IMG/VR virus record: IMGVR_UViG_3300043409_001275
Coordinates: 6,129 to 70,128 of that record
Strand: one strand, 5' to 3'
Origin: a virus
Length of the DNA stretch: 64,000 nt
Shown: piece after piece, positions 1 through 64,000 of the stretch
How the letters are laid out: each line of letters begins with the position of its first letter
Numbering within the stretch: position 1 is the stretch's first letter
The notes under the pieces: generated by a model
Databases searched by the model: none
The model's input: the letters and a program-made list of their open reading frames with translations, nothing else
Told to the model about the DNA's origin: nothing
Made by a program: the position numbers and the translations under genes

Positions 1-22
1 TGCCTTTCAATCAAAATTTTTT

Positions 23-220
23 ATGAAAAACTCAAATGTCAAAGACGAGATTCTTCTCTATCTCGAACAGGAAGAACGACCATTAGCTTGGCTTTCAAGA
101 AAAACAGAAATACCATATCCAACACTTTATTCAATTTTTATACAAAGGATAATGAACCTTTCTGATAAAAATTTAGCTACAATTAACAAAGTATTAGACA
201 CTGATTTTATTAACGATTAA
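23..220 (+). CDS. Cro/Xre-like HTH transcriptional regulator
   Basis: 65 aa with HTH-like pattern LAWLSRKTEIPYPTLYS; lies directly upstream of the replication initiator. Confidence 0.65.
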   Translation: MKNSNVKDEILLYLEQEERPLAWLSRKTEIPYPTLYSIFIQRIMNLSDKNLATINKVLDTDFIND

Positions 221-230
221 TTACAAAAAG

Positions 231-941
231 ATGGCTAAAAGATTTACTGACACTGAAAAGTGGAAGAAGCCCTTTATAAGGGGCTTACAAGGTGCTTATA
301 AGCTCCTTTGGTTATATATCTGTGATGACTGTGACCATGCAGGTATTTGGCAAGTTGATATGGAAGTTGCTGCAATAAGAATTGGTGAAAAAATAGATAT
401 AAAAGAAGCAATTAAAAGTTTTGATGAAAAAATTATAATTATTGATAAAGGCAATAAGTGGTTTATACCATCTTTTTTAGAATTTCAGTACCCATCTGGT
501 TTAAATTCAGACAATAGAGCGCACAACTCTGTAATCATATTGCTTGAAAAATATAATTTAAGAATATCTAAAGATAAGCCCCTTATAAGCCCCTCGGAAG
601 GGTCTATGGATATGGATATGGATAAGGATATGGATAAGGATATGGATAAGGATATGGTTAAAGCAGAAAAAAAAGTAAAATTTAAAGAAAATATTTTATT
701 GACACAAAAAGAGCATTTACAGCTTGTTACAGAATTTGGTGAAAAGCATGTAACTGATTTTTATGAATATTTGTCAGCCTATAAAATAGAAAAGTCTTAT
801 AAAACAAAATCAGATTACTTAACTATCAAGAGATGGGTTGTAGATGCTATTTTAAAGCAAAATAAGACAGCTTCTCCAAAGATTGGTAATAAGTATCAGA
901 ACGAATTAGAAACCGCTAGAAACGCCTTTAAACCAATATAA
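231..941 (+). CDS. Phage replication initiator / replisome organizer (lambda O/DnaD-like architecture)
   Basis: N-terminal MAKRFTDTEKWKKPFIRGL...KLLWLYICDDCDHAGIW, low-complexity DKDM linker, C-terminal YKTKSDYLTIKRW; next gene is the primase-helicase. Confidence 0.7.
   Translation: MAKRFTDTEKWKKPFIRGLQGAYKLLWLYICDDCDHAGIWQVDMEVAAIRIGEKIDIKEAIKSFDEKIIIIDKGNKWFIPSFLEFQYPSGLNSDNRAHNSVIILLEKYNLRISKDKPLISPSEGSMDMDMDKDMDKDMDKDMVKAEKKVKFKENILLTQKEHLQLVTEFGEKHVTDFYEYLSAYKIEKSYKTKSDYLTIKRWVVDAILKQNKTASPKIGNKYQNELETARNAFKPI
267..298. repeat. Iteron-like array 1 (two tandem 11-mers plus an inverted half-site)
   Basis: TAAGGGGCTTA at 277-287 and CAAGGTGCTTA at 288-298, preceded by inverted AAGCCCTTTA at 267-276. 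Confidence 0.55.
575..606. repeat. Iteron-like array 2, inverted relative to array 1
   Basis: TAAGCCCCTTA at 575-585 (exact reverse complement of 277-287), TAAGCCCCTCG at 586-596, then inverted GAAGGGTCTA. Confidence 0.55.
606..657 (+). repeat. Hexamer/12-mer tandem repeat (ATGGAT/AAGGAT) encoding MDMDMDKDMDKDMDKDM
   Basis: Visible directly in the sequence. Confidence 0.9.
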
Positions 942-944
942 ACG

Positions 945-2804
945 ATGATTACCATTTTTAAGAACATTTTTTCCAAGGAACCAAATTACATTTCTGTTGA
1001 AGCTGCGTTAAAAAGAATACAGCAGGGTAAAAGTAAAACAACCGTAGAGGAAATTAGAAAAACGATTGATAAGGAGAAAGCAAATAAGATAAAATTAAAC
1101 CTTCCGTCTATTTGCTTTAGTGGAAAATTTGGAGCAGATAGAACTGATGCCCAATTAATTCAACATAGTGGTTTTGTTGTGCTTGATTTTGACAATATCT
1201 TTGAATTAAGGGAAAAGCAAACCGAAATAATATCAAATCCGTTTGTTTATGCTTGTTGGATTAGTCCTTCTGGAAATGGATTGAAGGCATTGGTAAAAAT
1301 AGCCAATGGGGCAAAGCATAGAGAACATTTTCAAGCTTTACAAGAAGTTTTCCCAGAAATTGATAAAAGCGGTATCAATGTAAGTCGGGTTTGTTACGAG
1401 AGTTATGATACCGAAATTTACATAAACGAAAATGCTGAAGTATTTAAGAAAATTAAGAAAACAGAGAAGGTTGTCGTTTATGAAAAGAATGATGATGACG
1501 AAAAGATTTTTAAAAATATCGTTACTTGGCTTTCAAATAAAAACGAGGCTTTTGTAACAGGGGAAAGAAATAATTTTATTTTTAAATTAGCATCCGCTTG
1601 TTGCCGTTTTGGTATTAATGAAATGACCGCTAATTCAATGATTCATAGCGAGTTTTTAACTAATTCAGAGTTTACAAAAAACGAAGCTAATAGGGCAATC
1701 CGTTCAGCATATAAAGCTAATTCGGGTAATTTTGGTAGCGCATCTTTTGACAAAGAAATCTTGGTAGATAAGGTTTCAAGAAGGGAAGTTGAAGTTGAAA
1801 AAGCAGTATTTGATGAAGGGTTAAAGTTGAAAGATGTTATTTACGGAATTGATGTAAAAGAGCAGGCGTTAAAAATTTATGATGAAGGATATGCTAGGGT
1901 TGATGGTATTGGAGTTCCCGAATTAGATGAAAGATTTAAACCAAAGAGAGGGGAGATTACCGTACTTACAGGAATAGGGAACTATGGTAAATCTTCATTT
2001 AAAAAGTGGTATCAAGCTATGAGGATAATGTTGTACGGAGAGAAGTTTGCTACATTCTCGCCAGAGGATAATCCACCTGAAGAATACTACCACGACTTTG
2101 TTGAGATTATATTGGGATGCGATTGTAGTCCTGCAAATCCACATAGACCAAGCAAGCAAGTATATGAGTATGTTTATGACTTGGTTTGTCATCATGTATT
2201 TTATGTTTATCCAAAGGATGTATCACCTACGCCACAATACATAATGGAAGTATTTTTAGAATTGATTGTTAAGGAGAATGTTGATGGGGTTGATATTGAC
2301 CCGTTTAACCAATTAACAAATGAATATCAAAAGTTTCAAAGAAGTGATAAATATTTAGAGTGGGTATTGTCAGTGTTTTCAAGATTCTCTCAAATAAACA
2401 ATATTTTCTTTTGGATAATTGCGCATCCAACAAAAATGCAAAAAGCAGCAGATGGAAACTATCCATGTCCCGATGTATTTGATTTAACTGATGGAGCTAT
2501 GTGGAATAATAAAATGGATAATATCCTTGTGTATCATAGACCTTTTGCTCAAACAGACCCTCAAAATCCGTCTTGTGAATTTCATAGTAAAAAAATAAGA
2601 AGGCAAAAGATTGTTGGTAAAAAAGGTTTTATTTTGTTTCAAATGTTTTTTCAAACTAGAAGATTTTTATTTAATGGATTGGATTCGTTGCAGAAGATTA
2701 TAAACGATAAAAATATAATTTTAAGACCAGATGCCGCGGTGCAAAAGACATTTGATAATTGGGTTCCCTATAAAGATGACAATGGAGAAGATGTAAATTT
2801 TTAA
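945..2804 (+). CDS. Primase-helicase fusion (BT4734/VirE-N AEP-like primase, PriCT, SF4 helicase)
   Basis: KLNLPSICFSG, VVLDFD and ISPSGNGLK primase motifs; GERNNFIFKLA PriCT motif; Walker A TGIGNYGKS; IDPFNQL and IIAHPTK SF4 motifs. Confidence 0.85.
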   Translation: MITIFKNIFSKEPNYISVEAALKRIQQGKSKTTVEEIRKTIDKEKANKIKLNLPSICFSGKFGADRTDAQLIQHSGFVVLDFDNIFELREKQTEIISNPFVYACWISPSGNGLKALVKIANGAKHREHFQALQEVFPEIDKSGINVSRVCYESYDTEIYINENAEVFKKIKKTEKVVVYEKNDDDEKIFKNIVTWLSNKNEAFVTGERNNFIFKLASACCRFGINEMTANSMIHSEFLTNSEFTKNEANRAIRSAYKANSGNFGSASFDKEILVDKVSRREVEVEKAVFDEGLKLKDVIYGIDVKEQALKIYDEGYARVDGIGVPELDERFKPKRGEITVLTGIGNYGKSSFKKWYQAMRIMLYGEKFATFSPEDNPPEEYYHDFVEIILGCDCSPANPHRPSKQVYEYVYDLVCHHVFYVYPKDVSPTPQYIMEVFLELIVKENVDGVDIDPFNQLTNEYQKFQRSDKYLEWVLSVFSRFSQINNIFFWIIAHPTKMQKAADGNYPCPDVFDLTDGAMWNNKMDNILVYHRPFAQTDPQNPSCEFHSKKIRRQKIVGKKGFILFQMFFQTRRFLFNGLDSLQKIINDKNIILRPDAAVQKTFDNWVPYKDDNGEDVNF

Positions 2805-2821
2805 TATAAAAAACAAAAACA

Positions 2822-3163
2822 ATGATTAGAATTTCTGTAATCGGAAGATTAGGACAAGACGCAGTCGTAAACAATGTCAATGGTAAAAATGTAATTAATT
2901 TCTCTGTAGCTTACAGCGAAAAGTTTAAAAACCAACAAGGAGAAGATACCGAAAGAACAACTTGGGTTTCTTGCGCTTATTGGACTGAAAAGCTTAATGT
3001 GTCAAACTATTTAAAGAAAGGTACATTGGTTTATACGGAGGGAAAGCCAGAAGCAAAGTCTTATCAAAACACCAAGACAAATGAAACCGTTCCTCAATTA
3101 CATTGTAGAGTATCAACAATACAATTATTATCAAGTAGTAATAAAGAAGAAAACAATTTTTAA
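2822..3163 (+). CDS. ssb: Single-stranded DNA-binding protein
   Basis: IGRLGQDA...FSVA...TTWVSC...YLKKGTLVYTEG OB-fold signature. Confidence 0.92.
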   Translation: MIRISVIGRLGQDAVVNNVNGKNVINFSVAYSEKFKNQQGEDTERTTWVSCAYWTEKLNVSNYLKKGTLVYTEGKPEAKSYQNTKTNETVPQLHCRVSTIQLLSSSNKEENNF

Positions 3164-3408
3164 TGTATATTCACGAATTAAACAACCCAATAGATGTCGA
3201 AACTCCACTTGGATACGGAAAAGCAATTGCATGGATTGACTACGGAAGTGACACAAACACTGTTTGGAAAGTCATACTATACCACAACGGCATGGTGCGG
3301 AACTTTTACGACGACGACATACTCGTGCATCCAAATAAAATGGACGGCGGCGAATTAGATAAAGATTATTTTAAAAACAAAACTAAAAAAAATGACACAT
3401 TTATTTAA
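3163..3408 (+). CDS. Hypothetical phage protein
   Basis: ORF coupled to ssb by a TAATG overlap. Confidence 0.6.
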   Translation: MYIHELNNPIDVETPLGYGKAIAWIDYGSDTNTVWKVILYHNGMVRNFYDDDILVHPNKMDGGELDKDYFKNKTKKNDTFI

Positions 3409-3631
3409 CTTTTCAAAAGAGTATTTTGAATCAATTAAAAATGGAGAAAAAAATTTCATTTTAACAAAAAGAGATAGACCTTACAAAAATGGTGACGAAA
3501 TAGTCGTTCAGGAAACTGACGAAGGTTTCGGTTTGACATCAGATGAGTTGAGGTTTAAAATTACTTTAATTGAAAATGGTGAAGGATTAAAGTCAAATTA
3601 TTGTATTATTGCAATTAAACTTTTAAATTAA
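3392..3631 (+). CDS. ASCH/PUA-like (DUF3850-type) protein
   Basis: YFESIKNGEKNF...DRPYKNGDEIVVQE motif. Confidence 0.7.
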   Translation: MTHLFNFSKEYFESIKNGEKNFILTKRDRPYKNGDEIVVQETDEGFGLTSDELRFKITLIENGEGLKSNYCIIAIKLLN

Positions 3632-3636
3632 AAAAA

Positions 3637-3756
3637 ATGGCAAAACTTGCGTCTTCAAGTAAAATTACATTTGGTAAAGCAAAAACAGGCAGAGCTAAAA
3701 AATCTTACAATAAACACAGTCAAAGACCAAAAGCGTATCGAGGTCAAGGGCGCTAA
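3637..3756 (+). CDS. Small basic protein, 39 aa (MAKLASSSKITFGKAKTGRAKKSYNKHSQRPKAYRGQGR); not in the ORF track
   Basis: ATG after an A-run, stop TAA at 3754-3756; K/R-rich, ends in the YRGQGR motif seen in small phage proteins. Confidence 0.7.
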   Translation: MAKLASSSKITFGKAKTGRAKKSYNKHSQRPKAYRGQGR

Positions 3757-3787
3757 TTATATTAAAAACACAAAAATTAAATTAAAA

Positions 3788-4048
3788 ATGAAATTTAAAC
3801 CATTAAACAAAAGGGTATTAGTAAAACTTGACGAAGCAAAAATGCAAACAGATGCGGGAATTTATCTTCCGCAAACGGCTCAAAATGATTTTTCAACAGG
3901 CAAAGTAATTGCTGTTGGAACTGAAGCTGCGCTTGTAAAAGAAGGCGATAGAATAATGTTTGCCCATAGTGTAGGGGTAGATATTGAGGTTGACGGAGAG
4001 AAGTTAAGATTAATTCCAGACGAGAGCTATATTGACGCTGTAATTTAA
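3788..4048 (+). CDS. groES: Co-chaperonin GroES (start corrected to 3788)
   Basis: MKFKPLNKRVLVK...TDAGIYLP...GKVIAVG...VKEGDRIMF. Confidence 0.9.
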   Translation: MKFKPLNKRVLVKLDEAKMQTDAGIYLPQTAQNDFSTGKVIAVGTEAALVKEGDRIMFAHSVGVDIEVDGEKLRLIPDESYIDAVI

Positions 4049-4054
4049 TTTAAA

Positions 4055-4090
4055 AAAGTGCCTTCAAAATTTTTGGGGGCATTTTAATTT
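4055..4090 (+). terminator. Probable intrinsic terminator after groES
   Basis: Stem AAAGTGCCTTCAAA / TTTGGGGGCATTTT (with G-U pairs) followed by T-rich sequence. Confidence 0.6.
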
Positions 4091-4115
4091 TTAATAAATA
4101 AAAAAGTCTAATTTT

Positions 4116-4964
4116 ATGCCATATATGCAAGCACAACCGGTAAATCATATTTTTTTAAGCTTAACAAAACCTATTCAAGATACAATTAAAGTAGGTGATT
4201 TAGAGTTATATCTTGACGGGTCATATAGACCTGAATGGAACGCTACGGTAGTAGGTGAAATTTATGGATTGCCAAAAAATCCAAAAGGAGATAATTCTAA
4301 AGTTGTTTCTAAACTTAAAAATGGAGATAAGGTTTTATTTGATTATTCCGTAGTCGCAGAAAGGAAATTTGAATCAGATGGCGGAAGTTTTACGGAAATA
4401 ACAAAAGATAGTCCTTATTATCAAAAGTTTACAAATGGCAAAGGAGAGAGATTGCTTATTGTAGCGATGCCGGGGAAGATAACTCATATTTGGGTAGGTA
4501 CATTGCATGATAAAAGAGGTAATTTTGTTGACGGATGTCAAGGGTCTGAACATGATTTAAGTAGATGGAAGTCTCAATTTAGTTTTGGAGAAACGCAAAA
4601 GTTTTTATTTAAAAACTTAATTGACATAAACGATAACGATGTTTGGAAAGCTGACTACAGGGATATTTATGCTAAAATAGTTAAGGATGAACTTATAACA
4701 GTTGGGGATAGAGTTATTTTAGAACCAATTGATGAAAGCATACCAAAAGATGTAATTAAGCAAATGGGTATTGTTGATACTATTGAGGCAAAAGTTAGAC
4801 TTGGTGATAGAGCAAGAGTATTGTCAGCGCCAGATGATTCTAAATTAAAAAAAGGAGATATTATTGGGTTTGAACCACAATATCTTGAGAAATACGAATA
4901 CGGAGATAAATCTTATTATTTAATAAAATCCCATAGAGCATTGGGAATTTGGGAGGAAAATTAA
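4116..4964 (+). CDS. Protein with two GroES-like domains
   Basis: N-terminal QPVNHIFL...GEIYGLP...LKNGDKVLF; C-terminal VGDRVILEP...ARVLSAP..LKKGDIIGF...YEYGDKSYYLIK. Confidence 0.55.
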   Translation: MPYMQAQPVNHIFLSLTKPIQDTIKVGDLELYLDGSYRPEWNATVVGEIYGLPKNPKGDNSKVVSKLKNGDKVLFDYSVVAERKFESDGGSFTEITKDSPYYQKFTNGKGERLLIVAMPGKITHIWVGTLHDKRGNFVDGCQGSEHDLSRWKSQFSFGETQKFLFKNLIDINDNDVWKADYRDIYAKIVKDELITVGDRVILEPIDESIPKDVIKQMGIVDTIEAKVRLGDRARVLSAPDDSKLKKGDIIGFEPQYLEKYEYGDKSYYLIKSHRALGIWEEN

Positions 4965-4965
4965 C

Positions 4966-5607
4966 ATGGCATACAACTTAAACGAAATATACAACTTCAT
5001 GGTCTTTATTGTGCGTAAAGAAAGAGGTGTATTTGTTACAATACCGGAATTTGAGTCAACACTTGATAACGCACAAATAGAAGCTGTATCAGATTGGTTT
5101 GAGCAGTACGGCGCAACGCAAAAGATTCATGACGCAATTAGAAAGCTTCGTTCACAAGTTCAATTTACTTCTGCGTCAGACGGACAGGTTAATTTTGCTT
5201 CTGATTATTTACATATGATTGGGGGCGCATATACCGTTACGGGTAGCAGTGTAAATCCAGTAAGATTTGTAAACGAAGACGAAACAGCTTTAGCTTTAAA
5301 GAGTCAATTAAGACCTGTAAGCACATCATTGCCAATAGCAAAGGATACAGCAACCGGATTTCAAATATACCCGCAAGTTGCTCAAACTGGTTTTTATAAT
5401 TACTTGAGAAGACCTTTGAAACCCGTATATGGTTACACGACCTCTGGAAGAACAATAAATTACGACAACGCTACAAGTACACAATTAGAATTTACGGATG
5501 TTTATATCAATAATATTATTTCAATAGCATTAAAATTTTGGGGCATCAATATGGCTGAACAAGACATACAGGCATTTGCACAAAATCAAACGCAAGAAAC
5601 TAAATAA
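4966..5607 (+). CDS. crAss-like tail ring / head-tail connector protein
   Basis: IYNFMVFIVRKERG..T..EF...LDNAQ and YLRRP.KP.YGY pattern; first of three similar-sized genes before the muzzle gene. Confidence 0.65.
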   Translation: MAYNLNEIYNFMVFIVRKERGVFVTIPEFESTLDNAQIEAVSDWFEQYGATQKIHDAIRKLRSQVQFTSASDGQVNFASDYLHMIGGAYTVTGSSVNPVRFVNEDETALALKSQLRPVSTSLPIAKDTATGFQIYPQVAQTGFYNYLRRPLKPVYGYTTSGRTINYDNATSTQLEFTDVYINNIISIALKFWGINMAEQDIQAFAQNQTQETK

Positions 5608-5609
5608 AA

Positions 5610-6251
5610 ATGGCTAATAGCACTAAATACCTTTTGGCTGAACAAGTACAAACCCGATTAGCCGGCGGATTCAGGGACGCAAGTCAACCTGTGCAAAATG
5701 TAGATATAGTTAAAGCAATAGAGCAAATTATCAACTCTATGTTTCAAATGCAGTATTACAATGCTACATTGCCAACAGGAGAAACTATCCCAGATAATTT
5801 AATGATAGCTTTTTATGAAAATATACCTGTAACAACTCTTGGTGACAAATCACAAGCCGAACTACCAATTATTCCAATTTCTTTACCAAGAAATATGGGT
5901 GTTTATAGGGTTACAGATAATAAAGATAATGATTTTATTCCTGTTCCATTGGGGCAAGGAGCATTATTGAGGGCTGATAAATTATTGAACGATTTGTTGG
6001 GAAATGTTTGGTTTGAAATAAGAAAAAACGTTGTTATTTTTTCAAAAGATATTTTATTGCTTGGTATTGATACGGTAAATATGTATTTGATTGTAATGGA
6101 TATATCATTGTATTCAAACACTGACCCATTGCCAATACCTGCAAGTATGGAAGAGGAAATTGTAGAGAAAGCGTTTGCTAAATTTGCTACAGTCATTCCT
6201 GAAACGGGCATAGTTAACAATTATAGTTCAGCATCACAAAAAATTAATTAG
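5610..6251 (+). CDS. crAss-like tail ring protein
   Basis: Size and position; ELP.IPISLPRNMGV and DPLPIPASMEEEIV motifs. Confidence 0.55.
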   Translation: MANSTKYLLAEQVQTRLAGGFRDASQPVQNVDIVKAIEQIINSMFQMQYYNATLPTGETIPDNLMIAFYENIPVTTLGDKSQAELPIIPISLPRNMGVYRVTDNKDNDFIPVPLGQGALLRADKLLNDLLGNVWFEIRKNVVIFSKDILLLGIDTVNMYLIVMDISLYSNTDPLPIPASMEEEIVEKAFAKFATVIPETGIVNNYSSASQKIN

Positions 6252-6253
6252 AA

Positions 6254-7048
6254 ATGACTACAGCAAGTTTAGATTATATAGTTAAAAATTTTCTTTTAAA
6301 AAAAGGATACCCATTGCATTGGTATATGCAATTTATGGTTTACGCATCAGATTGTCTTCGTGATATAACATTTGACGATTTGCGTGTCATAAATACAAAA
6401 ATACTTCCGGTAAATCAGGCTATCAATACAGCAGAATTACCTGAAGATTATCAGGATTATGTTAATGTTAGCGTTATGGTAGGGCAAAGAATACGACCAT
6501 TAGTGCCTACTTTAACATTAAACCCATTAACAAGTTTAGATACAAATAGTAACTTTAACCCACAGGATTGGACAGATAATTTAACGCCTCCGGATTCAAA
6601 TAACGGACAAGCTCAACTATATTATGGCGCATTGCCTTATGCTCAATGGTTTACAGTCCACTATAATGATTTTGGTGAAAATATTGGTAGGTTTTTTGGT
6701 TTAGGTGCGGGGTATCAAGAAGATACTTTTCAAATTTTTAAAGAAAGAAATCAAATCCAAATAGACCAAAAATTATATGTTGAAAATGTGGTATTACAAT
6801 ATATTTCAGATGGTCAGTCAGCAGATGCTGCAACATTGGTAGACCCATATGCAATAAAAACAATTCAAGCGTACATTGATTCTCAATTGAAGGCTCATAA
6901 TAGAAATTACAATATGGGTGAAAAACAATTAGCTCAAAACGAATACATTCGTGAAAGAAAGATATTGAGAGCAAGAAAAGCTGATTGGAGTGTTGAAAAA
7001 ATTAAGAGAATTGTCCAAAAGAATACAATGGCAGCGCCTAAATCATAA
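6254..7048 (+). CDS. crAss-like tail tubular/ring protein (P22 gp4-like role)
   Basis: ELPEDYQDYVNVS and VVLQYISDG motifs; position before the muzzle gene. Confidence 0.65.
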   Translation: MTTASLDYIVKNFLLKKGYPLHWYMQFMVYASDCLRDITFDDLRVINTKILPVNQAINTAELPEDYQDYVNVSVMVGQRIRPLVPTLTLNPLTSLDTNSNFNPQDWTDNLTPPDSNNGQAQLYYGALPYAQWFTVHYNDFGENIGRFFGLGAGYQEDTFQIFKERNQIQIDQKLYVENVVLQYISDGQSADAATLVDPYAIKTIQAYIDSQLKAHNRNYNMGEKQLAQNEYIRERKILRARKADWSVEKIKRIVQKNTMAAPKS

Positions 7049-7053
7049 TAGAA

Positions 7054-10000
7054 ATGTTAAGAAGCAAAAAATTATTTACTGGCGGAACAAATCAAGATGA
7101 CTCATTGCATTTATTGGATGATGCTCAATACTTAAGGCTAATGAACGGGCGTGTTGGGGTTACCCAATATGGTAAAAATTATCGTGTAGAAGGTGTACCC
7201 GGAACTACCTCTATAACGCAATCAGTATATCCTCCTTATGGAACAAATATATGTATAGGAAGCTGTGTAGATATTGAAGGTCAAAGATTAATTTGGTTTG
7301 TATATAATACATTTGACGACCACGGAATTTATGCATTTGATTTTACAACATCTACAACATATGCTGTATTGTACGATAGTCAAGTTGCAGGGGGGTTAAA
7401 TTTCAATAAGAATAATAGAATTGATAAAAATTGCAAGGTTAATCAAGGTTTACTTTATTGGACAGATAATTACAATGAACCTAAAAAGATTAATATTGAT
7501 AGTGGTATAAAATTAAATTACCCATCATACAATACTGATGCTAGGGCTTATACAAGCTTAACTGACTCTTATGAGATTATGTTAATAAGAAGACCTCCGG
7601 CATATGCTCCTGCAATAGTAAAACAATACGACAATCAATTTATAAATAATTTTATAGCAAATCGTTCTTGGTTATTTGTGTGGCAATATATTTATTTTGA
7701 TGGGGAAGAAAGTGTACTTGGAGAATATTCTGTCGCTTCTATGTTGAATTTAGTTGAATTAGGTGAGCAAGAATTGTATAATCACATATATTGTACTTTA
7801 AATTTATTAGAAAAAATACCACAAACTGCAAGAATTATTAGACTTGTTGCTAAAGATGAACTTACTAATTCAGCAAATGTAATTAAGACATTTGACAAAT
7901 TAATAGACGAGCAGCCATTTATAGCTCATAATAACGGAACGACACAGCTTTCTTTTGATTATTATGGAGATGTAACAGGAGCAGTTATCCCTAGCTCAAT
8001 TTCTTCTAAACCATTTGACAGCGTTCCTTTACTTTCGACTACGATAGAAAGCGCATCTAATAGAATGTTTTTAGCTAATAATTTATCCGGTTATGATACT
8101 CCAACGACAACTTCATTGGCTGTTTCACAAACAACAGCAATAGCCGGTGCTAATAAAAGATTCTTTAAAAGTGAATCATCTTATCAATTAGGTCTTGCGT
8201 TTTATGATAAAGCAAGAAGAAAATGCGGTGTTGTAACAAAAGGTAGTAATATTACTACCACCCCACCTAAAGTATTTACTCCAAATAGTAATTTTAATGT
8301 AATTCCTATAATAGCAAATTATGATTTTGCTGTTGATAATAACTTTGAATTTGAAGTTGTGCAATTGGGTAATTTTACTGCTAGCGGAGGCGCTGCGGGA
8401 AATGGTACTTCATTTGTTGCGACATCTGCTTTTACCGCCGATATATATGTAAATATAATTGGCAGTGTAACAGCATTAACGCCGGGATTTACGGTATTTA
8501 GAATAAGAATACTTAAAAATTATTCTACAGTAATTGCAGAGGAATTTATTGATACTGCATCGATGGGTTTACCATATTATTTTAATTCTACTTTAACTTT
8601 AAACGATTATGGTATAATACTTGGCGATGTATTTGAAGTTCAATTTATAAGTGCGGGTATTTGCGAATTGGAATGTTATGGTGGCTCTCCTTTTACAATA
8701 GCATCATCTGATACCGCCTCAAATAATGTATTAACATTAGATTGGACATTAAGTAATGCTAATAGATTAAATGAAATACCAGATTGGGCTTATTATTATT
8801 CTATTTTAAGAACTAATAACTTAAGAACAAGATATTTTATAGATTCATATAGTAGCACTAATAAATATGCATCTAAAAATGTGACAGTTACATCCCCTAA
8901 TTTTGCTACTTATACTTATTCTCCTACTTGGAATGCCGTTACCACTAACGCAATTGCAATAGATACAACTATATTATTACAATCAGGGTTGGGGTACAAT
9001 TATACAGAAGGGGATATATGCGTGCTTATTGATAGTAACGATACTAGATACGAAATACCGGTTATAGGTCAAGATGGAGCTTATATTTTATTAAAATCAG
9101 AGTATTTGGTATCAGATTTAACTAATATTCCCTACATATATGAAATATATACACCATACATAAAGGGAGAGAATGAACCTTTTTACGAAGTTGGAAACAT
9201 GTATCCGGTAACAAATGCGGGGACAGTTAATAGGCAGTATTCTGCATTGTCAGGTAGCTTAATAGGCGATGTTTTTGTATTTCAAAGACAATTTAATTCT
9301 ACTGTATATTATTACGTAGAAGCCATGTCCCCAAATGACCTTTTTTTTAGAAATTGGTTTACCGACCAAGGCTTTGCTAATTTTGTTATTTTATTAGGGC
9401 AAAATAGAAATGAACACGAAATTAGATATTCTAATGTGTTTACAGCCGGAACTCAAAATAATGGATTAAGTACATTTGAGGCTTTAAATTTTAAAACAAT
9501 TCCATTGGGTACAGGTAGCATACAAAAGTTGCAATTAGCTTCAAAAACAACAGAACAAGGTGTTGTAATGTTATCTATTGGCTCTTTTCAAACTGCATCA
9601 TGCTACTTGGGTGAAGTTCAATTGGTTGGTTCCTCTTCTAATTCATCTTTAGTTCAAGATACTGCTGTAATAGGTACGGTTAATGTGTTAAAAGGAATGT
9701 TTGGAACTACCGCTCCAGAAACGGTAGTTGAATATTTGGGTGTAATATTTTGGTATGATTTAAATAATGGAACTATTGTTCAGTATAGCTCAAATGGATT
9801 ATTTCCAGTAAGCTCTTATAAGCAAGAAAAATTGTTTAAGAATTATGCAAAAGGGTATTTAGCAGCAAGTGAGGGTAATTTAGATAATATCAATGGATTT
9901 CATCATATACCAACATACGTTGACCCTTATCACAAAGAACTTGGTGTAACATTGCCGGGATTGATTTATGAAAATTATGCTGATACATTGCCTAGTTATT

Positions 10001-10608
10001 CTTCAGTTCCATCTTACGCATCTTCTATTATAAATAGATTTGATATGTCTGATGGATTAGCTAAAACATTGACTTTTAATATTCAAGAGAATAAGTGGAT
10101 AAGTGATTATCAATTCATTGCAGAACAATACGACTATTTTGACAACAGAATGTTTGGATGGAAAAATGGTGCTTTATATGAATTTAATACAAATAGCTCT
10201 ACGTGGAACACTTGGTTTGGACAACAATACCCTGTAAGAATATGTTGGGTTTTAAATAAGCCATTGAGCGGATTAAAAGATATGGCTGAAATTGTAATAG
10301 AAGGCAGTCAAGCGCCTAATTTTACGGTTATCTACACAACATTACCTAATACGCAAATTACAGACTTAACAAGTTCTGATTTTACAAACCAAGAGGGTAT
10401 TTTGTATGCTAGAATATTAAGGGATAGATTATCGCCAAATACAACAGGAACGGCAGACCAAAAGCTTAATACCGGAGATGTTGTTCTTTCTCAAATCCCT
10501 CAAATTATGACTGAATTTCAATCTTACGAATCAATAATTTATGTTAATTTTGTTGATGTAGGGTTTAATTTATCAAGAGGACAAAATTTTATTCTAGGAA
10601 ATCAATAA
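7054..10608 (+). CDS. Tail stabilization / muzzle protein (P22 gp10-like, crAss-like)
   Basis: FTGGTNQD..., LNF.K...I, LLYWTDNYNEPKKINI, F.Y.YIY.DGEES, NRMFLAN, YQLGLAFYDKARR motifs. Confidence 0.75.
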   Translation: MLRSKKLFTGGTNQDDSLHLLDDAQYLRLMNGRVGVTQYGKNYRVEGVPGTTSITQSVYPPYGTNICIGSCVDIEGQRLIWFVYNTFDDHGIYAFDFTTSTTYAVLYDSQVAGGLNFNKNNRIDKNCKVNQGLLYWTDNYNEPKKINIDSGIKLNYPSYNTDARAYTSLTDSYEIMLIRRPPAYAPAIVKQYDNQFINNFIANRSWLFVWQYIYFDGEESVLGEYSVASMLNLVELGEQELYNHIYCTLNLLEKIPQTARIIRLVAKDELTNSANVIKTFDKLIDEQPFIAHNNGTTQLSFDYYGDVTGAVIPSSISSKPFDSVPLLSTTIESASNRMFLANNLSGYDTPTTTSLAVSQTTAIAGANKRFFKSESSYQLGLAFYDKARRKCGVVTKGSNITTTPPKVFTPNSNFNVIPIIANYDFAVDNNFEFEVVQLGNFTASGGAAGNGTSFVATSAFTADIYVNIIGSVTALTPGFTVFRIRILKNYSTVIAEEFIDTASMGLPYYFNSTLTLNDYGIILGDVFEVQFISAGICELECYGGSPFTIASSDTASNNVLTLDWTLSNANRLNEIPDWAYYYSILRTNNLRTRYFIDSYSSTNKYASKNVTVTSPNFATYTYSPTWNAVTTNAIAIDTTILLQSGLGYNYTEGDICVLIDSNDTRYEIPVIGQDGAYILLKSEYLVSDLTNIPYIYEIYTPYIKGENEPFYEVGNMYPVTNAGTVNRQYSALSGSLIGDVFVFQRQFNSTVYYYVEAMSPNDLFFRNWFTDQGFANFVILLGQNRNEHEIRYSNVFTAGTQNNGLSTFEALNFKTIPLGTGSIQKLQLASKTTEQGVVMLSIGSFQTASCYLGEVQLVGSSSNSSLVQDTAVIGTVNVLKGMFGTTAPETVVEYLGVIFWYDLNNGTIVQYSSNGLFPVSSYKQEKLFKNYAKGYLAASEGNLDNINGFHHIPTYVDPYHKELGVTLPGLIYENYADTLPSYSSVPSYASSIINRFDMSDGLAKTLTFNIQENKWISDYQFIAEQYDYFDNRMFGWKNGALYEFNTNSSTWNTWFGQQYPVRICWVLNKPLSGLKDMAEIVIEGSQAPNFTVIYTTLPNTQITDLTSSDFTNQEGILYARILRDRLSPNTTGTADQKLNTGDVVLSQIPQIMTEFQSYESIIYVNFVDVGFNLSRGQNFILGNQ

Positions 10609-10633
10609 ATTGTTTAATTTTAAATAAAAAATT

Positions 10634-11446
10634 ATGTTATTAGGAGCAGTACTTGGAGGCGTTGGGGCGCTTGGCAAAACCATATCTGGCTTTAGTCAAA
10701 TGAAAAAAGCTAATCAGATAAACCCAATATTTGCCGAATACGAAAAAAATAAATTAGCAGACCAAAACTTGGGTGCTGTTCAAAATTTATTTTATGGTAA
10801 AAATCGCGCGTTTACGCAAGCTGAAGCTAATATTAGACAAGCGCAATCAAACCAAATGTCTAATGCTCAAAGAAACGCAACAGATTCGGCTACCTTATTA
10901 GCTACAGGAGCAGGCGCTGCCGAGAATGCTAATCAAGCTTTTTCGAATTTAGCTGGTCAAGAAGCTCAACAACAAGTAGGAGTTTTAGATAATTTAAGTA
11001 GAGCTTACGGAATGTCTATTGCTGAAGGTGATAAAGTACAGGCAAATAAAATGATGAAATTTCAATTAGATTCTCAAGCTCAAGCTGCATTAAGAGAGTC
11101 AGGTATGAATAATATATTTGGTGGTGTTAGTGACCTTGCGGGTGGAATTATGCAATATGGCAACTATAAAAACGCAGCCAATTTTAATAAAATGTTAGGA
11201 GGGATGGGTGGCGCACAAGATGCAGGGTTTAATGCTCCTGCAAATTACGCTGAACAAGTGTTGCAAGGCGGTGATTATAGTAAATACGCGGGTATGGAAC
11301 AGCAAATGCCAAAAGCGTATGGTGGCAATGTTTTGCCTAATGTGCAAAAAGGATATTACGGCTTTGCAAATCCAGCATCAGGCAAGTATAGCGCTCCTCG
11401 TGAATTTAGAGGCAAATTGCCTAGTATGTCTATGTTTGGAAGATAA
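10634..11446 (+). CDS. Putative internal virion (ejection/cargo) protein
   Basis: Gly/Ala-rich hydrophobic N-terminus, Q/A/N-rich helical body; located after the muzzle gene. Confidence 0.55.
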   Translation: MLLGAVLGGVGALGKTISGFSQMKKANQINPIFAEYEKNKLADQNLGAVQNLFYGKNRAFTQAEANIRQAQSNQMSNAQRNATDSATLLATGAGAAENANQAFSNLAGQEAQQQVGVLDNLSRAYGMSIAEGDKVQANKMMKFQLDSQAQAALRESGMNNIFGGVSDLAGGIMQYGNYKNAANFNKMLGGMGGAQDAGFNAPANYAEQVLQGGDYSKYAGMEQQMPKAYGGNVLPNVQKGYYGFANPASGKYSAPREFRGKLPSMSMFGR

Positions 11447-11464
11447 ATAGTTTAAAATTATATT

Positions 11465-13027
11465 ATGGCAGAAAATTTAGGTAGTTATGCGGTAAATATC
11501 CCAAAGATGTTTCAATCTCCGGGCGAAGCCTTGCAAGCTGCAACTGCTCAAGAAGAAAGATTTGGGCAAAGACTAGAACAAGCTAATTTTAGAAATCAAC
11601 AAGCAGAGGAAAGAAAAGCTAAAGAATTAGAAGCGGAAAGGCAAAGAAGTATGGCAATGATTCAATCTGGAGTTAGATTAGACAGGATGCCTGCTGATGA
11701 ACAAGCTTATATGGTAGCGCAAGACGCTGTATCAAAGGTAAAATCTAACTTAATGGCTAAATTGAATAATAAGTCAATTGACCCTATTGCATTGCAAACG
11801 GAAATAGACGACGCAATGAAAGGTATTACAAGAGCATCAAATACATTTATTTTAGAACATAATAATATTGATGAAGTTGTAAATCAATATGCAAAAAATT
11901 ATCCTTCAATAGATGCTGCTGCGCTTAAAAATGATTTAAGAAGCGATGTTAGAAATAGAAGAATTGCGCAGGGTCAATTTATTGACCCAAATCAAGTAGA
12001 AGATTCTGCGCTTATTGCTCAATTGTCAAATCCGGAAAATTTATCCAAATACATTACAGAATATAACACTTTAGATAAAGTAATATCAGGTAAAGAATCT
12101 TCTCGTAATATAGAGGCTAAACTTGGTACGCCTCAAGCATATACTACATTTTCAGGTAAAATGGGGTTTTGGAATAAGCCAACATTTGAAGTTGAACCTA
12201 GCGGATTTATAAAAAAAGGTGGAAAGATTCCATCTTTGACATATGGAGGAGTTGAAATAGCAAATGAACCATTGCCTGCTAATTCATTAAGGGGAGTTGA
12301 TAAGCCATTAGATATGGTTCCTCAAGGAGCATATGATAAATTTTTAACAGAAGGTGGGAATAATGCTAAATCTGAAATTGTTTCATTAGCACAAAAGCAA
12401 TTTACTCCAGAAGAGTACAAAACATTTAGCCCACAAGAAAAAGATTTTGCTAATAGAAATGCTTTATATAACTATTTAAAAAAGAAAGATACACAAGGAT
12501 TTGTGGGTCTATCTGAAACATCATACAATCCTCCTCCATCATATGCAGGGCAAAAACCAACAGAAGGGGAAAGAAAAGCAGCTAAAATTGGACAATATTT
12601 AGATTCGTTTACAAATGCTATTAAATCTAATGATGTAAATAATATAAAAGCATTGGCTGGTAAACTTTATGGTTTAGGTGGGGGTAAGTCAAAGTTTTCT
12701 AAAATAGAGGTATATAAAAGACCGGATGGTACAGTTACTGGAGTGCAATTAAAGTATGTGGATGGCAAAGGTAAAATGGCGGGCGGCGATATTATTAAAG
12801 CGGATGACCCGTATTTAAGAGATAAACTTCAGGGTTCTTATCAGCAAATATCAGGTAGTGAAAGCGCAGCCGAAATTGAAAATTTACCAAAATCGGGGGA
12901 AAAAACACAGCCAAAACCATCTGCAAATAATAAAATTACCGTAATTTTAAATGGTGAAGAAGGTGTTATAGATGCATCTCAATGGGAAGCTTTTAGAAAG
13001 AAATATCCAACAGCAAAAAGAAAATAA
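11465..13027 (+). CDS. Putative internal virion cargo protein
   Basis: Coiled-coil N-terminus; located between the ejection-like gene and the giant protein gene. Confidence 0.5.
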   Translation: MAENLGSYAVNIPKMFQSPGEALQAATAQEERFGQRLEQANFRNQQAEERKAKELEAERQRSMAMIQSGVRLDRMPADEQAYMVAQDAVSKVKSNLMAKLNNKSIDPIALQTEIDDAMKGITRASNTFILEHNNIDEVVNQYAKNYPSIDAAALKNDLRSDVRNRRIAQGQFIDPNQVEDSALIAQLSNPENLSKYITEYNTLDKVISGKESSRNIEAKLGTPQAYTTFSGKMGFWNKPTFEVEPSGFIKKGGKIPSLTYGGVEIANEPLPANSLRGVDKPLDMVPQGAYDKFLTEGGNNAKSEIVSLAQKQFTPEEYKTFSPQEKDFANRNALYNYLKKKDTQGFVGLSETSYNPPPSYAGQKPTEGERKAAKIGQYLDSFTNAIKSNDVNNIKALAGKLYGLGGGKSKFSKIEVYKRPDGTVTGVQLKYVDGKGKMAGGDIIKADDPYLRDKLQGSYQQISGSESAAEIENLPKSGEKTQPKPSANNKITVILNGEEGVIDASQWEAFRKKYPTAKRK

Positions 13028-13029
13028 AA

Positions 13030-16000
13030 ATGCCAGAAGAACAAAATAATCCGTTTGCAGAATTTGGTGGGGAAGTAGTAAAAAAGGAGGCAAATCCGTT
13101 TGCAGAATTTGGTGGGGAATTAAAAAAAAAAGACCAACCTACACGTTCAGGATATTCGGTTACACCATTACCATCTCAAGATAAATTTGATATAGGAGAA
13201 GAAGTGGCTACTATTGGATATAAAAGTCCAATAGGTAAAGCTATTCAGAAAGATAAAATTAAGGGCAGCAATGTAGCCGGAGTATATAATACATTAGTCG
13301 GAAGCTTATCGTCAATTGTAGGAGGCGGTGTTTATATGGCTGACATACTTGGCGCTCAACCTTCTATGCCATTAAGCGTGAGAATTGCTAATGCGGATGC
13401 AGATAGAAAGAAAGCTGTTAGTTTTATAGAACAAGCTCGCTCATCAAGGTCAAGTAAAGAATTCGAACAGCAACAAAGTGAGTTTGATGTTACTCCAAAA
13501 GAAGGTGGAGGGTTATTTAGTGGCGTAGATTTTGAAGATGTTAGAGGGTTAGCTTTTCAAGCGCCTAAAACATTATTAGAAATGGCTGCCGGCGCATATT
13601 CTGGTGGTTTGACATTTGCCCAACAATCAATTAATGATAATGCAAAAGAATTAGAAGAAAGCGGGGAAGGTAAAAAATTAACCGATGTTCAAAAGGTAGG
13701 ATATTTATTTACTCAAGCGGCAGCTCAAGCAGCTCTTGAGAAATTTTCTATAGATAAAATATTAAAAAATACAGGTTTAGCTAAAAGTATACAAAAGAAA
13801 ATTACAGCAGAGGTTATTGAAGGGTTTGCTCAAAAAGGTATAAAAGCTACTGCAAAAGAGGTTCAAGATGAGATGGTTAAAAAAGCAGCTAAACTATCTA
13901 CTAAATTAAAAAATGTAGGTATAAAAGGAGTAGAAAGTGCTTTTGTGGAAGGAAGTACAGAAGGTATTCAGCAAGCGGCTTCAGATGCTATAAAAGTAGC
14001 AACTAATAAAATAGCAGAAAAAGAAGTTTTTAATGAAGAAGATATAAATAAAAACTTTTGGAAAAATGTTGTTAATAATGCCGTTATGGGTGCTGCAATG
14101 GGCGGAGCAACGGGAGCAGGTTTACAGGGCTTAAATAGTACTGACAAGGCGATTAGACAAGAGATTGCTAATGCAACAGGTGAAAAGAAGTTTTATGTTG
14201 ATGATAAAGAAGTAACAGAAAAGGAGTTTGGTCAATCTACAGGTAACAAAAAAGTTACCACTGATTTGCAGAATATACAAGACCAAATTAACAAACAAGT
14301 AGAAGAAGGTAACTTAACCCCAGAAGAAGCAGAAGCAGCAAACATAACTGCACAACAATATGCAGAAATTGCAGGGAAGATTCCTACAACAGTATCAAAA
14401 GAAGATAAGTATAAAATTATAGGTGGTATTTCTCAAAGAAATCAATTACAAGAAGATTTGCAAAAAGCTCGCGAAGAGATGATGCAAGTTGACCCTATAT
14501 TTAGAAAAGAAAAGCAAGACCAAATTGATTTAATACAAGCTAAAATAGATGAAACAGGCGATTATTTAGAAGGTCTTGCAACCGGTAAAAAGCCAAGATA
14601 CATTAAAAGAGATGGCAGAAAAGGGGAAGAAACTACCTATTATAAAGTTGATGAAAATGGGGATAAGACTCCAATAAGTCAAGCTCGTTATGATTTAGCT
14701 AAAGCAATTAAAAAAGAAGATAGCAGAAAGAAAGCTCCTGTTGATGAAAACAGACGCAGAAGAGTAGAGCAATTTGATATATTATATGGTGTAAAATCAA
14801 ACAACCCAGAATTTGATTTTCCTAATTCATTTGAAGAATTTAATAAGAAAATAGATAGCGACCCTAATTATTTGTCTGATTTATACAAAAGAGCAAAAAA
14901 GTACAAAGAAACAGGAGAAATTGCTGAAGATGAAATGGGTACGGAAGCATCTTTTATAGAAGCCATAAATCCGCCTGTAGAAAAGGATATTACAATAGGC
15001 GAGATTGTAGATAAAAAAGGTACATACAAAGACCAAAAAGGAACTTTCTTACAAGAAGGCGATAATGTTGTCTTTGAGAACGAGGCTTCAGGAGAAAAGT
15101 ATGAAATAGGTAAAGTGTCTGAAATACAAGAGAAGCCAGCGTCAGAATTTGATATTAAATATGATGAATCTTTAGTTTCAATTGATGACAAAGGCAATAT
15201 AAGTGTAAGAGAAAAACCTTACATAAACAGATACTCAAATCCATTAAAAGCTATTAATAAAGATGAAAATGGAAATATAGTTTCCGTTAATTTGGAAACA
15301 GCTGATGGTAAAAAGAGAACATTTAAAGGAAGTATAGCTGAAGATATAGCTTATCAAATAAACTTAAAAGAGAAAAGCAAAGAAGCGCCTAAAGTTGAAC
15401 CTAAAGCCGAACAGGTTGTCGAAAAGCCTGTTCAAGTAGTTAAGCCGGTTAAACCAGTTGTTGAAGTAAAAGAAGAAGTTAAACCATTTGAAGAGTTAGT
15501 TAATTTAATTCCGACAGCAGATTTAAAAAGACCAAATGGCTCAATAGGTACGCAAGGGTTTACAGAAGAAAATATTATTAATGTAGCAAGGTTTATTGCG
15601 AGTGAAACGGGTTTTGATATACCAATATTTGATAAAAATTTAGGCACAAGTAAAATAAAGCAGGTAATTGAATATTTAAAAAACAATAAAGAAGCACAAC
15701 AAAAGATAAAAGAGTATGTTATAAAAGACCCTGTTGTTACAAGTTTATTGCCTGATGGTACTTATGAAATTGAAGATGGCAACCATAGGGCAAATTTGTT
15801 AAATTTAATTGGAGTAGATGCTATTCCTACAATAGAATTAAGTGGCAGAGATAAGCAAACTGCAATTAATGAACATAACGCTAAAGTTGAAGCAATAGAA
15901 AAATCTCTACCTACCAAAGAAGAACCAACTGAAGTAAAGGAGCAGGTCAAACCTACTAAAGTTGAAGAAATTAAAACTAAAATAAAATCTAAATTAAAAA

Positions 16001-19000
16001 GTTTTAAAGAAAGGTTTGCTCCTGTAAAGAAAACATCTACGAAAGGTGAAAAAATTGCTGAAGCTAAAGATGTTTATAAAAAAGTAAAAGAAATGGACGC
16101 TCCTTCTGACGGAGCGGAGGTTGGGTTAAGGTATTTAGCGGATGGTGGTATAGTTAGTCAGGCTGTTGTTGATGAAATTGCAGGTACTACTGCTAATGTT
16201 AGAGCCACATTAAATACCGGAAGAAAGGTTAAAACAAAATCAGAGGAAAGCAAGTCTAGAGATTATGTTAGCGGTAACGAGTCGTTAGATGATTTAGTGC
16301 ATAGATTATGGGAGGTAAATAAACAAAGGATTGATATAGATGATATTAAGGAGGCTTTGATGGATGAAATTGGAAATAATAATACAAGATTTGATGCAGC
16401 TAAAGCTTATTTAGAAAGATATAGTCCAGAATATACTCAAAAGTCATATGAGGACAGAATGAGCGAGCAGATGCAAGCTGAAGAAGAAGAGTTTAGAAGA
16501 AAATTAGAAGAAGAAGGATTAGAAGAAGCTCCATTTGCTGTTAGAGAAGCAACTACAGAAGATATAGAATCAATGCAAGAAATTGTAGCTGATTATGTAA
16601 AAGATGGAGTTACAGCATTGGATGATATAAAAAGAGAGGTAGCAAAAGAATTAGGATATAACACAAAGGCATTAAGACAAATCGTTGAGGATGCCTATAA
16701 TAGATACACTACAACAACCGAGGTTGCTCCTGCAGAGGTTTTAGGGGCTATTGCCGATAGGGTTGGAAATAAGATGAAGCAAATGTTCGGTAAGGCAGCT
16801 CAAGCGCCGGTTATACTTAATGATGCTAATTCTATGCTTGATAAGGCAGTTGAATTGGGAGCAAGTGGTGAAGTTATAGAATTCCAAAAAGAGCAAGCAA
16901 AACAACAAAAAGGCGCATCTATATCAGATAAAACTGCTATTGATGAATTGAGGTCAAAAACAGAAGATAAAGCTAAAATTAGCATTATTGATGCAGCTGA
17001 AAAAATGATAACAACACTAAAATCAGTGTTGCCTAATTTTGATATTGTAATACATGGTAGCAACGAAAGTTATAACGCAGCCATGAAAGATGCTGAAATT
17101 GACGGTGTAGTTGGGGGCGTTGGTAATTTTAGTTATTCTAAAAAGAAAGGTGAATATTCAGGTCGTATTGATATTAACTTGAACAGAGCAAATAATAAGA
17201 CATTAGCGCACGAGGTAGCTCATGGAGTTATGTTGAAGGCATTTGGCGATAACCCAAAATTATTTAAAGAATTTAGGGAGAAGATAGCATCTGTACTAAA
17301 TGAAAGTGATAATCAAACATTAATCGATTTTGCTGACAGGGCTACTTATGCAAAAAATGATACTTACGAGGAGTATTTAGCAGAATTAACAGCTATGTTA
17401 GCTGAACAGGAAACTAAATTATCTACAAGTACATTCCAAAAAATTGCTGCTATTATAAATGATATAATAGAGAAGATAACAAATGGCGCATTTAAACCAT
17501 TTAAAGATATTAAAAAAACAAAGCAAGTTGTTGACTTTTTTAATGACATATCGGAGTCTATTCGTAAAGGAGAGGCAATAAAGATTGAAAATATCAAAAC
17601 CGCAGAGGAATTAAAAAAGCAGGCTAAACTAGAATTAGAGGATTTTGAAAGAATTGCCACAGAAAGCATTGCGGATATTGCTAGGATGTTTGGTATGGAT
17701 TTAGGTAATCCAGTAGCTTCAAAAGCTCAAGTTCCTGTTGAAAAGCTTCCTAGACCTGTAATTAATGGATTTGATGTTTTAAAGAAAAAATTTGGCGAAA
17801 CAGCAGCTAAAGCAATAAGAAGTAAAATACAAATTGCAATAAATTATCCTACTGAATTTATTGATTTTATAACAGCAAAAATACCAATAAAAGAAGATGT
17901 TTCATTTATTGTAGACAAGATGGGGGATAATTTGGACGGCTTATTTAGAATAGCGATTCAAAAAAATTCTGAAGCCGCAGATGCAAAAGGTAAAACTCCA
18001 GAAGAATTATCAAAAGAGGCGGGGTATGTATTTTATAAGCCTAAAAGCAATGATGATTTAATAGTATTTAAAAAGGATTTTAAAGAATTTGAAGTATTAT
18101 GTACATTTAATGACCCAAGTAGAATAAATAACAATGTTATTTTCTGGTTAAGAAGAAATAACGCAGAAACTGTATTGCATGCAAGGGAGGTGACACAAGA
18201 GTATTTGAAAGAAGAATCAGAAGGCGCTATTTTATGGCGTGATTATTTAGATAAAAAGGGTTTAAAAAAAGATGACGGCTCATATGATTTATCAAATTTA
18301 GACCCAAGAAGAGAAGACCCTTATGGGACATCTTCAATGAGTGTTCAGATAGGAAGAACTGGTACAGGACCAGATAGACTCCCGATTGGAAAGCCTTCAA
18401 TAAAAAATAGATATAATCATAGGGTAGACGCTCCTGACGAAACATTTGATAGTAATTTAGATAATATAATAAGCGGGCTTGAGAAAGCTGTATATAGTAT
18501 AGAGGGGGTTCCTGAAAGAAGAAATGAAATTGGACGCCAACCAAGCCTTCCGGATTACATACATAAAGACAATCAAGGTAGACTATTTAAATATGACCAA
18601 CAGATTAATGGTGTTTATATTAGCAAAAATGGATACTATGATGGTAATTTGCATATAATAGATAAATCTACGCAAAAAATTGTTGACGATTATTTAATTG
18701 ATTCAAAAAATAAAACTGCAAACTCTTTAGTAGGTACCAGAAGTATTTTAACTGATATTAATAAAATTTCTTTTGACAAAAATACTATTAAAATTCAATC
18801 AGATAAAGGTTCTTTAAATCTTGAGCTTGTTGATGGGGTGCTTGATAAAATAAGTGGCGATATTGCAAGGTTAGAGAATTCATTTATGTTTTACAATAAA
18901 TCCTTGACTAGTATTGATTTGCCATCGGTTAAATCTATTGGTAATGATTTTCTTTATTCAAATGAAACCTTAAGAAGCGTTAATTTGCCATTAGTTGAAA

Positions 19001-22000
19001 GGATTGGCGATGAGTTTCTTAATCGTAATATTGCTTTAGAAAATATTGATTTACCATTAGTTAGTATTATTGGTACTCAATTTCTTAATAGAAATGTATC
19101 TTTAGAAAATGTCAATATGCCTTCTGCTGTAATTATTGGCGACGATTTTCTTAAATATAATGAAATTTTGGAAAATCTTGATTTGCCATCGGTGCAAATG
19201 GTTGGTTATAATTTTCTTTACAACAATAAATATTTAAAAAGTGCTAACTTGCCAAACATTAGAGTTGTTAGCGAAGCTTTTCTTAGCAAAAATCAATCTT
19301 TAAAAAATATTGATTTCCCATTACTTGTAAAAGTTCCGTCAAGTTTTTTATCTCAAAATGAAAATATAGAAGAAGTTAATCTTCCATTAGTAACTGAAAT
19401 TGGCTCTAATTTTTTAGGTAATAATAAATATTTAAAAAAATTAAATTTACCATTAGTAAAATCAATTGAAAGTGAGTTTCTTCCCCTAAACAATATTTTA
19501 GAAGAAATTAATTTGCCTTTAGTGGAAAAAATAGGTTCTGAATTTCTTCTTTATAACGAATCTTTGACAACAATAAGTTTACCATCTGTTAAAAATATTG
19601 GTAGTAGATTTATGAAATCTAGCGTTTTAACTAGCATTAATTTACCATTAGTTGAAGGCATTGACCGTGAATTTCTTGAAGATAACCGTAGGCTAGAAAG
19701 TATTAATTTACCTTCTGCTGAATTAATAGGAAATGATTTTTTAAGTAGAAATCAATACATAAAAAGTGTTGAATTACCTTTGGTAAAATATGTAGGTAAT
19801 AGATTTTTAAGTAATGCTAGAGAATTAATAAATATAAAATTACCATCTGTTAAAATAATTGGTGATAAATTTCTTTATGTAAACAAATTTTTAACCAATA
19901 TTGATTTGCCTTTGGTTAATGCAATTGGGGAGGATTTTTTATATAATAATGAATCTTTATCAAGTATAAAATTACCGTTAGTTGATATAATTGGAAGTGA
20001 TTTTCTTCATAATAATAAATCTTTGACAAGTTTAGATTTGCCATTGGTTACAAAAATTGGCTATGACTTTCTTTTTGAAAATAAATCTTTAGCAAAAATT
20101 AATCTTCCATCTGTTATAAATATTAGTAGTTCATTTCTTAAATACAATGAAGCATTGACTAGCATTGATTTACCATTAGTTGAGTCTATCGGAAATCAAT
20201 TTCTTTTTTTTAATGAATCTTTAGAAAATATTAATTTGCCAAATGTTCTATATATTCGAAATGATTTTCTTTATAGTAATGAATCTTTTTTAAAAACTCT
20301 TAAATTGCCAAAAGTTGTAGGTATAGGTAGCGATTTTCTTCATTATAATAATTCTTTAACAACTCTTGAATTGCCAAAAGTTGAACGGATAGATGATGAT
20401 TTTCTTTTTAATAATATGTCTTTAGAAAATTTAGAATTGCCATCTATTAAAATTTTTAGTCCCAACGGATTTTTTTCTAAAAATAAGGTTTTAGCAAATA
20501 AAATAGCTTTGGCTAGCATGGAATCAGCTGAAGTAAGGTCAAAAGCGCAAATGCCAATGTTTATGGCTAATCAAAATGGGGAAGATATTTTAGGCTTTTC
20601 TTATGACAATAGAATGTATTTAAATGGAGAGAAACTTAATCCTAATACTATAATCCACGAAGCAGGTCATATTTGGACAGAGTGGATTAAGAATAATGAT
20701 ACTAAATTGTATGATAAGGGTATGGAATTGGTTGAAAAGTCACCATACTTGCAAAAAGCAAAGAATAGCAAATTTTACCAAGAACAAGCAGATAAATTAG
20801 CTACAGAAGAGCAAAGAGAGGCTTACTTTAAGCACGAAGCATTAGCTATGGCTATTGGTGATAAGGGAGCGCAATTTGTATTAGAAAGCAAAAAAGAATC
20901 ATTCCAAGATTGGTTAAAAACTTTGTGGACTAAAATAAAGAACTTAACAGGATTTAAAGATTTGACAGCAGAAGAGTTCCAAAACTTGACTTTTGACCAA
21001 TTCTCTAAAATGGCTGTTAAAGAAATTTTAGGTACAGAAGGTGCAGTTGACAAGTTAAATGCAATAAAAAGTTTTAGGAACAAAAAGAAATTTATAAAAG
21101 ATAATCTAAAATACGAATCAAATAAAAATGCAATAGACGAACTTGATTTTACAGAAGAAGATTTCATTGAAATCGCAAAGTCAAATTTTGATTTATCAAC
21201 CTTTAAAAATATAAAAGATGCCGTACAAAAGCGAAGCACAAAGAAAGTACTTCAACCAAAACAAGGAGAAGATGGAGAAGCAAGGGGTGGACGTAGACGA
21301 GTGGAACCAAGAGTCGAAGGGGAAAGAATTGCCGATGAAGAAGGCGAAACCACACAGCCCGAAGGTATTACGCAAATCCCAGAAGAAATTCAAAATGTAG
21401 GATTAGAGAATCAAGACATAGACTATGTCCGTATAACCAAAGCGGAATTAGGTAAATTAAGAGAAAGTCTTGGACTACCTGCATACAAAGGATTGCCTAT
21501 TGAAAATCGTGAAATGTTGAGAGAAGCAGCTCAAGAAATGATTAAAAAAGGCGTAAGTGTTGAATCTTTGTATGATAAAATTAGAAGAGGTGATGTGTTA
21601 TCAAACTACGAAAATGCGTTTATGGCTGAATACAGAGCTGCATTGGATGTAGAATTAAAGAACAATCCTTCTCAAGAATTATTAAAAAAGATTGCAGAAT
21701 TTGCCGATATTTTTCAACAAGGAGCATCTCTAGCAGGTAAGGCGTTAGAAAGTTTAAAAATAATGAAGAAGCTTAACGAGGCTAACACATTATCTAACTT
21801 TTTATTGACTAGGCAAGAAGATAAAGGGTTTCCGTTGACTCCTAAAATGATGGTAGAAGAAACTGCTAAATTTGAAAAAGTACAAAAAGCTAAAAAAGAA
21901 TTAAAAGAATCTGTTGAAAATGATATTATAAACCAAGTTAAAACAGAAGCTGAAAATGAATTAAAGAAAGAAGGCAAAGCAAAAGTTAAAAAATCTCACG

Positions 22001-24186
22001 AAGAATTTGTAAAAGAAAGAAAAGCAGCATTAGTAGCCGCAAAAGAAGCCTTGAAAAAATTAAGAAGTGGAGAGCAAGGATTAATGGTTTCTGCGCCGGG
22101 ATTAAATGAATTAGTTGCAATAGCGCCGCATATGAATAAATATGTTAAAAGTTTATTTGCAGAAGGTGTTTCTAAATTAGATGATATTGTTACAGAAGTA
22201 CATAAAGAGTTTTCTGAATTGGTTGATGGATTAACAAAAAGAGATGTATTAGATGTAATTGCCGGCAAGCATAATCTTAAAAAAAGAACAGCTGACGAAT
22301 TAAATGCAGGATTAAGACTATTGCGCAGAGAGGCTGAATTATTAGCATTATTAGAAAAAGCTAGGTTGGGAGAAGAAGAAGCTAAATCTGAAAGCCAAAT
22401 GGCGGAAAAGAGCAAAAGGGTGCAAGAGTTAGAAAGAAAGATAAAGGAAGTTAAAGCATTAAATAAAGCCAAAGAATTAGCAGAGGAAGGTGTTGAAGAA
22501 AAGTCGCCGACTATTGGTAAGGATGGAGTAGCTGATGCTGATTATAATCAAAAAAGACAAAAATATTTAGATAAAAAAATTAAAAAATTAGAAGACGATT
22601 TAAAAAATAAAAATTACGATAAAGAAGCAAAAGAAACTATAAAATATAAGGTTTCCGATAAAACCAAAAAAATGACAGATAGGGTTATTGAACTTGAAAA
22701 AGCAATTGCCCTAGAAAGATACAAAGACCAGACTAACAAATTAAGCAAATGGGAAAAAGCTTGGGATAAAATTCAAAGCGTATTGGGAATAAGGAGGATT
22801 GTTCAAACTGCTGTGGATGCTTCTATTTGGTTTAGACAATTGGCAAAGTTAACATTGAACCCTAGAAAGTGGGGGATTGCAAGGAAATTTATATTCGCAG
22901 GAGCGCAATCTGTATTTAGTCAGAAAAATTACGATAGATTAATGTACGGAATACATCAAGCACCTGATTTTGAAGAATCAGTTAAAGATGGCATTAGGTA
23001 CAATGAGCTAGATAGTATTGACCCTAAAAAGCAAAACGAAATGTTCCCTAAAAGTTTTGTATTTAAAATACCTATTTTAAGGGAATTAATAACCGCATCA
23101 CAAAGAATAGCGGATGCGTCTTTAAATGTCGCTCGATATGAATTGTATAATAAATACAAAAGGGAATTATTAAGAAAGGGAATAACTAGAGAAAGCGACC
23201 CTAATGAATACGAGCAGATGGCTAAACTTGTTATGAATAGTACGGGTAGCGGTAATATGCTTGAAATTTTAGAGTCAAGAAAGGCAGAAAAGGTTATGGG
23301 TTCTTTGTTTTACGGAGCTAGACTAATGGCTGCAAATATTAACACCCTGAATCCGGTTTATTATGTTAGAATGCCTAAAGAAGTTAGAAAAATGGCAATG
23401 AAGGATTTAGCATCATATACAACTACTGTAATAGCTACAACATTAGCTTTTGCCGCAGCAGGTGGTGCTGTATCAATGGACCCGGATGACCCTGAATTCT
23501 TGCAAGTTAGATTTAATGGTAAAGTTTATGACTTTACAGCAGGGCAAGCTGCTTACATTAGAACATTTTTGAGATGGGTTGAATTTGGTTATGCTAGAGC
23601 CGCTAAAAGTAAATTTGAAGCTAATGAAGCAGGGGCTTTTGCTTGGAGGTCAACTTTAAGCTTTTTTAGAAATAAATTAGCTCCAAATAATGCTTATTTA
23701 ATAAATGCGGCTACAGGTAAGAATTCTATAGGTCAAGATTTTGACCCAATGGAAATATTTCATGTATATCCAATGTATGCTGACGATGCTTATGAAGCTG
23801 CAAAAGAAGATGGCTTTGTATCGTTATTAACCGTGTTAATGCCAAATATTTTAGGAATAGGATATTCTAGTTATTATTCAGATAAGGCAATGAAGCCTAT
23901 GGATGAAGTAATAAATAGAGCGCAAAATAGCGATGAGTTAGACCCCGAATCGGTAAAAAAGGGAATTACTAAAAAAGAGTTCGAAGAATTTGCTAAATTG
24001 CGTGATAAATTAATTGCAGAAAAAATTGCCGAATTGTATCAAGAAGGTGTATATGATGCGGAAACACAAGAATATGTGCCAATCAAAAAATCAACACCAG
24101 AAAATATTACAGCGGCTATTATGCAAGCAAAGTCAGCTGCAACAAAAGAAGCTAAATCTGAATTTAATGCCGATGATGAAGAATAA
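13030..24186 (+). CDS. Giant polyvalent virion-associated protein (ParB-like domain, two zincin HExxH domains, LRR cassette, coiled coils)
   Basis: 3718 aa; EDGNHR at about 15775; HEVAH at 17209-17223; HEAGH at 20656-20670; 24 LRRs; hydrophobic Gly/Ala segments near both ends. Confidence 0.75.
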   Translation: MPEEQNNPFAEFGGEVVKKEANPFAEFGGELKKKDQPTRSGYSVTPLPSQDKFDIGEEVATIGYKSPIGKAIQKDKIKGSNVAGVYNTLVGSLSSIVGGGVYMADILGAQPSMPLSVRIANADADRKKAVSFIEQARSSRSSKEFEQQQSEFDVTPKEGGGLFSGVDFEDVRGLAFQAPKTLLEMAAGAYSGGLTFAQQSINDNAKELEESGEGKKLTDVQKVGYLFTQAAAQAALEKFSIDKILKNTGLAKSIQKKITAEVIEGFAQKGIKATAKEVQDEMVKKAAKLSTKLKNVGIKGVESAFVEGSTEGIQQAASDAIKVATNKIAEKEVFNEEDINKNFWKNVVNNAVMGAAMGGATGAGLQGLNSTDKAIRQEIANATGEKKFYVDDKEVTEKEFGQSTGNKKVTTDLQNIQDQINKQVEEGNLTPEEAEAANITAQQYAEIAGKIPTTVSKEDKYKIIGGISQRNQLQEDLQKAREEMMQVDPIFRKEKQDQIDLIQAKIDETGDYLEGLATGKKPRYIKRDGRKGEETTYYKVDENGDKTPISQARYDLAKAIKKEDSRKKAPVDENRRRRVEQFDILYGVKSNNPEFDFPNSFEEFNKKIDSDPNYLSDLYKRAKKYKETGEIAEDEMGTEASFIEAINPPVEKDITIGEIVDKKGTYKDQKGTFLQEGDNVVFENEASGEKYEIGKVSEIQEKPASEFDIKYDESLVSIDDKGNISVREKPYINRYSNPLKAINKDENGNIVSVNLETADGKKRTFKGSIAEDIAYQINLKEKSKEAPKVEPKAEQVVEKPVQVVKPVKPVVEVKEEVKPFEELVNLIPTADLKRPNGSIGTQGFTEENIINVARFIASETGFDIPIFDKNLGTSKIKQVIEYLKNNKEAQQKIKEYVIKDPVVTSLLPDGTYEIEDGNHRANLLNLIGVDAIPTIELSGRDKQTAINEHNAKVEAIEKSLPTKEEPTEVKEQVKPTKVEEIKTKIKSKLKSFKERFAPVKKTSTKGEKIAEAKDVYKKVKEMDAPSDGAEVGLRYLADGGIVSQAVVDEIAGTTANVRATLNTGRKVKTKSEESKSRDYVSGNESLDDLVHRLWEVNKQRIDIDDIKEALMDEIGNNNTRFDAAKAYLERYSPEYTQKSYEDRMSEQMQAEEEEFRRKLEEEGLEEAPFAVREATTEDIESMQEIVADYVKDGVTALDDIKREVAKELGYNTKALRQIVEDAYNRYTTTTEVAPAEVLGAIADRVGNKMKQMFGKAAQAPVILNDANSMLDKAVELGASGEVIEFQKEQAKQQKGASISDKTAIDELRSKTEDKAKISIIDAAEKMITTLKSVLPNFDIVIHGSNESYNAAMKDAEIDGVVGGVGNFSYSKKKGEYSGRIDINLNRANNKTLAHEVAHGVMLKAFGDNPKLFKEFREKIASVLNESDNQTLIDFADRATYAKNDTYEEYLAELTAMLAEQETKLSTSTFQKIAAIINDIIEKITNGAFKPFKDIKKTKQVVDFFNDISESIRKGEAIKIENIKTAEELKKQAKLELEDFERIATESIADIARMFGMDLGNPVASKAQVPVEKLPRPVINGFDVLKKKFGETAAKAIRSKIQIAINYPTEFIDFITAKIPIKEDVSFIVDKMGDNLDGLFRIAIQKNSEAADAKGKTPEELSKEAGYVFYKPKSNDDLIVFKKDFKEFEVLCTFNDPSRINNNVIFWLRRNNAETVLHAREVTQEYLKEESEGAILWRDYLDKKGLKKDDGSYDLSNLDPRREDPYGTSSMSVQIGRTGTGPDRLPIGKPSIKNRYNHRVDAPDETFDSNLDNIISGLEKAVYSIEGVPERRNEIGRQPSLPDYIHKDNQGRLFKYDQQINGVYISKNGYYDGNLHIIDKSTQKIVDDYLIDSKNKTANSLVGTRSILTDINKISFDKNTIKIQSDKGSLNLELVDGVLDKISGDIARLENSFMFYNKSLTSIDLPSVKSIGNDFLYSNETLRSVNLPLVERIGDEFLNRNIALENIDLPLVSIIGTQFLNRNVSLENVNMPSAVIIGDDFLKYNEILENLDLPSVQMVGYNFLYNNKYLKSANLPNIRVVSEAFLSKNQSLKNIDFPLLVKVPSSFLSQNENIEEVNLPLVTEIGSNFLGNNKYLKKLNLPLVKSIESEFLPLNNILEEINLPLVEKIGSEFLLYNESLTTISLPSVKNIGSRFMKSSVLTSINLPLVEGIDREFLEDNRRLESINLPSAELIGNDFLSRNQYIKSVELPLVKYVGNRFLSNARELINIKLPSVKIIGDKFLYVNKFLTNIDLPLVNAIGEDFLYNNESLSSIKLPLVDIIGSDFLHNNKSLTSLDLPLVTKIGYDFLFENKSLAKINLPSVINISSSFLKYNEALTSIDLPLVESIGNQFLFFNESLENINLPNVLYIRNDFLYSNESFLKTLKLPKVVGIGSDFLHYNNSLTTLELPKVERIDDDFLFNNMSLENLELPSIKIFSPNGFFSKNKVLANKIALASMESAEVRSKAQMPMFMANQNGEDILGFSYDNRMYLNGEKLNPNTIIHEAGHIWTEWIKNNDTKLYDKGMELVEKSPYLQKAKNSKFYQEQADKLATEEQREAYFKHEALAMAIGDKGAQFVLESKKESFQDWLKTLWTKIKNLTGFKDLTAEEFQNLTFDQFSKMAVKEILGTEGAVDKLNAIKSFRNKKKFIKDNLKYESNKNAIDELDFTEEDFIEIAKSNFDLSTFKNIKDAVQKRSTKKVLQPKQGEDGEARGGRRRVEPRVEGERIADEEGETTQPEGITQIPEEIQNVGLENQDIDYVRITKAELGKLRESLGLPAYKGLPIENREMLREAAQEMIKKGVSVESLYDKIRRGDVLSNYENAFMAEYRAALDVELKNNPSQELLKKIAEFADIFQQGASLAGKALESLKIMKKLNEANTLSNFLLTRQEDKGFPLTPKMMVEETAKFEKVQKAKKELKESVENDIINQVKTEAENELKKEGKAKVKKSHEEFVKERKAALVAAKEALKKLRSGEQGLMVSAPGLNELVAIAPHMNKYVKSLFAEGVSKLDDIVTEVHKEFSELVDGLTKRDVLDVIAGKHNLKKRTADELNAGLRLLRREAELLALLEKARLGEEEAKSESQMAEKSKRVQELERKIKEVKALNKAKELAEEGVEEKSPTIGKDGVADADYNQKRQKYLDKKIKKLEDDLKNKNYDKEAKETIKYKVSDKTKKMTDRVIELEKAIALERYKDQTNKLSKWEKAWDKIQSVLGIRRIVQTAVDASIWFRQLAKLTLNPRKWGIARKFIFAGAQSVFSQKNYDRLMYGIHQAPDFEESVKDGIRYNELDSIDPKKQNEMFPKSFVFKIPILRELITASQRIADASLNVARYELYNKYKRELLRKGITRESDPNEYEQMAKLVMNSTGSGNMLEILESRKAEKVMGSLFYGARLMAANINTLNPVYYVRMPKEVRKMAMKDLASYTTTVIATTLAFAAAGGAVSMDPDDPEFLQVRFNGKVYDFTAGQAAYIRTFLRWVEFGYARAAKSKFEANEAGAFAWRSTLSFFRNKLAPNNAYLINAATGKNSIGQDFDPMEIFHVYPMYADDAYEAAKEDGFVSLLTVLMPNILGIGYSSYYSDKAMKPMDEVINRAQNSDELDPESVKKGITKKEFEEFAKLRDKLIAEKIAELYQEGVYDAETQEYVPIKKSTPENITAAIMQAKSAATKEAKSEFNADDEE
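13048..13119 (+). repeat. 27-nt direct repeat encoding NPFAEFGGE twice
   Basis: AATCCGTTTGCAGAATTTGGTGGGGAA at 13048-13074 and 13093-13119. Confidence 0.9.
18871..20460 (+). repeat. About 24 BspA-type leucine-rich repeats of 22 aa
   Basis: Consensus LxxIxLPxVxxIGxxFLxxNxx; 24 LP/MP/FP anchors counted. Confidence 0.9.
21218..21400 (+). CDS. Small basic protein nested in an alternative frame of the giant gene
   Basis: MPYKSEAQRKYF...VDEW...SKGKELP resembles a recurrent small phage protein type (MPFKSxAQR); A-rich context before the ATG. Confidence 0.6.
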   Translation: MPYKSEAQRKYFNQNKEKMEKQGVDVDEWNQESKGKELPMKKAKPHSPKVLRKSQKKFKM

Positions 24187-24199
24187 CTAAAAACAAAAC

Positions 24200-24511
24200 A
24201 TGGAAACATTAGAAGAACTAAAACACAAACTTTCACTTTATGAACAAAATGGCGCAGCCAAATTATTTTACGCTTTAAATAGGAAAGCGAATGAGATGGC
24301 TGACTTATTGAATAAAACCAATATAAGTCATTTGTTACTTGACGACCCTAAAGACAAAACATTTGAAAGACTAAAAGTTATCTGGAATGACAGCGCTAGT
24401 ATTTCCGCAGCTATAAAAGAGTTGGGAATTTCGGCGGGTGTTACCGGAGATGAGCAGAAAGATATAGTCAAAAAACCATTTGTTGAAACTATAGCAGAGT
24501 CAAGAAAATAA
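24200..24511 (+). CDS. Probable terminase small subunit
   Basis: 103-aa helical ORF coupled to terL by a TAATG overlap. Confidence 0.5.
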   Translation: METLEELKHKLSLYEQNGAAKLFYALNRKANEMADLLNKTNISHLLLDDPKDKTFERLKVIWNDSASISAAIKELGISAGVTGDEQKDIVKKPFVETIAESRK

Positions 24512-26559
24512 TGTTTGATAAAATAAAAATATACGGGGTAGAAATTAATCTACCTCCCGTCCCTGATGAGGTTGAGAATTGGGGAACTGATATTGCTAGT
24601 GAGCAGTATTGGAGAAGAAAAGAATTGCCTAAATTTTTTGAATCGGTAGAATACGATAAAGAAGGTAATGCGCTATTGGATTTAGAGCAATCTGATTTTG
24701 CAGCAAGAGAGGTAGATAGATGTAGAAAGGGGTTTTGGTTTTATAATAATGGAGTGCCAACTTTTCTTACAGGTAAACACTATTTTTATCTTCAATGGTG
24801 GAAGCTAGAGGATGATATTTATGGTGATTTCAGGGATGCAGATAGGCGTTATTTTTTGTTTCTAGACCATTGGGAAAAGACTCCTTGGTGTCTAGGTGTT
24901 GTTAGAGGTAAAAAGCGTAGAGAGGGCGCAACATCGCAAGCAACATCAAATATCGTTTATGAGTGTATCTTTTATAAAAATAGCTTTTGCGGATTAACAA
25001 GCAAAACGCAGATAGATGCCAAGGCTGCATTTACAAATATGATTTCTTTTGGGTATAGGCAGTTGCCCGTGTTCTTAAAGCCAAAGCAATTAAACAACAA
25101 AGACAGCGTAAGTGAACTTGTATTTGCGCATAAGTCTGTAGAGGTAAAAGGTGGAAAAGGAAGTACAATTGACACTGATACCGGACATAGGTCTAAAATT
25201 GATTACAGAGCGCCTTCCTTGAACTCTTATGATTCTGGCAGGTTAAGTCGTGGCTTATTTGATGAAGGCGGAAAATGGGCAAAAGAAAACCCATTCTCGA
25301 CATTTATATCAATTGTAAGCAAGACACTTGTAAAGGGTGCTAAAAGGGTGGGATTTATAGAATGTCCATCAACATCCAATTCAATGACTAGTGGGGGAGA
25401 GGAATTTAAGATTGTTTGGGATAATGCAGACCATACTAAATACCCAAAAACTCCTAATAGACTTGCTAAATACTTTTCTCCGGCTTATGACGGGTATTTG
25501 GGTTTTATAGATAGATACGGGATGAGTGTTATTGACCCGCCAAACGAAGAACAATATAAATTTTTAGTTGATAATTATGTAGGAGCAGGTGACCTGAATG
25601 AAGAAGATATTAAACTAGGCGCAAAAGAATATTTAAAAGAAAAAAGAAATATTTTAGAAGGCGTACAATTAGAGGAGGAGATAAGGATGAACCCTTTTGA
25701 TGAAAGGGAGATGTTTATGCTTCGGAATAATAATTGTCATTTTGATGCTGTATTACTTAACGATTTGTATGAAATATCTAAAATAAACGAAAAGGAGGTA
25801 TTGGAATATGGCAATTGGATGTGGAAAGATGGCAAACCTTTTACAGAGGCTGAATGGCATCCTACGACAAAAGAAAATGGTAGATGGACTATAGCTAAAA
25901 ACTTTAAGCGACCTGAAGGTGAAACATATATAACTAGAGGGTCTTTGTTTTTGCCTAAAAATCCTGTTCAGTTTATTATGGGATGTGACCCCTTTCAGAA
26001 TTCAGTTGTGGAATATGGCGAAGGTTCTAAAGCCACAAGCTTGGTACTAAATAGATATGATATAGGCAACAATGACCCCGTGTATAACATGATGTTTGTT
26101 AGCAAGTATCACGCAAGACCTAGAATGGTAGAGTTATTCCATATGGATATGGTTTTACAATGTTTTGCTTACGGCGGACAGATATTGATAGAAGCTAAAA
26201 TGGATGGCGGTTTGCGTAAGTTCTTTATAGATAATAATTGCGAAGCCTTTCTAATGAGATTGCCCGATAAATCAAATTATGGTATTGACCCTAATGCTGA
26301 TAATAAAGCACTTATGGTAAACCTATGGGAGCAGTATATCTTAACACATGGCAAAGAAGGTAAATTGATATATCCGGAATTAATAGATGATAAATATGAT
26401 GGGCTTCTTAAATTCAATGTGAATGAAACCGAAGTAAGTGACCTTGTAATGGGAGGCGGGTGGACGCTTGTTGCTGATTATTTTAAACGAGCAATTTTTA
26501 AGAAATCAGAAGATAGAATTAAAATCACAGACTTTTTTAAACAAACAAAAATAGCATAA
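24511..26559 (+). CDS. terL: Terminase large subunit
   Basis: FLTGKHYFYLQ, KKRREGATS (Walker A variant), LFDEGGK (Walker B), MGCDPF nuclease motif. Confidence 0.9.
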   Translation: MFDKIKIYGVEINLPPVPDEVENWGTDIASEQYWRRKELPKFFESVEYDKEGNALLDLEQSDFAAREVDRCRKGFWFYNNGVPTFLTGKHYFYLQWWKLEDDIYGDFRDADRRYFLFLDHWEKTPWCLGVVRGKKRREGATSQATSNIVYECIFYKNSFCGLTSKTQIDAKAAFTNMISFGYRQLPVFLKPKQLNNKDSVSELVFAHKSVEVKGGKGSTIDTDTGHRSKIDYRAPSLNSYDSGRLSRGLFDEGGKWAKENPFSTFISIVSKTLVKGAKRVGFIECPSTSNSMTSGGEEFKIVWDNADHTKYPKTPNRLAKYFSPAYDGYLGFIDRYGMSVIDPPNEEQYKFLVDNYVGAGDLNEEDIKLGAKEYLKEKRNILEGVQLEEEIRMNPFDEREMFMLRNNNCHFDAVLLNDLYEISKINEKEVLEYGNWMWKDGKPFTEAEWHPTTKENGRWTIAKNFKRPEGETYITRGSLFLPKNPVQFIMGCDPFQNSVVEYGEGSKATSLVLNRYDIGNNDPVYNMMFVSKYHARPRMVELFHMDMVLQCFAYGGQILIEAKMDGGLRKFFIDNNCEAFLMRLPDKSNYGIDPNADNKALMVNLWEQYILTHGKEGKLIYPELIDDKYDGLLKFNVNETEVSDLVMGGGWTLVADYFKRAIFKKSEDRIKITDFFKQTKIA

Positions 26560-27185
26560 TGGCTTGGACAGACTTTTTTACGAAAATATTCGTTATAAAT
26601 TTACCCGAAAGGACTGATAGGTTATTAGATATAGCCGGCGAATTAGATAAATGGAGTATTCCGTATGAGCTAGTTAATGCTATTAAGCATGAAAAAGGAG
26701 CAGAAGGACTACGCCTTACAGTGCAGGGTATATTTGAAAAAGCTGTTGAAAATAAATGGGATTCAGTATTAATTTTTGAAGATGACGCAATGTTTGTTGA
26801 ATCGTGTGGCAATCCTAATGAAACAATGGAAAAGGTAGTAAAACAACTACCCGAAGCTTGGCATATATTACTATTAGGGGCGCAGGTTACTGGTGGTTTT
26901 AGAGCAAGAACATCCCCTAATTTATTAAGAGTAGAAAAGGCTTTCGCTACCCACGCTTGGGCTTTGTCATTGCAAGGGATGAAAGAAATATTAATTCAGG
27001 GCTTATACGCTCCGATAGATAATTGCATCGTTGAAAAAATACAACCTATGCAGCAAACTTACATAACATATCCGTTACTTTGCACGCAGAAGGAAGGAAT
27101 GTCTGATATAGGCGGTCAATTTATAGATTGGCGACCATTCATAGAAAATAGATACTATCAAAAACTAGGAGAAATACAACCATGA
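26559..27185 (+). CDS. Glycosyltransferase family 25-like
   Basis: IFVINLPERTDR, VLIFEDDA and THAWAL motifs. Confidence 0.85.
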   Translation: MAWTDFFTKIFVINLPERTDRLLDIAGELDKWSIPYELVNAIKHEKGAEGLRLTVQGIFEKAVENKWDSVLIFEDDAMFVESCGNPNETMEKVVKQLPEAWHILLLGAQVTGGFRARTSPNLLRVEKAFATHAWALSLQGMKEILIQGLYAPIDNCIVEKIQPMQQTYITYPLLCTQKEGMSDIGGQFIDWRPFIENRYYQKLGEIQP

Positions 27186-27877
27186 GAACATTATCAATCT
27201 GCGTACCTACTTGGAATAGAGTAGAAATGACATTAAATAGTTTTAAGGAAGTTTACAATGATGATAGGGTAGAAGCTATTGTTATCGTAGATGATGCAAG
27301 CGATGAGCATATTTATAACAAATTAAAAGAAGAGTGCGATAAATTATCTAAAGTTAAATTATATAGAAATTTGACTAATAGAGATTGTTATGCTAATAAG
27401 TATGTTTCTATTAGCTTATCCCCTACCAACTATTGCATTATATTAGACTCTGATAATCAAATAGATACACTATATCTTGATAAGATTTTTGAACAAGAAT
27501 GGGCGGAAGATATGATTTTAGCTCCAGATTGGGCAAAACCAACATTTAATTATACAGAGTATTCAAATTTAATAGTCAGCAAAGACAACTTAAAAGAATA
27601 TATAGATAAGCCAATGTTTGAAACTTGCTTAAATTGTATGAATTATTTTGTAAACAAAAATGCTTATTGTGATGTTTGGGATGCTACAACAGACCCCGTA
27701 ACAAGTGATAGCTTATTCCAAAATTATAATTGGCTAATGTCAGGTAAGTATATTCATATTGTTCACGGGTTAAGGTATAATCATTTGGTTCACAATCAAT
27801 CTCATTATATAAATAATGTTCAAAGAACAGGTGATTTTAGAGAAATATTATTAGAAAAGATTAGGAAATTAAATTAA
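27182..27877 (+). CDS. Glycosyltransferase family 2 (GT-A fold)
   Basis: SICVPTWNR, IVIVDDASD and ILDSDN motifs. Confidence 0.88.
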   Translation: MRTLSICVPTWNRVEMTLNSFKEVYNDDRVEAIVIVDDASDEHIYNKLKEECDKLSKVKLYRNLTNRDCYANKYVSISLSPTNYCIILDSDNQIDTLYLDKIFEQEWAEDMILAPDWAKPTFNYTEYSNLIVSKDNLKEYIDKPMFETCLNCMNYFVNKNAYCDVWDATTDPVTSDSLFQNYNWLMSGKYIHIVHGLRYNHLVHNQSHYINNVQRTGDFREILLEKIRKLN

Positions 27878-27894
27878 ATTAATTAATTTTACTT

Positions 27895-28632
27895 ATGGTA
27901 TCTTTTACAAATGCGGGAAGAATGGGTAATTTTTTATTTGAATGTGCGACAGCCATAGCTTATGCTATAAAACATGATTTAGAATTTACAGTCCCATTAG
28001 AAACAAGCAATCCAAAATGGAGTCCTATTTATTGTCATCATTTAATTGATAATACATATAATCCAAGTTTAGAGAAAATACAATTATGGGAAGGTAAGCA
28101 CTCTTACGAGGAGTTGCCATTTGAAGAATCTTGGAGAGATAAAAATATTATTGTAGAGGGATACCGACAAACTGCAAAATATTTTGATGAATACAGAAGT
28201 GAGATTTTATATTTATTAAAATTTGATTGGGTAAAGAAAGAAGGATATGTCGCAGTTCATGTGAGAAGAGGGGATTATGTTGAATTAAGACAAAAGCATC
28301 CAGAGGTAACGGTAGAATGGTACGAGAAGGCAATGGCTATGTTTCCTGATTGTAAATTTAAGTTTTTTTCAGATGATATAGCTTGGTGTCAAAAAAAGTT
28401 TGCTCATAGAAATGATTGCGAATACTCTGGAAACGCAGATGAACAAAGTGATTTAATAGAAATGAGTTGGTGTGAGCATCAAATATGTAGCCCGTCTACA
28501 TTTAGTTGGTGGGGAGCTTACTTAAACAGAAACGAAAATAAAAAAGTAATATTCCCGCAATTTTGGTTTAGCGAAGGATGGTGCGGATTAGATACAAGTG
28601 ATATTGTAAAACCTGAATGGATAAAATTATGA
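27895..28632 (+). CDS. Glycosyltransferase family 11 (alpha-1,2-fucosyltransferase-like)
   Basis: GRMGNFLF, GYRQ, VHVRRGDY, FSDDIAWC and STFSWWGAYL motifs. Confidence 0.92.
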   Translation: MVSFTNAGRMGNFLFECATAIAYAIKHDLEFTVPLETSNPKWSPIYCHHLIDNTYNPSLEKIQLWEGKHSYEELPFEESWRDKNIIVEGYRQTAKYFDEYRSEILYLLKFDWVKKEGYVAVHVRRGDYVELRQKHPEVTVEWYEKAMAMFPDCKFKFFSDDIAWCQKKFAHRNDCEYSGNADEQSDLIEMSWCEHQICSPSTFSWWGAYLNRNENKKVIFPQFWFSEGWCGLDTSDIVKPEWIKL

Positions 28633-29216
28633 GTGAATTAATTATGTTTGATTTTCAGCATTTCTACCAAAGAATTGCAAAAGAGCTTCCTGACGATTGC
28701 AAAGTTTGTGAAGTTGGTGTTGCTAATGGCGATAGTGCCATTTATTTAGCACAAGAGATAAACCGACTTGGTAAAAAGTTTAAGCTGTATATGGTTGATA
28801 ATATGGATTATGGTGGTTATTTGCAAATGAAAACTATATACCAAAACATTATAAAAAGCGGATTGGGGGAGTTTATTGAAGTAGTTCCATTTGAAAGTTT
28901 AGAGGCTGTAAAATTATTTAATGATGGTTATCTTGATTTTTGTTACATTGATTCGTCACATACTTACGAGGAAACTAAAAAAGAAATAAAAGCTTGGTAT
29001 CCAAAGGTAAAAGATGAAAACATATTAGCAGGGCATGATTACAATGCTCCTGAAGTAATGAGAGCGGTTGACGAAGTAGTTCCTAAAGTTTTTTTAAGAG
29101 ATGAATTAGATGGGCAAACTTTTAATCCCGAAGATATTTTACATTCAGAAGATACTTTGAATAATTGGGGATTATGGTGGTTTAAGAAACAATGGTATTT
29201 AAAATTAAATAAATAA
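28629..29216 (+). CDS. Class I SAM-dependent methyltransferase (Methyltransf_24-like); start at the ATGA overlap
   Basis: EVGVANGDS, YIDSSHTYE and LAGHDY motifs. Confidence 0.85.
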   Translation: MSELIMFDFQHFYQRIAKELPDDCKVCEVGVANGDSAIYLAQEINRLGKKFKLYMVDNMDYGGYLQMKTIYQNIIKSGLGEFIEVVPFESLEAVKLFNDGYLDFCYIDSSHTYEETKKEIKAWYPKVKDENILAGHDYNAPEVMRAVDEVVPKVFLRDELDGQTFNPEDILHSEDTLNNWGLWWFKKQWYLKLNK

Positions 29217-29218
29217 TT

Positions 29219-30226
29219 ATGAAAACAGCATGTGTATTAGGCGGACACGGAATGATAGGTATGCAACTTGTAAACAGACTAAAGAAAGAAGGGGTTTGGG
29301 TGCGTTCGGTAGATATTAAGTTTCCTGAATTTTCGGAATCAAATGCAAACGATGTTTTAATAGCCGACTTAAGAAACATAAGCGAAGTTTCAAAAGCATT
29401 GTATGCCCCAAATCAAACTAGTATTTTTGACAAGGTTGGTAGTTTTGATGAGGTTTATATGTTAGCCGCTCAAATGGGTGGCGCTTTATATGTATTTACG
29501 GGAGATAATGATGCTGATATTATATACGATTCAACTATAATGAACTTGAATGTAGCAAAAAAAGCGTCAGAATTTGGTGTAAAGAAATTATTCTTTTCTT
29601 CTAGTGCTTGCGCTTATTCGGAAAGATTACAAGAGGATTTGAATAGCGCATCTTTAAAAGAAAACACAGCTTGGGATGGTAAGCCTGATAGTGTTTATGG
29701 TATAGAAAAGCTAATATCAGAGCAGGTTTACGATTCATTTAGAAGGAATAAAGGTTTAGATATTAGAATAGGTAGATTTCACAATATATTTTCTCCAGAA
29801 TGTACATACACAGGCGGCAGAGAAAAAGCTCCGGCAGCTGTTTGTAGAAAAGTTGCAGAAGCGGATACCGAAATAGAAATATTTGGAGATGGATTGCAGC
29901 AAAGAAGTTTTTTATATATTGATGAATGTTTAGATGGTATTAGAAAATTAATGGATAGCGAATATGTTTATCCGGTAAATATCGGCTCTGATGAAATGAT
30001 TTCTATTAACGATTTGGCTAAAATGGTTATTGAAATATCTGGTAAAAAATTATCAATTAAAAATGTACCATCAAACGCATTAGGCGTTAGAGGTAGAAAC
30101 TCTAACAATGAATTGATACATGAAGTAACGAGTTGGCGACCTACTCAATCTTTGAAAACAGGAATGGAGAAATTATACCATTGGGTAAGTGCAGAAGTAA
30201 ATCAATATAAAAGCAAAGGCATATGA
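29219..30226 (+). CDS. NAD-dependent epimerase, GDP-mannose 3,5-epimerase-like
   Basis: GGHGMIG, LAAQMGG, SSSACAY, YGIEK, GGREKAPAAVCRK and GVRGRNSNN motifs. Confidence 0.88.
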   Translation: MKTACVLGGHGMIGMQLVNRLKKEGVWVRSVDIKFPEFSESNANDVLIADLRNISEVSKALYAPNQTSIFDKVGSFDEVYMLAAQMGGALYVFTGDNDADIIYDSTIMNLNVAKKASEFGVKKLFFSSSACAYSERLQEDLNSASLKENTAWDGKPDSVYGIEKLISEQVYDSFRRNKGLDIRIGRFHNIFSPECTYTGGREKAPAAVCRKVAEADTEIEIFGDGLQQRSFLYIDECLDGIRKLMDSEYVYPVNIGSDEMISINDLAKMVIEISGKKLSIKNVPSNALGVRGRNSNNELIHEVTSWRPTQSLKTGMEKLYHWVSAEVNQYKSKGI

Positions 30227-30858
30227 TGATATCATTTGACTATTTAGTCGATAAACACAAATTGGATATAAAGGGAGTCTTGCATTTAGGGGCTTCTACG
30301 GGACAGGAAAGAGATGCATATGATAGCTATTGTAAGGGTTGGGTAATTTGGGTAGAAGCTATACCTAAAGTTTATTTAGACCTTCAGCAAAATATAAAAT
30401 CATACCCACAGCAAACAGCCTATAATGCTTGTTTAAGTAATGTAGATGGCGATGAAGTCGTATTCAATGTATCAAATAATGAAAGCCAAAGTTCATCAAT
30501 TTTAGAGTTGGGCGTTCATGCATTGATTCATCCGGAAGTGCATTATATAGAGCAAATAGCTATGAAAACGCAAAGAGTAGATACATTACTAAAAGATGTA
30601 GACGTATCGACTATTAATTTTCTGAATGTAGACTTGCAGGGTGCAGAGCATTTAGCAATAGAAGGAATGGGCGATTTGATTAAAAATATTGACTACGCAT
30701 TGCTTGAGGTTAATATGAAAGAAACGTATAAAGGGTGCATGTTGGTAGAGGAGCTTGATTATTTCATGCTACAAAGGGGATTTGAAAGAGTTGAAACGGG
30801 GGAGTGGGTAGCCGAAACATGGACAGACGCATTATATATCCGTAAATACAAAATATGA
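30223..30858 (+). CDS. FkbM-family methyltransferase
   Basis: LHLGASTGQE, SSSILE and NVDLQGAEHLAIEG motifs. Confidence 0.88.
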   Translation: MMISFDYLVDKHKLDIKGVLHLGASTGQERDAYDSYCKGWVIWVEAIPKVYLDLQQNIKSYPQQTAYNACLSNVDGDEVVFNVSNNESQSSSILELGVHALIHPEVHYIEQIAMKTQRVDTLLKDVDVSTINFLNVDLQGAEHLAIEGMGDLIKNIDYALLEVNMKETYKGCMLVEELDYFMLQRGFERVETGEWVAETWTDALYIRKYKI

Positions 30859-31673
30859 TACATATACCAGAAGAATTTATTCCAACAATAAATACAGTAT
30901 ATCCTTGGGAAAATGATATTATATTTGAAGATTGGGTTTCACACGAGCATATCCCAAACACTGAAAGGCATTACCTTCCAATTCAATGGACAGCATATCA
31001 TGTAAATAATAATTATGGTAATAATCCTGTAGCAAGAAAGCAATTACAAGACTATGTAGATAAGTTACCTAAAGATTTGAAATATTGGACTATTTGCCAA
31101 TATGATGACGGGGTAATGACTGATTTTAAAGATTTAGATATTTTAGTCTTCAGTATGAGCAAAAAGACGGGGGTTGAAATTCCTTTATTGTGTAAGCCAC
31201 ATTCATACGAGTGGAATCATAGCAAGTCAATATTTGCATCATTTATTGGTACACATACGCATCCAATTAGGGAAAATGTATTTAACATACAGAATAAGGA
31301 TTTTTATATTTCCGATAAGCAGCATGACATACAATCATTTTGCGATATAATCTCTCATTCATTATTTGGATTATGTCCAAGAGGGTATGGGCTAAATAGT
31401 TTTAGAATAGCGGAATGTATGCAATACGAAACCATCCCCGTATATATTTCAGATGAATTTATTAGTTGCTTTGATGCTAATTTTGAAGACTATGGAATTA
31501 TAATAGAAGAGAAGGATTCAAGTAAAATAGAAGAAATTTTAAAAAGCTACACTGATTTACAGATAGTAGATAAGCAGTTGAAAATCAAGGATATATACAA
31601 TGAGTATTATACATACGAAGGGGCTTTTAATAAGATTAAAAACATTCTAAATGCAAATAGCAGTAATCCATAA
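30855..31673 (+). CDS. Exostosin-like glycosyltransferase (GT47)
   Basis: ASFIG...R and SLFGLCPRGYGLNSFRIAECM...IPVYISD motifs. Confidence 0.82.
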   Translation: MIHIPEEFIPTINTVYPWENDIIFEDWVSHEHIPNTERHYLPIQWTAYHVNNNYGNNPVARKQLQDYVDKLPKDLKYWTICQYDDGVMTDFKDLDILVFSMSKKTGVEIPLLCKPHSYEWNHSKSIFASFIGTHTHPIRENVFNIQNKDFYISDKQHDIQSFCDIISHSLFGLCPRGYGLNSFRIAECMQYETIPVYISDEFISCFDANFEDYGIIIEEKDSSKIEEILKSYTDLQIVDKQLKIKDIYNEYYTYEGAFNKIKNILNANSSNP

Positions 31674-32196
31674 TTTTGATTCGGCTACTAGATTTGATAT
31701 GTTAATGCAGGAATTTAAAATTCAAGGCATAAGGGATTTTAAATTTTTCCCGGCAGTTCATGATAGTCATTCTGTTAAGAAGGCTATAAATTTAGCGCAC
31801 AAACAATGCGTCAGGTATGCTTTAGACAACAATTTGCCTGAAATATGCATAATGGAAGACGATGTTCGTTTTACTAACAAAAATAGTTTTTCTTATTTTT
31901 TAGAGCATAAACCTGAAGATTTTGATGTATATTTAAGTGGTATTTATTTAGGAGAGATTTTGAAGGATAATTCAGTAAAAGAGTTTTCTGGATTTCATTG
32001 CTACATTGTAAATAAAAAATTCTATGAAACTTACTTATCATTACCGGATGATGCTCACATTGACAGGGCGTTGGCAGGTCTTGGGAAGTATTATGTATCT
32101 AGCCCTTTTATAGCAATTCAACACAATGGATTTTCCTATAATACAAAAATGGAAATGAATTACGATGACCTTTTGATAGGAAGAGAATTATATTAA
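31651..32196 (+). CDS. Second GT25-like glycosyltransferase
   Basis: FFPAV, LAHKQC, IMEDDV, GFHCYIV and HID motifs. Confidence 0.75.
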   Translation: MQIAVIHNFDSATRFDMLMQEFKIQGIRDFKFFPAVHDSHSVKKAINLAHKQCVRYALDNNLPEICIMEDDVRFTNKNSFSYFLEHKPEDFDVYLSGIYLGEILKDNSVKEFSGFHCYIVNKKFYETYLSLPDDAHIDRALAGLGKYYVSSPFIAIQHNGFSYNTKMEMNYDDLLIGRELY

Positions 32197-32240
32197 TTTA
32201 ATTAATAAAATATATTTTGTTTTTTTTATTTACTTTTAAT

Positions 32241-32253
32241 TAATTTTGGTAAT
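32241..32253 (+). promoter_or_regulatory. Bacteroidota-type -7 promoter element
   Basis: TAATTTTG followed by GTAA, in an AT-rich intergenic gap. Confidence 0.5.
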
Positions 32254-32265
32254 AAATTTTATTTA

Positions 32266-32799
32266 ATGCAAGAAGTTTGGAGAGATATTATTGGCTATGA
32301 AGGACTTTATCAAGTAAGCAATCTTGGTAATGTAAAGACATTATACAGAGAATATTCACCAAACGGAGCCAAAAGATTTACTGAAGAAAAAATATTAAAA
32401 TATAGTAAGCATTTGGGTTATTTGAGAGTTGGGTTGTCTTGCAATGGCAAGTTAAAAACATTATTAATACACAGATTGGTAGCTTTGGCATTCATCCCAT
32501 GTGTAGATAATAAGTTAGAAATTAACCATATTGATGGTGATAAATCTAATAATAAAATTAATAATTTAGAATGGTGCAATAGAAATGAAAATTTAATTCA
32601 TTCTTTTAAAAATGGGTTAAGTAAATCTAGAAAACTTGAAGAACATAAAATGGCTAAAATAGTTTTAGACTTGCAAACAGGTGTTTTTTATGGGTGTGCT
32701 AAAGAAGCTGCAAAAGCAAAAAATATAAATTATAGCACATTGATAAATAAATTATCTGGGTGGCATAATAATAATCACACAGGCTTAATATATATATAA
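32266..32799 (+). mobile_element. Free-standing NUMOD4-HNH homing endonuclease
   Basis: WRDIIGYEGLYQVSNLG (NUMOD4); HRLVA...INHIDGDKSNN...NLEW (HNH). Confidence 0.9.
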
Positions 32800-35166
32800 A
32801 TGCAACAACAAACAAATACTTATCCTAATCAACAAGTTGACCCACGGGACAAGGGATATGATTTTATCTTGCAATATTGCAAAGCGGCATGGGGGGATTC
32901 CCGTGGTTATGTGCCGAATAATATGTTGAACTTTGGTCAGTCTAAAATGAATGAAATAAGAGAGTATGCATTAGGAAGACAAAGCACTACAAAGTATAAA
33001 AAACTTTTGAATGTAGATGAGCAAACAGATAAAACATGGCTTAATACGGATTGGACTCCACCTTCATTTTTAACAAAGTATAGAGAGATAGCTATTTCAA
33101 AACTTGTTCAAAGGCGTTATGATTTGCAAGCATTTGCAGTTGACCCATTAGCTAAAAGTGAAGAAGATGAACGCTTTAATGAAATGAAAGTTAAAGTGAT
33201 GATGCGTGAGGCTGCAATGAAAGCAGGTAATGAGCAATTAGCTAACAGCCCAGTATTAAAACCAATGGAGGGTGAGCCTGAAGATATGGAGCAGTTGTTA
33301 ATGGAGCAACAATTTGGTTACAAACATGTTATGGCAATGGAAGCAGAATGTGCTATTGCTTTGACAATGTATAAAAATAAATTTGACGAGAAAAGAAAAA
33401 GAACTATTGAAAATTTATTTGATTTTGGTATTGGTGGATATACTGAATATATAGATGAGAATGGTGCGGTGAATGTAAGAGAAGTTAATCCTGAAAATTT
33501 AGTATTATCGTATTGCGCAAAAAATGACTTTTCCGATTTAGTACATTTCGGAGAAGTTAGAGAAGTATATGTAGGGGACTTGGCACCTTATTTTTCCCCC
33601 GACCAATTAAATTTGATAGTTCAATCTGTAGCCGGACGCTTTGGTAACCCATCTAACTTTATGTATGGCACAGACTATTCAAAGTATTGGAATCGTTTTA
33701 AGGTGCTTATTTTAGATTTTGAATTCCTATCATGGAATGATTACACTTATAAAGAAGAAATAGATAACAGAGGTAATGCTCGCTTTGGTAAAACAAAGTA
33801 TCAGGATTCAAGCAAAATGGACTTGGCGGTTAATGAGAAGGGAACAATTGAAAAGTTTGACTATGCAGGTTCTGTACCTAGTTTAGTTGACTCAAAGAGC
33901 AAAGGACAAGCCGAGCCTGTATATATGCCTGTTACTAAAAAGGTTGTTTATAAGTGTAAATGGTTAATTCAAACTGATTATATGTATGATTGGGGTATGT
34001 CTGAAAATCAAATTAGACAACCTTCGTCTTGGTGGGATACAAAATTAAACATCCAATTATATTCATGGAATTTCTATAAGATGCGTTTTGCAGGCATTAC
34101 AGAAAGATTAATTCCGTTAGAAGATAAAGCGTGTTTAGCTTGGTTCAGGCTTCAAAATATGTCTAATAAATTAATTCCGTATTTAATAAATATAGATTTA
34201 AATGCATTAGAAGGAGTTGATTTTGGTGGTGGTGGAGATAAGATGAATCCAACAAAGGTTATGGATTTTATATTTTCTAATTTTGTTGTACCTTATCGTT
34301 CAACTGATTTGTTAAGTCAAAATCCAAACTACAAGCCAGTAAGCATTGAAGCTTCAGGGCAATTAGCTGTATTTGGTCAATTGTATCAAGAGTTGCAAAA
34401 CACTATTGATATGATGCGTCAAATATCAGGATTGAATGAATTGACAGATGGCTCTACTCCAAATGCAAAAACATTAGTTCCAGTTGCAAACGCTGCAATG
34501 GAAAGTACTAATAATGCTTTATACTTATTAAGTTTTGCAGATAAGCAATTAGTGCAAAATGTTGCAGACGCTATTGTTGCAAAAGTACAAATAGCTGTTA
34601 AATTAGGTAAGGTAGAAGGTTATGGTAGAGCATTAGGTACGGAAACCGTTAAATTTTTCCAAATCAATCCTAATATATCTATTCATGAATTTGGTATATT
34701 TATTGAAGATAGCCCGTCTGATTACGAAAGACAACAATTAATACAAGAATTAAATATTAGAGATTCTCAAGGATTGATTGAGCCTGAAGATAAAATACTT
34801 GTAATGAGTTGCCGTAATTTAAAAATGGCATCAATGATACTTGCATATAAGATTAAGAAGCGTAGAGAGAAGATGCAAGAGTTTGAATTGCAAAAGGTAA
34901 GAGAGGCTTCTCAAGGTAATGTAATGGCGACTCAAGCAGCAGAGCAAGAAAAGCGTATTACATTGCAAGACCAATTAAATGCAGATATAGCTAAAATTAA
35001 TGCTGAAAAACAATGGGAATATATTATTCAAATGGGTAAGAAGGATAAAGATATTCAAGAAGCTGAAATACAAAAAGAAGCAAAAGTTATCGCTCAAAGA
35101 ATAGCAGCAGATGCTAGAATAGCGGTAAGCGACAGGAAACAAGTACAAACAATGAAAACAAAATAA
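32800..35166 (+). CDS. Portal protein (crAss-like)
   Basis: 788 aa downstream of terL; YALGRQST.KYK, ISGLNELTDGSTP and IHEFGIFIE motifs; coiled-coil C-terminus. Confidence 0.8.
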   Translation: MQQQTNTYPNQQVDPRDKGYDFILQYCKAAWGDSRGYVPNNMLNFGQSKMNEIREYALGRQSTTKYKKLLNVDEQTDKTWLNTDWTPPSFLTKYREIAISKLVQRRYDLQAFAVDPLAKSEEDERFNEMKVKVMMREAAMKAGNEQLANSPVLKPMEGEPEDMEQLLMEQQFGYKHVMAMEAECAIALTMYKNKFDEKRKRTIENLFDFGIGGYTEYIDENGAVNVREVNPENLVLSYCAKNDFSDLVHFGEVREVYVGDLAPYFSPDQLNLIVQSVAGRFGNPSNFMYGTDYSKYWNRFKVLILDFEFLSWNDYTYKEEIDNRGNARFGKTKYQDSSKMDLAVNEKGTIEKFDYAGSVPSLVDSKSKGQAEPVYMPVTKKVVYKCKWLIQTDYMYDWGMSENQIRQPSSWWDTKLNIQLYSWNFYKMRFAGITERLIPLEDKACLAWFRLQNMSNKLIPYLINIDLNALEGVDFGGGGDKMNPTKVMDFIFSNFVVPYRSTDLLSQNPNYKPVSIEASGQLAVFGQLYQELQNTIDMMRQISGLNELTDGSTPNAKTLVPVANAAMESTNNALYLLSFADKQLVQNVADAIVAKVQIAVKLGKVEGYGRALGTETVKFFQINPNISIHEFGIFIEDSPSDYERQQLIQELNIRDSQGLIEPEDKILVMSCRNLKMASMILAYKIKKRREKMQEFELQKVREASQGNVMATQAAEQEKRITLQDQLNADIAKINAEKQWEYIIQMGKKDKDIQEAEIQKEAKVIAQRIAADARIAVSDRKQVQTMKTK

Positions 35167-35167
35167 A

Positions 35168-35662
35168 ATGGTAAAATCCTTATTATCTAAAAGTATGAAA
35201 AGCGTCTTGCAAGAGGCGTTATATCTAGAGTTATATCAATCTAATCTTTGGAAAGCTTTGGCTAACCAAATGCAACAATATGGCTTCTTTGGTACACAAA
35301 AATATTTTTTAACAGAAAGCGCAGAAGAATTAACGCATTATCAAATGCATGTTGAGTTCCAAAATGATATGGGTGATTGCGCCGACATGCCTTCAATTGA
35401 AGCTATTAAAGATAAAGTAAAAACTATTGGCGAATCTTTAGAAATAGGCTACGAAATGGAGCTTGAAGTGTATAATAAATATAAAGAGTTTTACAAAAAG
35501 GCAGAAGATGAAGATTGCGTTGTAGGACAATTTTTATTACAATTCTTGGAAATACAAAGAAAGGCAGTAGGTCATTATGGTGATTTATTGGCTAAATATG
35601 AAATAGCTGAAGCAACTAAAGAAATATTAGAATTTGACCAACATATCAACGATGTTCCTTAA
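35168..35662 (+). CDS. Ferritin-like four-helix bundle protein
   Basis: 164 aa; ELY...GFFG..KYF...SAEELTH...E.EV...QFLEIQ ferritin pattern. Confidence 0.8.
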   Translation: MVKSLLSKSMKSVLQEALYLELYQSNLWKALANQMQQYGFFGTQKYFLTESAEELTHYQMHVEFQNDMGDCADMPSIEAIKDKVKTIGESLEIGYEMELEVYNKYKEFYKKAEDEDCVVGQFLLQFLEIQRKAVGHYGDLLAKYEIAEATKEILEFDQHINDVP

Positions 35663-35691
35663 ATATAATTTCGTAACGAAAAAACACAAAA

Positions 35692-36825
35692 ATGTCAGAA
35701 GAGCAAAATCAACAAACAACACAGGAAGAAGCAAAACCGGTTTACAAAGCTAGTACGGGTATCCCAAGCGTAGATGATTACAGAGAAGCCGAAAGTCAAA
35801 ACTTTAAAGCCGAGGAAAACGAAGCGCAGGTAGAAACACAAACTCAAACTGTTCAAAATGAGAACACTGCAGTTAGTGATAATACGCCACTTGAAGATAA
35901 CGCATCTTCTTTTTCAATGCCATCACTTGATGGAACAGATGGAGAAGAAGTAAGCGCAACAATTGGCGACTGGAAGGAAGAGTTAAAAAAAGCAAATCCA
36001 AAAGATATTCTAAAGGAATTAGGATATGATGATTTTTTAGCGGAATTTGCAGAGTATAGAAAGAATGGAGGAGATGCGTATAAGTATTTAGAAGCAAGAG
36101 CGTTTGATTGGGATACTGTATCGCATCAGGATTTGATTTTAGATGAATTAAAATCGCAATACCCCCATCTAACTGAAGATAAGGTTGAAAGACTATATCA
36201 GTCTAAATACAAGCAATCAGATATGGCATCTGATGAAGATAGAGAAATTGGATTAATTCAATTAGAGGCAGACGCAGAACTTGTAAGACAAAAAAGAGTT
36301 ACCGAACAGAAGCAATTCCAAATACCAGACCCCGCAAGAACGCAAGAGGCGAATACGCAGGCAATGTATGAAGAGCAGCGAAAGTTAGAAATAGACCAAT
36401 CACAAAAGATTATTCAATTTTTTCAGGAACACGAAGCCACTAAAAACTTATATCAAAGCAAGAGAGTTGCTATTGATTTGGGTGATAATGGTAAATTCAA
36501 TTTTAATATTGATAAACCTGAAAATCTAATGTCAGTAGCGTTAGATTCAGAAAAATGGCAAAGAGCAATATCAGTAAATCCGCAAGAGGCAGATGTGAGT
36601 AAGCTTATACCAGATGTCGCTAAATTGCAAAAAATTGCATTAGTGGCAATGAATCCAAACTATGAGAGAGATTTAGTGAACTATGGTAAATCATTGGGGC
36701 TGAAAGCTATTGTGGAAGAAGGGCAAAACGCACGAAGACCAATAGGTAATACGCCTGCCCAACCCAATGAATCGTTTGCTGAAGCTATTAAAACAAGAGC
36801 TAAAGTAAGCACACTAGGCAGGTAG
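35692..36825 (+). CDS. Probable capsid scaffolding/assembly protein
   Basis: Acidic, disordered N-terminus; directly upstream of the major capsid gene as in crAss-like phages. Confidence 0.6.
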   Translation: MSEEQNQQTTQEEAKPVYKASTGIPSVDDYREAESQNFKAEENEAQVETQTQTVQNENTAVSDNTPLEDNASSFSMPSLDGTDGEEVSATIGDWKEELKKANPKDILKELGYDDFLAEFAEYRKNGGDAYKYLEARAFDWDTVSHQDLILDELKSQYPHLTEDKVERLYQSKYKQSDMASDEDREIGLIQLEADAELVRQKRVTEQKQFQIPDPARTQEANTQAMYEEQRKLEIDQSQKIIQFFQEHEATKNLYQSKRVAIDLGDNGKFNFNIDKPENLMSVALDSEKWQRAISVNPQEADVSKLIPDVAKLQKIALVAMNPNYERDLVNYGKSLGLKAIVEEGQNARRPIGNTPAQPNESFAEAIKTRAKVSTLGR

Positions 36826-36855
36826 AATTTATTTTACCCTTAAAAACAAAACAAA

Positions 36856-38208
36856 ATGGCAAATATTGGAAATATAACCAAAGCCTATGTCAGCGCTATT
36901 GACCCAGTGCTTGACACGAGAGAGATTAACAAATTAGTTACCGACATCCAAAACGAAGATGCGTTAACCGACATTTTATGGTTGGGAGATAGAAAAAAAC
37001 CAATCGCAACAGGTCAACCTTTGTACTACACATTTGTAAACGAAAGTTTATTTAAATTGTTAGATACAACAGGTGGTACAGTTAATGGTACAGGTACAAC
37101 TTCATTAAACTTCACTTGTACAGCAGCGACTTCAGGTCAAGCTCGTAAAGATGATTTAGTGTTAGTTCCTACTGGTGCTATTTCCGCTATCGTTACAAAC
37201 GTAGTATCTACTTCAGGTATTGATACAGTTTACATTAAGACAGTTTCTGGAGCTAACGCTACTTTGACTGCTGGTGATAAATTATCTTTATTCTCTGTAG
37301 CAGTTGGTGAGAACTCTGTTTCTCAAAGCAACTTACGTTTCGGTTTGACTCGTTACACTAACAAGTATCAAATCTTTAGAGAAATCTCTAAAATCACAGA
37401 TGTACAAAACGCTGCTACAATCGAGGTGGAATTTAACGGACAAAACAAGTTTATCGTTAAAGACCATTTAGAGAAAGCAATCCGTTTAAAAGGACAAATC
37501 AATGCTGCTTATATCGCAGGTGATATGTCAGTTACAACTTTCAGCGATAGCAACCCTATCTTGACTGATGCTAACACTTCTGGCGGAGATGGTGGTGGAC
37601 CGGTACAAACTACTCGTGGATTGAACAAATACATTGAAATGTATGGTTCTACATTAGTAAATGGTACTTTAGGTACTGTACAACAAACAAATATTGATAA
37701 CGCTTTAGATGTGTTGATTTCTCAGCGCTCTCCTAAAGATTATTTAGTATTTGGTTCTTCTGCTGCAAAGCGTGCGCATGATACATATTGGAAGGCTTTA
37801 GGTTCTTCTGGTGTTCAATCAGTACGTATTGTAGTTGATGGTAAAGAATTAGATTTGACTGTAGACAAAGTTAGCTACGGTGGATTTGATTTACATTACA
37901 TGGCAATGCCAATTCAAGACCAACCGGTATTATTCAGCCAAACTACTATCAATAAGAGTGTTTACTACATTCCTTATAATAATAGAGTTAAAGTTGAAGG
38001 CGGTGGTTATGATTCAGCAATGCGTGTAAGATACGTACCTGCTCAAACCAAGTATGGTAATGACATGATTGGTGAAATCCATACAGGAGCATTATCTCCT
38101 GTTAATCCTAACGGAGATGCGATGAACTGGACATGTTCTTGGACAACTGCGCAGGGTCTCGAATGTTTAGGTGTTCAGCACTTTTTACGTCAACAAGTTT
38201 TGTCATAA
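36856..38208 (+). CDS. Major capsid protein (HK97 fold)
   Basis: 450 aa; VGENS...YTNKYQIFRE...TTRGLNKYI pattern; strong codon bias; followed by a terminator. Confidence 0.8.
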   Translation: MANIGNITKAYVSAIDPVLDTREINKLVTDIQNEDALTDILWLGDRKKPIATGQPLYYTFVNESLFKLLDTTGGTVNGTGTTSLNFTCTAATSGQARKDDLVLVPTGAISAIVTNVVSTSGIDTVYIKTVSGANATLTAGDKLSLFSVAVGENSVSQSNLRFGLTRYTNKYQIFREISKITDVQNAATIEVEFNGQNKFIVKDHLEKAIRLKGQINAAYIAGDMSVTTFSDSNPILTDANTSGGDGGGPVQTTRGLNKYIEMYGSTLVNGTLGTVQQTNIDNALDVLISQRSPKDYLVFGSSAAKRAHDTYWKALGSSGVQSVRIVVDGKELDLTVDKVSYGGFDLHYMAMPIQDQPVLFSQTTINKSVYYIPYNNRVKVEGGGYDSAMRVRYVPAQTKYGNDMIGEIHTGALSPVNPNGDAMNWTCSWTTAQGLECLGVQHFLRQQVLS

Positions 38209-38221
38209 AAATGTGATATTG

Positions 38222-38250
38222 GAAGGGTGGTTTTTAGCCACCCTTTCTTA
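38222..38250 (+). terminator. Intrinsic terminator after the major capsid gene
   Basis: Hairpin AAGGGTGG-TTTTTAG-CCACCCTT followed by T-rich sequence. Confidence 0.75.
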
Positions 38251-38256
38251 TCTTTG
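38249..38256 (+). promoter_or_regulatory. Bacteroidota -7 promoter element
   Basis: TATCTTTG upstream of the ATG at 38293. Confidence 0.55.
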
Positions 38257-38292
38257 TATAAACTAGAATTTCATAACAAAAAAACACACAAT

Positions 38293-39195
38293 ATGCAAGT
38301 AGTTGGAAAATTCAACGCGATTTCAGAGGAATTAAAAAAACAAATTCCTGCGTTAGAGGTTGGTCAAACAATCACATTTGAAATGCTTACCGGTCAAAAG
38401 AACAATGACCCTGATGAAAAAGAAAGACAAAAAAGTCCTATGCTTTATCCTAAAGCAAATATTCCTTTAAGGGATAGAATCAAAGACCCTTATATAAAAG
38501 AAGGAAGTTCTTGGGTAGATATCGTAGTTGCTGATTCATGGGATAGAGATGGTAATCCTAGAGAAAGATTTTTTATGCCGGGGATTAGTGATGGTTCTGG
38601 AGATTTTAAATTTGGAGGTAAGTTTTCATTAACCGGTGGAAACCAAAGAGATGAAGAGTTGTATGAGTTTTTGATGATTTCAAATTGGAATCAAGATAGT
38701 ATTATAGGAGAAGGAGGAAGAGATAAAAGCAAAGCTCCTATGTGCAAGGTTATTAATCAAAAAGTTACAAGTCAAAAAGTTATGACTGGCTTTAACACAT
38801 TAAAAGAGGCAATTAATATTGTTACCAAATTAAAACCTTTTGAAGCTCGTCAAATTGGTGCATCATTAAATTGGAATGAGTTTACTGATGATGAAGTTAT
38901 TTTAGCTCAAGTAGCTGATTTAGCTCGCACTAAACCTGAAGAGTTTTTAAGAGTTTATAATGACCCTAATAAACCAATTAAAGCATCTGTTAGAAAAGCA
39001 TTAGATTCCGATGTTCTTAAGTTTGATATTGCAACAGGAAAAGTTACTCTTGGTTCTCAAGAAATAACAACTATATCAAAAGAAGATAGAGGAAATGTTA
39101 CAGAAGCTTTAACTCAATTTATTAATTCTGCAAAGAATGGTAAACAAGTTTTAGATAATATTAATAAACAATTAACTGAACCAGAAACGGTATAA
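38293..39195 (+). CDS. Conserved crAss-like morphogenesis protein downstream of the capsid gene (start corrected)
   Basis: Position; C-terminal ARTKPEEFL...ALDSDVL helical pattern. Confidence 0.55.
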   Translation: MQVVGKFNAISEELKKQIPALEVGQTITFEMLTGQKNNDPDEKERQKSPMLYPKANIPLRDRIKDPYIKEGSSWVDIVVADSWDRDGNPRERFFMPGISDGSGDFKFGGKFSLTGGNQRDEELYEFLMISNWNQDSIIGEGGRDKSKAPMCKVINQKVTSQKVMTGFNTLKEAINIVTKLKPFEARQIGASLNWNEFTDDEVILAQVADLARTKPEEFLRVYNDPNKPIKASVRKALDSDVLKFDIATGKVTLGSQEITTISKEDRGNVTEALTQFINSAKNGKQVLDNINKQLTEPETV

Positions 39196-39215
39196 TTAAT
39201 TTAATTATTTACAAG

Positions 39216-39250
39216 AAAGCTCTTACTTAAAAAAAGTAGGAGCTTTTTAT
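39216..39250 (+). terminator. Intrinsic terminator
   Basis: AAAGCTCTTACTT / AAGTAGGAGCTTT hairpin followed by a T-run. Confidence 0.75.
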
Positions 39251-39272
39251 TTATAATACTATTATTTTTTGG

Positions 39273-39286
39273 TATTTTTGGTAAAA
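39273..39286 (+). promoter_or_regulatory. -7 promoter element for the fibre operon
   Basis: TATTTTTG followed by GTAAAA, upstream of the ATG at 39296. Confidence 0.5.
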
Positions 39287-39295
39287 GTTTATATT

Positions 39296-39832
39296 ATGCC
39301 TTTAGTACCAAATTTTACAGTAGCGCAATATGTATCAAATCCAAATTTAATTGTATTTACAGATACGAGTACTGGAACAGACTCTTCGGTAACTGTGCGA
39401 TATGTATATATGCAAAAATCAGATGGAACATATCTTGTTCAGGAAGGAACAACAACAAATTATGAGATATGGTCTTTAGCAAGTGGTAATACAATTAGTT
39501 TTGATGTCCTTGATAAAGATTATGCATTAAATATTACAGTAGAATGGAGAAGCACAACTTCTACATTAGGTGATAGTGTAGTGTTGTATAACAAAAGTGC
39601 ATCGTATTGTTTTTCAACATATGCAAAAATTTATAACACAAAGTTATCAAAAGCGCAAGTTTCAAGTCCTAGTTTATTAGATGGCGCTAACTGGTTGGCT
39701 ACTAAAAAAGCATTAAATACTTATATAGATGCCGCTGATGATGCAGTATCATTTGGCGCAGGGATTACGATTGCGCAATTATCATTAAATAAAGCGAAGT
39801 TCATTATTGACAATCCTAAATTAGTATTCTAA
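39296..39832 (+). CDS. Virion structural protein (PKD/Ig-like N-terminus)
   Basis: PNFTV...IVFTDTSTG pattern; first gene of the fibre operon. Confidence 0.5.
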   Translation: MPLVPNFTVAQYVSNPNLIVFTDTSTGTDSSVTVRYVYMQKSDGTYLVQEGTTTNYEIWSLASGNTISFDVLDKDYALNITVEWRSTTSTLGDSVVLYNKSASYCFSTYAKIYNTKLSKAQVSSPSLLDGANWLATKKALNTYIDAADDAVSFGAGITIAQLSLNKAKFIIDNPKLVF

Positions 39833-40350
39833 TGTTAAATACAGTGGATGTTATAGAGATAGCAAAGGTTACAGTATCTGTTGTTATAAAAGCTATTGAA
39901 TTAAATCAAGAGAATGATATTGAATTGCCTAATAAAATTTCTATAGAGGCTCGTGCATTAGAGTGGGTTAATTCTACAAATTATACAGGAATAAATTTAG
40001 CAGGTTTTACTGAATATGTTTATGGTATGTGTGGTGGATATGCATTTGAGGCAGAAGCTTTAATGGGACTTGCAGGATATGTAGTTGACCCTTCTAGTGG
40101 TGGAGGCGCAAGAGTACCTGAACAGTACAGCGCGTTTGCAAGTACCGGAAGTGTATCTATTATATTTGCTCAAGCTATTGGGAAAACATTACTTTATGCA
40201 AGTAGAGGTGGTATAGATGTAGGGGAAATAATTTTATCAGGAGTGCCTGTATTAAATCAGGTTAGGTGGGATATTGCGACAGGAACTTTAACAGTGGCAG
40301 CAACAGTTCCTTTTGTAACAGGTGAATATGTAAAAATCATAGTATATTAA
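39832..40350 (+). CDS. Virion structural protein (putative fibre hub/adaptor)
   Basis: Coupled ORF immediately before the large fibre gene. Confidence 0.45.
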   Translation: MLNTVDVIEIAKVTVSVVIKAIELNQENDIELPNKISIEARALEWVNSTNYTGINLAGFTEYVYGMCGGYAFEAEALMGLAGYVVDPSSGGGARVPEQYSAFASTGSVSIIFAQAIGKTLLYASRGGIDVGEIILSGVPVLNQVRWDIATGTLTVAATVPFVTGEYVKIIVY

Positions 40351-40361
40351 AATTTAGCTTA

Positions 40362-43300
40362 ATGGCAATACAATCAATAATAACAGGTGATTTACAAATA
40401 AGGGACTTAAACGGAGTTCTTATTGCCAATAATGGTATAGTAACTTCTGTTGGAAATATAACTTCAGGAACAGCGGGAACTAGCGGTACTTCAGGTTCGG
40501 CAGGGACTTCGGGTACGGCAGGAACTAGTGGATTCGCAGGAACAAGCGCAAGAATTGTTTTTAATTATGTGGCGACAGCGGGGCAAACTACTTTTAATGT
40601 GCCTAGTGGTTATGAAAATGGGATGATTGATGTTTTTGTGAATGGGGTAAAATTATTTCCAAGCGATTATACAGCGACAGATGGTTTCAATGTAATACTT
40701 AATAATCCTCTTCAAGCAGGTGATAATGTAGAGATTGATAATTTTGTATCTAGCTATGTGGCATCTTCAGGTACTTCGGGTACAAGTGGAACAGCTGGTA
40801 CTTCGGGTACAACAGGTACTTCTGGTATTGGTGGTGATAAATATTACACCATATCAGTTTCAATATTTACTTTAGGAACGGGTGGTTACTTAATGGTTTC
40901 ACCCGGTTTATCATACTCTCCTGCACAATCAATTATAGTAGTACATGATAATACTCACTTTCAAGAATGTGAGGTTGTTTCTTATAATGTGGTTACAGGA
41001 GAAATAGTTTTTGGCGACCCTAGTAGGGTTGTCGGTGGTGGAACTTTTTCTAGTTGGGTAGTAAACCTAGATGGTGCTTCAGGTGGTGATGGTACTTCAG
41101 GTACTTCAGGTTCAAGTGGTTCATCTGCTACTTCAGGTTCATCAGGAACTTCGGCTACTTCAGGAACTTCTGCTACTTCAGGAACTTCAGGTTCAAGTGG
41201 TAGTAGTGGCTCAAGTGGAAGCAGTGGCACTTCTGGTTCATCAGGAACGAGTGCAACTAGTGGTAGTTCAGGAACATCAGCAACTAGTGGGTCATCAGGC
41301 ACATCAGGTGTTGATGGTACTTCTGGTATTAATGGTACTAGCGGTTCTTCAGCAACTAGTGGTAGTAGTGGTACTAGCGGAACAACAGGAACTTCAGGTA
41401 CGACAGGTACTAGTGGAACAGCAGGTACGACAGGTACTTCAGGTCTTTCAGGAGATAGATATAGAACAACATCTACTACAACTTTTACTTTAGGTAATGC
41501 AGGAACTTTAACAGTAGGAACACTATTGGGATATAGCCCTGCTCAATCAATTATAGTGGTTTATGACCCTTCAAACTTCCAAGAGTGTGAGGTAGTGTCT
41601 TATGATGCAAATACAGGCGTTTTAATATTCCTTGCTCCTACTAGAACAGTGGGTAGTGGAACTTATAGCTTATGGACAGTGAACTTGGATGGCGCGAGTG
41701 GTGGTGATGGTTCAAGTGGTACTTCAGGCACTTCTGCAACAGCAGGAACGAGCGGTACAACAGGCACTAGTGGTACGACAGGCACAAGCGGTACAACAGG
41801 AACGAGTGGTACAACGGGTACTTCAGGAACGACAGGAACGAGTGGTACAACGGGTACAAGCGGTATCAATGGTGTATCAACTAATTTATTCTTATACGAA
41901 GCTGACGCAAATACTTTTACGGGTGCGCCTTCAAGTGGGCATATTCTTTGGAATAATGCAACACAGATAAGTGCTACCCAAATAAACATAAATCACTTAA
42001 CAGATACCCCGATAACAGATATTGATATATTTATAGCTTTATGGCAAACAGGGCAAAAATTAACAATACAAGACAGAAGCAATTCAGCTAACTATCAAGT
42101 ATGGACAATTAGCGCTACCCCTATTTATGTTTCTCCAACTTATTGGACAATACCTGTTACATTGGTATCATCAGCAGGAACGGGAACAACAGGGTTTGCT
42201 AATAACCATCCAATATTTGTAGCTACATCCGCCTTTAGCGGAACTTCAGGAACTACAGGGACTAGTGGCACAACAGGGACTAGTGGCAGCAGTGGTTCAA
42301 GCGGAACTACGGGGACAAGCGGTACAACAGGTACTTCAGGTTCAAGTGGCTCTTCGGGTTCTAGTGGCTCTAGCGGTAGTAGTGGTTCAAGCGGTTCAAG
42401 TGGTACAAGTGGTCTTTCAGGTACTTCAGGTGCGCAAGGGACTAGTGGAACAACTCCCGTAGGTGTAATTACAGGTTCAGGAACAAGTGGCTACCTACCT
42501 AATTTTACAGGTGCAAGTACAATAGGTAATAGTTTAATCCAAGACAATGGAACAGGTGTTGGTATTAGTACATCGCCTACTGCTGGTTATCTTTTAGATG
42601 TATATGGTACTGCTACATTTGGTGCTAGTGCAACAGTTGGCAATAAAGTACATATTGGTAGCGGTGCAGTTCCTTCTGGTGCAGCTGGTATTGGTTTATG
42701 GGCTACAGGAAGTAATTTATTTAGTATTGTAGGTTTTGGAGATACAACATTAGATTCAAGAGGTTCATATTTATTAATAAATCCTAATGGTGGAAATGTA
42801 GGTATAAATAATTCATCCCCTAGTTATCAGCTAGATGTTAATGGTACAGGAAGGTTTAGTGGGCAATTGAGTTCTACTATGGGCAACAATACATTAATTT
42901 TTAAATCTCAAACTGCAACTACAGGGTATCAATATATAAATCTTTCTAATACTTCAGGTAGTTTATTATTAGGGATAGAAGGAACGGCAGCAGGTAGTTT
43001 ATTGACAGGAGGTTCTGCTTATGCAACAGTTTTAACATCAGGAACTGCAACAAATCTTGAATTTGGTACTAACCAAGTATTAAGATTAAAGTTAGATGGC
43101 TCTACAGGAGCAGCTACATTCTCTAGTAGTGTAACGGCATTAGGTGGAATAAATGGTTATTCAGGTTTAAACGGATATGCAGGCGTTACGCATAATTTTT
43201 TTGTAGATTGGTCTGCTGAATCACAAATAACAACTTTAACTGCAACAAATTTATTTTTTGGTACAAATGCTCAAAGGAGAATGACTATTACAAGTGGAGG

Positions 43301-44687
43301 CAATGTATTAATAGGAACTACTACTGATGCAGGCTACAAGCTAGATGTTAATGGTACAGGAAGATTTAGTGGTAATGTTGTTTTAAGTGGTAGTGATTCA
43401 AGGTTTAATGGTGGTGATTCAGTTGGTAGATTAATTATGTCAAATTCAAACACAACTACTTACATAGGATTGTATGGTGCAACTCATCCAACTTTACCTT
43501 ATGTAATGTCGTTTGTAGTAAATAGTGCATCTGCCTTGTCCATAGCATCCACAGGAGCAGCTACATTCTCAAGTAGTGTAACGGCAGATAGGGTTTTAAC
43601 TGCCAATAAAACAAATAATAGTACATTAGTTGCAGGTAGTATTGAAATACAATCTTACGCTTTAAATAATAGTTGGGTAGGTGATAATCTTTATTTTGAT
43701 GGGGCTGCATTTCTAGCTAGGAATACAGGATATACATCTCAAATATATTTTCAAACTGATGGAAGTATTCAGTTTAAAACAAGTCCTTCAACTGTTACTT
43801 CAGGTTCAGCATCAAATAGTACTCCAAGACTTACCATAGCATCCACAGGAGCAGCTACATTCTCTAGTAGTGTTCAAGGAACAATTTTAACTGCAACATC
43901 TTATTTTACATCAGATTATTATAGAGATAGTAGATTGGAAGCATTATTATTATACGCTGGTTCTAATCAAATTAGATTAGGTAGCGGTGTTGCTGCTGAC
44001 TTTTTAACATTTTATGGTGGGGGAAGCGAAAGAATGCGTATTACAAGTGCAGGTTTAGTTTCTATAAATGGTTTAGCAGCATCTACAAATTATAAATTAG
44101 GTGTAACAGGAGCAGCGTATATTGAAGGAACTAATAGCAAGGGTATATTTTTTACCGACCAAGCATCGCATTCTTCAATAGTAGGAATAAATAGTGGAAT
44201 ATCTTCTTATAATAGTATGGAATTAAGGGCTAGTGGAACTGATGGTCAATTATTTTTAATAACATCTGGTAATGTAAGTATAAAAACAAAAACTGATTTT
44301 GGGTATGCTTTAAACTTAAATGGTCAGCCTGGTGCAAATGGGTATACCGCTTGGACAAACTGGTCAGATTCAAGATTAAAAGAAAATGTAACTGACTTGG
44401 AAGTTACTAATGTATTAGATAAAATTAATAGAATAAGACCAGTAACATATAATTACAACGAACTATCAGGCTTTGATGAAACCACAAGAGCAAGAAGAAT
44501 ATCAGGATTTATAGCTCAAGAATTAATGGAGGTATTCCCTGATATGGTTGGTACAATTAAAAAAGAAGATGTTGAATATTATGATACTAATTTATCTAAT
44601 TTAACTTTGTACTTGGTAAAAGCCATCCAAGAGCAACAAAAACAAATTGAAGAACTTAAACAAATTGTAGCTACAATTAATAAATAA
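40362..44687 (+). CDS. Tail/capsid fibre with Gly-X-X (GTS/GSS/GTT) repeats and C-terminal intramolecular chaperone (peptidase S74-like)
   Basis: Long (G-T/S-S/T)n tracts; RMTITSGGNVLIGT fibre repeats; WSDSRLKENV...GFIAQEL...LVKAIQE chaperone domain. Confidence 0.85.
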   Translation: MAIQSIITGDLQIRDLNGVLIANNGIVTSVGNITSGTAGTSGTSGSAGTSGTAGTSGFAGTSARIVFNYVATAGQTTFNVPSGYENGMIDVFVNGVKLFPSDYTATDGFNVILNNPLQAGDNVEIDNFVSSYVASSGTSGTSGTAGTSGTTGTSGIGGDKYYTISVSIFTLGTGGYLMVSPGLSYSPAQSIIVVHDNTHFQECEVVSYNVVTGEIVFGDPSRVVGGGTFSSWVVNLDGASGGDGTSGTSGSSGSSATSGSSGTSATSGTSATSGTSGSSGSSGSSGSSGTSGSSGTSATSGSSGTSATSGSSGTSGVDGTSGINGTSGSSATSGSSGTSGTTGTSGTTGTSGTAGTTGTSGLSGDRYRTTSTTTFTLGNAGTLTVGTLLGYSPAQSIIVVYDPSNFQECEVVSYDANTGVLIFLAPTRTVGSGTYSLWTVNLDGASGGDGSSGTSGTSATAGTSGTTGTSGTTGTSGTTGTSGTTGTSGTTGTSGTTGTSGINGVSTNLFLYEADANTFTGAPSSGHILWNNATQISATQININHLTDTPITDIDIFIALWQTGQKLTIQDRSNSANYQVWTISATPIYVSPTYWTIPVTLVSSAGTGTTGFANNHPIFVATSAFSGTSGTTGTSGTTGTSGSSGSSGTTGTSGTTGTSGSSGSSGSSGSSGSSGSSGSSGTSGLSGTSGAQGTSGTTPVGVITGSGTSGYLPNFTGASTIGNSLIQDNGTGVGISTSPTAGYLLDVYGTATFGASATVGNKVHIGSGAVPSGAAGIGLWATGSNLFSIVGFGDTTLDSRGSYLLINPNGGNVGINNSSPSYQLDVNGTGRFSGQLSSTMGNNTLIFKSQTATTGYQYINLSNTSGSLLLGIEGTAAGSLLTGGSAYATVLTSGTATNLEFGTNQVLRLKLDGSTGAATFSSSVTALGGINGYSGLNGYAGVTHNFFVDWSAESQITTLTATNLFFGTNAQRRMTITSGGNVLIGTTTDAGYKLDVNGTGRFSGNVVLSGSDSRFNGGDSVGRLIMSNSNTTTYIGLYGATHPTLPYVMSFVVNSASALSIASTGAATFSSSVTADRVLTANKTNNSTLVAGSIEIQSYALNNSWVGDNLYFDGAAFLARNTGYTSQIYFQTDGSIQFKTSPSTVTSGSASNSTPRLTIASTGAATFSSSVQGTILTATSYFTSDYYRDSRLEALLLYAGSNQIRLGSGVAADFLTFYGGGSERMRITSAGLVSINGLAASTNYKLGVTGAAYIEGTNSKGIFFTDQASHSSIVGINSGISSYNSMELRASGTDGQLFLITSGNVSIKTKTDFGYALNLNGQPGANGYTAWTNWSDSRLKENVTDLEVTNVLDKINRIRPVTYNYNELSGFDETTRARRISGFIAQELMEVFPDMVGTIKKEDVEYYDTNLSNLTLYLVKAIQEQQKQIEELKQIVATINK

Positions 44688-44706
44688 ATAAAAAACAAAA
44701 TAAAAT

Positions 44707-45009
44707 ATGAAGACAATCTCTCCAGTGGTATTCCCACTAAATTTAGGAACTGCAACAGTGCTTAACGCTTATTGCATTAATGACAATTTAAGCACTTCAG
44801 CTACCTTTTATTATGCACTTTTAAGTGATACTATGGCACAGCTTTCTCAAGGCAACTTGAATATGACAGGTCAAGATTATGCTGATTGGCAAACCAACCA
44901 ATATGCCTATGACTGGATTGCAACTCAAATTGATGTAACCATCACAGGCGATTATGTACCTCCAGTACCTCCAGTAGTAGAAGAAGTTGCTCCAACAAAT
45001 AGTTTATAG
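44707..45009 (+). CDS. Fibre-associated small protein
   Basis: Follows the S74 fibre gene; SQGNL.MTGQDYADW motif. Confidence 0.55.
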   Translation: MKTISPVVFPLNLGTATVLNAYCINDNLSTSATFYYALLSDTMAQLSQGNLNMTGQDYADWQTNQYAYDWIATQIDVTITGDYVPPVPPVVEEVAPTNSL

Positions 45010-45037
45010 CCTTATTTGTTAATTGAATAAATTAACA

Positions 45038-45051
45038 TAATTTTGGTAAAA
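45038..45051 (+). promoter_or_regulatory. -7 promoter element
   Basis: TAATTTTG followed by GTAAAA, upstream of the ATG at 45062. Confidence 0.5.
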
Positions 45052-45061
45052 ATTTTAAATT

Positions 45062-45235
45062 ATGAACAACGAACCAAAACAATTACCGGTACCATCATTA
45101 ACAGCTGAACAAGTTCAACTATTGGTAAATCTTGCACTTGAAATGCCTACTAAATATGGTAGTGAAATTTTAAAAGTAATTGAAAAAGCAGCTTTTGATA
45201 TAGAAAAGGCTGCTCAAGCTCCTAAAGTAGAATAA
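45062..45235 (+). CDS. Small helical protein, 57 aa (MNNEPKQLPV...EMPTKYGSEILKVIE...); not in the ORF track
   Basis: Fills the gap in frame from ATG to TAA; possible fibre chaperone. Confidence 0.65.
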   Translation: MNNEPKQLPVPSLTAEQVQLLVNLALEMPTKYGSEILKVIEKAAFDIEKAAQAPKVE

Positions 45236-45245
45236 AAAGAATAAA

Positions 45246-47156
45246 ATGAGTAAAAATACAGTCATCAGTGAAATAGCTAATGTATCAGGATTAGTAAAAC
45301 AAGTCGGTACAAGTGGTTTTTCAACTGCAATCCCAAATGTAGATTATCAACTACCAATTAGTTTAACCACATTCGGGGTGACTGGACCCGCTACTTTTAG
45401 TAGCAATGTATTAAATATTCCTATTTATGGCTCTAGTGGAACTACGGGTACTTCAGGCACTAGTGGAATAGGTACTTCAGGCACTAGTGGTAATGGAACA
45501 TCAGGCTCATCTGGTTCTTCAGGCTCAAGTGGAAGCTCTGGCTCTTCGGGGTCAAGTGGTTCTTCAGGCTCATCAGGAACTAGCGGTATTAATGGTACAT
45601 CAGGAACTACGGGTACTTCAGGAACTACTGGCACATCGGGTTCTAGTGGGTCTAGCGGAAGCTCTGGTTCTTCAGGTTCTAGTGGTTCAAGTGGAAGCTC
45701 TGGCTCTTCTGGTTCTAGCGGTTCATCAGGAACAACGGGAACTAGCGGTTCATCAGGTACAACAGGAACATCAGGTACTACTGGTGTAAATGGCATTAAT
45801 GGAGATAAGTATTTAACCACTTCAGCTACATCTTTTACTCTAGGAAATTCAGGAACAGTAACTGTTGGAACAGGATTGGCTTATAGCTCCGCTCAAAGTA
45901 TATTGATTTCTTACGATGGCAGTAATTATCAAATATCAGCTGTAACATCTTACAATAGCATAACAGGTAGTTTATCTTTCGGTTCACCAAGTACAACAGT
46001 TGGTTCAGGTACATATAACTCTTGGACTGTAAACCTAGCAGGTGCAAGTGGTGGAGATGGTAGCTCTGGTAGTAGCGGTACTTCGGGAGTTGCAGGAACA
46101 AGTGGAGTCAATGGAACAAGTGGATTAAACGGAACAAGTGGGATAAATGGTACTAGCGGTACAAGAGGTACAAGTGGGGTAAGTGGTTCTTCAGGAACAT
46201 CAGGTGTAAATGGAGGCAATGGCTCATCAGGGACATCAGGAATTAATGGTATAAGCGGAACTAGTGGTATAAACGGAATTAATGGTACTTCAGGTATCAA
46301 TGGCGTAAACGGTACTTCAGGAAATAGCGGTTCAAGTGGTAGTAGCGGTTCAAGTGGCGTAAGTGGTTCATCAGGTTCATCAGGAATCAATGGTGCCAAT
46401 GGAACAAGCGGTATCAACGGAACAAGTGGAATAAACGGAACAGCAGGGATTAGCGGTACTTCTGGAGGTAATGGTACTTCTGGAATTAATGGTATTAATG
46501 GTACTTCAGGAATTAATGGCTTAAACGGAACATCAGGTATTAATGGCGGAAATGGTAGTTCTGGGACTTCGGGCGCACAAGGCGGAAATGGTAGTTCTGG
46601 GACTTCGGGCGCAAATGGTTTAAATGGCTCATCAGGAACAAGCGGAATAAATGGTATTAATGGTACAAGTGGTATCAACGGAATCAACGGCACATCGGGT
46701 ATAAATGGTGTCAATGGCACTTCGGGAAATAGTGGTAGTTCAGGAACTTCAGGAGCTAATGGAACAGGGTTTACTTCTATCTCACCAACCAATGTAGGAT
46801 ACGTCCTTTTAGCCAATGGAACATCTAATAGTGCAACAGGAAGCTCATCCGTTTATGTAACAAGTACTAGTCAGTTAAATGCTGGTTCTTTTTATGAAAC
46901 TTCTGATATAAGATTTAAAAACGTACTTGAAACAAACCCATCCATAGATTTACCATTAGATGTAATTAAATTCACTAGAACAGATGAAAATAGTGATGCA
47001 ATTAGATATGGCTATTCAGCTCAACAAGTACAATCATACCTTGCAGATGTAGTTTCAGGAAATGAAAAATTAGTCGTAAACTATTCAGATATACACACAT
47101 TAAAAATAGCAGCCCTAGAGAAAAGAATTGCAGAACTTGAAGCCAAATTGAAATAA
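45246..47156 (+). CDS. Second Gly-X-X repeat fibre (GSS, GTS, GIN) with S74-like C-terminus
   Basis: Repeat tracts; TSDIRFK...RYGYSAQQV...IAELEAKLK. Confidence 0.8.
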   Translation: MSKNTVISEIANVSGLVKQVGTSGFSTAIPNVDYQLPISLTTFGVTGPATFSSNVLNIPIYGSSGTTGTSGTSGIGTSGTSGNGTSGSSGSSGSSGSSGSSGSSGSSGSSGTSGINGTSGTTGTSGTTGTSGSSGSSGSSGSSGSSGSSGSSGSSGSSGSSGTTGTSGSSGTTGTSGTTGVNGINGDKYLTTSATSFTLGNSGTVTVGTGLAYSSAQSILISYDGSNYQISAVTSYNSITGSLSFGSPSTTVGSGTYNSWTVNLAGASGGDGSSGSSGTSGVAGTSGVNGTSGLNGTSGINGTSGTRGTSGVSGSSGTSGVNGGNGSSGTSGINGISGTSGINGINGTSGINGVNGTSGNSGSSGSSGSSGVSGSSGSSGINGANGTSGINGTSGINGTAGISGTSGGNGTSGINGINGTSGINGLNGTSGINGGNGSSGTSGAQGGNGSSGTSGANGLNGSSGTSGINGINGTSGINGINGTSGINGVNGTSGNSGSSGTSGANGTGFTSISPTNVGYVLLANGTSNSATGSSSVYVTSTSQLNAGSFYETSDIRFKNVLETNPSIDLPLDVIKFTRTDENSDAIRYGYSAQQVQSYLADVVSGNEKLVVNYSDIHTLKIAALEKRIAELEAKLK

Positions 47157-48910
47157 TGAAAGCTAATAACTACCTAGTAACTTGGACTGACTTAAGTACT
47201 ATGGGCTTAACCGCTAGAGGAACACCTCCTACCGGATTAGCTATTGCTAATAAAGCTGAATTGATTGCTGCTTATTATGTAGACCAATCGGCTTCCCCAT
47301 TTTCTACTTATGCATCAAACAGATGCCCTAGATATCAGGATATAGTTGCATTAGATATACCTTCGCTTTCCGTATGGGGTGCTAGGGATTCTTATAGTGG
47401 GTTTTCGATTAATGCAGGATTAGTATTTACTAACTATTCAGGATTAACTACTAATGATGTTTATAATGCAATAGGAGTAAGTAATGATGGAGTTTATGTA
47501 TGTATTTCAAAAGATTTTGGTTTTTCCGATAATGGGAGATTGATGATATCCAATAATAGCGGCTCAACATTTACAGCGATTAGTTTTTATTTTGGTTCGC
47601 CATCTAATACAGATATTGTGTTTGGAAAAGTGGGTGTGTCATTCACAGGTCAGTACATGATGGCAATTGTTTGTAGCACCCCTCCCGGTGGCGGAAGAAT
47701 TATTGGCTTTTACGGGTCAAGTAATTATGGAAGTAGTTGGACTCCAATAGATTCTAAAAATACTAGTTCGGTTGGCAATTGCGGTATGTCGCAAAATGGA
47801 AGATATCAAACATTTGTATGGTTTTTAAGCGGTGATTCATATAGATATTATTCAACAGATTTTGGTTCGAGTTGGACATTATCTAGCGCCTTTTCAACAA
47901 CTCTTTATACTGATATAAAAATGTCAAATACGGGATTATATCAGATAATTTCAGGATATAATGGAGGTACAGGAGGAGGAAGAATATACGCAAGCTCTAA
48001 TTCAGGGGGCAGTTTTACAGAGCGCATTTACGATGCAAGTTATTCTATGGATTTTGTGGCTATGACAGATGATGGAGTTTATCAAATAGGGATGGGCAAG
48101 AGTGGGAAATATTATATTTCAACAGATTCGGGTGCGACATTCCCAATAACAGGAATTATTTCTGGTGGTATTATAACATCAATAGCAATGACTGCTTATG
48201 ATTATGGTTCAACTCCATATATAATGGCTTACTCTTCTAATCAAGCGTATGTATATATTTCAAAATCTCCGTTTTCATCATGGAGTGCAGTGCCTATAGA
48301 TAATGTTATTTCTTGGAATAATATACAAAGTAGGGCAATAGTCTATCCATACACACCTGAATTAATTCCTTTAGAATATTCTTATACATTATACTACGAC
48401 TATAATGATACACTACCTGTTGTAATAGGATTTACAGTTGCAGATGATGCTTGTTCGGCAGTTAATTCATTTACCGTATATTCTAATTATAGCCCTATAA
48501 GTGTAGGCGCAACTCTTTATTATGATATTTATGGAACAACAGAAATAGAAGCTGTTCCAAGTAGCGCAGCATCTCAAAATTATTATGCAATAGGGAATAA
48601 CATAATACAATTTTCTGATAATTATACTATTGACTCAATAACATCATGTCCAGTATATGCAGGAGATGTTTGGTTTGGTACTTATTCAGGCGAAGCTTGT
48701 AGCGAAAGTAGTCCACAACAATATTTATATTGGGAAGGAAGCCAATTATTCTACAATGGATTAGTTTTATATACAGATATGGCATTATTATTCCCTTACA
48801 ATAATACAAGCGGATATACATATTGTAGAAGTGATGGTAGCGGTGGAGGGTTTGATGAATTTAATTTAAGCGGGGATACATTAGGTTCAGCTACAGGAGT
48901 TGCTTGTTAA
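47156..48910 (+). CDS. Putative receptor-binding protein with BNR/Asp-box beta-propeller repeats
   Basis: Repeated SxNxGxxF/W motifs (SNNSGSTF, SSNYGSSW, STDFGSSW, SSNSGGSF, STDSGATF). Confidence 0.7.
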   Translation: MKANNYLVTWTDLSTMGLTARGTPPTGLAIANKAELIAAYYVDQSASPFSTYASNRCPRYQDIVALDIPSLSVWGARDSYSGFSINAGLVFTNYSGLTTNDVYNAIGVSNDGVYVCISKDFGFSDNGRLMISNNSGSTFTAISFYFGSPSNTDIVFGKVGVSFTGQYMMAIVCSTPPGGGRIIGFYGSSNYGSSWTPIDSKNTSSVGNCGMSQNGRYQTFVWFLSGDSYRYYSTDFGSSWTLSSAFSTTLYTDIKMSNTGLYQIISGYNGGTGGGRIYASSNSGGSFTERIYDASYSMDFVAMTDDGVYQIGMGKSGKYYISTDSGATFPITGIISGGIITSIAMTAYDYGSTPYIMAYSSNQAYVYISKSPFSSWSAVPIDNVISWNNIQSRAIVYPYTPELIPLEYSYTLYYDYNDTLPVVIGFTVADDACSAVNSFTVYSNYSPISVGATLYYDIYGTTEIEAVPSSAASQNYYAIGNNIIQFSDNYTIDSITSCPVYAGDVWFGTYSGEACSESSPQQYLYWEGSQLFYNGLVLYTDMALLFPYNNTSGYTYCRSDGSGGGFDEFNLSGDTLGSATGVAC

Positions 48911-51711
48911 ATAGGTAGCTTATCTATAACCATTTGACCGGTAATTGATTTAGTACACTCAAATTGTCTATCAGTATCTTTATAGTCTTCACACCAATTC
49001 CAATCAGCAGGATTTAGTCGGTATCTATTAAAGCATCCACTACATTTCCCTTCGGGTGCAGATATCCTAATGCAATCTTCTACTTCAGCAAAAGGCTCTG
49101 AAAATCCACTTATAATAGCAGTAGGAACACCTAACGACCAAGATAACCAAGATAGACCACTTCCTATGCCTATAAATAGCTCCGATTTAAGCATTTCTTC
49201 CATAACTGACTCAATGCTACCATTGGGATGTAGAACTACGCCATTTGGGGCTATATTGCCCATATAATCTATTCCTTCTTTAGATAATAGTTTAACCACA
49301 TACCCTTTTCCTAGTAGATAATCCACAACTTCTTGCCATCCCGTAGGGTTATTCCAATACTTTGCTTGAGCAGTTGAATGAATGGCTATAACCACTTGCT
49401 TCACTTTTTCTACCTTTTTTACCTTTAATTTGGCTCTAATTTCCTTGTATTCCAAGCCTAATATGTTGGTGGCAGACTTCTGCATTGGTATTGTGTGCGG
49501 TACTTCAGGCTCTCTATCTTCATTATAAAACCATCCAACCCTATATAAACCATAGATGTTTTGAACTACTGTCCCCGGCTTTACAAATTCTAGTTCTGGA
49601 TAGTCAAAAATATCATTCCAAAATGTACTGCAAATCACCGTACAATTATGTTTCTTTTTAAATTCTAGGGCATACGGAACCCAAGCCAAAGTATCTCCCA
49701 ATGATTTACTTTCAAGCGTTATCAAGACCCTTTTACCTTCGTAGTTTAATGTGTTTTCATGGATTAATTTACCTTCATCCCATATCTTAAGTTTCCAATT
49801 GGTAAACCATTGTCTGTTTAATTTAACCCAATTATTGACATCAATGTGGTTATTATAGACGCATTTGCCATTGTCATCATAGTATTCAACATAAAATCTT
49901 TTATCTATAACTACCTTATCTCTTTGTTCATTATTGGTATAATCTATTCCTTCAACATCTACCTTGTTGTTTTTCTTTAGGTCTGACATTAAAAGTTCCT
50001 TGATATTGTAATCACTTTGTTTTAGGAAATTATAGAATTTAACTTCCAATATATTAAAGGATGTTCCGCTAGTATAATAGTCTTTTTTATCTTTAAATTT
50101 AGTCACAAAAGAATGTATAGCGTCTATTCTAGCTGAAAAGAAAGCAGAGCAATAAGAATTTTCCTCGTAGCTAGTGCTACCATACTTATAAACTACAAAA
50201 TCTTCCGTATCTAGTGCTTTAAGATTATCATTAATGGTGGCTTTTGAAAGCTCGTAATCATAGTTTATAATGTTTACTTTTTTATACCCTAGTTTTTTCG
50301 CATACTCAACGCCATTACGCATTAAAGTATAAACACAATACCCATGCTCTTTTTCAAATAGCTCATATATTTTTTCCCCTTTTTCATTTGTATGGAAATG
50401 GTAAAAAGCTACACCATACTTATCAAATTCATCCTTATAAAGCAATGGGTTTTCTTTTGTATAAATAACATAATCACATAATGATTGAGCATCTTCTTCT
50501 ACAGGATAGTTTACAGATAGGATAATATTAGTGTTCAATCTGTTTAAACAATTCTTTAATAGCTGTTTTCTAAAGTCATTATTAGGATGTGCAAGTACTA
50601 TGGACACTGCATCTTTATCCCTTTTATCAAATGGGTTGACGCCTTTAATCTCTAAAAAAGGTTGGTCAACAAAATGTTGAATTATAATAGGCTTTTGCTC
50701 TTTTAAGGGCAATTCTAATAGCTTTTTATAGGCTTCTTCATGTCTTAATCCAAAGGTCAATGAGGTATTATCAGTAGGTACTTTGTAATTACATTCTAAA
50801 TTATTTAAATCAGTATCAATAGGATTAATATAATCATCATACATTCCCGCATATTGAGGTAGATTACGAGCAACAATAGGAAGTCCATTAGCAATAGCTT
50901 CACGCAATACCAATGGATTAAGCTCCCAAGTAGAATTGAACATAAAGATATCAGCCGCCATCATGAATAAAGATATATCGCTTCTTTCTCCCCATACCTT
51001 TACATTTTTAGGCAAATCATTCATTAATGGTCGCCAATAATCCTCAAAATTACCCGCTTGATTACCAATAAAATGGAACATCATATCAGGATACTTACGA
51101 GCAATCTCAATGCCTTCTTTTTGATTCTTGCCCGGAGTCCATAAGCCTACATTAATAACATGTTTCTTATTCCCTTCAAACCCTAATTCAGCTCTTGATA
51201 CCCATCTGTTAGTAGTAAATTGTATATCAATTGGATAAGGTATAGTTACAAATTTAGCATCTAATCCTGCAAAAATATTCTCATGCCAAGGGGTGCAGAA
51301 AGCGTACATATCAGGATGAAAGCGTTTCTCTTCATGTGGTTTAAAGTTGGAATTATGGCAGGTTTCAACGATTCTCCACTTTCTATCATTACGATACAAA
51401 TCAGTGAAAAGCCTATCATTATTCGTTGACTCTGGCATTTCATCTAGGTGGACAATATCTATCTCTTCAGTCCTCACTATTTCCATCACCCTCATCTTAT
51501 TCTCACCAAGGCTAAAGAAATTATCCCCCACTAACTTCATTATTTGATTTCTTTGTACGGGGAAAATCTTGCCATAATCATCATATTCAGCAACAAATAT
51601 CTCAAACGAATCAGTATAATCTAGTAATGTTTGAATGCGTTTTAACACAAATTGAGGCATCCCCCCCGTTGAAATGTGGCTCATCAAGTAGAGCAGTTTA
51701 ATCTTTTTCAT
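48907..51711 (-). CDS. Multidomain glycosyltransferase: GT4, inserted GT-A-like domain, and Aah/TibC-type protein O-heptosyltransferase domain
   Basis: GT4 motifs STGGMPQF, VGLWTPGKNQ, ELNPLVLREA; Aah-like SLGDTLAW, STAQAKYWNNPTGW, FIGIGSGLSWLSW, CSGC...WNWC...RQFECTKSIT. Confidence 0.85.
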   Translation of the reverse strand: MKKIKLLYLMSHISTGGMPQFVLKRIQTLLDYTDSFEIFVAEYDDYGKIFPVQRNQIMKLVGDNFFSLGENKMRVMEIVRTEEIDIVHLDEMPESTNNDRLFTDLYRNDRKWRIVETCHNSNFKPHEEKRFHPDMYAFCTPWHENIFAGLDAKFVTIPYPIDIQFTTNRWVSRAELGFEGNKKHVINVGLWTPGKNQKEGIEIARKYPDMMFHFIGNQAGNFEDYWRPLMNDLPKNVKVWGERSDISLFMMAADIFMFNSTWELNPLVLREAIANGLPIVARNLPQYAGMYDDYINPIDTDLNNLECNYKVPTDNTSLTFGLRHEEAYKKLLELPLKEQKPIIIQHFVDQPFLEIKGVNPFDKRDKDAVSIVLAHPNNDFRKQLLKNCLNRLNTNIILSVNYPVEEDAQSLCDYVIYTKENPLLYKDEFDKYGVAFYHFHTNEKGEKIYELFEKEHGYCVYTLMRNGVEYAKKLGYKKVNIINYDYELSKATINDNLKALDTEDFVVYKYGSTSYEENSYCSAFFSARIDAIHSFVTKFKDKKDYYTSGTSFNILEVKFYNFLKQSDYNIKELLMSDLKKNNKVDVEGIDYTNNEQRDKVVIDKRFYVEYYDDNGKCVYNNHIDVNNWVKLNRQWFTNWKLKIWDEGKLIHENTLNYEGKRVLITLESKSLGDTLAWVPYALEFKKKHNCTVICSTFWNDIFDYPELEFVKPGTVVQNIYGLYRVGWFYNEDREPEVPHTIPMQKSATNILGLEYKEIRAKLKVKKVEKVKQVVIAIHSTAQAKYWNNPTGWQEVVDYLLGKGYVVKLLSKEGIDYMGNIAPNGVVLHPNGSIESVMEEMLKSELFIGIGSGLSWLSWSLGVPTAIISGFSEPFAEVEDCIRISAPEGKCSGCFNRYRLNPADWNWCEDYKDTDRQFECTKSITGQMVIDKLPI

Positions 51712-51713
51712 TA

Positions 51714-51959
51714 TTATAGGTTTTCTATTTCTTGTTTTACTTCAGCCCAATAGTCTTTCATTCCATATTTTGCACCACTATATTTTTCAATATTTCTTAT
51801 TGATGCATCATATATTGAATTAAAACTTTCAATTAATTCATTTACTGCTATCAATGCACATCTTTTAGCATAAACTATGTATATATCATAATCTAATGCA
51901 AAATCTAATTCATTTCTATATTTAATAAATAATTCCTGTGCTTTTTCTTTTGGTGTCAT
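51714..51959 (-). CDS. Hypothetical phage protein (MTPKEKA...YWAEVKQEI type)
   Basis: Recurrent small-protein pattern in Bacteroidota phages. Confidence 0.65.
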   Translation of the reverse strand: MTPKEKAQELFIKYRNELDFALDYDIYIVYAKRCALIAVNELIESFNSIYDASIRNIEKYSGAKYGMKDYWAEVKQEIENL

Positions 51960-51981
51960 AGGTTATTTGTTTTGTTTAAGG

Positions 51982-52025
51982 CAAAGATATTAATTTAATT
52001 TAATTAAATAAATTATTTATCTTTG
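51982..52025. promoter_or_regulatory. Divergent pair of identical Bacteroidota -7 elements
   Basis: CAAAGATA at 51982-51989 (TATCTTTG on the - strand) and TATCTTTG at 52018-52025 on the + strand. Confidence 0.65.
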
Positions 52026-52029
52026 TTTC

Positions 52030-52254
52030 ATGAATAAAGTAAAAGAAATATTGCTATCCTATATGACTGCAATGAACCCAACAGAAGAGCAGAAGGAAGT
52101 AGCTGAAAAAAGACTTGAGATATGTGCTACTTGTGAGTTTTGGAAGCAATCACTTGTTAGGGATTTTTGTAGTAAATGTGGGTGTACGACTTCAAAAAAG
52201 GTGTTTAGCCCTGTTGGTAGTGACGCTTGTCCGGAAAAAAAGTGGACAATATAG
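52030..52254 (+). CDS. Small Cys-rich, probably Zn-binding protein
   Basis: RLEICATC...CSKCGC...CPEKKW. Confidence 0.7.
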   Translation: MNKVKEILLSYMTAMNPTEEQKEVAEKRLEICATCEFWKQSLVRDFCSKCGCTTSKKVFSPVGSDACPEKKWTI

Positions 52255-52276
52255 GTAAATATAATTAAATAATATT

Positions 52277-52290
52277 TATATTTGGTTAAA
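52277..52290 (+). promoter_or_regulatory. -7 promoter element before the lysis cassette
   Basis: TATATTTG followed by GTTAAA. Confidence 0.5.
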
Positions 52291-52297
52291 AATTGAC

Positions 52298-52483
52298 ATG
52301 ACTCAACATAATTTAGCGGACGCATCGGCATCTATAAGCATACTATCGGCAGTCGTTACTATCAGTTCCATTCAGCCATTTGTAAGCTTAACTGCTGGAT
52401 TAGTTGCTATTGGGTCAGGTTTATTTGCAATGAGGTATTATTATTGGAAAACCAAACACATCAAAAAAGATGGCAACAGCTAA
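52298..52483 (+). CDS. Putative holin
   Basis: 61 aa, hydrophobic segments and a basic C-terminus. Confidence 0.55.
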   Translation: MTQHNLADASASISILSAVVTISSIQPFVSLTAGLVAIGSGLFAMRYYYWKTKHIKKDGNS

Positions 52484-53027
52484 AAACATTTTAATACTTT
52501 TATTAGTATTAGTTTTAGGTTTTTTTGTACTAGGTGATTCCACTTACATAAAAGACGACCACATAATAACGAGGGTAGATACCTTAATAAAGGACACTAC
52601 AATATACAAATATAAGAAAGGGAAGGACATCCCTTTTGTCGTTTTAGACACATTATTTTTAGTTGATTCTATAAAAATACACGACACAGCATACATAGTT
52701 AAAGATTATAGGGAAGTAAAGCAATATACGGATACTTTACGGATAGATACGGCTCAATACGTATATATTCACGATACAATATCTCAAAACAGAATTTTAG
52801 GCAGAGGTTATGGCGGACATTTTGTACAAAAAACAATCACAATAAAGAACGATATTTACCACAAGCCTAAAAATGAATTATTCTTGGGGTTAATAGGCGA
52901 TTACAGAAGGTTTGACCAAAAACTAGGAGTCGGAGTGGGTGTTATTTATAAGAAGCAAAAAGAGGGATATACATTTAATTATACAACCAATCACATAAGC
53001 GTAGGCTTATATAAAAAATTATTTTAA
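52470..53027 (+). CDS. Membrane-anchored lysis-cassette protein (spanin-like)
   Basis: N-terminal TM segment, DT-rich stalk, C-terminal amphipathic beta-strands ending in F. Confidence 0.5.
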   Translation: MATAKNILILLLVLVLGFFVLGDSTYIKDDHIITRVDTLIKDTTIYKYKKGKDIPFVVLDTLFLVDSIKIHDTAYIVKDYREVKQYTDTLRIDTAQYVYIHDTISQNRILGRGYGGHFVQKTITIKNDIYHKPKNELFLGLIGDYRRFDQKLGVGVGVIYKKQKEGYTFNYTTNHISVGLYKKLF

Positions 53028-53029
53028 AT

Positions 53030-53296
53030 ATGATACCAATTAAATTTAAAGAGTTTGCATCCAACCCTGTCGTGGGTACTTTGTTTGTGGTTTTAGTAGC
53101 CATTGGCTATTTATATGTTGATGTGCGTTCTACCTTTCAAGGTCAGGCTAAAAATCAAGATGTAAAGATTGAGAAACTAGAAACTAGGCTGGATGTGGTT
53201 ACAAATGCTTTACGCAGATGTGATTCAAGTTTAGCAGCAGCAAGTACAAAACTTTCTACTTTGGAGCAATTAGGTAAAATTCAAAAGATTAACTAA
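53030..53296 (+). CDS. TM plus coiled-coil protein (i-spanin/holin-like)
   Basis: One TM segment followed by a coiled coil. Confidence 0.5.
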   Translation: MIPIKFKEFASNPVVGTLFVVLVAIGYLYVDVRSTFQGQAKNQDVKIEKLETRLDVVTNALRRCDSSLAAASTKLSTLEQLGKIQKIN

Positions 53297-53625
53297 TGAA
53301 ATATTTATTTATTTTATTTTTATTTGGTTGCGGGGTATCTGCTCAAAAGGTTGACAAGGATATTGAATTTGAGGAATTAATGAAGCAAGTAGATGCAACC
53401 AATGTAAAATCTGCAACAGTTCTAGCAAAGGCAACTAAAAAGGAAAAACAATTAGTTACAAATGCAGTTGCAACCATTACCCAAATGAAAAGCGAAATTA
53501 GTCAATTAAAAAATGAAATAAGTATTGTGAAAATAGATACTATTTATGTTTACATTCATGATACTATCCAAATTAAAGAGAAAAAGAATTTTTGGGGTAA
53601 AGTCAAAACCGATACAACTAATTAA
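53296..53625 (+). CDS. Secreted protein or lipoprotein with coiled coil (o-spanin-like)
   Basis: MKYLFILFLFGC lipobox-like signal. Confidence 0.5.
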   Translation: MKYLFILFLFGCGVSAQKVDKDIEFEELMKQVDATNVKSATVLAKATKKEKQLVTNAVATITQMKSEISQLKNEISIVKIDTIYVYIHDTIQIKEKKNFWGKVKTDTTN

Positions 53626-53626
53626 T

Positions 53627-53851
53627 ATGAAACAATTTTTCACCGAAGATAACGGAAGGTTATCAATGAAGCGTTTATGTGGTTTATTGTGCGTTGTAGC
53701 GTTATGCATTACAATGTACCACAATTCATTTAGCGAATTAAATAAAGCTCCTAGCGAGGCATTAGTGTACGCAGTTGCAACTTTAGCTTTTGGATGTCTT
53801 GGATTAACTACAGCAGAAAAGATATTTAAAAAAGAAGAACCAAAATCATAA
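53627..53851 (+). CDS. Two-TM holin-like protein (start corrected)
   Basis: MKQFFTEDNGRLSMKRL, two TM segments; directly precedes the endolysin. Confidence 0.6.
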   Translation: MKQFFTEDNGRLSMKRLCGLLCVVALCITMYHNSFSELNKAPSEALVYAVATLAFGCLGLTTAEKIFKKEEPKS

Positions 53852-53854
53852 TAT

Positions 53855-54319
53855 ATGAAAATTTCAGAACATTTAGATTTATCAGAAGTAATCCGTAGCG
53901 AAACTGCAAAGCGTCATGGCATTTCAAATATGCCAACAGAAGAACACATAGCTAACTTTAAATTGTTAGCAGAAAATGTATTTGAAAAAGTAAGGAATCA
54001 TTTCCGTTGTCCTATTCATATTAGTTCTGGATACAGGAGCAAAGAGCTTAATGCTTGTACGCCGGGGGCTTCTAAAACATCAGACCATTGTCTTGGTCGT
54101 GCGCTTGACCTAGACCAACAAGGGCATAGTCATGGCATAACCAACAAAGAAGTGTTTGATTATATTAAAGATAATTTAAATTTCAAGCAATTAATCTGGG
54201 AAGGTGGTACAGAACAAGAGCCGGATTGGGTTCATGTAAGTTACGATGAAAGTAATCTCAAAAAAGAAGTTTTAAGGGCTGTAAAAGTTAATGGTAAAAT
54301 GACATATTCAAAATATTAA
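53855..54319 (+). CDS. Endolysin, peptidase M15A family
   Basis: ISSGYRS, SDHCLGRALD (H-x6-D) and WVHVS motifs. Confidence 0.9.
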   Translation: MKISEHLDLSEVIRSETAKRHGISNMPTEEHIANFKLLAENVFEKVRNHFRCPIHISSGYRSKELNACTPGASKTSDHCLGRALDLDQQGHSHGITNKEVFDYIKDNLNFKQLIWEGGTEQEPDWVHVSYDESNLKKEVLRAVKVNGKMTYSKY

Positions 54320-54990
54320 TGGCATATTTATACAGACATATTAGGTTAGATAAAAATGAACCATTTTATATTGGTATTGGGAGTGATTCTAATTACAATA
54401 GAGCGTATGAAATAAAAAAAGATAGAAGGAATATTGTTTGGTCTAGAATAGCATCAAAGTCTGAAATAGAAGTAGAGATAATGCTGGATGGGTTAAGTTG
54501 GGATAATGCTTGTGAAAAAGAGATTGAGTTCATTAAGTTATATGGAAGAATAGACAATAGCAATGGGATATTATCCAATTTAACTGATGGTGGCGATGGT
54601 ACTCTTGGATTAATTGTTAGTGAAAAAACAAGAAAAGAGAACAGTGAAAGATTTAGTGGGAAAGGTAATCCTATGTATAATAAATCTCATTCTAAAGAAT
54701 TAATAGAGCAAATAAGATTAAAAAATATGGGGAAGGTTGCTTGGAATAAAGGCTTAAAAACAGGTGCGAATATAAAATTATCAAAAGCTAAAAAAGGTTG
54801 CATTGCTTGGAATAAAGGCTTAAAAAATGTTAATGGGGTATCATTATCTAAACTTGTTTTAAATCTTCAAAACGGAGTTTATTATCAATCTTGCAAAGAA
54901 GCATCTTTTGTATATGGGTACAAGCATAGTACATTAAAGTCGATGCTAAATGGAACTAATAAAAATAAAACCTCATTGACTTACATTTAA
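54319..54990 (+). mobile_element. GIY-YIG-like homing endonuclease with NUMOD3-type and C-terminal HTH modules
   Basis: YLYRH...FYIGIG...R, E..FIK.YGR, NLTDGGDG, GNPMY and two AWNKG motifs. Confidence 0.75.
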
Positions 54991-54999
54991 ATAACCCTT

Positions 55000-56007
55000 A
55001 TGGCTTCACAAAATGGCAACACAAAAATAGCAAGAGAATATAGAACAAAATATCCCGATTATCCTACTAAAAAGCTAGCAAGGATAATGTACGCTGAAAA
55101 TAATTTGTCATTTAGAGATGAAGAAGGTGCAAGAACTTGTTTAAGATATGTTGAAGGCAAACAAGGGGCGGAGTACAAAAAATATGCAGTAAGCGTTTCG
55201 CCCAATCTTGTTAAGGATGAAGCCCGACCTAGAAATCCATATAATTTACCGACATCAGATGAAACTGCTTTTGAACCATACATATTCAAAGGGCATAAAA
55301 AAATTCTAATATTATCTGATATCCATGTCCCCTACCATAGCATAGATGCAATTACGGCTGCCATCCAATATGCAAAGAAAACCAAGCCCGATGCGTTACT
55401 ATTGAATGGCGATACTATTGACTGCCATCGTTTAAGCAGATTTATTAAAGACCCAAAGAAAAGAAACTTTAAGCTAGAACTAGATACATTCAAAGCATTG
55501 TTTGATGTCTTTGAAAAGGAGCTAAAGTGTAAAATATATTTTAAGATAGGAAACCACGAGGAGAGATACGAGCATTTCCTTTACGAGAAAGCCGGTGAAT
55601 TAGTAGGTATTGAGGAGTTTGAATTTGAGAATATCATTAAGGCAAGAGCCAGAGGGATAGAAATGATAGGGGACAAGCGTCCTATGAAATTAAATAATCT
55701 GTGGGGGATTCATGGGCATGAATATGTAGGTGGAATATCAGCACCTGTAAATCCTGCTAGGGGATTATTCTTAAAAGCAAAGGTTAGCACATTCCAAGGA
55801 CATAACCACCAGACATCAGAACATACAGAACCTACCCTTACCGGCAAGATGGTAACCACTTGGTCATTGGGTTGCCTTTCTGAATTGCACCCCGCCTATA
55901 TGCCCCTAAATAAGTGGAATCATGGGTTTGCAGAGGTAGACCTTGACTCGAACGGGGAGGACTTTGAATTTAATAACAAAAGAATATTCAAAGGTAAAAT
56001 TGTATAA
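55000..56007 (+). CDS. Calcineurin-like metallophosphoesterase
   Basis: SDIH, NGDTID, GNHE, HGH and GHNH motifs. Confidence 0.9.
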   Translation: MASQNGNTKIAREYRTKYPDYPTKKLARIMYAENNLSFRDEEGARTCLRYVEGKQGAEYKKYAVSVSPNLVKDEARPRNPYNLPTSDETAFEPYIFKGHKKILILSDIHVPYHSIDAITAAIQYAKKTKPDALLLNGDTIDCHRLSRFIKDPKKRNFKLELDTFKALFDVFEKELKCKIYFKIGNHEERYEHFLYEKAGELVGIEEFEFENIIKARARGIEMIGDKRPMKLNNLWGIHGHEYVGGISAPVNPARGLFLKAKVSTFQGHNHQTSEHTEPTLTGKMVTTWSLGCLSELHPAYMPLNKWNHGFAEVDLDSNGEDFEFNNKRIFKGKIV

Positions 56008-56009
56008 CC

Positions 56010-56432
56010 ATGAAAACCATAAAGGTATTCAGTAGAGGCAAAGTGCTAAAGCCTAATCTTTACGAGCAAGTAATAGAATTGGATTATAAGGTATTTAATG
56101 GATGCAATGATGAGTTTAAATTAAACAGGGACTGGTGGGTAATAGTTTCGGGGAATCAAATTATAGCTTATTGTGGATGCGGGTTTACTGAAGGGCTTTG
56201 TATATTTGTAAGGGCGTGGGTACATAAAGATTATCGCGGACAAGGATTGCAAAAGAAAATGATTAAATTAAGGATTAAGTCAGCCTATGATTGTCATATG
56301 GCTATAACCTATACAAGTATTGATAATTACCCAAGCGTAAATAGTCTAATATCACAAGGGTTTAAGTTCTATTCTCCCGAATATGCTTATGGCGGTAGAG
56401 AAATGCTTTACTTTCAAAAGGAATTAAAGTAA
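56010..56432 (+). CDS. GNAT acetyltransferase
   Basis: VHKDYRGQGLQ motif A; NYPS.NSL...GF. Confidence 0.85.
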   Translation: MKTIKVFSRGKVLKPNLYEQVIELDYKVFNGCNDEFKLNRDWWVIVSGNQIIAYCGCGFTEGLCIFVRAWVHKDYRGQGLQKKMIKLRIKSAYDCHMAITYTSIDNYPSVNSLISQGFKFYSPEYAYGGREMLYFQKELK

Positions 56433-56457
56433 AACGCCCCTTAAAAAAGAGGCGTTT
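56432..56457. terminator. Possible bidirectional terminator at the convergence of the late and early arms
   Basis: AAACGCC..CTT-AAAA-AAG.GGCGTTT hairpin. Confidence 0.55.
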
Positions 56458-56635
56458 CGGGTTTAATAATTAGTTCATAACAATCTATTCCATTAGGTTT
56501 TATTTCAACCATCCATATTTTATAAATTCTTTTTCTGTCGTGAACATTAGGATAAGTGTACTCTCTTATTAAATTATCATTTTTGAATAATTGCATTTTC
56601 CCTTTTCCCTTGTACCACTTTTTCTCTTCTTTCAT
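56441..56635 (-). CDS. Hypothetical protein
   Basis: ORF in the tightly packed - strand array. Confidence 0.5.
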   Translation of the reverse strand: MKEEKKWYKGKGKMQLFKNDNLIREYTYPNVHDRKRIYKIWMVEIKPNGIDCYELIIKPETPLF

Positions 56636-56748
56636 TCTCTTCTTTCAGTTTTTTTATTTCTAATGTTAATTCTTTAATTCGCTCCCTAAAAGTTTCATTT
56701 TCTATGGACAATAACATTGTTTGTTTTAATTCGTAGTTATTTTTCATA

Positions 56749-56967
56749 TTATATAATTTCTAAAAAAGCTCTTTTATTGACAAATGTTTCTATGATTTCA
56801 CATTCTATATCGTGCATATCTTTTTCATCAGTATTATCCTTCATAAGTCTAAATCTAAATAATCCTATAAGTACTTCACAGCAATCAAGCTGTTCGTTAT
56901 TAGTACATGAATTAATGCAATTAATTATCCACTCTACATTTCTTTGATTGTAATTTTCTTTATTCAT
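56749..56967 (-). CDS. Hypothetical protein
   Basis: ORF with A-rich start context. Confidence 0.55.
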   Translation of the reverse strand: MNKENYNQRNVEWIINCINSCTNNEQLDCCEVLIGLFRFRLMKDNTDEKDMHDIECEIIETFVNKRAFLEII

Positions 56968-56984
56968 TTTGTTTATATTTTAAA

Positions 56985-57188
56985 TTAAAAATTCGCCAAC
57001 ACGGTTATAACATGGATTTTCCCTACTCTATTGTATTTTACTACTTCTGGCAATGGCATCCCGTTTTTAATCCTGTATTTTATAGCTTGTTGTGTTATTT
57101 GTTGATTAGGAAATTTCCTATTAGCCCTAAAGTGAGAAGGGTTTATTTTTTGAGAATATTCCATTAAACTAATTTGTTTAGTTTTCAT
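56985..57188 (-). CDS. Hypothetical protein, possible HTH/excisionase-like DNA binder
   Basis: ISLMEYS...ITQQAIKYRIKNG..LP pattern. Confidence 0.45.
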   Translation of the reverse strand: MKTKQISLMEYSQKINPSHFRANRKFPNQQITQQAIKYRIKNGMPLPEVVKYNRVGKIHVITVLANF

Positions 57189-57374
57189 TTATTTTTCTAT
57201 TGTTTTAATGGTTTCCTTTATTGTCCCCGTAGGGTTATCTTTTAATAAATCAAAAAATCCTTCAGCTTGTTTTAAATTTTCAGTAGCAGTATTGCTTACA
57301 TATTTGCCATCCATTTCAACGGAATATAAAATTGTTCCGTTTATTTTTGTTTCTTTTACTAATTCTAATTTCAT
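57189..57374 (-). CDS. Hypothetical protein
   Basis: ORF abutting its neighbour. Confidence 0.55.
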   Translation of the reverse strand: MKLELVKETKINGTILYSVEMDGKYVSNTATENLKQAEGFFDLLKDNPTGTIKETIKTIEK

Positions 57375-57393
57375 TTTTTTTGGTTTTTGTTTT

Positions 57394-57733
57394 TTAAAAT
57401 TTATTAATTTGTTCTTGTTCTATTTGGTTTTCGGTTTGCCTATCTTTTTCTAATTCTTCTTTATCTTCAATTTGGTGTTTGAGTTTATATGTTTGATTAA
57501 AATAATCCTCGCCACCTTCGTATTCAAAAATATTCCCATCTCTATCCCTATTCCAAACATTCATTTCGCCATTATTAAATGCATCTCTAATTTCCCTTTG
57601 TTCATCAATAAGGACTTCTTTGGCTAATCTTTGTGCTTCCTTTAATCCGTAAAATTTAATGCCACCAAGTGATGTTTTCTTAATCTCTTTTTCTAATGTT
57701 TCAATTAGATTTGTTAGTGTTGTTTTTTTTCAT
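57394..57733 (-). pseudogene. 112-aa gene frameshifted by one extra A in an A8 run right after the ATG
   Basis: Span is 340 nt (3n+1); deleting one A gives MKKTTLTNLIETLEKE...EQREIRDAF...GEDYFNQTY...INKF. Confidence 0.7.
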
Positions 57734-57742
57734 TTTAATTTT

Positions 57743-58402
57743 TTAAAATTTATATACTTTAGTTTCCTTTCTACATTTTACTTGCCAATCGTGGTTATTT
57801 AATTCTTGAAAGCCAAAAGTTAATTTGCTATCAATTTTCTTTATAACCAATCCTTCATACATATCAACTTTAACAATGTCTTGATATAATTTAGAAAACC
57901 CGTTCATATAGGTAGGTGCTTTATAAATATTGTTTAAATTAGTTAAACAAAGGTGTTCATAATATTCCAAGCCATCACGGGTTACCCTTCCCCTTTCCGA
58001 TGGATATGTTTCTTCGAGTAGGTTTAATCTTGTCATTAAGTCGTCCCCTATTAGATATTGGTCTGCCCATACAAGTATGTCCCATATAATAAACTTATCC
58101 TTTTCTTTAGTACCATTTTCCCCTAATTTGCCTTTGTTAAGATATTCTCCCGTATATACATACCATTGTTCGGAGTGTGCCAATCCCCTAAAATCTATAT
58201 CATTGCTGTACCAAGATAAAGGTTGTTTGTGTCGGTTATAAACATACAAGTCAGTCCCATTAGTAAATACAATACAACAAGTTCCATTGTACTTCGGTTG
58301 TACTACATATTCGCCATTGTCAAAAGTATGTAAGTCCTTCGGGGGTATCTTAAATTCTGGACGGGGTGGATATATGTAATTAAAATTTAAATAAGGTATC
58401 AT
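57743..58402 (-). CDS. Minimal ATP-dependent ligase / covalent nucleotidyltransferase (no OB domain)
   Basis: Motif I QPKYNG, III TGEY, IIIa FIIWDIL, IV EGLVIK, V WQVKCR. Confidence 0.8.
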   Translation of the reverse strand: MIPYLNFNYIYPPRPEFKIPPKDLHTFDNGEYVVQPKYNGTCCIVFTNGTDLYVYNRHKQPLSWYSNDIDFRGLAHSEQWYVYTGEYLNKGKLGENGTKEKDKFIIWDILVWADQYLIGDDLMTRLNLLEETYPSERGRVTRDGLEYYEHLCLTNLNNIYKAPTYMNGFSKLYQDIVKVDMYEGLVIKKIDSKLTFGFQELNNHDWQVKCRKETKVYKF

Positions 58403-58638
58403 ATAAAGTATTTATCAAAGATTTCATTAAAAATATTTTGTCTATTTGATGCTACACAATTTACTTCTTCAATAAATTCTTCCCATTGGTCGTCTGCTAT
58501 ACGAATGTCCCATCTATCTGCTAATGATTGCCACATTACCATAAAGTCTTCCATATCTAAATAAGGTAGGTGGTTATCCTTAAACATTACATACATAGTT
58601 TCCCTTAACATTTGGTGTTTACTTAATTTCTTATCCAT
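58399..58638 (-). CDS. Hypothetical protein
   Basis: ATGA overlap with the ligase gene. Confidence 0.55.
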   Translation of the reverse strand: MDKKLSKHQMLRETMYVMFKDNHLPYLDMEDFMVMWQSLADRWDIRIADDQWEEFIEEVNCVASNRQNIFNEIFDKYFI

Positions 58639-58766
58639 TGTATTATTCTTTTAAGTTCAAAAAATAGGTTCATAGTGCAAAGGAGTATAATTGCAATCGG
58701 CAATCCAATTACCAATAATTTAATCATTTCGTACATAAATATTGAGGTTGCTTTAATCATCTTCAT
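58623..58766 (-). CDS. Small membrane protein (start corrected)
   Basis: Hydrophobic LLVIGLPIAIILLC segment. Confidence 0.4.
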   Translation of the reverse strand: MKMIKATSIFMYEMIKLLVIGLPIAIILLCTMNLFFELKRIIQWIRN

Positions 58767-58905
58767 AAGTTTTAACATTAACAAATTCAATATGTACTTC
58801 GGGGCTATTGTAAGATATTCCCAAGCAATCGCATATATCTTTCCATATATGAGTTTTCTCAAAGTCTTCGGGGTATAATGTTAGTTTTTTTATTGTATCG
58901 TTCAT
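58753..58905 (-). CDS. Small acidic protein, 50 aa (MNDTIKKLTLYPEDFE...); not in the ORF track
   Basis: Fills the gap immediately after the stop at 58910. Confidence 0.55.
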   Translation of the reverse strand: MNDTIKKLTLYPEDFEKTHIWKDICDCLGISYNSPEVHIEFVNVKTYEDD

Positions 58906-58909
58906 ATAA

Positions 58910-59494
58910 TTATTTTTTAAGTGCTATAATAGGGTTAATTAATTCAAAAACCTGTTCGGGGTTATCATACTGCATTAAGCGGTCTATACTTCCCTTTGCC
59001 ACTGAAAAAGTCTTCTCGCCACTAATAAGGTTGCCTTTATCCATATCGTCAATGGCGGGGCTATTAAGTATAAGTTCACTTAATACTTGTCCGTATTTTT
59101 CTACTAATTCAGCATTAAATTTATACACTACATTTTCAGCCAATAACCCGCCAAAGTTTGCCAATATACCCGCCTTTGTTTCATCAACAATAGTGTACTT
59201 ATCCATTACAATAAGCATACAAGTATTACCCGTTTCGTCTTGAATTTTAAAATTATCGGGTGTGCTTTTTTGTTGTCGGTATTCCTTCATAAATAAGTCT
59301 TTACCTACTACCTTAATATCCCCTTCAATCATTTTTAATTCCCCCGTAGCGGAGTCTATTATTTGCTTGAGGTCTGCATATCGTTTTACTTTATCTGCCA
59401 ATAAAGGTGCTTTAATGACCTTTTTATCGGTCTTTTTAATTGTTTCTTTAACTTTTGTTGCGGTTGCAAATAAGTTGGTTGTTTGTGTGTTCAT
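58910..59494 (-). CDS. Hypothetical early protein with coiled coil
   Basis: 194-aa ORF downstream of a canonical promoter. Confidence 0.65.
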   Translation of the reverse strand: MNTQTTNLFATATKVKETIKKTDKKVIKAPLLADKVKRYADLKQIIDSATGELKMIEGDIKVVGKDLFMKEYRQQKSTPDNFKIQDETGNTCMLIVMDKYTIVDETKAGILANFGGLLAENVVYKFNAELVEKYGQVLSELILNSPAIDDMDKGNLISGEKTFSVAKGSIDRLMQYDNPEQVFELINPIIALKK

Positions 59495-59520
59495 TTGTTT
59501 TTTTAGTTTTTTAATTTAAT

Positions 59521-59551
59521 CAAAGGTATAATGTTATTTTGATTTAGCAAA
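59521..59551 (-). promoter_or_regulatory. Canonical Bacteroidota sigma-A promoter TTTG-N19-TACCTTTG
   Basis: CAAAGGTA at 59521-59528 and CAAA at 59548-59551 on the + strand. Confidence 0.75.
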
Positions 59552-59723
59552 ATAAATTAAATTAATTCTTCCAATTCGTTACAATGGTCTTCAATTACAT
59601 AATCATAGGCACATTCTTTTATTGCCTTTCTTTCTTTATCACTACTTGTGTAATACTCAATAAAGTTTTCAATAATGATTAACTTTAATTCTTCTGCTTT
59701 TGTTAGTTTTCTTTTCATAATTT

Positions 59724-59918
59724 TTAGTTTACAATTTTATATTTATCTTGAGTATTATCCGCAGAATACAAACCTATAATTGGTATTCTTTTGCATATCA
59801 GTATATCGTTTTCTTTCATAAAAAAGAATTGATATGGTAATTGATTGCGGAAAGTAACTTGACTATACCCTAATTTGGCAAAGTCTTGTTCGGTGTATCT
59901 TTTTCTTTTGTTAATCAT
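59724..59918 (-). CDS. Hypothetical protein
   Basis: ORF downstream of the promoter element at 59948. Confidence 0.5.
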   Translation of the reverse strand: MINKRKRYTEQDFAKLGYSQVTFRNQLPYQFFFMKENDILICKRIPIIGLYSADNTQDKYKIVN

Positions 59919-59947
59919 AATTTATTTTTTTTGATTTTTTAATACTA

Positions 59948-60006
59948 CAAAATTACAAGGTCATTTCTTAAGAAAGTGTTAAGGAAAACCTAAAGTTTTG
60001 TTAAAA
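59948..60006 (-). promoter_or_regulatory. Early promoter: TAATTTTG plus a conserved upstream box
   Basis: CAAAATTA at 59948; GAAAACCTAAAGTTTTGTTAAA at 59984. Confidence 0.5.
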
Positions 60007-60349
60007 TATTAGCTTTAGCAATGTCTTGATACAATTTCTCAAACCCATTAATAGGCTTTATATCTTCATTGGCATTATCATATATTAATTCGGCATCTTT
60101 ATCACAATAAAGTTCTAATGTAGGGTTGCCTTCGTTATCCCCTACTTCCATTTCAGTCAGGGTATCATATAGCATTATATTATCCCAAAATTCAATATCT
60201 TCCCTTTCTTTTGTTACCATATATTTTGCCTTTTCTTTGGCTTCTTCCAATGTTTCGGCTTCAACACTAAATTTTAGCCTATTCCATATCATTAATCTTT
60301 CTTCAATGTAAAATTCAAATTCTTTAGTTTCTGGATTTTGTTGTTTCAT
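59990..60349 (-). CDS. Hypothetical protein with VEAETLEEA (DpnD/PcfM-like) motif; start corrected
   Basis: FSVEAETLEEAKEKA. Confidence 0.55.
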   Translation of the reverse strand: MKQQNPETKEFEFYIEERLMIWNRLKFSVEAETLEEAKEKAKYMVTKEREDIEFWDNIMLYDTLTEMEVGDNEGNPTLELYCDKDAELIYDNANEDIKPINGFEKLYQDIAKANILTKL

Positions 60350-60350
60350 T

Positions 60351-60567
60351 TTATATTGGTTTAATTTCATTAATAAAACATAATTCAATAGCAATAATAC
60401 ATTTCTCACTAATTGCGTCTTCAAAATCAATTTCTGTATTAATTAGGTGTTCACTTTGGTCGTCATATATGACATACATTTCAAAGTCTTGAGATAGCCA
60501 TATACTTCGTGCTATATCGGTAACATCTGCCCATAAAAACCCGTCATTTGCTTGTAGTACTTTCATA
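60351..60567 (-). CDS. Hypothetical protein (likely start at MKVLQAND; start coordinate approximate)
   Basis: ORF in the early array. Confidence 0.45.
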
Positions 60568-60754
60568 AAATTTAATTTAATTTGTATAAATATTGTTTTC
60601 AATTATAAACTTTTGCCTTTTTTCATCATTTTCAAACCAATGGCAATCAAAACTATATCCTTCTTCATCTAATATTTCTAACCCAAATTGTAGGTTATCA
60701 TTATCGCCTTGATAATCTAATTCAGTCCATTTTATTTTTTCTGCTTTCATAAAA

Positions 60755-61009
60755 TTAATTTAATTGGTTTTCAGTTCTGCATAGTGCATAAAATTCTTCA
60801 TCTTGAACCACTGCATAAAAATCTTCCCCGTTTAAAGTAGTGCCATCCTTCCAAGTTAATCCAACGCAGTAACCCGTTTTACATACAATAAGATATTGCC
60901 CAATTCTATCCTTAATTACTTCATACATAGGATTGCCACAATAGACTTTTAGTCCTTTATCAATGGCTAATCTAATTTCAATGGCATTGTCAAGTTTTAA
61001 TTCTTTCAT
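60755..61009 (-). CDS. Hypothetical protein
   Basis: ORF in the early array. Confidence 0.6.
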   Translation of the reverse strand: MKELKLDNAIEIRLAIDKGLKVYCGNPMYEVIKDRIGQYLIVCKTGYCVGLTWKDGTTLNGEDFYAVVQDEEFYALCRTENQLN

Positions 61010-61032
61010 TTTATTTAGTTTAATTGTTAAGT

Positions 61033-61371
61033 TTATGCGTTTTGTGTTTTGTATTGTATATGGTCGTAAATATCAATAAGTTCATCTAATGGTATATCTT
61101 TTATAGTAAATTGCCTAACGAATTCTTCTTCTCTTTCAAAGCAATCAAATATCAGTAAATCACCAATTAACGACATTTTAGAAACTGCAAACCATACCAT
61201 TTGGTCATATTTATTAATGCTTCTTATTACGGGTAAATCGTAAATTTTGTCATTATAAAGGTCATTTTCATCTTCGGCTTCCTTATTAATTAGAACAAAG
61301 TCGCCAATACTTTTTAATTCATCAATTACCTGCGTTCTAATTTCATCTAATTGTTTATTAAAATCTTTCAT
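61033..61371 (-). CDS. Hypothetical protein
   Basis: ORF in the early array. Confidence 0.6.
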   Translation of the reverse strand: MKDFNKQLDEIRTQVIDELKSIGDFVLINKEAEDENDLYNDKIYDLPVIRSINKYDQMVWFAVSKMSLIGDLLIFDCFEREEEFVRQFTIKDIPLDELIDIYDHIQYKTQNA

Positions 61372-61377
61372 AGTTTT

Positions 61378-61578
61378 TTAGTTTAATATTTTTTGTAAAT
61401 TATAAGGTATGCAATCAAGATAAAAATCAAATTGATAGCCATAATAAGCTAATTCCTTGCCCATTTGGATAAGGTCGGCATATTGTACCCCTTTTTCAAT
61501 TTCAAGGTCGGCATACCTACTTAAAATAGCTTGTATATTTTTGGGTAATAATTCGGGGGTTTCAAATAAATCATTCAT
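61378..61578 (-). CDS. Hypothetical protein
   Basis: MNDLFETPELLP...GYQFDFYLD..PYNL. Confidence 0.6.
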   Translation of the reverse strand: MNDLFETPELLPKNIQAILSRYADLEIEKGVQYADLIQMGKELAYYGYQFDFYLDCIPYNLQKILN

Positions 61579-61583
61579 AAATT

Positions 61584-61739
61584 TTAGTTTTTAGTTAATT
61601 TAAGGCTGTTTTTTAGGTTTTTAATTGTATTGCATAGCTTATAAATTATTTGGGGTTCAATTTTTTTTTGTACTGATAAGTGGCACAATAAAGTATTTAA
61701 TCCCTTTATTTGTTCTTTTATTTTGTTAGTTGTTTTCAT
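61584..61739 (-). CDS. Small basic protein, 51 aa, paralog of 61756-61923; not in the ORF track
   Basis: MKTTNKIKEQIKGLNTLL...NTIKNLKNSLK. Confidence 0.55.
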   Translation of the reverse strand: MKTTNKIKEQIKGLNTLLCHLSVQKKIEPQIIYKLCNTIKNLKNSLKLTKN

Positions 61740-61755
61740 ATTTTTGTAGTTTTAA

Positions 61756-61923
61756 TTAATTAGATAGGTAGTTTTCCCAATTATATAGGTCTATTTCAAT
61801 TTTAAGCCTATTTTTTAGGGTTTTAATCTTGTTTTGAACTGCGTACACATTTTTTACTCTGCCTTCTTTAATTAGGGTATTTAATGCTTTTATTTGTGCT
61901 TTTAATTTGTTAATCGTTTGCAT
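61756..61923 (-). CDS. Small basic protein, 55 aa, paralog of 61584-61739; not in the ORF track
   Basis: MQTINKLKAQIKALNTLI...NKIKTLKNRLK. Confidence 0.6.
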   Translation of the reverse strand: MQTINKLKAQIKALNTLIKEGRVKNVYAVQNKIKTLKNRLKIEIDLYNWENYLSN

Positions 61924-61927
61924 AAAT

Positions 61928-62290
61928 TTATAGTTGATAATTATTAATAAAATTGTTTGCGTTTGTTCTATCTTCTTTGTCGTTTTCGTTATCCTTGATT
62001 ATATTGTTTAAAAAATCTTTGATATGTTGCCCTATTACATTATCACTTTTTATAGGGTTATCACATTTTTCGCATACATATAACCGACCTTCGTAATTTT
62101 CCCCGTCTTCAAATAATAAGCTAAATTTTACCTTATTATATCCTTCGCCAATTTCGGCAAAGTCTTCATAAATAGGTTTCAGTGCTTCATTCACTTCTGC
62201 ATAATTTGAATAGGTTTTAGGGAACTTATCGTATTTTTGATTGCCCCCTTCTGCCCAATGGATTGTAATTTCTTTTACATTGATTTTCAT
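61928..62290 (-). CDS. LPD25-like (large polyvalent protein-associated domain) stand-alone protein; start corrected
   Basis: IHWAEG...GYNKVKF....EDGENYEGR. Confidence 0.55.
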   Translation of the reverse strand: MKINVKEITIHWAEGGNQKYDKFPKTYSNYAEVNEALKPIYEDFAEIGEGYNKVKFSLLFEDGENYEGRLYVCEKCDNPIKSDNVIGQHIKDFLNNIIKDNENDKEDRTNANNFINNYQL

Positions 62291-62447
62291 AGTTTTTATA
62301 TTAAAGATTAAAAAATTTAACAAAATTAACATAGGATATAATTATAAAATAAGCTACAAAATTTTTATATTTTGCTTTGCGTTCTTTTACTAATCTTAAT
62401 GTTAAGCAATGTGATTTAAATTGGTAGGTGTCTTGAATTTTCATAAA

Positions 62448-62639
62448 TTAATAGTTTTGAAATGTTTGTAAATAATTAGCATTTATTTCGTGTTCATCTC
62501 GGTAGAAACTTGCAACATGGTCGCAATCTTCATCAATCCATTTATCTACTTCTATACTGCTATTAGTGTCCTTTATTTTATATGCCATTACAACATATAT
62601 ACTTTCATGCTCAATAGTCCATAGTGAATATTTTTTCAT
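62448..62639 (-). CDS. Hypothetical protein
   Basis: ORF downstream of the promoter element at 62658. Confidence 0.5.
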   Translation of the reverse strand: MKKYSLWTIEHESIYVVMAYKIKDTNSSIEVDKWIDEDCDHVASFYRDEHEINANYLQTFQNY

Positions 62640-62657
62640 TGTTTGTTATTTAGATTT

Positions 62658-62704
62658 CAAAATTAAGTTAATTATTTATAGGTTGTTGTTAAACAAAAGT
62701 TAAA
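62658..62704 (-). promoter_or_regulatory. Early promoter: TAATTTTG plus a conserved upstream box
   Basis: CAAAATTA at 62658-62665; CAAAAGTTAAA at 62694-62704. Confidence 0.6.
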
Positions 62705-62732
62705 AATAGGGGGATATTTCACCCCCTTATTT
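62704..62732 (-). terminator. Intrinsic terminator after ardC
   Basis: AATAGGGGG / CCCCCTTATT hairpin with a U-run on the - strand. Confidence 0.7.
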
Positions 62733-62734
62733 GT

Positions 62735-63652
62735 TTATTCTTCGTGTGTTTCTTCTTGCTTGTTAAGGATATATTTAGCTGATTTACTTGCTCTTTGTGA
62801 TGCCATTAAAAATAGCTTTTTATCCCCCTTAATAGCGTTTTTCCAATTCTTTAAATATGCTACTGAATTCCTTTCGGTGTTTTCGTTGCTTATCCCAATT
62901 TCAGCACATATAAAAGCACTCGTTAATTCTGCGGTCAATTCTTCCGTGCCATAATCACATGAACCAAAAAAACTTGTTTCTACTACTTCCTTACGATTAA
63001 GGCGGTTTTTGTGTCCCGTGCTGTGGCTGATTTCGTGGAAAAAAGTACTATAAAATGATTGCGAACTATTAAACTGATTTAGCAATGGCATTGTGATGCT
63101 GTCGGTTGATGGTTGATAATATGCCCTATCGCTTTCCTTAATATTGTAGCGTATTGCTTCCCGTGTTTGGTAGCTGTCGACAATATTTTGTGCAATATCA
63201 ATTTTTTCGTTTTCGTTGTACTCGGTTGCGGGTGTTGTAACTTCGTTACCTTTTATTATTACATTATCGCATTGTTCTAAATTGAACACATTATAATAGC
63301 GTAATAAAGGAACTTTTTTCGTTTCGTCTTGTTGGGTGGTGGTGTTTAATTTGGTGTACTCGTTGACCTTCCAAAATACTATCATTGTGGATTTTTCGCC
63401 CTTTCTAACATTCCCGCCTAATTGCTCTACTTGTTTATAAGTTAGCCAATATGGAGAAGTGTAATCGTGCATACTTAAAAGAAAAAAGTTAATACCTTCA
63501 TATCTTTTTTTAGATATGCCATTCATTGGAAAAGCATTTGTACCTTGTTTAGTTTTCCATTCTTTAACCCAATTAAGTTTACCCGTCTTTTCGATTTCAT
63601 CAAGGATTTTGTTTGTAACTACTTCGTACAAATCAAAGTTAGTGTTTTTCAT
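62735..63652 (-). CDS. ardC: ArdC-family antirestriction protein (ssDNA-binding N-domain plus zincin domain)
   Basis: YEGIN, WLTYKQ...GGNVRKGEKS, YNVFN, AYYQP..D.I.MP, HEISHSTGH, EELTAE. Confidence 0.9.
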   Translation of the reverse strand: MKNTNFDLYEVVTNKILDEIEKTGKLNWVKEWKTKQGTNAFPMNGISKKRYEGINFFLLSMHDYTSPYWLTYKQVEQLGGNVRKGEKSTMIVFWKVNEYTKLNTTTQQDETKKVPLLRYYNVFNLEQCDNVIIKGNEVTTPATEYNENEKIDIAQNIVDSYQTREAIRYNIKESDRAYYQPSTDSITMPLLNQFNSSQSFYSTFFHEISHSTGHKNRLNRKEVVETSFFGSCDYGTEELTAELTSAFICAEIGISNENTERNSVAYLKNWKNAIKGDKKLFLMASQRASKSAKYILNKQEETHEE

Positions 63653-63687
63653 AATTGTTATTTTGTTTTAGCAAATTAAATAATAAG

Positions 63688-63746
63688 CAAATATACTCCC
63701 CCTAATCCATACCACAATCAACACAAAAGTTAAAGGTTTGTTAAAG
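63688..63746 (-). promoter_or_regulatory. Early promoter for ardC: TATATTTG plus a conserved upstream box
   Basis: CAAATATA at 63688-63695; CAAAAGTTAAAGGTTTGTTAAAG at 63724. Confidence 0.6.
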
Positions 63747-64000
63747 TTTTAACATATCATTGTAGCAAGTTTCCCGCTCTATAATTGCGTGTAATATATC
63801 CCCCCTTCACGAATCCGCTAACACATACCAAACTCAATACCATATTACTTTGTATGCAGGTCGGGAACATATTAATTATACTACACCATAAACCGAATCC
63901 AAAAACCAAAACCGAACCCCCCGTACCTTTGATTGCTTGACTTCCCCTTTCGCTCGACCGCCCCCTGATTCTGGGCGTTACCCCCTCCCCTTCCAAGTGT

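Follow-up and report, generated by a model that had tools for sequence, protein, structure and literature searches.

Does an open reading frame of 60 codons that lies entirely within the gene for a giant phage protein encode a protein in its own right and, if so, which of the two overlapping readings is the older one? The question is raised by a stretch of 64,000 nucleotides of viral DNA (positions 6,129 to 70,128 of the IMG/VR record IMGVR_UViG_3300043409_001275), which was analyzed as a whole and is termed the window in the following. The source record comprises 70,128 bp and is estimated to be 61% complete. On the evidence compiled here, we assign a probability of about 85% to the reading that the ORF at 21218-21400 is a genuine, conserved, dual-coded protein-coding gene. 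The features on which the analysis is built are the following:

13030 to 24186, plus strand: giant host ORF of 3718 aa, which reads through the small gene
21190 to 21217, plus strand: A-rich leader of the internal start; a similar context is present in relatives
21218 to 21400, plus strand: small gene of 60 codons and a stop, nested in the giant ORF and read in its +1 frame
21218 to 21343, plus strand: conserved core domain of the small protein (aa 1-42) with MPYKS start and GVDVxEW and SKGKxLP motifs; three short helices predicted
21344 to 21397, plus strand: C-terminal tail of the small protein (aa 43-60), basic and variable
21202 to 21336, plus strand: stretch with suppressed third-position variation in the giant frame (entropy, 11 relatives)
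21250 to 21438, plus strand: giant-frame segment that AF2 predicts to be disordered and to link two helical modules

Results

The small ORF and its setting

The small ORF starts with the ATG at 21218, ends with the stop codon at 21398-21400 and is located wholly inside the giant ORF, on the same strand and in a different frame, which is the arrangement of an embedded gene pair. The initial annotation had described a 60-aa ORF with an A-rich start; exactly this peptide was recovered, and the sequence just before its start is an A-rich leader (...ttaaaaatataaaagATG). A TAA in the small frame (21212-21214) is situated one codon upstream of the ATG. Across the span of the small ORF the giant frame translates as DAVQKRSTKKVLQPKQGEDGEARGGRRRVEPRVEGE..., and the GC content amounts to 0.43-0.47 over 21200-21400 versus 0.23-0.35 in most flanking windows (150-nt windows), such that the atypical R/G/E-rich segment of the host frame and the local GC rise that had been pointed out earlier are both confirmed.

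The small ORF is the longest alternative-frame ORF on the giant gene's own strand. Its length of 60 aa is by itself not significant and lies within chance. Above chance are the homology of the small peptide and its codon choice.

A widespread protein family with an N-terminal core domain

When 5.8 billion predicted proteins were searched with the small peptide, 144 matches with lengths of 33-105 aa were obtained at E<=0.1; over the core, these show identities of 60-80%. Among the 120 matches listed of these 144, E values range from 1e-17 to 4e-10 at identities of 55-89%. A profile search of 1.84 billion cluster representatives retrieved 887 at E<=1e-3, of which 349 reach E<=1e-10. By sequence, the small ORF belongs to a widespread, unnamed phage protein family. 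The resemblance to stand-alone phage proteins of the type MPFKSxAQR...KGKxLP, originally put forward together with a proposed search for homologues, is borne out, as stand-alone homologues were found in large numbers.

No family was found for the small peptide in Pfam, PHROGs or NCBIfam, and neither a Pfam nor a PHROG model was found for the family with its 887 clusters. Comparison of the peptide with 50,697 deposited phage records by tblastn gave only matches with E>=1, blastn of 20600-22000 gave no match, an HMM search of PDB sequences returned 0 matches, and Foldseek with the predicted fold detected nothing at E<=0.001 in PDB and BFVD. A feature search of the ESM Atlas identified DUF3008 (PF11450) as the nearest named cluster (score 0.83; DUF3008 on 15% of the cluster's members). 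DUF3008 likewise consists of small viral proteins. Membership was rejected, with 0 of 118 family members matching its HMM at E<=1.

Alignments of the family core revealed P2, S5, Q8, F12, G23, V24 and W29 as invariant. The window's peptide contains all of these as well as the nearly invariant core residues and, like the proteins with MPYKS start in general, possesses a basic tail; it differs from family members elsewhere in that it is nested instead of free. The tail that follows the core is variable, with length and sequence differing between copies. An HSPKVLRK-like motif in the tail of the window's peptide is common only to nested relatives. AF2 predicts helices at residues 6-14, 16-21 and 26-33 of the small protein, with pLDDT values of 86-93 over residues 1-30 and of 56-69 in the tail.

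The domain begins at residue 1 in 119 of the best 150 of the 887 representatives. In the other 31 it begins at an internal M (29 cases), L or V, 6-103 residues into the protein, which suggests over-extended start calls. Sizes could be measured for 149 of these top representatives: 69 comprise up to 110 aa, 44 between 111 and 400 aa and 36 more than 400 aa. The long family members carry extra NUDIX, DUF6321, DUF5872, DUF5661 or HExxH-containing regions. Judged from these comparisons, the domain of approximately 42 residues is always N-terminal and is followed either by just a basic tail or by the further domains of a longer protein. One copy, on a Chitinophagaceae MAG contig (L123:693-808), stops after 18 codons and may represent a broken gene or a sequencing error.

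Nesting is conserved in relatives

A scan of viral contigs yielded 308 confirmed relatives, the 80 most similar of which were kept. Seventy-six of these 80 loci were classified; L021, L030, L035 and L078 were left out because the search pattern missed them or a contig end was too near. In 29 of the best 80 of the 308 loci, a share that is biased upward since these loci are the ones closest to a nested query, and also in the window, the small ORF resides inside a stop-free span of 427-4057 codons. The frame offset of the giant span from the small ORF is +2 in every nested viral locus. Thirty-six of the non-nested viral loci are stand-alone, and in 11 the domain heads a protein of more than 100 aa. 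Among species-representative genomes all 44 matches fall into MAGs, many of them labelled Bacteroidota, and five of the 39 classifiable MAG-binned loci (L082, L097, L099, L105 and L110) show nesting in this frame too, some of them at a GC content of 0.59-0.67.

Conservation of the +1 ORF together with its ATG had been put forward as a check by the initial annotation. Both have stayed intact in each of the 22 distinct nested copies, whose mean nucleotide identity is only 74.6%; this count does not represent independent events because related sequences share ancestry. A tree of the 42-residue core implies six nesting changes on the best tree, only one of which is forced, and this tree is too poorly resolved to tell a single from multiple origins of nesting. 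Large parts of 20600-22000 occur in DNA contigs of freshwater, lake and drinking-water metagenomes, and the phage group seems to be common in fresh water.

Selection acts on both reading frames

In the 126-nt cores of the 22 distinct nested copies, amino-acid sequences are on average more alike in the small frame (mean identity 0.706) than in the third (0.554) or the giant frame (0.492). Entropy at codon positions 1, 2 and 3 of the small frame amounts to 0.58, 0.37 and 0.82 bits, respectively, as would be anticipated if these aligned cores code for protein in the small frame. Stand-alone copies exhibit a third-position entropy of 1.42 as compared with 0.82 in nested copies at equal protein divergence (0.695 and 0.706, respectively), and synonymous change is therefore suppressed in the nested copies.

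The imprint of the second frame is also apparent from the side of the giant gene. When 11 relatives were aligned by the codons of the giant frame, third positions had an entropy of only 0.06, 0.25 and 0.11 bits over 21202-21336 versus 0.65-0.93 bits in flanking 15-codon windows. The entropy recovers after 21336, and the dual constraint relaxes in the region of the small protein's tail. Suppressed synonymous variation in homologues of the giant gene, which had been suggested as a further check, is thus present exactly over the conserved core.

Codon choice points in the same direction. Giant-frame stops are absent from all 22 nested cores, while stand-alone cores contain 4.07 on average and only one of 29 is stop-free. 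Recoding of the small protein with the window's codon usage introduces a mean of 7.8 giant-frame stops, and a stop-free giant frame resulted in 0 of 100,000 random synonymous recodings. The observed GC content of 0.46, compared with 0.32 expected from recoding, was likewise reached in 0 of 100,000. The GC bump is explained by the requirement that the codons of the small gene keep the giant frame open. Codon 3 illustrates this: it is TAC in all 22 nested leader lines and TAT in 9 of 30 stand-alone lines, because TAT would create a TAA in the giant frame. Taken together, these comparisons indicate that both frames are kept open and constrained by selection in relatives. The proposal of a real small gene that is dual-coded within a linker has homologues, intact copies and two-frame constraint all in its favour.

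The same observations bear on the explanation that the small ORF is a fossil, that is a stand-alone gene that was swallowed by the giant ORF, is no longer translated and is conserved only via constraint on the giant frame or on the nucleotide sequence. That the small gene would predate its nesting agrees with this explanation, which we nevertheless consider improbable. Variation declines from third over first to second position of the small frame and is lowest at the third position of the giant frame, the opposite of what coding in the giant frame only would produce. Besides the ATG, the whole small frame has stayed intact in every distinct nested copy in spite of their nucleotide divergence, start contexts are kept among these copies, and the small gene is single-copy in the 70-kb virus record, which contains no second copy.

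Start signals and expression

Only 2 of 36 genes in the window are preceded by a Shine-Dalgarno (SD)-like motif; all have A-rich leaders, as does the small ORF. Nested copies of low GC content show an A-rich stretch with TTAAAAA-like words ahead of the ATG. SD-like purine motifs were recognized by eye 6-12 nt upstream of the higher-GC nested copies L033, L055, L074 and L097, and inspection by eye revealed no SD-like motif upstream of the nested copy L110. A small-frame stop one codon before the ATG is found in the window and in most nested copies. This upstream stop and the strictly N-terminal position of the domain favour independent initiation, and we infer that the small ORF is translated independently from its own ATG. 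Contigs from four RNA libraries cover parts of 20600-22000 and one RNA-library contig of 1205 nt spans the whole small ORF; these contigs are uninformative with regard to transcription, strand and ends.

The closest match in prokaryote assemblies, L082, is a contig of 63.6 kb binned with an uncultured Bacteroides MAG. This binning and the A-rich leaders with few SD-like motifs suggest a Bacteroidota host.

Programmed frameshifting offers another route into the small frame. A +1 shift from the giant frame would generate a truncated giant protein whose C-terminal end is encoded by the small frame. With a shift of -1 out of the small and into the giant frame, the domain would become fused to the C-terminal module of the giant protein. 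The geometry permits this, the giant frame being the -1 frame of the small ORF, and the domain often leads long proteins (80 of the 149 measurable top representatives exceed 110 aa). We judge frameshifting to be as improbable as the fossil, however, since the small frame is closed by a stop directly ahead of the ATG in the window and most nested copies and the domain always starts at a start codon. Furthermore, an in-phase X_XXY_YYZ heptamer is absent from the window ORF and from 15 of the 23 distinct nested ORFs, and the eight heptamer sites that do occur in nested ORFs vary in location. At E<=1e-3, similarity to the giant protein was detected in none of 77 long family members. With the slippery site not conserved and the 77 long members unlike the giant protein, products of a frameshift fusion are unlikely.

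The giant host protein

In Pfam the giant protein matches only LRR_5, and in PHROGs a single family of unknown function. HExxH motifs and a ParB-like motif were noticed in its translation by eye only. In an AF2 model of aa 2610-2930, residues 132-194 of the modelled piece have pLDDT values of 27-36 and no secondary structure, and the flanks reach values of 75-90 and 68-80. The overlapped giant segment is accordingly predicted to be a disordered linker, in line with the flexible linker originally postulated. It is of low complexity and conserved only where the small frame forces conservation.

Homologous giant ORFs are present in L001-L014 and others, with full-length relatives in L001-L004. 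The giant protein is modular: its counterparts in L005-L008 match residues 18-804 and 2520-3718 and do not contain about 1700 middle residues, among them those of the BspA-type LRR region (for which the best Pfam stretch is aa 1951-2069). Giant ORFs vary around the small gene, other loci having different modules up- or downstream of it. At some loci homologous giant-protein modules are found on the opposite side of the small gene.

Immediately upstream of the nested gene, the giant protein contains a block of approximately 50 residues that is conserved in the window (21070-21217), L005-L019 and L037. Conservation persists in relatives with only 24-30% identity over the 321-aa piece, and the pattern resembles IKS-x-KKKK-x-FV ... 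DL-x-T-x-KNI-x-DA-x-Q. Third-position variation is normal at 21070-21217 and conservation there is therefore at the protein level. The motif accompanies the nested gene.

Most of the giant protein is without a family match, and it could be argued that the giant ORF represents two genes or an assembly artefact, with the second frame open by accident. This is even less probable than a fossil or a frameshift, for the giant frame is open in all nested cores and in hardly any stand-alone core, not one of the 100,000 recodings was open, and homologous modules run on both sides of the small gene in independent assemblies. Least of all can the small ORF be a chance ORF without meaning: an ORF of at least 60 aa in an alternative frame does arise in 31.8% of 1000 codon shuffles of the giant gene, but this reading is refuted by the match of the peptide to a large conserved family (887 clusters) over the whole core with E values down to 1e-17.

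Gene neighbourhood

The giant gene is located between genes for a virion structural protein (upstream) and the large terminase TerL (downstream), and the portal is encoded at 32800-35166 of the window. The portal itself has 391 related proteins at E<=1e-20, many of which are 85% identical, with cluster sizes of 130 and 189 members. A minus-strand ORF of 934 aa (48907-51711) interrupts the gene array of the window, which is otherwise on the plus strand.

Stand-alone copies of the small gene lie between TerL and portal in L020 and L053, and the portal follows immediately downstream of the small gene in L070, L076 and L026. In L050 the order is TerL-portal-small, with the copy positioned 11 nt past a portal gene whose PHROG is also that of the window's portal. 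Other stand-alone copies are situated 4-12 nt after ORFs of 1035-3252 aa (L041, L044, L061, L075 and L077). Longer family members occupy similar gene places. In L041 an HNH endonuclease gene (L041:11279-11818) is present three genes downstream of the stand-alone small gene.

Discussion

In the reading that we prefer, the ORF at 21218-21400 is a dual-coded gene that would be served by two populations of ribosomes. Those translating the giant frame would read straight through and produce a disordered, R/G/E-rich linker, and others would initiate at the internal ATG behind the A-rich leader and produce a protein of 60 aa. As to the order of events, the small gene is probably the older partner, since it is widespread, occurs in genomes of very different GC content and is usually free, and the giant linker would be the overprinted, derived reading because of its low complexity and its conservation only where the small frame imposes it. 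The giant ORF would have come to cross the small gene, probably via fusion of flanking large genes, and selection would then have fixed unusual, G/C-rich synonymous codons in the small gene that leave the giant frame free of stops. The nested gene sits at a junction of two modules of the giant gene, which is itself located beside virion and packaging genes. The term overprinted gene, under which the initial annotation had introduced the locus, is consequently appropriate for the nesting in the +1 frame and misplaced with respect to polarity, as the small gene is apparently old and the linker the overprinted part.

With regard to function, gene neighbourhood and the position of the domain tentatively suggest that the small protein is an accessory of the head or packaging module, either working close to the portal or serving virion-internal proteins as an N-terminal leader. 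A more speculative and rather doubtful extension is that a free N-terminus is essential to the domain, which might for example be a portal-proximal or capsid-targeting leader for head-carried proteins. If this were true, the need for a free N-terminus would explain why the domain has never been absorbed in frame and why a fusion across it led to the recoding of about 60 codons instead. The conserved-nucleotide island, which is placed between different modules in each phage, could then serve as a recombination joint that lets giant proteins exchange modules.

A related arrangement of genes is known from virion-packaged polyvalent phage proteins, which, according to the passages searched in the article describing them, sit among head genes (Iyer et al., 2017; PMC5512222). 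The long family members resemble these proteins in combining an N-terminal domain with unrelated modules and in their location among head genes. The giant protein of the window differs in that it matches only LRR_5 in Pfam, and it is at most a candidate member of this group. The word "overlapping" has no occurrence in the searched passages of that article.

Within the listings and abstracts covered, the literature describes neither the family nor any gene nested within that of a giant phage protein. Few embedded genes are known in tailed phages, and the locus provides a further, well-supported one that is conserved across many lineages. Its polarity is unusual in that the young linker of a giant protein appears to have been overprinted on an old gene. 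A large protein family (887 clusters) with ties to the portal/terminase module and to giant multi-domain proteins comes to light as well. In every such phage, the small gene will escape gene callers that do not allow nesting. The combined signature of a phase switch of variable sites, codon recoding and a GC bump provides a template for finding further cases.

Genes embedded in other genes on the same strand are established in phages, examples being Rz1 inside Rz in the lambda spanins and genes B, K and E of phiX174. The locus studied here shares with them a complete small gene that is encoded in another frame of the same strand and is missed by annotation pipelines. Three differences stand out. 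The embedded gene seems to be the ancient, widespread partner and the host segment the young overprint. The host encodes 3718 aa in a genome of about 70 kb or more, in which a pressure for compaction is not obvious. Finally, the small gene also exists in other phages as a free gene or at the head of genes for long proteins.

Follow-up and report, generated by a model that had tools for sequence, protein, structure and literature searches.

A phage-encoded triple glycosyltransferase with a TibC-like domain lies beside collagen-like Gly-Ser/Thr fibre genes, suggesting O-glycosylation of the phage's own fibres

Enzymes of the TibC/Aah family are described as transferring sugar directly to serines of proteins in the cytoplasm (PMC4358343). 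Direct glycosylation of virion proteins in phages is documented only for the capsid and tail-tube proteins of mycobacteriophages (as cited in PMC12619734). A third line of work concerns collagen-like proteins: PMC11923368 reports that bacteria, archaea, and viruses have disproportionately many Thr-rich, proline-poor members, treats glycosylated Thr as a known stabiliser of Pro-poor triple helices, and gives as unknown both which enzyme glycosylates collagen Thr and whether this modification precedes or follows folding. In our literature search, no paper connected collagen-like proteins or phage fibres with enzymes of the TibC/Aah type.

We analyzed 64,000 nucleotides (the window) of a 70-kb record from an uncultured phage, IMGVR_UViG_3300043409_001275, in which a preliminary description had placed an Aah/TibC-type enzyme next to a fibre operon. 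ORF calling reproduced this layout: the 934-aa enzyme gene (48907..51711, minus strand) converges on the operon and shares 4 nt with its last gene at their stop ends (48907-48910). The motifs attributed to the enzyme (LGDTLAW, STAQAKYWNNP, GSGLSWL, and CSGC..WC..EC) were likewise all located in its translation. The family assignment held for residues 586-934 and failed for the remainder, since residues 1-335 form a GT4 domain, residues 342-585 have a probable GT-A fold, and only the C-terminal part is TibC-like; the protein is thus a triple glycosyltransferase. Its AlphaFold2 (AF2) model had a mean pLDDT of 87.8, and with a highest Kyte-Doolittle 19-aa mean of 1.21 and no TM-like segment, it is predicted to be soluble. 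The GT4-type GT-B domain (50707..51711, minus strand) matched PF00534 (Glycos_transf_1; E 9.5e-13 over residues 169-291), with PF00534 and PF13692 scoring 48.5 and 36.3 bits, both above the Pfam cut-off. Its GT-B fold was also evident from its Foldseek matches, namely PimB', BshA, MshA, and WaaG (E 1e-10 to 1e-8). For the middle domain (49957..50688, minus strand), no Pfam family scored above cut-off, and a Foldseek search with the whole 934-aa model left it unresolved. Its fold was therefore assigned from an AF2 model of the domain alone, built on alignment A3 (pLDDT 85.3). Every top Foldseek match of that model had a GT-A-type fold, as in nucleotide-diphospho-sugar transferases, the best being 3cgx (E 6.4e-7, TM 0.46-0.5), and TM scores were only 0.4-0.5; most were glycosyltransferases and several were nucleotidyltransferases. 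We leave the domain unclassified. Residues D485 and E556 are invariant, and D485 occupies the position expected for the GT-A acidic motif, with no clear DxD. A jackhmmer search placed the domain in ORFs of ~35 other loci, and it recurs in many TibC-like loci, either fused or as a separate neighbouring gene. Viral clusters without a name were all that a protein-atlas look-up returned; among named clusters, WavE came closest, at 0.89, and is a lead only.

The C-terminal domain (48910..49956, minus strand) is a genuine TibC/Aah (BAHT) relative. TIGR04414, the model for Aah/TibC autotransporter O-heptosyltransferases, scored 239.6 bits over residues 586-931 against a curated equivalog cut-off of 200, and 242.8 bits on the DNA. 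TibC (PDB 4RAP) matched the domain in sequence at E 1.5e-50, and in Foldseek the AF2 model aligned with the 4RAP chains at TMt 0.77-0.78 and rmsd 2.8-2.9 over ~348 columns with 31% identity. The TibC catalytic base D110, its beta-phosphate ligands T226 and K230, and its heptose-O4 contact W305 correspond to D673, T780, K784, and W855 of the window enzyme, identical in type and, in a set of 182 family members, conserved almost without exception, and within the non-classical branch to which the window enzyme belongs the catalytic and the phosphate-binding residues are retained in 135 and 135 of 136 sequences. In addition, C890, C893, C907, and C919 align with TibC Cys339/342/358/370 and form a predicted 1Fe-0S iron finger. 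TibC assembles into a dodecameric ring through a beta-hairpin thumb (Phe265/Val266) and back-to-back dimers; the thumb of the window enzyme is present with Tyr816/Met817 at its tip and is 3 residues shorter, while its 585 N-terminal residues might hinder a ring of this type.

One position departs from TibC. Arg286, which contacts the adenine N1 and underlies the specificity for ADP-sugars, is replaced by Val836, and across the family this residue is Arg in 45/46 classical versus 17/136 non-classical sequences, so that a switch of sugar donor is predicted for the non-classical branch. The heptose-pathway genes gmhA, rfaE-I, and rfaE-II are absent from the 70-kb record, which is an estimated 61% complete, and from its close relative G151. 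Because of the Arg-to-Val replacement and the lack of any heptose-pathway gene in the record, the donor is probably not ADP-heptose, in keeping with a caution already voiced in the preliminary description, while heptose could instead come from the host. Elsewhere, LR756504 encodes gmhA and LR756501 an rfaE-I-like kinase, both distant from the respective TibC-like genes.

The operon facing the enzyme gene lies on the plus strand and includes fibre 1 (1441 aa; 40362..44687), in which Gly-Ser/Thr collagen-like segments are interleaved with ~80-aa globular repeats. Its distal portion is rich in repeats, and an S74 intramolecular-chaperone domain (PF13884, E 4.3e-17, residues 1335-1396) lies at the C-terminus. 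Fibre 1 also matches tail-fibre PHROGs. After a 100-aa ORF with no Pfam match (44707..45009) comes fibre 2 (636 aa; 45246..47156), whose C-terminus resembles the fibre 1 C-terminus only weakly (E 0.007). The last gene (47156..48910) encodes a 584-aa protein with Asp-box/BNR-like repeats that matched no Pfam or PHROG family and gave a weak hit, far under cut-off, to the NCBIfam glycosylhydrolase F510_1955 (E 2.7e-5); it might be a distal protein that binds a receptor or a glycan. A scan for promoters and terminators between 39 and 53 kb gave counts no higher than in shuffles. As claimed earlier, the fibres carry hundreds of Ser/Thr residues in GTS, GSS, and GTT triplets; the whole of fibre 1 has 441 Ser+Thr and the whole of fibre 2 has 231. 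Both match the Pfam Collagen family PF01391 (E 1.3e-26 and 7.3e-46, respectively). Counting as strict runs those of at least 5 consecutive G-x-x triplets, we found 98 triplets in fibre 1 and 121 in fibre 2 (219 in all), the commonest being GTS (38+33, 71), GSS (20+33, 53), and GTT (15+6, 21). Fibre 2 has 363 aa within such runs with 64% Ser/Thr at the X/Y positions, and the longest run of 243 aa compares with a maximum of 27 aa over 1000 shuffles of fibre 2. Together, the strict runs of both fibres contain 312 Ser/Thr, no Pro, and 11 charged residues. The repeats have the Gly-X-Y periodicity of collagen; the triple helix itself is a prediction. No other window ORF of ≥100 aa has a 30-aa stretch with ≥50% Ser/Thr, leaving the fibres as the sole Ser/Thr-dense proteins of the window, with ends 0-1.8 kb from the enzyme gene.

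A triple enzyme with a true TibC relative, situated beside two proline-free Gly-Ser/Thr fibre genes, suggests that this phage probably sugar-coats its own fibres using machinery that it encodes itself, a reading taken from gene content to which we assign a probability of about 0.65. Late in infection, this O-glycosylation machinery would act in the host cytoplasm upon the Gly-Ser/Thr-Ser/Thr repeats of both fibres. In the order of action that we infer, the TibC-like domain would start the glycan by transferring a sugar from a nucleotide donor to Ser/Thr hydroxyls. The reaction would be of the inverting GT-B kind, Asp673 serving as the base and Thr780/Lys784 sitting at the beta-phosphate, and the fused GT-A-fold and GT4 domains would then extend the glycan. 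The natural TibC substrate is recognized as a folded beta-helix rather than a collagen-like chain, so acceptor recognition would have to differ here. Since the repeats lack Pro and nearly lack charge pairs, the sugars could plausibly substitute for hydroxyproline, stabilizing or stiffening the triple helix as that residue does in animal collagen. Hydration and shielding of the fibre are further possible effects, and the mucin-like filaments envisaged in the preliminary description might similarly serve stability, adhesion, or shielding.

Extension and methylation of the glycan would probably also involve a second set of genes. Pfam and NCBIfam searches identified an eight-gene glycan cassette between the terminase and portal genes (26559-32196, plus strand), comprising five glycosyltransferases, two methyltransferases, and one sugar epimerase/reductase: GT25-like (26559-27185), GT2 (27182-27877), GT11 fucosyltransferase-like (27895-28632), Methyltransf_24 (28617-29216), an NAD epimerase/reductase nearest to GDP-fucose synthase (29219-30226), an FkbM methyltransferase (30223-30858), GT47-like (30855-31673), and a second GT25-like gene (31651-32196). 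FkbM and Methyltransf_24 domains are joined to TibC-like ones within single proteins elsewhere (P0161, P0047, P0188, and P0250). The cassette, whose connection with the fibres is indirect, probably acts together with the 934-aa enzyme. Hydropathy analysis detected no TM-like segment in any of the nine glyco-enzymes (the 934-aa enzyme and the eight cassette products), which is consistent with virion proteins being modified in the cytoplasm.

The pairing of enzyme and repeat recurs among phages. Among close relatives, a Ser/Thr G-x-x ORF converges on the enzyme gene in 11/13 loci, with one lacking it and one cut. A megablast search of window positions 30000-40000 against the phage collection gave zero matches. 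Among more distant phages, 30/80 viral loci found with a TibC-domain profile have such an ORF and 50 have none within the DNA examined; one is present in the cultured Microcystis phage Mel-JY01 and in LR756501, a phage of 735 kb, but not in LR756504. The preliminary description had named co-occurrence of the two gene types across phage genomes as a test, and the reverse test was strongly positive: a TibC-like domain was present in 21/73 viral records bearing a (GGN ACN WSN)x5 repeat, which encodes GT[S/T] (3.69 Mb), versus 0/77 records chosen by a random 14-mer (3.08 Mb; Fisher p = 5e-8), with 20 of these 21 domains above cut-off. The random set was unmatched for habitat and phage clade, so common descent among aquatic phages may account for part of this enrichment. 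The 21 records are spread over 9 tree clusters, and in 13 of them the repeat ORF lies ≤6.7 kb from the enzyme ORF. Conversely, 52/73 repeat-bearing records have no TibC-like domain, including 5/13 of those ≥60% complete. Viral enzymes of ~386 aa that stand alone form a large group without any repeat neighbour inside 10 kb; its records carry repeats elsewhere in 4/5 of those that are ≥37% complete and in 4/36 overall. Thus, the pairing of TibC-like enzyme with repeat fibres is no local accident, yet it is not obligatory.

It is not confined to phages either. Bacterial members of the non-classical branch have a Ser/Thr G-x-x ORF in 20/32 of the closest genome loci, mostly 77-900 bp away, and one archaeal MAG shows the same arrangement; overall, the pairing was seen in 14/21 tree clusters. 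Ten of the bacterial neighbours were translated and proved to be small proteins that, apart from (GTS)n/(GSS)n/(GTT)n, had little in common, 7/10 having a signal-peptide- or lipobox-like N-terminus. More distant, classical-type loci have a Ser/Thr G-x-x ORF in 2/48 cases, and in 4/4 inspected classical loci, an autotransporter ORF of 986-2550 aa directly follows the enzyme gene. The autotransporter domain PF03797 is absent from the 70-kb record, where the enzyme adjoins collagen-like fibres instead. Therefore, the pairing was not invented by phages, and the earlier view that the phage had repurposed this enzyme class is doubtful.

Such bacterial loci, with their secreted or lipoprotein repeat proteins, imply that a host could own acceptors of this kind, and thus the enzyme might modify host proteins or the envelope, for example (GTS)n proteins or other structures on the host surface, to block superinfection or alter the surface, with the fibre genes adjacent merely through a shared variable host-interaction region. 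Phage glycosyltransferases are usually assigned to host-surface or DNA modification in the reports cited here (PMC7029224 and PMC10202952), and in 8/21 co-occurring viral records, the repeat gene is more than ~10 kb from the enzyme. We consider this explanation unlikely, because the phage has hundreds of candidate acceptor sites of its own next to the enzyme gene, the adjacency recurs within genomes of 100-300 kb, every enzyme lacks a signal peptide or TM segment, and no host acceptor can be named. A tRNA scan found none and gave no clue to the host; weak hints come from the 32% GC and from a 'Bacteroides' MAG whose bin includes a nearly identical contig.

A somewhat smaller chance is given to linkage without any enzyme-substrate relation, in which the glycosyltransferases make a free or lipid-linked glycan or some other product, or the TibC-like domain is inactive or structural, and the co-occurrence stems from common descent of aquatic phages. 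Besides the unmatched control set, clustering of the neighbour label on the tree (30 changes versus 56-60 in the five shuffles listed) agrees with this. However, the near-universal retention of catalytic and phosphate-binding residues and the number of tree clusters showing the pairing speak against this reading, and shared phage ancestry cannot explain pairing at <1 kb in Mb-size bacterial chromosomes. Least probable of the three is action on other virion parts, such as the capsid, the 3718-aa LRR protein, or globular and distal fibre parts, instead of the Gly-X-Y repeats: mycobacteriophages, the one documented case of phage virion glycosylation, are modified on capsid and tail-tube C-termini (cited in PMC12619734), and TibC acts on beta-helical repeats while the distal part of fibre 1 is long, rich in repeats, and not collagen-like, but the Gly-Ser/Thr repeat is the sole feature common to the neighbour proteins across phages and bacteria, and the window offers no further Ser/Thr-dense stretch. 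DNA glycosylation was rejected, as the family consists of protein O-glycosyltransferases and co-varies with repeat proteins.

If fibre glycosylation by the phage's own machinery is correct, glycoprotein fibres would be built by a large proportion of the uncultured phages in aquatic habitats, as this type of enzyme is encoded on no fewer than 592 viral stretches, with a bearing on the adsorption, stability, and recognition of phage particles, and an enzyme family would be named for an open question in collagen biology. A wider proposal, which we advance only tentatively and at less than even odds, is that the non-classical branch constitutes a widespread, so far undescribed O-glycosylation system for Gly-Ser/Thr collagen-like repeats, common to numerous aquatic phages, a wide range of bacteria, and one or more archaeal MAGs, whose multi-sugar methylated glycans, built from a non-ADP donor, would replace hydroxyproline in stabilizing proline-free triple helices.

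Among viruses, Mimivirus and related giant viruses also possess multi-enzyme glycosylation machinery of their own, which acts on virus surface fibrils, but these are eukaryotic viruses and the enzymes belong to other families. To our knowledge, the virion-glycosylating enzymes of mycobacteriophages are not BAHT-like, nor is the initiating enzyme of the BclA-type and other glycosylated-Thr collagen systems TibC-like. The mycobacteriophage case (Freeman et al. 2023, via PMC12619734) is similar in that phage glycosyltransferases O-glycosylate the phage's own structural proteins, as proposed here for the fibres, and differs in its acceptors, which that source gives as capsid and tail-tube C-termini rather than collagen-like fibres. 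Like the BclA-type exosporium glycoproteins of Bacillus, Riftia cuticle collagen, and (Gly-Pro-Thr)10, the fibres have Gly-X-Thr/Ser repeats without hydroxyproline; in those systems, Thr bears O-glycans, and in model peptides, glycosylation turns a random coil into a triple helix (as reported in PMC11923368). Unlike those systems, the window fibres also lack Pro in their repeats, and their glycans are predicted only. The closest resemblance is to TibC-TibA and Aah-AIDA-I of E. coli (BAHT; 4RAP/4RB4; described in PMC4358343), with which the window enzyme shares the fold and the order of N-terminal beta-barrel, GT-B core, thumb, and iron finger, together with the catalytic Asp, the Thr/Lys pair at the beta-phosphate, the Trp that contacts the sugar, and all four Fe-cysteines. 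Here too, a soluble enzyme gene adjoins that of a highly repetitive Ser-rich protein, the putative target of hyper-glycosylation before export or assembly. Unlike TibC and Aah, the window enzyme is phage-encoded, has its TibC-like domain at the end of a single chain after two other glycosyltransferase domains, carries Val in place of Arg286 in a record without heptose-pathway genes, and neighbours a collagen-like Gly-Ser/Thr fibre rather than an autotransporter.

The preliminary description had assigned the 934-aa product of a minus-strand gene (48907-51711) to the Aah/TibC-type protein O-glycosyltransferases, which holds for residues 586-931 and fails for the rest of the chain, where two other glycosyltransferase-type domains lie. 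The C-terminal domain matches the NCBIfam Aah/TibC profile TIGR04414 with 239.6 bits (cut-off 200) and TibC itself (PDB 4RAP) with an E-value of 1.5e-50, and an AlphaFold2 model of the enzyme, built from 43 homologues (mean pLDDT 87.8), fits TibC with a TM score of 0.78. Glycos_transf_1 is matched at residues 169-291, and the N-terminal third is similar to the GT4 enzymes PimB', MshA, BshA, and WaaG. No Pfam family matched the middle part (residues 342-585). A model of this part from an alignment of 24 relatives (pLDDT 85.3) retrieved only GT-A-fold nucleotide-sugar transferases in a PDB structure search (best E 6.4e-7, TM ~0.45-0.5), and it likely adopts a GT-A fold, a prediction at the level of the fold that leaves its activity putative. 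The same module occurs at many other TibC-like loci, either as a fusion or as a separate neighboring gene, and a 998-aa ORF on a Nitrosotalea sp. MAG contig of archaeal assignment (L382) likewise combines it with a TibC-like domain.

PMC4358343 describes D110 of TibC as the catalytic base, T226 and K230 as beta-phosphate ligands, W305 as the heptose-O4 contact, C339/342/358/370 as the iron finger, and Arg286 as the adenine N1 contact underlying ADP specificity; it also describes enzymes of this family as working in the cytoplasm, where they pass the sugar of a nucleotide-sugar donor straight to Ser residues of proteins. The phage domain keeps the catalytic base (D673), the beta-phosphate ligands (T780 and K784), and the heptose-O4 contact (W855). 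All of the enzyme motifs quoted in the preliminary description are present in the translation, and the four C-terminal cysteines it had singled out (C890/893/907/919) align with the iron finger. The Arg286 equivalent is not conserved, being Val836; among 182 unique family members, Arg occupies this position in 45/46 sequences of the classical type, the branch found beside autotransporters, and in 17/136 sequences from other clades. Neither gmhA, rfaE-I, nor rfaE-II was found in the record, estimated to be 61% complete, or in one close relative. Because of the Val836 substitution and the lack of these genes, the donor is probably not ADP-heptose, as had been suspected, a reading based upon one residue of a 3.9-Å structure and upon gene absence from an incomplete record. 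Since two features that define the equivalog, the Arg286 equivalent and an autotransporter neighbor, were sought and neither was found, the NCBI equivalog name "autotransporter strand-loop-strand O-heptosyltransferase" would be an over-annotation for this enzyme.

The source record is linear (70,128 bp, ~32% GC, estimated 61% complete), with 64 kb of it in the window. Gene order begins with a primase/helicase, followed by a 1184-aa virion protein. BspA-type leucine-rich repeats (PF13306, E 2.9e-38) occupy five stretches of a 3718-aa ORF (13030-24186, +), which lies just upstream of the terminase large subunit gene (24511-26559). Eight sugar-related genes (26559-32196) and an HNH/NUMOD4 endonuclease gene (32266-32799, +) separate terminase from portal (32800-35166), after which come a weakly matched SU10-type major capsid protein (36856-38208) and the fibre operon (40362-44687, 44707-45009, 45246-47156, and 47156-48910). 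The enzyme gene converges on this operon, as previously described, its stop end overlapping the last operon ORF by 4 nt. It is the first of three genes, together with 81-aa and 90-aa ORFs, in a minus-strand island (48907-52331) that has reversed GC skew amid otherwise plus-strand structural genes and looks like an inserted cassette. Endolysin and early-type genes follow, with a second homing-endonuclease-like gene (54319-54990, +) after the endolysin. The window also encodes a 282-aa protein (4116-4964, +) of two halves, each weakly GroES-like, and a 305-aa anti-restriction-type protein (62735-63652, -; phrog_7245, E 7.6e-80).

The eight sugar-related genes encode two GT25-like enzymes, a GT2, a GT11 (fucosyltransferase family), a GT47-like enzyme, a Methyltransf_24 protein, an FkbM methyltransferase, and an NAD-dependent epimerase/reductase, whose nearest family is GDP-fucose synthase, yet far below that family's cut-off. 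TM-like segments were found neither in these enzymes nor in the 934-aa enzyme, and the sugar enzymes of the window gave no sign of a lipid-carrier route; that the 934-aa enzyme modifies a host protein or the envelope is, in our estimate, unlikely. Elsewhere, TibC-like domains form fusion proteins with FkbM, Methyltransf_24/TylF, GT4, GT34, and a PLOD-type collagen glycosyltransferase domain. Because FkbM and Methyltransf_24 are among these partners, the fusions indirectly suggest that the cassette families belong to the same pathway as the TibC-like enzyme. Two metagenomic fusions (proteins P0188 and P0161) have especially long architectures, one of 1827 aa (GT4, PLOD-type collagen glycosyltransferase domain, DUF6625, FkbM, and TibC-like) and the other of 1545 aa (GT4, TibC-like, FkbM, and Methyltransf_24).

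Among close viral relatives, an ORF with Ser/Thr-rich Gly-x-x repeats converges on the enzyme gene in 11/13 loci, the two exceptions being one locus without such an ORF within 10 kb and another that is truncated at the enzyme gene. Microcystis phage Mel-JY01 carries 606 aa of Gly-x-x repeat (79% Ser/Thr) 1.7 kb upstream of a TibC-containing 1226-aa protein, and in the 735-kb phage LR756501 a repeat ORF is the divergent neighbor of the TibC-like gene; none was found within 20 kb of the TibC-like gene of LR756504. A search with the TibC-domain profile matched at least 592 viral stretches, and 30 of the 80 loci kept from these had a Ser/Thr-rich Gly-x-x ORF. The absence of a visible repeat neighbor from many enzyme loci is a weak point of the enzyme-substrate reading. 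In the reverse direction, viral contigs were screened with a degenerate DNA pattern for (Gly-Thr-Ser/Thr)x5 and the whole records then searched with TIGR04414. The domain was present in 21/73 repeat-bearing records (20 above the cut-off) vs 0/77 controls, which were picked by an arbitrary 14-mer and unmatched for habitat or clade (Fisher p = 5e-8; 3.69 and 3.08 Mb, respectively; 7 further repeat-bearing and 3 control loci are outside these counts). Thus, the two gene types do co-occur across phage genomes, as the preliminary description had asked; the unmatched controls are a second weak point of the enzyme-substrate reading. The positive records are spread over nine domain-tree clusters, and 13 of the 21, including 173-kb and 299-kb genomes, have no more than 6.7 kb between enzyme ORF and repeat ORF. 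The enzyme occurs in 8/13 of the repeat-bearing records with a completeness of 60% or more. Stand-alone viral enzymes of ~386 aa form a group whose loci show no repeat neighbor. The repeat pattern occurs in 4/36 of their records, and most of these 36 are fragments 4-30% complete; of the five records at least 37% complete, four contain the pattern elsewhere. That the genes are linked without an enzyme-substrate relation seems to us quite improbable.

Several of the viral loci have features of their own. In Mel-JY01 (PP395634.1), the Gly-x-x open frame (2-3052, +) begins at the record start and overlaps a minus-strand gene that is annotated as a "hypothetical protein" (739-2298); a collagen-like fibre gene, one that may wrap around the record ends, is probably missing from the deposited annotation. 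Its 1226-aa protein is annotated as "methyltransferase FkbM", and GT4 and GT9/TibC-like domains were found there with no FkbM domain at E<=1e-4. A viral ORF on contig L025 (12941-21013, -; 2690 aa) has 2289 aa in Gly-x-x triplets, with 96% Ser/Thr at the X/Y positions; a TibC-containing enzyme of 736 aa is encoded 1.9 kb away. A 63.6-kb contig (33% GC) binned in an "uncultured Bacteroides sp." MAG shares its 960-aa enzyme and its 509-aa fibre ORF with a viral contig (L003); it is a phage contig inside a bacterial bin, and the binning is at most a weak hint of the host.

For bacteria, the genome scan identified at least 589 relatives and, among the matches listed, a Ser/Thr Gly-x-x ORF accompanied 20/32 of the closest loci vs 2/48 more distant ones (Fisher p = 1e-8). 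Positive loci include Methylococcales, Arenicellales, other Gammaproteobacteria, Burkholderiaceae, Bradyrhizobium, Pseudobdellovibrionaceae, and the Nitrosotalea MAG, with the neighbor mostly 77-900 bp away. In the last of these (L382), a GTS/GSS-repeat ORF (5026-5790) lies 2.3 kb from the TibC-containing ORF (8135-11128), and the contig could be viral or mis-binned. Ten translated bacterial neighbors are small and have little in common except a (GTS)n, (GSS)n, or (GTT)n tract; seven have a signal-peptide- or lipobox-like N-terminus. All four classical loci checked (Franconibacter, Kosakonia, Enterobacter, and Burkholderia) have a 986-2550-aa ORF directly after the enzyme gene, which by length and coordinates corresponds to an ORF matching the autotransporter beta-domain in the same genome. 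On a FastTree tree of the 182 unique domains, a repeat neighbor accompanies 1/46 members of the two classical clusters vs 72/136 others, the latter belonging to 14 of 21 clusters. Between having and lacking such a neighbor, the tree shows 30 changes, a count inflated by truncated loci, vs 56-60 in the five shuffles listed; the trait is thus clustered, yet was gained or lost many times.

Both fibres are Ser/Thr-dense, as first described, with 441 such residues in fibre 1 (40362-44687, 1441 aa) and 231 in fibre 2 (45246-47156, 636 aa). Their strict Gly-x-x runs comprise 219 triplets (GTS 71, GSS 53, GTT 21) with 312 Ser/Thr, 0 proline, and 11 charged residues, and the longest run is 243 aa vs <=27 aa in 1000 shuffles. 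Both match Pfam Collagen and tail-fibre PHROGs, and fibre 1 has a Peptidase_S74 chaperone domain at its C-terminus. The window contains no other Ser/Thr-dense ORF, and we consider it very unlikely that other virion proteins are the acceptors. From gene content, we infer that the acceptor is the fibre repeats. TibC/Aah transfer takes place in the cytoplasm, the compartment in which phage fibres fold and assemble. There, the TibC-like domain would start O-glycosylation on the repeats, the fused GT4 and GT-A-fold domains would extend the glycan, and the cassette enzymes would probably lengthen and methylate it further. According to PMC11923368, (Gly-Pro-Thr)10 stays a random coil unless its Thr residues carry galactose, and glycosylated Thr is a known third stabilizer of the triple helix besides proline and charge pairs, which are the usual two in bacterial collagens. 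Since the phage repeats lack both of the latter, triple-helix stabilization is our most specific guess for the role of the sugar, by analogy; the sugar might instead hydrate the fibre, shield it, or make it resistant to proteases.

The TibC/Aah family and its chemistry are already known, as is phage virion glycosylation, in the case of mycobacteriophage capsid and tail-tube proteins (cited in PMC12619734). Our literature search found no link of TibC/Aah-type enzymes to collagen-like repeats or phage fibres. A further weak point of the enzyme-substrate reading is that the known acceptor of TibC is a folded beta-helix, whereas the acceptor proposed here is a collagen-like chain. What this window newly adds is the three-domain architecture with its GT-A-fold middle module, the glycan cassette between terminase and portal, and the loss, across the clade, of the Arg that contacts adenine.
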